In this document: piece by piece, positions 1 through 21,103 of the stretch
Layout: every line of letters starts with the position of its first letter
How positions within the stretch are numbered: the stretch's first letter is position 1
Virus record (IMG/VR): IMGVR_UViG_2547132281_000013
Span: 1 to 21,103 of that record
DNA length: 21,103 nt
From: a virus
Lineage: Duplodnaviria; Heunggongvirae; Uroviricota; Caudoviricetes
Strand: one strand, 5' to 3'
Position numbers and translations under genes: made by a program
The notes under the pieces: generated by a model
Database searches by the model: none
Told to the model about the DNA's origin: nothing
What the model saw: only the letters and a program-made list of their open reading frames with translations

Positions 1-852
1 GTGATTGCTTTACTACTGATTCCCATTCTTGTTAGCGGCTACATTTTAGTAGTCGCTAATTTATATCATTACTATCAATTGCATCGATACGATGGCCAAC
101 TTTTGTATATAAAAGTTGCAGCTCATGGAACAATGAGTGTTGTTTTTGTGATTTTAGCAGCAGTAGTAGTGAAATATTTCTTTCCTAATTTTCACCCAAT
201 AGGAATGCTTTCAGATATTCTTAATGTCAAGAAAATAATAAATGGTAATAAAGCTGAAACATGGCTTGCTTTGATTTCATTATCATCAATTATATTTTCT
301 TTAATTTGGGTGGCTTTAGTTTGGTTAAAAAATATGTTTTTTGGTTTCTTTTGTGAAAAGAAACATCATGAAAACATCTTTCATGCTAAGAAACTTAGAG
401 TATTAAGAAAAACAATTTCTAACTCAACTTTGGATAGTATGCTTTTAGATGCATTAGAAAGCAGTCCTAAAGAACCGATTCTAATAACCTTATCTTCACG
501 GAAAGTTTATGTTGGTATAGTTAATGGAATTCAAGAACCAACAGAAAGCGAAGCGCCAAATAGTTATATATCAATTTTCCCTATTATGTCAGGCTATAGA
601 GATAAAGATACTCTTTCCATCACCTTTACGAATTCATATCCATCAGAAGTACTAGTGAGTTCAGCTATTACAATGGACTCCCAAAAAAGGCATAAAGTGA
701 AAAATATGGATATAATATTTCGTGCTGATGAAATTTCTCATCTTTCATGGTTCGATTTTGAACTATTTGAACAAGTCAATGATTCGATGAAGCACGATAC
801 CATTGACTTGCGAAGTGAGACTTACTCAGGGGAAACTAGCGAAAATTTTTAG
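1..852 (+). CDS. hypothetical polytopic membrane protein, AT-rich cargo gene; 5' end may extend beyond the window
   Basis: Open frame from base 1 (GTG) to 852. Three N-terminal hydrophobic segments (LLLIPILVSGYILVVANL, VVFVILAAVVV, LALISLSSIIFSLIWVALVWL) followed by a soluble domain of about 170 aa. Markedly AT-rich compared with the adjacent integrase gene. Converges on and overlaps the int 3' end by 17 bp. No family recognised. Confidence 0.45.
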   Translation: MIALLLIPILVSGYILVVANLYHYYQLHRYDGQLLYIKVAAHGTMSVVFVILAAVVVKYFFPNFHPIGMLSDILNVKKIINGNKAETWLALISLSSIIFSLIWVALVWLKNMFFGFFCEKKHHENIFHAKKLRVLRKTISNSTLDSMLLDALESSPKEPILITLSSRKVYVGIVNGIQEPTESEAPNSYISIFPIMSGYRDKDTLSITFTNSYPSEVLVSSAITMDSQKRHKVKNMDIIFRADEISHLSWFDFELFEQVNDSMKHDTIDLRSETYSGETSENF

Positions 853-2044
853 TAATTTCAGGTTTCGCTAAAATTTCAGCATGAGGTACACACACCCAAT
901 CGATATGATTTTTAGTATAAATTTTTGTAGATTTGGCGTCGCTGTGTGCCATGCGGCCTTGCGGATCTATTCCCTGCTGATCGAAAAGGTGTGCCGCCAG
1001 CGCACGGATTTCGTGGAAGGTTGGTCTTTCTTCCATGGGTACATTGTCAAATAGTCTCAACCGATCACGAATTGCGGAAAACGATCTACTTAAATAATCT
1101 GGGGCAACTTGTGTCGGATGTGAAACCTCTTTGCTTCGTTTAACTTGGCGTTCTGGGATCCTGTGAACGACAAACGGACTTGCCACATTATCTCTGCTAT
1201 CGTCAATTATCCGTTTCAACTCTTCACCAATCGGTATTGCAACGTGTGATGCCTCTTTTTTTTGTACTTTCTGCCTATGGATATATAGTGTCCCATAAAT
1301 ACCGTTTTTTGGCTGTTCTAACCATACGCACCCGCAGATGCCGTCTTTAGGTTCGCGAATTGAGTAACGGATTCGCGATACTTCGAGTCGTGCATGTGTA
1401 GTTTGCAATGCTAGATCCATTGCTGTTCTTAACCATGGTGCAGCGGCCTGCCTGATAGCTATAAAATGCTCGAGTGACAGGCGCCGTCTTTTCTTCTCAT
1501 CAGTCCTACGCATTTTTTTTCTGATGGCCGGGTTATCCAGCATTAGTGATTCATCGACCGCATAAGAGAACAACTTTTTAAGAAAGCTGACCTTTCTGTT
1601 CTGCACATTTGCGGATGCGCTGGCATGATATTTGTTGATGTAGGTATTAACGTGTTCAAGTTCGATATCGCATGCCGGAACATTTACGAAAAACGCTTTT
1701 ACGCGTAGAGCGTCATTTTTCCAGTCATCTAAGGTACTCTGGGAAGGACGTTCGTCTTCGATAATCCGGGTCATTATGTGATCAACATGTTCAGCAAATG
1801 GTTTTGCTTCTCCGATAACACCGCCAGATTCTCTAATAAGATTTTCTACTGATGGAGATAATTCTGGTCTCATCCTCAGGTTGTACTCTCTGGCGATTGC
1901 AATAGCTATTGCCCTATCCTTACCTATATTTTTCTTCTTTCCGGTAATAAGTGTGAATTTATAAACACCTCGATCTTTATCAAAAATCAGATAATCAGGA
2001 AGATGTCTGTATTCTTTTTTACGTGGCCTTGCCGCCATGGTCAC
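836..2044 (-). CDS. int: tyrosine-type site-specific recombinase, lambda-family phage integrase
   Basis: 402-aa ORF. The C-terminal region carries the catalytic signature of tyrosine recombinases (PTFHEIRALAAHLF ... AHSDAKSTKIYTKNH, with the HxxR box and terminal Tyr), and the overall layout resembles lambda Int. It sits immediately downstream of an excisionase-like gene with start/stop overlap. Confidence 0.85.
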   Translation of the reverse strand: MTMAARPRKKEYRHLPDYLIFDKDRGVYKFTLITGKKKNIGKDRAIAIAIAREYNLRMRPELSPSVENLIRESGGVIGEAKPFAEHVDHIMTRIIEDERPSQSTLDDWKNDALRVKAFFVNVPACDIELEHVNTYINKYHASASANVQNRKVSFLKKLFSYAVDESLMLDNPAIRKKMRRTDEKKRRRLSLEHFIAIRQAAAPWLRTAMDLALQTTHARLEVSRIRYSIREPKDGICGCVWLEQPKNGIYGTLYIHRQKVQKKEASHVAIPIGEELKRIIDDSRDNVASPFVVHRIPERQVKRSKEVSHPTQVAPDYLSRSFSAIRDRLRLFDNVPMEERPTFHEIRALAAHLFDQQGIDPQGRMAHSDAKSTKIYTKNHIDWVCVPHAEILAKPEITKNFR

Positions 2045-2295
2045 CCCTCGTTTATTAACTTGCGAACAGCTTGACTAACCATTGAGTCGACTCCCCATTT
2101 TTCTGTTTCGCAGACAAAAACAGAACCGTCCACGATGCGTCCCATGAGTAGACCGTTCTCGACCCAACGTTTTATCGTTCGGTTGTCAGGAATTGAGCCA
2201 TTAGAGAATTCACGGCGTCCCCATTGGCTCGCTTTCATTAGTTTTGCCATGGCTGTTTCTCCACTTAGCCCGCTGCACTCGGGCAGTAATATCAA
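2041..2295 (-). CDS. xis: excisionase-like small DNA-binding protein
   Basis: Small ORF directly upstream of int, with its stop overlapping the int start. Basic/aromatic composition typical of Xis-type proteins (KRWVENGLLMGRIVDGSVFVCETE). The more likely start is the internal ATG at 2250 (MAKLMK...), which has a GGAG about 8 nt upstream; the maximal ORF is reported. Confidence 0.5.
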   Translation of the reverse strand: MILLPECSGLSGETAMAKLMKASQWGRREFSNGSIPDNRTIKRWVENGLLMGRIVDGSVFVCETEKWGVDSMVSQAVRKLINEG

Positions 2296-2311
2296 ATTCC
2301 AGTCCTGATAA

Positions 2312-2470
2312 TTAATTTTGTTCTCTGGTTGCTACCTGTTTTATTGGCCTGATGCTGTCCAGGATAAGACGGCGACGCATGTTTGGCGCACCCCAACGGT
2401 AACCAGTCTTTTTGTCGTAGGATTCACAACGTCCGGCAACCCAGGACGTTTCAGTGGAATGTAATTTCAT
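2312..2470 (-). CDS. small hypothetical protein, 52 aa (below the ORF-track cutoff)
   Basis: Hand translation of the minus strand: MKLHSTETSWVAGRCESYDKKTGYRWGAPNMRRRLILDSIRPIKQVATREQN. It fills the gap between xis and the DUF551-like gene in the same leftward operon. Shine-Dalgarno is weak. Confidence 0.25.
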   Translation of the reverse strand: MKLHSTETSWVAGRCESYDKKTGYRWGAPNMRRRLILDSIRPIKQVATREQN

Positions 2471-2525
2471 CCGCTTTTCACCGTCTCGGGTGAGATAACA
2501 ATTCCTGTATGAGTTTTTATCACGC

Positions 2526-2888
2526 TCATTTCTTAGTCTCCGGTGCTTTCGGCATTACTGCCCAGTGAGTGATATTGACGTTTTCAAGGTCCCCGACCTG
2601 AAATGTCCACTGCCATTCTCCGGTTTCTTTTTGCCCCCATGTGTACCAGAGAGAACGCCAGCCAATCAGCCAGCCTTCTCCACTAGCATCAAATAACAGA
2701 ACACTTTCATTTGCTGGTGGCAGTTCAGCTGACACTGGTATTATTTTGTTTTCCAGTGCCGCACATTTAGCTTCAAGCGCGTTGAATTTACGTACCAGGT
2801 ACTCAGCATTTGTTTCGTTCACTTTCAGATCTCGCGGTACACATTTCCCGCGAAGAAACCCTTCCATTTCGAAAACATTCATGCGCAT
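2526..2888 (-). CDS. DUF551/Ea22-like prophage early protein
   Basis: 120-aa ORF with a Trp-rich C-terminus (GWRSLWYTWGQKETGEWQWTF...ITHWAVMP) resembling the DUF551 domain of lambdoid early-left proteins. Assigned from memory of the motif, not by search. Confidence 0.4.
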   Translation of the reverse strand: MRMNVFEMEGFLRGKCVPRDLKVNETNAEYLVRKFNALEAKCAALENKIIPVSAELPPANESVLLFDASGEGWLIGWRSLWYTWGQKETGEWQWTFQVGDLENVNITHWAVMPKAPETKK

Positions 2889-3414
2889 TTGCGTAACTCC
2901 GATAACTCGTTAAAACGTTCCATAAACATCCCGTAGGCCTGGCCCGGTGCCAGTGGAATCACGTTGAACATCTCTGTTGCCGGGATGCCTTCCAGTACAG
3001 GCCAGAAAGAGCCATCATCAAGCCCGAGATCGCGGCGTTCGGTTGCCAGCATGATGAGATCGGCATATTTCACAGGCGTGCTCATAACCGGGGTAACCCG
3101 TATTTCTCACGGATTACAGCGTCTATTTTTTCTTCCATCCGTTTATAGTCAGGAAGAAGGCGTTTCAGTGGCGCCGGGATGTCCTGGCAATACGCTTCTG
3201 TTGCATCATGCATTAACGCTTCAAAAGCAAATTCCTGCGGTACCAGTTGGCTGCAAAGCACCGCATGTTGGGCGACGCTGTAGAAATGTGAAAGATGTCC
3301 TGCAAAGCGACAGATATTTGAAAGAGAAACCGCGATATCGTTAATAACGATGTCGTCTTTATTTATCCTGTCATAATAAAAATGCTTCCCGGAAAAAGTT
3401 TTAATAAATGACAT
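2879..3414 (-). pseudogene. yfdR: HD-domain 5'-nucleotidase-like gene (YfdR-like) split by a frameshift at a homopolymer
   Basis: Two adjacent minus-strand ORFs: 3082-3414 (MSFIKTF...REKYGLPRL, with the His and HD motifs AGHLSH and LMHDATEAY) and 2879-3085 (MSTPVKYADL...). They overlap at the tract CCGGGG (plus 3088-3093). Inserting one G/C restores a single 178-aa frame (...GLPPVMSTPVKY...). The likely start is the ATG at 3414, which has GGAG 8 nt upstream. Confidence 0.6.
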
Positions 3415-3507
3415 TTTGTTCTCCACGTATATGCGCTGCACCGCGCTGAATTCTGGTAAAAGGAAGCCCTCACCATCCGGCGATTATTGAGTCAATTACG
3501 TTTCCAT

Positions 3508-3529
3508 AAATGCCCCCGCAGGGGCATTT
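3508..3529 (-). terminator. perfect 9-bp GC-rich hairpin between yfdQ-like and yfdR-like genes (attenuator or weak terminator)
   Basis: AAATGCCCC-CGCA-GGGGCATTT. The U-tract on the minus transcript is only partial (AUUUAU). Confidence 0.3.
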
Positions 3530-3541
3530 GCAGTAATGAAA

Positions 3542-4366
3542 TCAGGCGGTGAAAGTACCAATAAAGGTTTCTACTTTGCTGTCCTTGAATTTCTCAACAA
3601 GCAGATCACGAAATTCGTTAGCCATTTCTTCCTGCACTGCTTCCAGCTGAATAATGCGCAGAACCAGTACAGGACGATCGCCAGTGATAATGCTGAGGCG
3701 TAATTTAAACGGACGTTCTTTCAGGCCTTCAAACGGAACGCATTTAAATTCAAATGCCACAGGCATAATATCTTTGGTCTTCGCTTCGACAGACTCCATC
3801 AGGGAGCGTTTGCCGCTGAAGTCATTGTCTTCAAAATCAGCGGTCTGGTTTGCTTCAATCGTGATTTTACGGACTGCCGCAGCCGCTTTTGTTGCCTGAA
3901 TGGCATCACCATTAGCATCAAAGCCCACAAGGTAGTCGGCCCAGTCTTCGATCCATTCTGCCAGTGACTTCTGGGAGTTACGCTCGCCGTTAACAGACAA
4001 CAGAGCAGAGAACGGTGCTGTCTTTTTCAGTTTGAGAGTGGCAGTGTTATCTGCGTGACCTGGCTCATCAATAGTACCCAGGTTAAGCACACTGACGGCA
4101 CGCATATTATCGGCATCGATAAAGCAGCGGGTGCCTTCATCTGCAAGATCTTTAGAATAACGGGTAAAGTCATCGATGCTGGCAGTGGAAAGCGCACCAC
4201 GGAAACGGAAACGATTTAAATTAAATTTTTCCAGATCATGAATGCGGAAATTCTCAGGCAATGCCACAGCATCGGCACCAATCTTACTGATAATTTCATT
4301 AACACCCTGAGCAGAAATAAGGGCATGGATTTGATTAATTGCGGTTACGTCTAAGTTCTGAGACAT
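3542..4366 (-). CDS. yfdQ: YfdQ-like prophage protein (DUF2303 family)
   Basis: 274-aa ORF with GAGGA 7 nt upstream of the ATG. Length and sequence are recalled as matching CPS-53 YfdQ; assigned from memory. Confidence 0.55.
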
Positions 4367-4431
4367 AATAAGTCCTCACTATATAAAGATATTCAGTGAT
4401 GAGATAAATAATCAGTTTATTAAGAACGATA

Positions 4432-4794
4432 TTAACGACCTGCTGCGCGGAGTTTTCCGTCAGGTTCACCGGCAAGAGTCAGTAATTGTCCCTGGTCTTC
4501 CTGCAGAATAGTCAGGCGACCACCGCGATCGACATACATTGGCGTTTCGGTGGTGTCTTCTTCGGAAATTTTCCCGCGGTTAGTCGGGCGAACATATGAG
4601 AGTTTGTGTTTGATTTTCACACGGTTCTCATCAAACGGTTCGATTTCCAGATTGAGTGAGACCTTCCCTTTGGTTTTCGTGTTCATCACACCGGAAGCGA
4701 CTTCACTGAGAACTGCGCCGATTTTGGTTTCAAATACGCCGCCGTCCAGCTCCCCGATAAATGCCTGCACATCAGTACTGCGTTCGCTAGCCAT
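4432..4794 (-). CDS. yfdP: YfdP-like prophage protein
   Basis: Within ORF 4432-5112 the coding-like part begins at the internal ATG at 4794 (MASERSTDVQAFIGELDGG..., 120 aa), which has GAGGAG 9 nt upstream. The upstream extension is Arg/Cys-rich and not protein-like. Confidence 0.5.
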   Translation of the reverse strand: MASERSTDVQAFIGELDGGVFETKIGAVLSEVASGVMNTKTKGKVSLNLEIEPFDENRVKIKHKLSYVRPTNRGKISEEDTTETPMYVDRGGRLTILQEDQGQLLTLAGEPDGKLRAAGR

Positions 4795-4930
4795 TTTGCT
4801 GCTCCTCATCATATCGACCCTGCAAGGCCGATTAGTTTCTCCACAAAACAGAGAAGAACACCTGCGGTGGCAGCCGCCCGGATGGATTGGGTTATGAGCC
4901 CGTCGTCCGGTGATGCTCTTCTCTGTTTTG

Positions 4931-4977
4931 TAAAAAGAGCGGTACCAGCCGGAAGCAAGGGTACAAACTGGTACCGC
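4931..4977 (-). terminator. tL-like hairpin followed by a T-run on the minus strand
   Basis: 10-bp perfect inverted repeat GCGGTACCAG / CTGGTACCGC (4939-4948 and 4968-4977) with a 19-nt loop. On the minus transcript it is followed immediately by UCUUUUUA. Confidence 0.35.
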
Positions 4978-5194
4978 CAGGACTACACACAGCATAAAGT
5001 TGTGGTGCCGGGTGCCTCCCGGTGCCTGGCGAAGGTTGCACACCAGACGGGTGGGTATCCACAGAAGGTCGACTGTCAGCCTCAACCTTAACCCGCGTGC
5101 GCTGAGCCGCATTCACCACAACGCTAAGGATTCTCTCTGGTTGAAAATACTTAGCTGTTATGTGCCTGCTTTTAGCCACATCAGGCGAGGTGGA

Positions 5195-5248
5195 CCTGGT
5201 TATTCCCCAACAACAAGGATTCGGTTAATCTGGTTATCCCCAACAACG
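5195..5248 (+). repeat. imperfect direct repeat (CTGGTTAT[T]CCCCAACAAC, two copies) just upstream of ORF 5263
   Basis: Copies at about 5195-5215 and 5230-5248, ending 15 bp before the RBS (AAGGAAAAG) of the 144-aa ORF. Confidence 0.4.
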
Positions 5249-5262
5249 CAAAAGGAAAAGAA

Positions 5263-5697
5263 ATGTCCGGTAATATCTACACGCTGTACAAATCCCACTG
5301 TGAAAATGTTGGAAAGTATCGGGGCATTGAAATCAGTGGGGTAGTGTCATCAGTCGAAATAAGCAGAGTGGAATCAAGGGCAACATTACTTACTCTTCTG
5401 GACCTTGTCTTACATGAGCACCGGAAGAAATTCGGCACTCCCTATAATCAGTTGAATGGGAAAAAGGCTCTGGTTCACCTTATTCTGATGAAGCATCACT
5501 GGATGCCAAAACAGATTAATGAGATGAAATTCGATGAACTTCTTCTTTCAATTCAGGATGAACTCACACTTGATAAAATAAGCGTAACCGCCCAGAAATT
5601 TTTAGATTATCGAGACTGGAGATCACAAATTCATCACTTTGATGATTTTGACGAAAATGAATGGGAGCCTAATTTGTCTGCACAATATCTAAAGTAA
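5263..5697 (+). CDS. hypothetical protein, 144 aa; moron-like gene antisense to the leftward early operon
   Basis: ATG with AAGGAAAAG RBS. No transmembrane segment and no recognised domain. Its 3' end overlaps the convergent small ORF at 5669-5875 by 29 bp. Confidence 0.45.
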   Translation: MSGNIYTLYKSHCENVGKYRGIEISGVVSSVEISRVESRATLLTLLDLVLHEHRKKFGTPYNQLNGKKALVHLILMKHHWMPKQINEMKFDELLLSIQDELTLDKISVTAQKFLDYRDWRSQIHHFDDFDENEWEPNLSAQYLK

Positions 5698-5875
5698 CAT
5701 CCTGTGATAAAACCGTGATTTCCTGATCCAGTTTTTTTAAGGAGTCTATTGTTTCCTGTCGATAAGACAGCACTTCACGAAGCTGGTTTATAGCTGCCAG
5801 CTTCTTTGTCATCCACTCGTAAATTTCCTCATTTGTGTATCCGGGCGCGACGATTTTTGGTTCTTTTTTGTGCAT
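5669..5875 (-). CDS. small hypothetical protein, 68 aa; first gene of the leftward (PL-like) operon
   Basis: The ORF track begins at a TTG, but the likely start is the ATG at 5875 (MHKKEPKIV...), which has GAGGAGG 7 nt upstream. Not Arg-rich, so not an obvious N-type antiterminator. Confidence 0.4.
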   Translation of the reverse strand: MHKKEPKIVAPGYTNEEIYEWMTKKLAAINQLREVLSYRQETIDSLKKLDQEITVLSQDVTLDIVQTN

Positions 5876-5935
5876 TTCACACCTCCTCAAGTTATCAGTT
5901 ACTTGTTGATGGGGACCAGATTGTTAAAGAGCTAA

Positions 5936-5956
5936 GCGCCCGAAAGGGCGTTTTTT
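5936..5956 (+). terminator. putative rho-independent terminator on the plus strand
   Basis: GCGCCC-GAAA-GGGCG followed by TTTTTT. Confidence 0.4.
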
Positions 5957-6025
5957 GTTGCTAACGAATCATCCTGGACTTCATATGCCTCAGGCGGCTA
6001 CTTCGTGGGCGTCCTGCCTGTTCTT

Positions 6026-6062
6026 TGTTTCGTTTGGGTACATTATGTATCTCAAGGGTACA
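6026..6062. promoter_or_regulatory. OL-like operator pair
   Basis: TGTTT-N7-GTACA (6026-6042) and TGTAT-N7-GTACA (6046-6062). The GGGTACATT motif occurs twice. Same half-site family as the cI/cro intergenic operators. Confidence 0.45.
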
Positions 6063-6073
6063 TTGTCAAGTAT

Positions 6074-6096
6074 AAAAAAACCTGCCGAAGCAGGTT
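6074..6096 (-). terminator. rho-independent terminator downstream of the repressor gene
   Basis: Minus-strand stem AACCTGC-TTCG-GCAGGTT followed by a run of seven T; lies 13 bp past the cI stop. Confidence 0.5.
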
Positions 6097-6108
6097 CATA
6101 GACATTGA

Positions 6109-6783
6109 TTAGGCTTTGATTTTGTATCTTCTTGGTTTTCCTGAGAAAATCACTGTACCAATTATAGAGCAATTACCGTTGATCTTAATGTAAGGCTCAG
6201 GCCAATTTGGGTTTAACGCTTTGAGATAACGCTGTGTCCCATCTTCTATCAACCTTTTGAAGGTGGTTTCACCTGTATCGTGCATCAATGCAATAACATC
6301 GTCACCGTGGCAGGCAGGTACTTCAGGATCGACAAAAATCATGTCTCCCGGGCGGTACTCATCAATCATTGAATCACCTATCACCCGCAAGATATAAGTC
6401 ATTTCCCCACAGGGTACAGGGCAGGGATACGTTTCTGCTGTGCTCAAATCAACCTCAGAATATCCAACTTCTTTCCATGCTCCGGCCTGTACCCATGATA
6501 TGACAGGGACTAATGTGATTTGTTTATTAGTGATTGAAACATCAGGTTTTTTTGTGATGTTCGTTGTCTGGTGTTCTTGATCGAGCCATCCGATAGGCAG
6601 GTCGAAACATTTTTCGATGTGTCGTGCCATGCTGTCACCGATATTTTTAGTAGCACCATCTCCCATAAACCTGCTGGTCTGGGTTGGCTCGCGATCAATC
6701 ATAGTGGCAAAGGAAGAATTCCCGCCAACACCATCTCTCAGTTTTCTGGCGTTAGACCGCCGGATGTCATGGATTGTTTTCAT
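6109..6783 (-). CDS. cI: CI-like prophage repressor (N-terminal HTH, C-terminal S24 LexA-type autopeptidase)
   Basis: 224 aa. The C-terminal domain carries the S24 catalytic Ser (RVIGDSM) and a downstream Lys (TTFKRL). Divergent from a Cro-like gene across an operator-bearing intergenic region. Confidence 0.85.
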   Translation of the reverse strand: MKTIHDIRRSNARKLRDGVGGNSSFATMIDREPTQTSRFMGDGATKNIGDSMARHIEKCFDLPIGWLDQEHQTTNITKKPDVSITNKQITLVPVISWVQAGAWKEVGYSEVDLSTAETYPCPVPCGEMTYILRVIGDSMIDEYRPGDMIFVDPEVPACHGDDVIALMHDTGETTFKRLIEDGTQRYLKALNPNWPEPYIKINGNCSIIGTVIFSGKPRRYKIKA

Positions 6784-6873
6784 AACGAAATTAAAACCCT
6801 TGTACCGTTAAGGTACAAGTGTCTTGAAGGTTCATTTCAATCATGTAATATGTACACCGGAGGTACATATTGT
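6784..6873. promoter_or_regulatory. divergent immunity control region (OR/PR/PRM-like)
   Basis: Two dyad operators TGTAC-N7-GTACA at 6801-6817 (within the 21-bp palindrome CTTGTACCGTTAAGGTACAAG) and 6851-6867. Candidate rightward promoter: -35 TTGAAG (6824-6829), 16-bp spacer, -10 TAATAT (6846-6851). The second operator overlaps the -10 and the start site. Confidence 0.55.
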
Positions 6874-7074
6874 ATGAAAGCGTATTGGGACTCTTTAACC
6901 AAAGAACAGCAGGGCGAGTTGGCCGGAAAAGTTGGCTCAACACCTGGCTACTTACGGCTGGTTTTCAATGGCTATAAAAAAGCCAGTTTTGTGCTGGCTA
7001 AAAAACTTGAGCAATGCACGTCAGGTGCAATTACGAAATCTGACTTAAGACCGGATATCTATCCGAAAGATTAG
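6874..7074 (+). CDS. cro: Cro-like HTH regulator
   Basis: 66 aa from the ATG at 6874, with GGAGG 10 nt upstream. The longer ORF-track frame (6571-) runs antisense into cI and is rejected. Confidence 0.6.
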   Translation: MKAYWDSLTKEQQGELAGKVGSTPGYLRLVFNGYKKASFVLAKKLEQCTSGAITKSDLRPDIYPKD

Positions 7075-7105
7075 CAGAACACCTTCAATTTTTAACCACA
7101 GAACG

Positions 7106-7672
7106 ATGAGGCTAACCGTGGGTAAGCATCACTGGAAAATAGAAAAACAGCCTGAGTGGTACGTGAAAGCTGTCAGAAAAACTATCGCAGCGTTGCCGGG
7201 GGGTTACGCTGAAGCAGCTGACTGGCTGGATGTAACAGAGAACGCATTATTTAACCGCCTTCGTGCCGATGGCGATCAGATTTTCCCGCTGGGATGGGCA
7301 ATGATTTTGCAACGTGCTGGTGGAACTCACTTCATTGCTGACGCTGTGGCGCAGTCTGCAAATGGCGTCTTTGTGTCTCTTCCTGATGTCGAGGATGTGG
7401 ACAACGCCGATATCAACCAACGCCTGCTGGAGGTCATTGAACAGATCGGCAGTTATTCAAAACAGATTCGTTCAGCAATTGAAGACGGTGTAGTGGAACC
7501 GCATGAGAAGACAGCAATTAACGACGAGCTGTACCTCTCAATTTCGAAGCTGCAGGAGCATGCAGCACTGGTCTACAAAATTTTTAGTACATTCAAGAGA
7601 AGTAATGACGCCCGCGAGTGTGCAGCTCCGGGCGCCGTGGCGTGTCGTGACTGTGGAGAAACTAACGCATGA
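7106..7672 (+). CDS. YmfL-like putative early regulator (CII-position gene)
   Basis: 188 aa, immediately downstream of cro. Length and position match e14 ymfL from memory. An alternative GTG start at 7121 has a better SD. Confidence 0.45.
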
Positions 7673-8007
7673 ACAGTTTAACAACACACTACCGTCGCTC
7701 GCAACTGATTGCGCTTCCTGTACCGGGTGGAAAAGCGAAGGTGGAGTATTGCTATGCAGTAAATGTACCAGGTGGCAGGGTAATTGTAACCCACAGCTTT
7801 GCAGAGTGGGCTGTGGGTGATTTTAACCGGCAAAAGGAGACAGTCCTTTGCGACAAGTTAACCGCTGGTTCAAAGATCACTACGGAGTACCCGTCAGAGT
7901 CATTCGTTGGGAGCCGGAAACACAACGGGTTATCTACCTCCGCGAAGGCTATGAGCATGAATGCTTCAGTCCGCTCGAACAGTTTCGTCGTAAATTCAGG
8001 GAAATAG
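7669..8007 (+). CDS. YmfM-like hypothetical protein, 112 aa
   Basis: ATGA start/stop coupling with the preceding gene. The 3' half overlaps an alternative-frame ORF that has a stronger RBS (next feature). Confidence 0.35.
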
Positions 8008-8027
8008 AGGTCGGTCATGAGCACTAA
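7848..8027 (+). CDS. small DUF4222-like protein, 59 aa, TTG start, in an alternative frame
   Basis: AAGGAG at 7833-7838, 9 nt upstream of TTG 7848. Product [58 protein letters not shown] is protein-like and recalled as resembling DUF4222 prophage proteins. Confidence 0.4.
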
Positions 8028-8292
8028 ATTAACCGGCTATGTATGGGATGGTTGCGCTGCATCAGGCATGAAGTTATCCAGCGTGGCAATTATGGCACGC
8101 CTGGCTGATTTCAGTAATGACGAAGGTGTGTGCTGGCCATCAATTGAAACCATTGCCCGTCAGATTGGCGCGGGGATGAGTACCGTCAGAACGGCTATCG
8201 CACGGCTGGAAGCAGAAGGCTGGTTAACGCGTAAGGCGCGTCGCCAGGGTAGAGACAACAAAAGGAGCCTGGGATGTACAGCAGACTGTTAA
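8017..8292 (+). pseudogene. N-terminal fragment of a phage replication-initiation (O-like, HTH) protein
   Basis: The first ~77 aa ([78 protein letters not shown]) look like a replication-protein N-terminus. The frame then runs into unrelated sequence and stops at 91 aa, where full-length proteins are much longer. Confidence 0.5.
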
Positions 8293-8492
8293 TCATCTAC
8301 CTGATGACGATGTTGACCGTGAGTTGCGCGAAAACTTTACCCGCAAAACCTGAAGTAACGGACACGGCCTGTGACTGGGTAAGAATCATCTACCTCACAG
8401 GTCAGGACATTGAAGTGCTGGATAAGCTTACGAAGCGGGATATTCTGGCACATAACAAAGCAGTACAGCGCAACTGTATTAGCCAGTTATGA
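8274..8492 (+). CDS. small putative exported protein or lipoprotein (possibly Rz1/o-spanin-like)
   Basis: AAGGAG 7 nt upstream of the ATG. Hydrophobic N-terminus ending in a near-lipobox (LTVSC). Position is upstream of the packaging genes. Confidence 0.3.
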   Translation: MYSRLLIIYLMTMLTVSCAKTLPAKPEVTDTACDWVRIIYLTGQDIEVLDKLTKRDILAHNKAVQRNCISQL

Positions 8493-8534
8493 GGCAAACG
8501 AGATTGCGGGCAATTATCGCCCGCAATAAAGTTA

Positions 8535-8798
8535 TCAATTATCTCCTTTAAAGGAGTCGTATTCACCCCAATCAGCAAACCCAATCGGTCTTTTAGGGGT
8601 CTCTAAGCATAAGCGTTTTTTTCGGATTAGCAGGACATTTATTTGAGATACATGCTGAACAAGTTCTACAGGACTGCCATCCTCCAGAGTACCAATGAAA
8701 GAAATTAATGATGGATTCCAGTAGCTTATGTCTGTGAAATGAAATTCAATGTTTTTACCAAAGCTAGCTAGTTGTCCTCCTACCTCATACTCTTCTTC
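8535..8798 (-). pseudogene. 3' portion of a small ORF interrupted by the IS66-family element
   Basis: Continues the frame of 11506-11631 once the IS and one copy of the target duplication are removed (...EEEYEVGGQLASFGKNIEFHF...GEYDSFKGDN). Confidence 0.5.
8791..8798. repeat. 8-bp target-site duplication TCTTCTTC (left copy)
   Basis: Identical 8-mer abuts both ends of the IS66-family element. Confidence 0.8.
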
Positions 8799-8828
8799 GT
8801 AAGCGACTCGTCAGAACCGTATTGATAT

Positions 8829-10400
8829 TTACTGAGAGCTCAGATCAACTTTCCAGGGCAACAGATCGCGTACCCGGTTTGCCGGCCAGTCCTGGATATG
8901 TTCAATGACGTAACGCAGCCACTTTTCTGGCTCCACATTGTTCAGACGGCATGTGCCGATCAGCGAGTACAACACCGCCGCATGTTCACCACCGCTGTCG
9001 GAACCCGCGAACATCCAGTTTTTCCGGCCTACGGCCACTCCCCGTAAGGCGTTCTCTGCGATGTTGTTGTCGATTTCCACCCAGCCATTACTGCAGTACA
9101 CGTTCAGTGCATCCCACTGTTTCAGCAGGTATGCGAACGCTTTTGCCGTATCTGAGTGACGCGACAGTGTTTTCATCTGTTGCTGTATCCAGTCATACAG
9201 TGACTGCATCAGTGGCGCGGCTCTGGCTTTTCTTGCCGCCAGACGCTGTTCTGCTGAACAGCCCCGGACCTCTGCCTCGATGGCATACAGTTCACCGATA
9301 CGCTGCAGGGCTTCCGTGGTGATGTCGGTGGGCGCTCTTGCATGCACATCGTGGATTTTTCTCCGGGCATGAGCCATACACGCGGCTTCCGTTATTCTGC
9401 CGGATTCGTATAACGCCCGGTAACCACCGTAAGCATCGGCCTGAAGCACACCGCTGTAACCGGCCAGGTGATTTTGTGGATGGATACCTTTCCGGTCCGG
9501 ACTGTACGCGAACCAGACCGCCGGGGGCATCTGTGAACCGGCGTTACGGTCATCACGGACGTAGACCCACAGCCGGGCTGTCCGGGTTTTACCGCTGCCC
9601 GGCTCCTGGACCGGGACGGGGATATCATCAGCATGGACTTTACCGGGCATCAGCACATACTGGCGCAGGACGTCATACAGCGGCTCCAGCAGTTCAGCAA
9701 CAGCACCTGTCCAGCGCCCCAGTGTGGCACGGCTCAGCTCCACTCCCTGACGACGGTATATTTCTGACTGGCGGTATAACGGCAGATGGTCTGCATATTT
9801 CCCGGTGACAACATGGGCCAGAAGCCCCGCTCCGGCATAACTGCGTGCAATGGGTTTTGAAGGTACTGGTGCCTGCACGATATGGTCGCACCGGCAACAG
9901 GCCTGTTTCGGACGTTGTGTTTCGATAACCTTAAAGGCGCTGCTGATAAGCTCCAGTTGCTCTGACACATCACATCCCAGAGAACTGAGTTCACCACCAC
10001 AGGCAGGACAGCATTCCTCTTCCGGCCGGATAACCCGGGTTTCACGGGGAAGTGAGGCCGGTAACGGTTTACGGGCTGAAGACTGGCGCAGGGCGGATGG
10101 CAGTACCGGGTCATATTGCTCACCCAGCGTTTCCGCCATTTCTTCCTGAAGTGCGCTGATTCGCTCCTGTGCTTCCTGTATCTGCCGTTCGGTTTTTGCA
10201 CGAAGTTTTTCTGAGCTTTTACCGAACTGCATGCGCTGCAGTTTCGCAACCAGCGCCTTCAGCCGGTTGATTTCGGAAGCATAAGCCGCCACCCGCTGTG
10301 AGAGCAGGCGGTTGTATTCAGCCATCTGGCGGATGGTGTCCTGTTGCGTCTGCAACAGTGCCCGCAGGCGGGCGTTCTCATGAGCAAGTGAGGTGTCCAT
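8829..10400 (-). CDS. tnpC: IS66-family transposase TnpC
   Basis: 523 aa with an N-terminal coiled-coil/leucine-zipper region, a CxxC...C zinc-finger-like motif (CCPACGGEL...) and a DDE-type core. Confidence 0.85.
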
Positions 10401-10419
10401 ATCCTCACTTTACAACGGG

Positions 10420-10767
10420 TTATATGCGGATTCCAGCGCGTTCCGTTCGTTTCGGGTGCTTCCAGTTGATACCTTCAAGAAGCATGGATAACTGAGCCGG
10501 AGTAAGGTGCACCTTGCCGTCACGGGTGACTGGCCAGACGAAGCGGCCCCGCTCCAGGCGTTTGGTGAAGAGGCACAGTCCGTCACTGTCAGCCCACAAC
10601 ACTTTTATCTGGTCACCCCGGCGTCCGCGGAAGATGAACAGGTGTCCGGAGAACGGGTCATCCTTCAGGACGTTCTGAACTTTTGATGCCAGGCCGTTAA
10701 AGCCATTTCGCATATCGGTGATACCTGCAACCAGCCAGATACGCGAACCTGCAGGGAGAGATATCAT
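10420..10767 (-). CDS. tnpB: IS66-family accessory protein TnpB
   Basis: 115 aa, typical IS66 Orf2 (LWADSDGLCLFTKRLERGRFVWP), translationally coupled to tnpA. Confidence 0.8.
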   Translation of the reverse strand: MISLPAGSRIWLVAGITDMRNGFNGLASKVQNVLKDDPFSGHLFIFRGRRGDQIKVLWADSDGLCLFTKRLERGRFVWPVTRDGKVHLTPAQLSMLLEGINWKHPKRTERAGIRI

Positions 10768-11444
10768 CAGTGGCTGCTCCCTTTTATTTCGCGGATAAGT
10801 GTCTGTAATAACGCCGGCGTCAGTTTACCTTTAAGCCTGAGAGTTCCGGCCGGCAGAACCAGCTCACAACACAGACTGTCGGACGGTGTATTTATCTGCT
10901 CTGGTTCCTGTGCGGGGGCCGGGATTTTATTATCCGGCTCCGGCGTTAACGTCACGGGAAGCAGTGCCGGCATATTTTTTCCGGAAGGCAGCAGGCCACC
11001 TTTCCGGTATTGATGGCGCCAGTTGAAGAGCAGGTTATCGTTGATTCCGTTTTCCCGGGCGATCTGCGCCACACAGGCTCCGGGCTGCAGTGACTGCTCC
11101 ACTAAGGCGATTTTAAACTCATAAGGGAAGTTGGGCCGCCGGGGACGTTTTTTTACCACGGGGGCTTCGGATATAACGGTGCTTTCAGGACGTACGACTG
11201 GTACCGTGGAAAATTGTCCGTAAAGGCAGGCATCAAGTTCCTGCTCCGACATGCCTGCGGGCAAAGGCCACGAAAGGCCAGCTCTCCGAAAGCGCACGAA
11301 CATACTACAAACTGTTGATTTTGGTACACCCAGGCGACGCCCGGCCACAACCCGGGGTAAATGTTCTTCAAAGTGAAGACGTAAAGCTTCAGTGATCCAG
11401 GTCCGGTGTTTCATACGATAGTGTCCATTAAAAATGATGGACAT
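10767..11444 (-). CDS. tnpA: IS66-family accessory protein TnpA (HTH), with an N-terminal extension
   Basis: The C-terminal part carries the IS66 OrfA HTH (PRRPNFPYEFKIALVEQSLQPGACVAQIARENGINDNLLFNWRHQYRKG). Start is uncertain between the ATGs at 11444 and 11414. Confidence 0.7.
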   Translation of the reverse strand: MSIIFNGHYRMKHRTWITEALRLHFEEHLPRVVAGRRLGVPKSTVCSMFVRFRRAGLSWPLPAGMSEQELDACLYGQFSTVPVVRPESTVISEAPVVKKRPRRPNFPYEFKIALVEQSLQPGACVAQIARENGINDNLLFNWRHQYRKGGLLPSGKNMPALLPVTLTPEPDNKIPAPAQEPEQINTPSDSLCCELVLPAGTLRLKGKLTPALLQTLIREIKGSSH

Positions 11445-11497
11445 TATTTTTGTAGAGCCGGAGGAAACAGACCAGACGGTTTAAATGAGCCGGTTAC

Positions 11498-11505
11498 TCT
11501 TCTTC
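11498..11505. repeat. 8-bp target-site duplication TCTTCTTC (right copy)
   Basis: Identical to 8791-8798. Confidence 0.8.
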
Positions 11506-11631
11506 AAGTTCACGGTGAAAATCATTTATCCAGCATATAAGGCGTCTATGAAATTCATTTGCAAGATTGTAGTCCTTTGGAACATATGGCTGTGAGTATT
11601 TGAGGAAATCATTCATGTAGTTATTTGTCAT
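11506..11631 (-). pseudogene. 5' portion of the small ORF interrupted by the IS66-family element
   Basis: ATG at 11631 with AAGGA about 8 nt upstream (MTNNYMNDFLKYSQPYVPKDYNLANEFHRRLICWINDFHRELEE...). The frame runs into the target duplication and the IS end. Confidence 0.5.
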
Positions 11632-11729
11632 CAGGGCGTCCTTTACGAGCATAACCATTGTTACTTAACGGATTGAAACGCTATTAAATAACATGGTTTC
11701 TATCATAATTTCTATCCGGAGTTTTCCAT

Positions 11730-12080
11730 ATGCCGCCACGAATCCCAAAAGCCTGCCGTGTTCGCGGCTGTCGTTCTACCACTACAGATCCGTCAGGCTA
11801 CTGCGAAAATCATAAAGGTGAGGGCTGGAAATCCTACAAGCCAGGTCAATCACGGCAGCAGCGCGGATATGGAACAAAGTGGGAAGTCATCCGGGAGCGG
11901 ATACTAAAGCGCGACAAAGGGTTATGTCAGAACCATCTTCGGCAGGGAGTTGTGAAGCAAGCGTCCTGCGTGGATCACCTCAAGGCGAAGGCTCACGGCG
12001 GCACTGATGAAGACAGCAACCTTGAGAGTCTGTGCTGGTCGTGTCACGCAGTGAAGACCGCGCGTGAGCGGTTCAGGTGA
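11730..12080 (+). CDS. phage-associated HNH endonuclease
   Basis: 116 aa with the HNH signature (CVDHLKAKAHGGTDEDSNLESLCWSCH) and N-terminal Cys pairs. GGAG 8 nt upstream. Sits next to the terminase genes, as is common in cos-type packaging modules. Confidence 0.8.
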   Translation: MPPRIPKACRVRGCRSTTTDPSGYCENHKGEGWKSYKPGQSRQQRGYGTKWEVIRERILKRDKGLCQNHLRQGVVKQASCVDHLKAKAHGGTDEDSNLESLCWSCHAVKTARERFR

Positions 12081-12197
12081 GAATTGATGTCATCATCAGC
12101 CAGGGGAGGGGGAGGTCGAATCTTTGCAACCGCGCGCCTTCCGGACTGCTCGCCCCATCGTTTTTTTATACCCGCGAAAAATGAAATTTAACCAGGA

Positions 12198-12701
12198 GTG
12201 CCGCATATGGCTGGAACGGCGGGGCGTTCCGGGCGTCGCCCCAAGCCAACGGCGCGCAAGGCGCTGGCCGGAAACCCCGGCAAGCGAGCCCTGAATAAAG
12301 ATGAACCTGTTTTTACGCCCATCAAAGGTGTTGAGCCACCGGAGTGGTTCGCTGAAGAAGATCTCCCTCTCGCCACGATCATGTGGCAACTGACAACTAA
12401 AGAACTCTGCGGTCAGGGCCTGCTGTGCGTGACTGACCTCGCAGTGCTTGAGCGGTGGTGTGTGGCCTATGAGTTCTGGCGACGTGCCGTGAAAAATATT
12501 GCCAGACAGGGCAACACCATCACCGGTGCAATGGGCGGTATGGTCAAAAATCCGGAGCTGACCGCCAAAAAAGAACAGGAGTCCGAGATGAGCAGTACGG
12601 GGGCAATGCTCGGACTCGACCCCAGCAGCCGCCAGCGTCTAATTGGCCTGGCGGGGAAGAAGAAAGCCACTAACCCGTTTCTGAAAATCATCGAATCATG
12701 A
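12198..12701 (+). CDS. terminase small subunit (P27-family-like)
   Basis: [21 protein letters not shown] motif. The likely start is the ATG at 12207, which has AGGAG 8 nt upstream; the ORF-track start at 12198 is a GTG. Stop overlaps the terL start (ATGA). Confidence 0.75.
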
Positions 12702-13561
12702 GCCGGAAATCTTACCCCAACGTAAATGCTGCCAATCAGTATGCCCGTGATGTCGTGCGCGGAAAGATTGTGGCCTGCCAGTTTGTGATTCAGGCCTGCC
12801 AGCGGCATCTTGATGACCTGATGGCGGAAAAAAGTAAGTCGTTTCGTTACCGCTTCGACAAGGACCTGGCTGAACGGGCCGCTAAATTTATTCAGCTGTT
12901 GCCGCACACCAAGGGTGAGTGGGCATTTAAGAGGATGCCCATCACGCTGGAGCTGTGGCAGCTCTTTGTGATCTGCTGCGCGTTTGGCTGGGTCAATAAA
13001 GGCTCCCGGCTGCGCCGCTTCCGTGAGGTGTATACCGAAATCCCCCGTAAGAACGGCAAATCGGCAATCTCTGCCGGTGTCGCCCTGTATTGTTTTGCCT
13101 GTGATAACGAGTTCGGCGCGGAAGTGTATTCCGGTGCCACGACGGAGAAACAGGCATGGGAAGTCTTTCGTCCGGCAAGACTGATGTGTAAACGCACACC
13201 CATGCTAACGGAAGCGTTCGGGATTGAGGTTAACGCCTCAAACATGAACCGTCCGGAGGATGGTGCGCGTTTTGAACCGCTGATCGGTAACCCCGGTGAT
13301 GGTTCATCACCCCACTGTGCGGTGGTGGATGAATATCACGAGCACGCCACCGATGCGCTTTACACCACGATGCTTACCGGGATGGGGGCGCGACGTCAGC
13401 CACTGATGTGGGCCATTACTACTGCCGGGTACAACATTGAGGGGCCGTGCTACGACAAGCGGCGGGAAGTTATCGAGATGCTCAACGGGTCGGTACCTGG
13501 CCTGCGGTACAGAATGACCGTTACGGCTCCCGACTGTGGCTGCTTCAGCGCAGCAAACTGA
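12698..13561 (+). pseudogene. terminase large subunit, N-terminal ATPase portion only (truncated)
   Basis: Walker A-like GKS (PRKNGKSA) and Walker B-like VVDEYHE are present. The frame stops at 287 aa after a non-conserved tail, and no nuclease domain follows. Confidence 0.65.
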
Positions 13562-13770
13562 CCAATCAGCTGGTGCAGACGGTAAGGGGGTATATCCGCG
13601 AATGCCTGCAATGGATGATTGATGACGGCGTGGTGTCCCGTATTGATCTGGATATCCGCCGCACCGGGATTAATGAACTGGGTAACAGTATCACTCTCTG
13701 GCGTCGTGACGGACCGGTAATGATTTCTTTTGATGATCTGTGGAGTGCGATAACGCATGGCGGACAGTGA
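13562..13770 (+). pseudogene. start-less C-terminal remnant of the gene preceding baseplate J (possibly gpW/gp25-like)
   Basis: Protein-like frame (...IRECLQWMIDDGVVSRIDLDIRRTGINELGNSITLWRRDGPVMISFDDLW...) ending in overlap with the baseplate J start. No credible start or RBS after the terL stop. Confidence 0.25.
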
Positions 13771-14815
13771 ATTTCAGCGCCCGACGCTGGCAGAAAATAT
13801 CAGTATGCTCCGTAACGATTTATTCGCCAGGCTGGACGTCAGCGACACGCTCCGGCGCATGGATGAAGACGTGCGGGCAAAGGTGTATGCGGCGGCGCTG
13901 CATACGGTTTACGGTTACATCGATTATCTGGCAATGAACATGCTGCCTGACCTGTGCGATGAGTCCTGGCTGGCGCGACATGCTGCGATGAAACGGTGTC
14001 CGCGCAAGGGAGCCACGGCTGCCAGTGGGTATATGCGCTGGGAAGGTGTCAGCGATGGCCTGAAGGTGACCGCCGGGAGTGTTATTCAGCGCGATGACCT
14101 GGTGCAGTACACGACAACTGACGATGCAACCAGCTCCGGTGGTGTCCTGCGCGTGCCGATCGCCTGCTCAAGTGCAGGTGCGGTCGGTAACGCTGACGAC
14201 GGTACGGCATTAATCCTGGTCACGCCGGTGAATGGTCTGCCGTCTTCCGGTGTGGCTGACACCCTGACAGGCGGATTTGATACTGAAGAGCTGGAAACGT
14301 GGCGCGCCCGCGTCATTGAGCGGTATTACTGGACGCCGCAGGGCGGGGCTGACGGGGACTATGTTGTCTGGGCTAAAGAAGTGCCCGGCATTACCCGCGC
14401 ATGGACATACCGACACTGGATGGGAACGGGGACTGTCGGTGTGATGATTGCCAGCAGCGACCTGATTAACCCCATTCCGGAAGAATCAACGGAAACGGCG
14501 GCAAGACAACACATTGAGCCACTGGCCCCGGTGGCAGGCTCTGATTTGTATGTATTCAGGCCGGTGGCGCACAAAGTGGATTTTCATATCCGCGTGACTC
14601 CGGACACACCGGAAATACGGGATGCCATCACCGCGGAGTTGCGTTCATTCCTGCTGCGTGATGGTTATCCGCAGGGAGAGCTGAAGGTATCGCGTATCAG
14701 TGAAGCGATTTCCGGTGCGAACGGGGAATACAGCCATCAGTTGCTTGCTCCGGCGGACAATATCTCCATTGCAAAAAATGAACTGGCGGTTCTGGGGACG
14801 ATTTCATGGACGTGA
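13757..14815 (+). CDS. baseplate assembly protein J-like (P2 gpJ family)
   Basis: 352 aa. Position immediately upstream of a gpI-like and tail-fibre gene with overlapping start/stop, and overall similarity to the e14 jayE-type protein. Confidence 0.75.
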
Positions 14816-15390
14816 CAAACGATGATTACATCCGTCTGTTGTCGGCACTGTTGCCCCCTGGTCCGGCGTGGTCAGCCAGCGATCCGGCGATTGCCGGTGC
14901 GGCACCGTCATTAACCCGTGCTCATCAGCGTGCGGATGCCCTGATGCGGGAGCTGGATCCGCGCACCACCACCGAACTGATAAACCGCTGGGAGCGTCTG
15001 TGCGGCCTGCCGGATGAATGTATTCCGGCAGGGACGCAGACCCTTCGCCAGCGTCAGCAACGGCTGGATGCGAAGGTTAACCTGGCGGGCGGCATCAATG
15101 AGGATTTTTACCTTGCGCAGCTTGCTGCCCTGGGCAGACCAGATGCCACCATCACGCGATACGACAAAAGCACGTTCACCTGCTCATCGGCCTGTACTGA
15201 CGCGGTGAATGCGCCGGAATGGCGGTATTACTGGCAGGTCAATATGCCAGCTGCCACCAACACCACCTGGATGACATGTGGCGATCCCTGCGATTCCGCA
15301 CTGCGTATCTGGGGGGACACCGTTATCGAGTGCGTGCTTAACAAACTCTGCCCGTCGCATACCTACGTAATTTTTAAATATCCGGAGTAA
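14806..15390 (+). CDS. P2 gpI-like tail protein (YmfQ-like)
   Basis: 194 aa, overlapping the gpJ-like stop. Conserved N-terminal LLPPGPAW motif. Length matches e14 YmfQ from memory. Confidence 0.7.
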
Positions 15391-15393
15391 TCC

Positions 15394-16320
15394 ATGCATC
15401 GTATAGACACGAAAACCGCGCAAAAGGATAAGTTCGGCGCGGGTAAGAACGGTTTTACCCGTGGTAACCCCCAGACAGGCACGCCTGCCACCGATCTGGA
15501 TGATGACTACTTTGACATGTTGCAGGAAGAGCTCTGCAGCGTGGTGGAGGCATCCGGTGCCAGCCTGGAGAAGGGGCGGCATGACCAGCTGCTTACCGCG
15601 CTTCGTGCGCTGCTGTTAAGTCGCAAAAATCCGTTTGGCGATATCAAATCGGACGGCACGGTGAAAACGGCTCTTCAAAACCTTGGTTTGGGAGATACAA
15701 GCGGATACGTGGGACGCCGGCTGAGTACCTGGGCTTTCGCGTCATCAGGTACGTATACCCCATCACTAGAAACAAAACGGATCAGGGTCACAATAACGGG
15801 CGGCGGTGGCGGAGGGGGGGGCTGCCAGGCTATATCCAGTAACGAAACGTTTTTCGGTGCTGGCGGTGGGGCCGGAGGGACAGTAATCACCATACTGACC
15901 CCGACACAGAATAGTTATCCTGTCACTATCGGCGCAGGTGGGGCCGGCGGCGTTGGTGCGACGAACGGCCTCAAGGGCGGTGATAGCTCGTTCGGATCGG
16001 TAATAGCCCCTGGTGGTGAAGGCGGCGGAAAATCAGGAGTCACAAACACAAACGGCGGTAACGGAGGCGTACCGAATATTGGCGATATCCGCATCACTGG
16101 TGGAGATGGAGGCGACGGTCAGTCCGGGAATATCGGCGTCAGCGGTGAAGGCGGTGCATCGTACTGGGGAGGCGGTGGACGCGCAGGCTCTGGCGGTGGC
16201 GTTAGAGGCAGGGCATTTGGTTCAGGCGGAGGTGGTGCATACGATGCAGGTTATAGCGGAACCAGTATGACGGGCGGGAAAGGTGCTGCTGGGGTTTGTA
16301 TTATCGAGGAGTTTGCATAA
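15394..16320 (+). CDS. side tail fibre protein (constant N-terminus plus Gly-rich variable C-terminus)
   Basis: N-terminus [47 protein letters not shown]... is the conserved Mu/e14-type fibre N-terminal region. The C-terminus is made of GGxGG repeats. The gene crosses the invertible-segment boundary at 15683-15684. Confidence 0.8.
15671..15696. other. Din-family (gix/hix/pix-like) recombination site, left boundary of the invertible segment
   Basis: CTCTTCAAAACC-TT-GGTTTGGGAGAT is an imperfect 26-bp dyad resembling hix/gix, and is an inverted copy of the site at 17503-17528. Confidence 0.6.
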
Positions 16321-16730
16321 TGAATGCGTCATATGCAGTTATTGAAAATGGGATGGTTGTGAATGTCATTGTCTGGGATGGCGAGGATGAATTCACTGTG
16401 CCGGATAATCTGCAGCTCATTAATATTTCTGATATCAGTGAGCAGCCCGGAATCGGCTGGGCGTATTCAGACGGGATATTTACTGCGCCGCTCCCTCCGG
16501 AACGTTCTCATGATGAACTGGTAGCTGACGCTGAACAGAAAAAACAGTCGCTGATAGACGCAGCAATGGCCAATATCAGCGTGATTCAGTTAAAGCTGCA
16601 GGCCGGGCGCAAACTGACGCAAGAAGAAACTACCAGACTTAACGTTGTGCTGGATTACATTGACGCGGTGACAGCAACTGATACCAGCACCGCGCCAGAT
16701 GTCATCTGGCCTGAACTGCCGGAGGCGTAG
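16320..16730 (+). CDS. tfa: tail fibre assembly protein
   Basis: Start ATG overlaps the stf stop (TAATG), with GAGGAG 9 nt upstream. C-terminal ...LDYIDAVTATDTSTAPDVIWPELP is the conserved tail-fibre-assembly motif. Confidence 0.8.
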   Translation: MNASYAVIENGMVVNVIVWDGEDEFTVPDNLQLINISDISEQPGIGWAYSDGIFTAPLPPERSHDELVADAEQKKQSLIDAAMANISVIQLKLQAGRKLTQEETTRLNVVLDYIDAVTATDTSTAPDVIWPELPEA

Positions 16731-17142
16731 GCCATTCAATATCTGGCGCACTGGAAGTATCGACCAGCTCCAGTGCGTCCAGATAATCCAGCCACAAATT
16801 ATATTGCGCCAGTTCCTCACCTTTCAGACGACCAATAGCCGCTTTACCAGCCCATTGTTTACTGTTCATATAATCGTTGGCCTGATTAATCAATTGCTGC
16901 TTTTCCAGTTCGGCTGCAGCAATCTGTTCCTCATGTGTTGGTGGTGGAATTTCAGACCATGCAGGAAAACCATTTTCTCCAGCGATACGGATTTTTCCTT
17001 TCGGCGGTAATCCGGAAAACTCAATATACGCTTGCTCATCAACTTCAACAGCATCATCTGGCCATGAGTCAGCTTGAGTGTAATCCTCTTTCATTTCCAG
17101 TGGATAGAAAGAGTTTGTAGTCGCGGAATATATGTAATTCAT
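16702..17142 (-). CDS. tfa: tail fibre assembly protein, alternative copy
   Basis: 146 aa. C-terminal ...LWLDYLDALELVDTSSAPDIEWPTPP. Its 3' end converges on and overlaps the other tfa. Confidence 0.8.
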   Translation of the reverse strand: MNYIYSATTNSFYPLEMKEDYTQADSWPDDAVEVDEQAYIEFSGLPPKGKIRIAGENGFPAWSEIPPPTHEEQIAAAELEKQQLINQANDYMNSKQWAGKAAIGRLKGEELAQYNLWLDYLDALELVDTSSAPDIEWPTPPAVQAR

Positions 17143-17163
17143 TTTTCACTCCATATAGCTAAA

Positions 17164-17514
17164 TTAACAGCCTAACGCTAAAAATGAAGCGCCGAGACCT
17201 GGAGTACTGGCTCTGGATATAAATTTAACCGGGTCGGAACTAAAAGCTGCGCAGGCAATATAACCAACAGACCCGCTATCTGGTGTGTAGTCTTGTGAGA
17301 CCAAAACACGCAGACATCGGTTTGGAAATGCAATCGGAAAATGGGTTACCACATCCTGTGCAATGCCTGGTGCGCCGATTGAGCCCCACTGAAGAATAAA
17401 ACCAGATGGTAATTTTTGATATCCAGTACCTGAAACAGAAAGCGTGAAGCTACCCATATCAGGTATCTGATTCGTCCCTGTCCCCACATTCCTTTTTGCC
17501 GCTTCTCCCAAACC
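17164..17514 (-). CDS. alternative tail-fibre C-terminal segment, start-less; expressed only after inversion
   Basis: The frame begins exactly at the crossover core (GGT TTG GGA GAA = GLGE...), matching the ...QNLGLGD... junction in stf. The first 14 ORF-track codons (17515-17556) lie outside the segment and are not coding. Confidence 0.6.
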
Positions 17515-17528
17515 AACGTTTATGAAAA
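17503..17528. other. Din-family recombination site, right boundary of the invertible segment
   Basis: TTCTCCCAAACC-AA-CGTTTATGAAAA, about 55 bp upstream of the pin remnant. Shares GGTTTGGGAGA with the left site in inverted orientation. Confidence 0.6.
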
Positions 17529-17582
17529 TGCAGAAATAACAAGCAAATGGCATCATTCCTGCTTTTGTCAGGGAGATCTATC

Positions 17583-17711
17583 ATGCTTATTGGTTATGTA
17601 CGCGTATCAACAAATGACCAGAATACCGATCTACAACGCAATGCGCTGAACTGTGCAGGGTGTGAGCTGATTTTTGAAGACAAGATAAGCGGTACAAAGT
17701 CCGAGACCTAG
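17583..17711 (+). pseudogene. pin: DNA invertase (Pin/Gin/Hin serine recombinase) remnant, N-terminal 42 codons
   Basis: MLIGYVRVSTNDQNTDLQRNALNCAGCELIFEDKISGTKSE matches the conserved N-terminus of Din invertases, including the catalytic Ser in VRVSTNDQ. A stop follows codon 42 and downstream sequence is unrelated. Confidence 0.8.
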
Positions 17712-17748
17712 GGCTGACACTGCTGTTCTTGATGCAAATTAAAGGATT

Positions 17749-17776
17749 TAATAGTGAGTAGCGGCCTTACTAATGT
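17749..17776. terminator. perfect 12-bp stem / 4-nt loop hairpin; candidate bidirectional terminator
   Basis: TAGCGGCCTTAC-TAAT-GTAAGGCCGCTA with AT-rich flanks on both sides. Lies 31 bp past the stop of the minus-strand DUF262/DUF1524 gene. Confidence 0.5.
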
Positions 17777-17806
17777 AAGGCCGCTATAATCATTTTATTA
17801 ATTGCA

Positions 17807-19696
17807 TTAATCGTGTTTTGGCCATACTTTCAATGCAATTTCCCCCAACTTTTTACCCCGCTCCAGGATTTCATCCTCATCCCATTTATCCTTAACTATA
17901 AGTGGAATGTTCAGTCGTAGATTGGTGTGGACGATGAGAGCATCACGTTTTTTCAGAAATACAGCATTCTGAACAGAACGGTTTACGCTAAGGTTAAGCA
18001 AAGTTAGATTTCCCAACGTAGCTATCGCTTGTTGCCGTTTCCTTACCAGTAGCTGTTCAGGGGTAAGATCGGTTCCAGACAGAACAATTTGGTTCAATAC
18101 CGTAGCATCTGAATTTGTCACCATATGACCATTTTCGAGAGGCCAACAGGAAAACCAACTTTGAGGCATAAGATGATCGATATCGAGATTGGAAAGATTT
18201 GGACCATCAGGCTTCTCTGTCTTCACTTGGCGACAAAGTTCTCTTTCAAGTTCCGTTAACATTGAGCGCATTTTCGGTGCGTCGAGCCTGCCAGGATAAA
18301 GTGGAGCATTGATGCAAGCATTGAGAAATTCTGAGTCACCAGGCCAACGTGAGGCTTCGCCATTTAAGCTATTGAGGATATTACGTAACTCAACACTGGA
18401 AATTTCCGTTTTAGACAAGTGCCGCAATACATTCATAAATACATTGTTGTAATTCTTTGGCGTCAGGCCACATACGGCTCTTCGTACTACGTAGGAGACA
18501 AGATCATTATACATGGCTGCTTTCTCATCATCAGCGATGTTAGCTATCGAAATGAACAAAGCAAGCGGATAAAGTGTCGTCACATCATAGTCTGCGATGC
18601 GATATCCAAAGTGTGAGATGGGGGTTGTGCCAAAACCATCAACCAATTCTTTATATTGTGATGCATATTGTTTGAGGCGCTTTACTTGCAGATCTGCTCG
18701 TTGTGAAGACAAGTCCTTACTTACATAATCACGATACTCATTGTAAAGGCGAGACAGATCAATTTCACGCTGCCTTTCTGATTGCAATGTCGCATGTACT
18801 AGCCACTCCATGCGTGGTTTATTAATACGTCCACGGCGTTGCTTTTCCGACCAGTATTTATCTTCAAAGCTCTTCCACTCATTTTCATATAATTCAATAG
18901 CATTAATATTTTCATGCTCAGCGCACATAAAGATATAGTTGCGAATAAGATCCGTGGCATGAAGTTCCGCCCCTCGCCCATTTAATGTTTCAAAAATTAT
19001 TTGGGCATCATCTTCAGCTTCGAGAAATATGCTTACCAGTTTCAGATCTGTTAAGACAGCCTCAATTAGAGCTACAGCATTTTCTTGTGGTGAGTGGTTT
19101 TCTATTTTAATCCATTTTATAAAGGCTTCAGTAAAAAAACATAATGCTTCTAGTGATGGCGGGTGATTAAAATGCTTACGCAACGTACCATGCTGCGTGA
19201 AACTATCAGAGAATACGTCCCGGAGATCGTCAATATTTTCAACATTAAAACTTTGAATAAAATGAGTTTGATCCCGAAAAGTTGGCCATAGTTTGAAGCG
19301 TTCTACTTCTTTATTTCGCATTGTGTCTTCGTTTGAGTTTTTCAGGCAAGGCGAAATGAGAGCCTCTAAGCTGAAAAGATCCGTAGCACGTAATGCTAAT
19401 CGGATGGATGCCAGAACATATTGAAGAGTGGTCAATCGTTGCTGACCATCAATAATATGTATGGAATCTACACCTAATAATCCTTTTTTTGATTGAGGTT
19501 CCAGTACAACCGCACCAAGGAAATGGGGAGTTGGTTTTGTACCCGAGAGCCGGGATTGTGCTTTCTCTAGGATATCCTCCAGTAGAGCTGACCATTGGTC
19601 TTGCTGAGTCCATACATAGGCACGTTGATAGAATGGAACACAGTATTGTCGGCGGTCTTGAAAAAGTTGTTGGACAGTTAGCGTCTCGGATTTCAT
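17807..19696 (-). CDS. DUF262/DUF1524 protein, GmrSD-like candidate type IV (modification-dependent) restriction endonuclease
   Basis: N-terminal DUF262 hallmark ...SIHIIDGQQRLTTLQYVLASI... (DGQQR). C-terminal DUF1524-type His-Me finger motifs ...LDIDHLMPQSW... and ...LGNLTLLNLSVNRSVQN.... The likely start is the ATG at 19696 (MKSETLTVQQLF...) with AGGT upstream; the maximal ORF extends to 19756 but has no RBS. Confidence 0.75.
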   Translation of the reverse strand: MKSETLTVQQLFQDRRQYCVPFYQRAYVWTQQDQWSALLEDILEKAQSRLSGTKPTPHFLGAVVLEPQSKKGLLGVDSIHIIDGQQRLTTLQYVLASIRLALRATDLFSLEALISPCLKNSNEDTMRNKEVERFKLWPTFRDQTHFIQSFNVENIDDLRDVFSDSFTQHGTLRKHFNHPPSLEALCFFTEAFIKWIKIENHSPQENAVALIEAVLTDLKLVSIFLEAEDDAQIIFETLNGRGAELHATDLIRNYIFMCAEHENINAIELYENEWKSFEDKYWSEKQRRGRINKPRMEWLVHATLQSERQREIDLSRLYNEYRDYVSKDLSSQRADLQVKRLKQYASQYKELVDGFGTTPISHFGYRIADYDVTTLYPLALFISIANIADDEKAAMYNDLVSYVVRRAVCGLTPKNYNNVFMNVLRHLSKTEISSVELRNILNSLNGEASRWPGDSEFLNACINAPLYPGRLDAPKMRSMLTELERELCRQVKTEKPDGPNLSNLDIDHLMPQSWFSCWPLENGHMVTNSDATVLNQIVLSGTDLTPEQLLVRKRQQAIATLGNLTLLNLSVNRSVQNAVFLKKRDALIVHTNLRLNIPLIVKDKWDEDEILERGKKLGEIALKVWPKHD

Positions 19697-19874
19697 GGTA
19701 TACCTGTAAGCGACATTGTACAAAAGTGAGGAGTTAATCTGATTTAGAACAATCATTTTATTTTGCTATGATACAACGTATTTGTTACCGGTTAAGCAAA
19801 AAACGCGTCTGAACGCTGACGTTTTAGGGCTTTACTGGTTATTCTTTCTTATCTCTTCATCATTGGATTTGCCC

Positions 19875-20780
19875 CTATATTTCCAGACATCTGTTATCAC
19901 TTAACCCATTACAAGCCCGCTGCCGCAGATATTCCCGTGGCGAGCGATAACCCAGCGCACTATGCGGATGCCATTCGTTATAATGCTCGAACGCCTCTGC
20001 AAGGTTCTTTGCTGCCGTTAACCCGTCTGGTTTGGGCATGATACTGATGTAGTCACGCTTTATCGTTTTCACGAAGCTCTCTGCTATTCCGTTACTCTCC
20101 GGACTCCGCACCGCCGTGTTCTTCGGTTCAAGTCCCAACATCCGGGCGAACTGGCGTGTTTCATTAGCCCGGTAGCATGAACCATTATCCGTCAGCCACT
20201 CCACTGGAGACGACGGAAGATCGTTGCCGAAGCGGCGTTCCACCGCTCCCAGCATGACGTCCTGTACTGTTTCACTGTTGAAGCCGCCGGTAGTGACCGC
20301 CCAGTGCAGTGCCTCACGATCACAGCAGTCCAGCGCGAACGTGACACGCAGTCTCTCTCCGTTATCACAGCAGAACTCGAACCCGTCAGAGCACCATCGC
20401 TGATTGCTTTCTTTCACGGCCACTCTGCCTGTATGTGCCCGTTTCGATGGCGGTACAGCAGGTTTTCGCTCAAGCAACAGCGCATTCTGGCGCATGATCC
20501 GGTAAACACGTTTGGCATTGATCGCAGGCATACCATCAAGTTCTGCCTGTCTGCGAAGCAGCGCCCATACCCGACGATAACCATACGTGGGCAGCTCTCC
20601 GATAACATGGTGTATACGGAGAAGCACATCCGTATCATCAGTGTGACGACTGCGGCGGCCATCCATCCAGTCATCGGTTCGTCTGAGAATGACGTGCAAC
20701 TGCGCACGCGACACCCGGAGACAACGGCTGACTAAGCTTACTCCCCATCCCCGGGCAATAAGGGCGCGTGCGCTATCCAC
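19875..20780 (-). CDS. insD: IS2 transposase InsD (OrfB, DDE integrase domain)
   Basis: 301 aa, GTG-initiated frame [28 protein letters not shown]... recalled as IS2 InsD. In vivo it is expressed mainly as an InsCD fusion by -1 frameshifting. Confidence 0.85.
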
Positions 20781-21103
20781 TTTTTTGCCCGTCCATATTC
20801 AACGGCTTCTTTGAGGAGTTCATTTTCCATCGTTTTCTTGCCGAGCAGGCGCTGGAGTTCTTTAATCTGCTTCATGGCGGCAGCAAGTTCAGAGGCAGGA
20901 ACAACCTGTTCTCCGGCGGCGACAGCAGTAAGACTTCCTTCCTGGTATTGCTTACGCCAGAGAAATAACTGGCTGGCTGCTACACCATGTTGCCGGGCAA
21001 CGAGGGAGACCGTCATCCCCGGTTCAAAGCTCTGCTGAACAATTGCGATCTTTTCCTGTGTGGTACGCCGTCTGCGTTTCTCCGGCCCTAAGACATCAAT
21101 CAT
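20738..21103 (-). CDS. insC: IS2 InsC (OrfA, HTH)
   Basis: 121 aa, [56 protein letters not shown].... Confidence 0.85.
20780..20786 (-). promoter_or_regulatory. programmed -1 ribosomal frameshift heptamer A AAA AAG (insC to insD)
   Basis: Minus-strand GCA AAA AAG TGG in the insC frame; a -1 slip reads AAA AAA GTG GAT AGC..., which is the insD frame. Confidence 0.7.

Follow-up and report, generated by a model that had tools for sequence, protein, structure and literature searches.

The tail-fibre locus in the window (the whole 21,103-nucleotide stretch of viral DNA analysed here) raises the question of whether a fibre switch can still be thrown once its own recombinase is gone. A sequence-only reading had proposed a Din-type invertible fibre segment like Mu G, P1 C and e14 P, acting as a host-range switch. 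The structural part of that proposal is right, and the segment is of the e14 P type because its crossover sites differ very little from the K-12 e14 pair; to call this copy a working host-range switch goes beyond the evidence, given an invertase stub of 42 codons and the loss of virion genes. We consider it quite likely that the locus is an orphan e14-type P segment in a degraded prophage, one that flips only through a Pin-type invertase from elsewhere.

Crossover sites and exchangeable fibre ends

The segment had been described as bracketed by imperfect 26-bp inverted dyad sites, and their positions and sequences (Table 1) are confirmed. Realigned as inverted repeats, the two sites hold as inverted copies with 19 of 26 bases matching, and they share a perfect 13-bp block, TTGGTTTGGGAGA, that spans the 2-bp core and the inner half-site. 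A repeat finder returned inverted arms of 18 nt at 15678-15695 and 17504-17521 (94% complementary); when the 3.2-kb region was resampled 300 times with a Markov model, an equally good inverted pair arose once, and AAACCNNGGTTT, allowing at most one mismatch, has four matches in the window against 0.61 expected. Identical 2-bp cores are required for religation after a 180-degree rotation. The left core is TT and the right core, AA on the plus strand, is TT on the other, making the two identical as inverted repeats. Dyad symmetry within the sites amounts to 9 of 12 positions on the left and 8 of 12 on the right, and comparison with Mu gix and a published consensus (PMC4134206) shows that both fit an AAACC-NN-GGTTT centre, in inverted orientation. 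The right site is identical to the K-12 e14 right site at 26 of 26 bases, and the left site to its e14 counterpart at 23 of 26. Further crossover sites within the segment, as in a multi-site system of the Min-like or shufflon-like kind, were considered and rejected: only two sites fit, a 26-mer at 17305 has just one passable half-site, and one re-inversion is enough to make the segments of relatives colinear.

Table 1. Features of the invertible fibre locus, in window coordinates
Feature	Position	Strand	Details
Constant 5' part of stf, codons 1-97	15394-15684	+	Fixed during flip
Left crossover site, inside stf	15671-15696		CTCTTCAAAACC-TT-GGTTTGGGAGAT; encodes ..QNLGLGD
Variable 3' stf, expressed position, 211 aa	15685-16320	+	Glycine-rich domain
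Tail-fibre assembly gene paired with Gly-rich tip, 136 aa	16320-16730	+	PF02413 Caudo_TAP, E=7e-22
Tail-fibre assembly gene paired with alternative tip, 146 aa	16702-17142	-	PF02413, E=2e-38
Alternative fibre C-terminus, gp53-like receptor-binding tip	17164-17514	-	116 aa after inversion
Right crossover site	17503-17528		TTCTCCCAAACC-AA-CGTTTATGAAAA
Short fixed leader, 14 aa	17515-17556	-	ATG outside segment; part of ORF 17164-17556
pin invertase gene stub, 42 codons	17583-17711	+	No enzyme encodable
Predicted recombinational enhancer in pin stub	17604-17667		Homology and spacing

Between the cores lie 1830 bp of invertible DNA (15685-17514), in keeping with the roughly 1.83 kb first proposed. 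The contents also agree, by ORFs and Pfam domains, with the earlier description of a variable 3' part of stf, two convergent assembly genes and a minus-strand fibre C-terminus. The stf ORF (15394-16320) runs on continuously from its constant into its variable part. Residues 1-97 differ from K-12 StfP at two positions, and in a species-wide scan the homology of Stf to proteins of other species covered only residues 1 to about 101, ending at the site, a pattern of sequence similarity that supports a module boundary there; DNA similarity to SfV stops at 15695. The Gly-rich tip matches Pfam PF21722 (Gly_rich_2, E=4e-13, residues 119-305), and the stf stop overlaps the start of its assembly gene (TAATG). 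This gene, tfa1, is intact in the window and carries an internal stop in the closest relative, L001; the 3' ends of the two assembly genes overlap by 29 bp (16702-16730). The alternative tip matches Pfam PF21882 (Gp53-like_C, E=4e-16) and weakly resembles, in sequence, solved tail-fibre tips from R-type pyocins and from phage fibres. As had been claimed, it forms an in-frame alternative C-terminus: the core closes stf codon 97 (CTT), and the flipped arrangement reads as a 213-aa ORF. The lengths of 212 and 117 aa first given for the variable parts need correction to 211 and 116 aa after Leu97. In the state of the window, stf codons 1-97 are joined to the Gly-rich tip, followed by its assembly gene, and in the alternative state they would be joined to the gp53-like tip, followed by the other assembly gene.

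Structural and phage-wide comparisons were less informative. Single-sequence AlphaFold2 modelling of the Gly-rich fibre gave a mean pLDDT of only 35, and a sequence search of Stf against solved structures found nothing. In a tblastn search against isolated phages, the sole match to the Gly-rich tip was the fibre of jumbo phage Goslar, covering half of the query, with the low-complexity filter probably hiding more. In RefSeq relatives the continuous stf is split into a ‘pseudogene’ and a ‘glycine-rich protein’ and the silent tip is annotated as free-standing; the segment structure described here provides a correction for both.

The minus-strand fibre ORF had been called start-less. This is accurate within the segment; just outside it, an ATG at 17556 matches the annotated K-12 stfE start. 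The leader from this ATG would continue through the right site into the adjacent tip, whichever of the two that is, so that a second in-frame chimera becomes possible after inversion, namely a predicted 225-aa ORF in which the leader is joined to the Gly-rich part. A promoter scan of 15200-17900 found no site above chance, none near either junction and no sigma-70-like site near the minus-strand ORF.

A truncated invertase in a decayed prophage

An intact serine invertase gene next to the segment is a mark of the Din family, and here only codons 1-42 of one are left. The stub is identical to PinE residues 1-41 (41 of 41) and is then cut short by a 2-base deletion and a stop; by about 17745 the resemblance to intact pinE has faded. 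The stub matches Pfam Resolvase at profile positions 2-48 of 145 only, keeping the catalytic serine but neither the remaining catalytic domain nor the DNA-binding domain, and the remainder of pin is replaced by a GmrSD restriction gene. No other ORF of the invertase/resolvase family was found in the 21-kb window. With the cis invertase reduced to this stub, any inversion must occur in trans.

The stub may nonetheless contribute DNA to the reaction. It aligns gap-free with the beginnings of the K-12 pinE and Mu gin genes and of what we take to be the hin sequence, across both positions predicted for Fis sites (15 bp each, 17604-17618 and 17653-17667). Measured from the right core to their centres, these predicted sites are 95.5 and 144.5 bp away; for hixL and its proximal Fis site the distance is about 99-100 bp (PMC3798978). 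The enhancer positions are thus predicted from homology to hin and gin together with this published spacing, and we infer that the enhancer works. A serine invertase dimer would bind each 26-bp site and, with Fis on the enhancer, four subunits would cut the TT/AA cores, rotate by 180 degrees and religate, flipping 15685-17514; the invertase would be supplied elsewhere in the cell or by an incoming phage.

By sequence, the host element is a degraded SfV/e14-like Escherichia coli prophage. It lacks all head genes and most tail genes (sheath, tube and tape measure are lost), and its heavy decay involves two IS elements and a deletion that extends from TerL to baseplate J. Its closest relatives adjoin tRNA-Pro/yejM or lie near ykgJ/ydfV, not at icd. 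Since the virion genes are lost, there is no particle whose host range could change, and the original host-range function is lost in this copy.

This decay, like the reduction of pin to 42 codons, is also what would be expected of a frozen fossil, a once-active switch locked in the Gly-rich orientation after its invertase was gone. Many relatives, moreover, are without the left site; in APEC O78 and ACN001, for example, similarity begins at window position 16203. We regard such a fossil as possible, if somewhat unlikely, given that the window retains both sites, four intact ORFs and the enhancer-equivalent DNA, and that trans inversion by other Pin enzymes is documented (PMC12529663, PMC4134206). 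Comparison of sequenced strains bears on the same alternative.

Orientation of the locus in public genomes

The window itself presents a single orientation, with the Gly-rich tip in the expressed position, and the sequence-only reading had hinged on whether this is the only one ever seen. Related public E. coli genomes carry the locus in both orientations, with exchange at the core: 14 have the window orientation and three, retrieved with a synthetic inverted version of the window as query, are flipped. Strain 50EVA matches the flipped window end to end (100% coverage, 96.9% identity), and strains T2 and ET474 also match it; a 123-nt recombinase remnant and a DUF262/GmrSD gene are common to all three flipped loci. 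The last base of the left site is T in the window orientation and A in flipped relatives, as is the first base of the right site, so that the base distinguishing the inner half-sites is swapped as exchange within the 13-bp block predicts.

A direct comparison is between strains D3 and T2, which, after re-inversion of the segment, show no mismatches over 4.2 kb, made up of 1500 bp of left flank, the 1793-bp segment and 900 bp of right flank. Because the stub is shared by both strains and the flip is the only difference between their loci, the inversion is very recent and occurred after the truncation, which argues against a frozen fossil. The dominance of the window orientation, 14 to 3, fits a fossil better, and the ratio also implies that flipping may be rare. 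Flipping by a trans-acting enzyme would account for the D3/T2 pair, and we infer that the strain of origin still flips; in strain T2, the annotation shows no invertase on one side of the locus over 46 kb.

The two orientations could have another origin: general homologous recombination or gene conversion involving a different e14-like prophage, or assembly errors. Prophages of this kind are mosaic, many genomes hold several related places (median 2 per genome), and the pin stubs of two lineages differ at eight codons, seven of them synonymously, a pattern in the sequences that suggests exchange with intact pin genes. However, the 13-bp identical block is too short for efficient RecA-dependent recombination, and an imported segment would carry differences, whereas the D3 and T2 segments and flanks are 100% identical; a mis-assembly, for its part, may equally reflect a mixed population and hence active inversion, as in EC958 (PMC4134206). 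We therefore consider these routes very unlikely, and inversion of an orphan segment in trans remains our preferred account.

Comparison with known systems

Plasterk and van de Putte reportedly gave the first description of the e14 P segment in 1985. Inversion of this segment takes place at TTGGTTTGGGAGAAGG repeats, with PinE, PinQ and PinR as the enzymes that flip it; in K-12, PinQ-driven inversion creates StfE2, which blocks adsorption of phage T2 (PMC12529663). This precedent allows for a co-opted defence switch, in which the orphan segment was kept since its flipped products, stf with the gp53-like tip and the 17556 leader with the Gly-rich tip, would guard the cell against phages. The two chimeric ORFs are each in frame, all ORFs are intact despite the loss of structural genes, the enhancer-equivalent DNA is kept in the stub, and the adjoining GmrSD restriction gene provides a defence context, the pin'-GmrSD junction being present in at least 133 genomes. 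Set against this, the scan gave the minus-strand ORF no promoter-like site, and the tfa1 stop in the closest relative and the loss of half the segment in many relatives do not fit strong selection. The tips also differ from those of K-12 StfP and StfE, and the phage T2-blocking activity is therefore not transferable to this segment. On balance we find a co-opted defence switch rather improbable. Its fullest form, a host-retained switch beside GmrSD (sites, enhancer-bearing stub, fibre-tip and chaperone genes) that invertases of other prophages or of an infecting phage flip to make chimeric tips that block the receptors of incoming phages, strikes us as very improbable; if true, it would be a second, independent recombinase-activated defence after PinQ/e14, and one without its own invertase.

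Din-type fibre switches, the e14 P segment and trans inversion with a dead invertase have all been published. The locus adds a clean natural case of an invertible segment outliving its recombinase, with a stub that holds enhancer-equivalent DNA, and a candidate for extending the e14/PinQ anti-phage mechanism to other fibre-tip cassettes.

The resemblance to e14 is closest. Besides e14-type sites, a near-identical StfP 1-97 and a stub equal to PinE over 41 residues, the window has the gene order of the P segment, stf-tfa-tfa-stf'-pin (stfP-tfaP-tfaE-stfE-pinE in K-12); the e14 tfaP and tfaE genes likewise overlap by 29 bp, a short fixed leader ORF crosses the right site in both, and a type IV restriction gene follows pin, mcrA in e14 and GmrSD in the window. 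The K-12 e14 segment measures 1825 bp core to core, close to that of the window, and is given as 1797 bp in PMC12529663. The differences are that pinE is intact in e14, that e14 lies at icd whereas the host element here is SfV-like, and that the K-12 StfP and StfE tips are missing from the window: its Gly-rich tip (PF21722) is absent from K-12 e14, and its other tip is a different gp53-like one.

Mu G (Gin, gix) and P1 C (Cin) follow the same logic, a constant 5' fibre and two alternative in-frame 3' parts, each with an assembly gene, and they share the layout of inverted 26-bp sites with the invertase gene just outside. Mu and the window have the same 67.5 bp between core and invertase start, and the 5' end of the Mu invertase gene aligns gap-free with the stub across the Fis-site positions. 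In contrast, Mu has a TC/GA core where the window has TT/AA, several half-site positions differ, the fibre proteins are unrelated in their variable parts, and Mu is a complete phage with active Gin, whereas the window prophage is decayed. In its lack of a working invertase, a parallel is the prophage Phi4 of E. coli EC958, an invertible fibre segment found in both orientations although its own invertase is severely truncated, with the inversion credited to a trans invertase (PMC4134206). Phi4 has a P2-like fibre, a tail-collar domain and TC-core sites, unlike the window, and its orientations were observed in single-molecule reads of one culture, whereas ours come from the comparison of different sequenced strains.

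Crossover sites and alternative fibre tips

The sequence-only reading had placed two imperfect 26-bp sites in inverted orientation around about 1.83 kb, and both sites were confirmed in sequence and position. Compared as inverted copies, they are identical at 19/26 positions, share matching cores within a perfect 13-bp block (TTGGTTTGGGAGA) that spans the 2-bp core and the inner half-site, and enclose 1830 bp from core to core (15685-17514). An independent repeat finder returned the same inverted pair (18 nt, 94% complementary), an equally good pair arose in 1/300 resamples of the surrounding 3.2 kb, and the central motif AAACCNNGGTTT occurs four times in the window at ≤1 mismatch, against 0.61 expected. 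A left-type site (CTCTCGAAAACCTTGGTTTGGGAGAA, encoding ..NLGLG..) is also kept in the SfV-like fibre genes of two comparison loci, L012 and L013 (about 4278-4303). In the 4 kb downstream, neither locus has a right site or an invertase, so a left-type site on its own is no evidence of an invertible segment.

The 97-codon constant 5′ part of stf stops precisely on the left core, and the residues beyond it include a Pfam Gly_rich_2 domain. The alternative tip is gp53-like and weakly resembles, at the sequence level, fibre tips of R-type pyocins and phages whose structures are solved. Each tip has its own chaperone gene; these two Caudo_TAP genes are convergent, their 3′ ends overlapping by 29 bp. 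When the segment is inverted in silico, stf codon 97 runs in frame into the gp53-like tip and a 213-aa protein results, which confirms that the stf frame continues into the inverted right arm; the exchanged C-termini, given earlier as 212 and 117 aa, are each one residue shorter (211 and 116). The minus-strand fibre C-terminus is present as described but not strictly start-less: like the annotated stfE of K-12, its ORF begins at an ATG (17556) outside the segment, so that inversion would also fuse a second chimera in frame, 225 aa long. RefSeq divides the uninterrupted 308-aa stf ORF between a "stfP pseudogene, missing C-terminus" and a distinct "glycine-rich domain-containing protein" (L001 6016-6942, L002 6095-7021, L007 4095-5021), and enters the silent tip of relatives as a free-standing gene, because one state of an invertible gene was annotated.

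Features of the invertible segment and its surroundings in the window
Feature	Coordinates	Strand	Details
IS66-family element	8829-11444		interrupts early region of prophage; 523-aa transposase and two accessory ORFs
stf	15394-16320	+	308 aa; 97-codon constant part and 211 variable residues
Left crossover site	15671-15696		CTCTTCAAAACC-TT-GGTTTGGGAGAT, as quoted in the sequence-only reading
Caudo_TAP assembly gene (tfa1)	16320-16730	+	
Caudo_TAP assembly gene	16702-17142	-	
gp53-like fibre tip	17164-17514	-	
Right crossover site	17503-17528		TTCTCCCAAACC-AA-CGTTTATGAAAA, as quoted in the sequence-only reading
Predicted Fis sites	17604-17618 and 17653-17667		by homology to pinE/gin/hin
GmrSD-family type IV restriction gene	17807-19756	-	649 aa; Pfam GmrSD_N and GmrSD_C
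IS2	19875-21103		right end of window, just past GmrSD gene

Both orientations in public genomes

A flipped form of 15300-17800, built in silico, was searched against complete E. coli genomes, and both orientations occur naturally, the crossover lying at the core: the window orientation in 14 genomes, and the flipped form in strains 50EVA, T2 and ET474. The 50EVA locus matches the flipped query end to end in a single piece (100% coverage, 96.9% identity), and a junction-specific search agrees, placing the Gly-rich tip beside the pin invertase stub in three genomes. One base tells the inner half-sites apart; they read ...GGGAGAT and TTCTCCC... in the window orientation and ...GGGAGAA and ATCTCCC... 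in the flipped loci, the swap that reciprocal exchange inside the 13-bp block would predict.

Strain D3 has the window orientation and strain T2 the flipped one; with the segment re-inverted, their left flank (1500 bp), segment (1793 bp) and right flank (900 bp) show 100% identity. The 123-nt recombinase remnant, the junction and the GmrSD gene are shared by all three flipped loci. The inversion was thus very recent, in a lineage whose invertase was already dead. General recombination or mis-assembly could also yield two orientations, but is unlikely given an exchange window of 13 bp and the complete sequence match between D3 and T2. Most simply, another Pin-type enzyme would have acted on the segment in trans; the annotation of T2 shows no invertase in 46 kb to one side of its locus. 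There is precedent in e14, where inversion in trans has been demonstrated (PMC12529663), and in EC958 Phi4, another prophage with a truncated invertase, for which it was inferred (PMC4134206). By this route, a Pin-type dimer on each site and Fis on the enhancer would form an invertasome that cleaves at TT/AA and rejoins the ends after a 180-degree rotation, the invertase being supplied by another prophage or phage.

A dead invertase in a decayed prophage

Beside the right site, pin is a stub: its 41 residues match PinE 1-41 without exception, a 2-base deletion and a stop codon come next, and by about 17745 no resemblance to intact pinE is left. The GmrSD gene occupies the place expected for the 3′ three quarters of pin and is itself followed by IS2. 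Among 5426 complete E. coli genomes, at least 133 have some form of this pin′-GmrSD junction, UTI89, S88 and ATCC 11775 included. The stubs of two lineages (window 17583-17705; L004/L007 6247-6369) share the truncation junction and differ at eight codons, seven of them synonymously, a pattern unexpected under free decay that suggests either that intact pin genes converted the stubs or that the polymorphism is older than the truncation. Between the stub and the GmrSD 3′ end lies a GC-rich hairpin (17758-17787; 13-bp stem, T-rich tail), which may be a bidirectional terminator that marks the boundary of the GmrSD insertion.

Din invertases require a Fis-bound enhancer. K-12 pinE, Mu gin and hin each give an ungapped alignment with the first ~125 nt of the stub, and the hin sequence contains ATTTA and TAATG tracts. 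Such tracts have been placed between the two Fis sites of hin, whose enhancer lies in the 5′ end of the gene, about 99-100 bp from hixL (PMC3798978). Measured from the right core, the Fis sites predicted in the stub lie at 95.5 and 144.5 bp, and the core-to-start-codon distance is 67.5 bp in both Mu and the window. From the gapless alignment and these positions it follows that all enhancer-equivalent DNA is retained; by homology, the stub DNA is a putative enhancer.

The prophage around the segment is gutted. A TerL ATPase fragment (12698-13561, 287 aa) is joined almost directly (<200 bp) to baseplate J (13757-14815), and no head, sheath, tube or tape-measure gene is left in the window prophage, whereas comparison locus L002 has a complete tail module. 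Deletion has removed all of the head and the greater part of the tail module, which leaves the prophage defective. The IS66-family element is ISCro1-like in the annotation of relatives. With a stub for a cis invertase and these gene losses, the window copy can neither flip itself nor build a particle of alterable host range, and a working host-range switch is too strong a reading for it; in the window strain the segment is possibly a locked fossil. An attractive candidate role is co-option, on the model of StfE2, as an anti-phage switch: the ORFs are intact though the prophage is gutted, the stub carries enhancer-equivalent DNA, a restriction gene adjoins the segment and two in-frame chimeras would form. 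Against such co-option, there is no promoter-like site, tfa1 has a stop codon in the closest relative, and half of the segment is lost in many relatives.

Comparison with e14 and SfV-like phages

The wider element is SfV/e14-like. The right and left sites of the cryptic K-12 prophage e14 are identical to those of the window at 26/26 and 23/26 positions, K-12 StfP and the window Stf differ at two of their first 97 residues, the gene order stf-tfa-tfa-stf′-pin is common to both, and mcrA beside pinE parallels the GmrSD gene beside the stub. Inversion of the e14 P segment at TTGGTTTGGGAGAAGG repeats is experimentally proven, with PinE, PinQ and PinR all able to flip it (PMC12529663). At 15695, at the left site, the DNA resemblance to phages SfV, SfI and SfIV breaks off, and the match of Stf to its homologues in other species is confined to residues 1 to about 101; the site is thus a module boundary. 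The module of stf, segment, pin′ and GmrSD is found in two chromosomal settings (right flanks of L004, L007 and L008 versus L001-L003), one adjoining tRNA-Pro/yejM and the other a ydfV fragment and flxA or ykgJ (Qin-like genes), so it has moved or recombined between prophages.

With e14-type sites, in-frame tips and both orientations in relatives, the identification of a Din-type invertible tail-fibre segment is sound, though the finding is ordinary: the kind of element, its sites, inversion in trans and even the truncated-invertase case are all already published. Particular to this locus are i) the pairing of a Gly-rich with a gp53-like tip, ii) the pin′-GmrSD junction, common to at least 133 genomes, and iii) direct comparative evidence for inversion after truncation of the invertase.

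Follow-up and report, generated by a model that had tools for sequence, protein, structure and literature searches.

A pin remnant between a tail-fibre inversion segment and a GmrSD gene in an Escherichia coli prophage

Described inversion switches and how the locus compares

In e14 of E. coli K-12, the pin/P segment/mcrA region runs from a constant fibre part through pixL, two mirror-image pairs of fibre tip and assembly gene, pixR and an intact pin to a co-directional defence gene, mcrA, at the prophage end. The Gin/G segment of Mu and the Cin/C segment of P1 share the enzyme family and the switch logic and are intact systems in viable phages; the P1 annotation places the enhancer in the 5' coding region of cin. 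Din invertases also cross-act, serving a segment from elsewhere in the genome: PinQ, PinR and PinE all invert the e14 segment, Fin acts on the Salmonella H segment and PinE on the Mu G segment, the local invertase being intact and the trans action redundant in these cases (PMC12529663). Prophage Phi4 of EC958 (ST131) carries a severely truncated invertase without HTH domain beside a 3.1-kb segment that retains its 26-bp sites and flips within one culture, both orientations being present, which was ascribed to the invertase of a different prophage working in trans (PMC4134206).

The defence gene of interest here belongs to the prophage GmrSDs, of which CT596, UTI89_C2960 and Eco94GmrSD are described in PMC4437046. 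In the passages of that paper used here, these proteins have 629 aa, DUF262 plus DUF1524 and the D507-H508-N522 residues (defined as active-site residues for Eco94GmrSD), prophage gmrSD is placed directly downstream of tail-fibre genes, and modification-dependent cleavage of glucosyl-hmC/hmC DNA is shown for proteins that are close homologues of the one analysed below; the same passages make no mention of a pin remnant or of an invertible segment between the fibre genes and gmrSD.

We analysed a 21,103-nt stretch of DNA (IMG/VR record IMGVR_UViG_2547132281_000013, positions 1 to 21,103; hereafter the window), which has the same gene order as e14. It departs from e14 in that pin breaks off after codon 41, with 33 degenerate nt following, in that a convergent GmrSD gene of the same length, domains and catalytic residues as the proteins above serves as defence gene, and in its glycine-rich and gp53-like fibre cassettes. 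From crossover centre to invertase start the distance is 67 bp in both Mu and the window, although Mu and P1 have kept their invertases. With Phi4 the window shares the truncated invertase and the retained 26-bp sites; Phi4 is nevertheless a different prophage with another crossover-site subtype, and the evidence for the window comes from comparing genomes, its truncation being linked to the GmrSD insertion. Where trans action is redundant in the cross-acting cases, in the window it would be obligatory. Our reading, in which we have high confidence, is that a dead PinE-type remnant lies beside an orphan fibre switch that flips only with a Din invertase in trans. Overall this is ordinary prophage decay, an invertase pseudogene by an orphan switch served in trans, for which EC958 Phi4 is the published precedent.

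The window is a cryptic E. coli prophage at a tRNA-Pro gene, 99.9-100% identical in parts to APEC O78-like genomes, and no complete genome covers more than 71% of it. Compared over positions 1-15378 with CFIAFB20180540 and APEC O78, it is a decaying remnant without head genes, each of the three having different internal deletions. An IS66-family (ISCro1-like) element at 8799-11494 is a clean insertion with TACTCTTCTTC repeated on both sides and is absent from these two closest complete genomes.

The pin remnant and its junction with the GmrSD gene

The right part of the window contains the following features:

17583-17711, + strand: pin stump, a pseudogene of 41 PinE-identical codons followed by Thr and TAG
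17706-17737, + strand: degenerate pin-derived tail, end of pin homology, with a 1-nt deletion relative to an older junction variant
17758-17787, no strand: hairpin (13 pairs, loop of 4 nt) separating the stump from the convergent GmrSD gene
17807-19696, - strand: GmrSD type IV restriction endonuclease gene, 629 aa, ORF extendable to 19756
19864-21103, - strand: IS2, running off the window end, inserted later and specific to the clade, outside the junction

The stump ORF consists of 42 codons plus the stop, and over residues 1-41 it is 100% identical to the PinE proteins of e14 (K-12) and O157 SS52. VRVSTNDQ, which contains the catalytic Ser9, is part of this stretch; the serine motif near the N-terminus is of the YVRVST type (MLIGYVRVSTNDQ). 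A Pfam search detected the Resolvase N-terminal domain (PF00239) with E = 2.9e-9, covering just positions 2-48 of the 145 in the profile, and found no HTH_7 domain; intact PinE gave positions 2-144 plus HTH_7 in the same search, and the catalytic domain of functional Din invertases has about 140 residues. Using PinE as a tblastn query, we obtained a match for residues 1-44 and none for segments past residue 44 anywhere in the 21-kb window, so that the cognate intact invertase is missing beside the segment and just the 42-codon remnant is there. PGAP labels the same DNA in APEC O78 "recombinase family protein, incomplete, missing C-terminus". The first-pass annotation had described a pin-like ORF that keeps the conserved N-terminus with VRVSTNDQ and stops after codon 42; the ORF, the PinE identity and the Pfam and tblastn searches agree with this, and the N-terminal match to Din invertases on which it relied holds over residues 1-41. 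Judged from its sequence, the stump is a non-functional N-terminal remnant of a PinE-type gene of the Din family of serine invertases, predicted to be unable to catalyse, since the oligomerisation helix, the DNA-binding domain and most of the catalytic domain are gone. The stump-region sequence is 99.8-100% identical in 26 complete genomes, and the stump-GmrSD junction occurs in 287 of the 5,426 complete E. coli genomes.

Everything downstream of the stop had been called unrelated to pin, which is right from about 17738 onward but not for the 33 nt after codon 41. These match pinE at 18-20 of 33 positions in a locked register (0 of 100,000 shuffles reached 20 matches), and the next 27 nt match it at chance level. 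In strains 14EC001 and 1190 the junction has an older, more diverged form, GAGAGCCTAGGG, that keeps the reading frame; the window-type junction is one G shorter, and it is this secondary 1-nt deletion that produces TAG after codon 42. Compared with intact pin loci, both their 3' ends and their flanking DNA, the sequence to the right of the stop gave nothing more than chance matches of 9-12 nt. The breakpoint mapping against intact pin loci that had been proposed at the outset thus comes out at about 17737 for the end of pin homology: pin-derived DNA extends to this point, the original truncation is placed near codon 52, and the 42-codon length is secondary.

The stop codons of the stump and the convergent GmrSD gene are 95 bp apart. 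The perfect 12-bp hairpin reported between them at 17749-17776 exists, although those coordinates are 10 nt too far left: its arms lie at 17759-17770 and 17775-17786, within the 13-pair structure listed above. The folding energy is -26.3 kcal/mol (z = -6.9). On the + strand, the 13 pairs (7 G-C) are followed by AATCATTTTA, as in an intrinsic (Rho-independent) terminator; on the - strand the hairpin folds without a subsequent T-run, the T-rich tail being present on the + strand only. Part of the hairpin flank resembles the 3' flank of a GmrSD orthologue outside any pin context. Rfam returned no RNA family, either for the whole window at the gathering threshold or for 17400-17900 at E <= 1.

In the GmrSD gene, DUF262 (GmrS-like) and DUF1524 (GmrD-like, HNH) are fused in a single chain (Pfam GmrSD_N, E = 7.4e-34; GmrSD_C, E = 7.9e-20), PADLOC assigns mREase_IV over the full length with 1418 bits, and the catalytic residues D507/H508/N522 are all present. 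The protein is identical at 622 of 629 aa to WP_000834402.1, annotated in UPEC129, EC9682, NU14, ATCC 11775 and IHE3034, and the gene has 99.0% DNA identity to that of UTI89. We found it in 305 genomes at 92.5-100% DNA identity, adjoining the stump in every match listed and never an intact pin. The junction sequence is common to GmrSD lineages down to 92.5% DNA identity, in prophages located at tRNA-Pro, at ssrA, at icd (the e14 site), near ecp/ykgJ and near pao. Since GmrSD lies by the stump in all the matches listed and one junction is common to these sites, the loss of the pin 3' part and the arrival of GmrSD look like one old event, as the first-pass annotation had supposed in attributing both to the same rearrangement.

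To find a possible intermediate in which pin is still intact, we searched 185,579 species genomes for GmrSD relatives. Only three loci came up; the closest (78% aa identity, Enterobacteriaceae bacterium B14) is in a non-pin context, which fits the capture of a mobile defence gene. In the phage collection, no record carried the stump-GmrSD junction; the invertases there were all intact.

The further suggestion that IS2 mediated the rearrangement does not stand. Seen from the junction, IS2 lies beyond GmrSD (start at 19864), and it occurs only in the window's clade; most junction genomes have no IS there, among them UPEC129, EC9682, T2, 14EC001, 1190 and Res13. In 50EVA an IS3-family element 95.5% identical to the window's IS2 (locus L007, 9372-10600) lies at a different position, inside the 5' end of gmrSD (window-equivalent 19574-19578), an independent hit on the same neighbourhood.

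The tail-fibre segment and its inversion

Upstream of and within the stump, we annotated the elements of the switch as follows:

15394-16320, + strand: tail-fibre gene as now assembled, 308-aa ORF (Gly_rich_2, E = 4.1e-13)
15671-15696, no strand: pixL, the left 26-bp crossover site, central dinucleotide TT at 15683-15684
15685-17514, no strand: invertible P-segment-like DNA, 1,830 bp between crossover centres
16296-16730, + strand: tail-fibre assembly gene of the currently expressed fibre (Caudo_TAP, E = 8.7e-22)
16702-17142, - strand: alternative assembly gene (yfdK-like), in silent orientation (Caudo_TAP, E = 2.2e-38; yfdK in PGAP)
17164-17514, - strand: alternative fibre C-terminus (gp53-like), promoterless until inversion (Gp53-like_C, E = 4.1e-16)
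17503-17528, no strand: pixR, the right crossover site, TTCTCCCAAACCAACGTTTATGAAAA, centre AA at 17515-17516
17601-17672, no strand: stretch homologous to the recombinational (Fis-dependent) enhancer, nt 19-90 of the invertase frame

The fibre gene joins a constant StfP-like N-terminus at pixL to a glycine-rich variable C-terminus; its counterpart in CFIAFB20180540 (L018) is named stfP, "glycine-rich domain", by PGAP. In 50EVA and T2 it is the gp53-like end that is joined to the constant part. The assembly gene of the glycine-rich tip has a TTG start in the window, and PGAP calls its counterpart partial or with an internal stop in APEC O78, 50EVA, T2 and CFIAFB20180540; going by this annotation, one of the two fibre alternatives may be defective.

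The locus has the make-up of a Din-type switch, with two inverted 26-bp sites of compatible TT/AA centres and mirror-image fibre C-termini with one assembly gene each. The pixL/pixR inverted repeat is 94% complementary over 18 nt. The pixL motif is the same as in the e14 and O157 loci; pixR is identical to that of e14 in K-12 and lies 67 bp before the stump ATG as a unique match, with 0 expected by chance. The P1 record places the enhancer at nt 19-90 of cin, and the corresponding stretch of the window aligns gap-free, with 56/72 positions identical to cin and 67/72 to K-12 pinE. All of this stretch belongs to the 123 retained nt; its distance from the pixR centre, about 85-155 bp, is comparable to the ~100 bp of the Hin enhancer (PMC3798978), and its predicted enhancer function follows from homology to the P1 annotation. 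The idea that the cis elements may survive without the enzyme is thereby borne out as far as both 26-bp sites are intact and the stump covers the whole stretch homologous to the P1 enhancer, whose function is a prediction. A sigma-70 consensus scan between pixR and the stump ATG returned no promoter-like site, a result of little weight.

We compared six genomes with a stump-bearing prophage at ssrA and found three in orientation A and three in orientation B of an otherwise invariant segment. Stump and GmrSD are the same in NU14 (A) and IHE3034 (B), their flanks are identical over 4,000 + 6,000 nt, and the inversion is the sole difference over 11.9 kb. UPEC129 and EC9682 likewise share prophage, stump and GmrSD; the 1,925-bp segment between their pix centres is an exact reverse complement with 0 mismatches, and their flanks differ at 1/4088 and 1/6316 positions. 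The bases adjacent to the half-sites are swapped just as exchange at the crossover sites predicts. As the flanks of the six genomes are almost invariant, independent flips could not be counted from flank SNPs. With a junction probe requiring the cassette and the GmrSD side, orientation A was found in at most 154 genomes (an upper bound; window-type loci reach exactly 80% coverage) and B in 67; the probe was given a longer right arm, as the shorter-arm version let intact-pin loci reach 82% coverage. The window's own cassette pair is inverted in 50EVA, T2 and ET474. 50EVA shares the tRNA-Pro site, with a right flank 100% identical over 2,075 bp, but window and 50EVA are not isogenic, their segments being 95.6% identical and mosaic. 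Both orientations are thus observed among stump-bearing relatives.

These genome comparisons show that clean inversions occurred between otherwise identical stump-bearing prophages, and so, by the same comparisons, after the truncation. The switch had been thought probably frozen unless complemented in trans; the condition appears right, but as a class the switch is, on the NU14/IHE3034 and UPEC129/EC9682 evidence, not frozen. We infer that a trans-acting Din invertase catalysed the inversions using the retained enhancer. A search for such enzymes, suggested earlier, found a pinE-3'-like region in at least 4,478 of 5,426 genomes (4,783 matches to a chimeric query minus at most 305 via GmrSD alone), and none on the chromosomes of the window's two closest relatives. 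APEC O1, PMV-1, ATCC 11775 and MS7163, which include either orientation, gave no second chromosomal match to the pinE 3' probe, so that flips there must be historical or mediated by plasmids or phages.

The window's clade has one orientation only in all 26 genomes (99.8-100% identity). Many of these, APEC O78 for instance, are without pixL and physically locked; in the window, both pix sites and the DNA homologous to the enhancer are retained. We searched 27 chromosomes whose GmrSD probe region is 99.9-100% identical to that of the window, and 14 of these lacked a second hit with the pinE 3' probe; both of the closest relatives, CFIAFB20180540 and EC130, belong to these 14. The window copy is probably a competent substrate that at present stays static, idle unless an invertase arrives.

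Competing explanations, the defence slot and significance

We weighed whether the stump is kept for a purpose. In its fullest form, which we consider unlikely, the first ~120 nt would be retained for the enhancer and perhaps as a terminator-insulated promoter region, switch control would be outsourced to the invertases of other prophages, and the locus would pair GmrSD with a fibre-tip module. If this were true, the module might also act against T-even phages by blocking adsorption, an effect reported for StfE2 of e14 (PMC12529663). The plainer proposal, that the stump has its own function either as a 42-aa peptide or through enhancer selection keeping the segment switchable, we rate as rather improbable. 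It draws on the first 123 nt differing from live pinE by at most 8 codons while the next 33 nt are about 40% diverged, and on a breakpoint just past the enhancer-homologous stretch. Against a peptide, the frame length varies by lineage (the PGAP pseudogene spans 41, 48 or 61 codons) and there are private non-synonymous changes (R7C, at a conserved catalytic-pocket arginine, G4S, N23S and S36G); as a protein, the stump is probably not functional. As to enhancer selection, all copies derive from one event, so the position of the breakpoint yields no statistics, and repeated recombination with live pinE explains the divergence contrast equally well: in UPEC129 the 5' 123 nt of the stump are 100% identical to some live pinE genes.

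Such recombination is also the basis for a reading in which the switch has been frozen since the truncation and the stump-GmrSD module was moved by homologous recombination into prophages of differing orientation. The 5' part of the stump shares synonymous alleles with live pinE genes, and in UPEC129 the 203 nt from pixR to the stump match intact pinE loci at 100% identity, so recombination across the region clearly happens; the mosaic window/50EVA pair points the same way. Even so, we find module transfer very unlikely, as neither the 10 kb of flanks nor, bar the inversion, the 1.9-kb segment differs between NU14 and IHE3034, a pattern for which one inversion is far simpler, and trans-inversion is experimentally established for the family (PMC12529663, PMC4134206).

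Inversion without any invertase, through general (RecA-type) recombination between the short inverted repeats, might seem to account for the genomes of each orientation that are without another chromosomal pinE-3'-like sequence. However, the repeats are identical over a run of just about 15 nt (TTGGTTTGGGAGAAG), and RecA usually needs longer homology to recombine efficiently, which makes general recombination an unlikely cause; moreover, the exchange lies exactly at the 26-bp crossover sites and both states are common, and we regard this explanation as highly improbable. Finally, the prospect raised in the first-pass annotation that TAG is an artefact of sequencing or assembly hiding a full-length invertase can be dismissed outright, since the junction recurs in 287 genomes and 26 independent complete genomes are 99.8-100% identical, with the TAG and the GmrSD stop only 95 bp apart and no other PinE segment found by tblastn in the window.

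We return to the reading of a dead remnant beside an orphan switch. A single old event would have replaced everything past about codon 52 with a convergent GmrSD restriction cassette, landing in the cargo slot that holds mcrA or PD-T4-3 in other prophages of this kind, and a later 1-nt deletion would have given TAG after codon 42. The tail-fibre segment would have been left as an orphan substrate, with pixL intact 1.83 kb upstream and pixR adjacent to the stump, and would flip only when a plasmid, an infecting phage or another prophage in the same cell supplies a Din invertase.

At the prophage end, the position following pin is a hotspot for defence genes, occupied by McrA in e14, by the LEM-3-like GIY-YIG protein PD-T4-3 in O157 SS52 and 98191 and by GmrSD in the window (17807-19696). 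GPT24-02 has GmrSD swapped for an unknown 445-aa protein without Pfam match; stump and hairpin are still there, as are the final ~58 nt of gmrSD. Outside the window, the slot was examined in loci L003 (4751-5584), L004 (4720-5493) and L010 (4197-5534). The ssrA prophages of NU14, IHE3034, APEC O1, UPEC129, EC9682 and ATCC 11775 carry both the stump-linked GmrSD and a PD-T4-3-like GIY-YIG gene ~1 kb past it, about 3 kb right of the stump (L005/L006/L020-L023), with a frameshifted DinI-like pseudogene in between; in APEC O1 the GmrSD gene is itself frameshifted. Strain 1190 has an e14-site (icd/iraM) prophage (L012, 4394-6508) with stump and GmrSD in place of the pin-mcrA of K-12 and with the older in-frame junction variant. 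The apparently intact pinE of strain 98191 (L002, 4107-4661) has T10I right after the catalytic Ser9, a change also present in the stump of strain 1190.

Some 5% of the complete E. coli genomes have the locus, UTI89, NU14, IHE3034, APEC O1 and APEC O78 among them. In these, a well-studied prophage GmrSD gene occupies the site of a former pin gene, and the adjacent fibre switch would now depend on invertases encoded elsewhere. As a natural example of an inversion switch served obligately in trans, the locus would add incrementally to a principle already established. For annotation, it means that differences in fibre genes between otherwise identical strains can stem from inversion and not from gene exchange.
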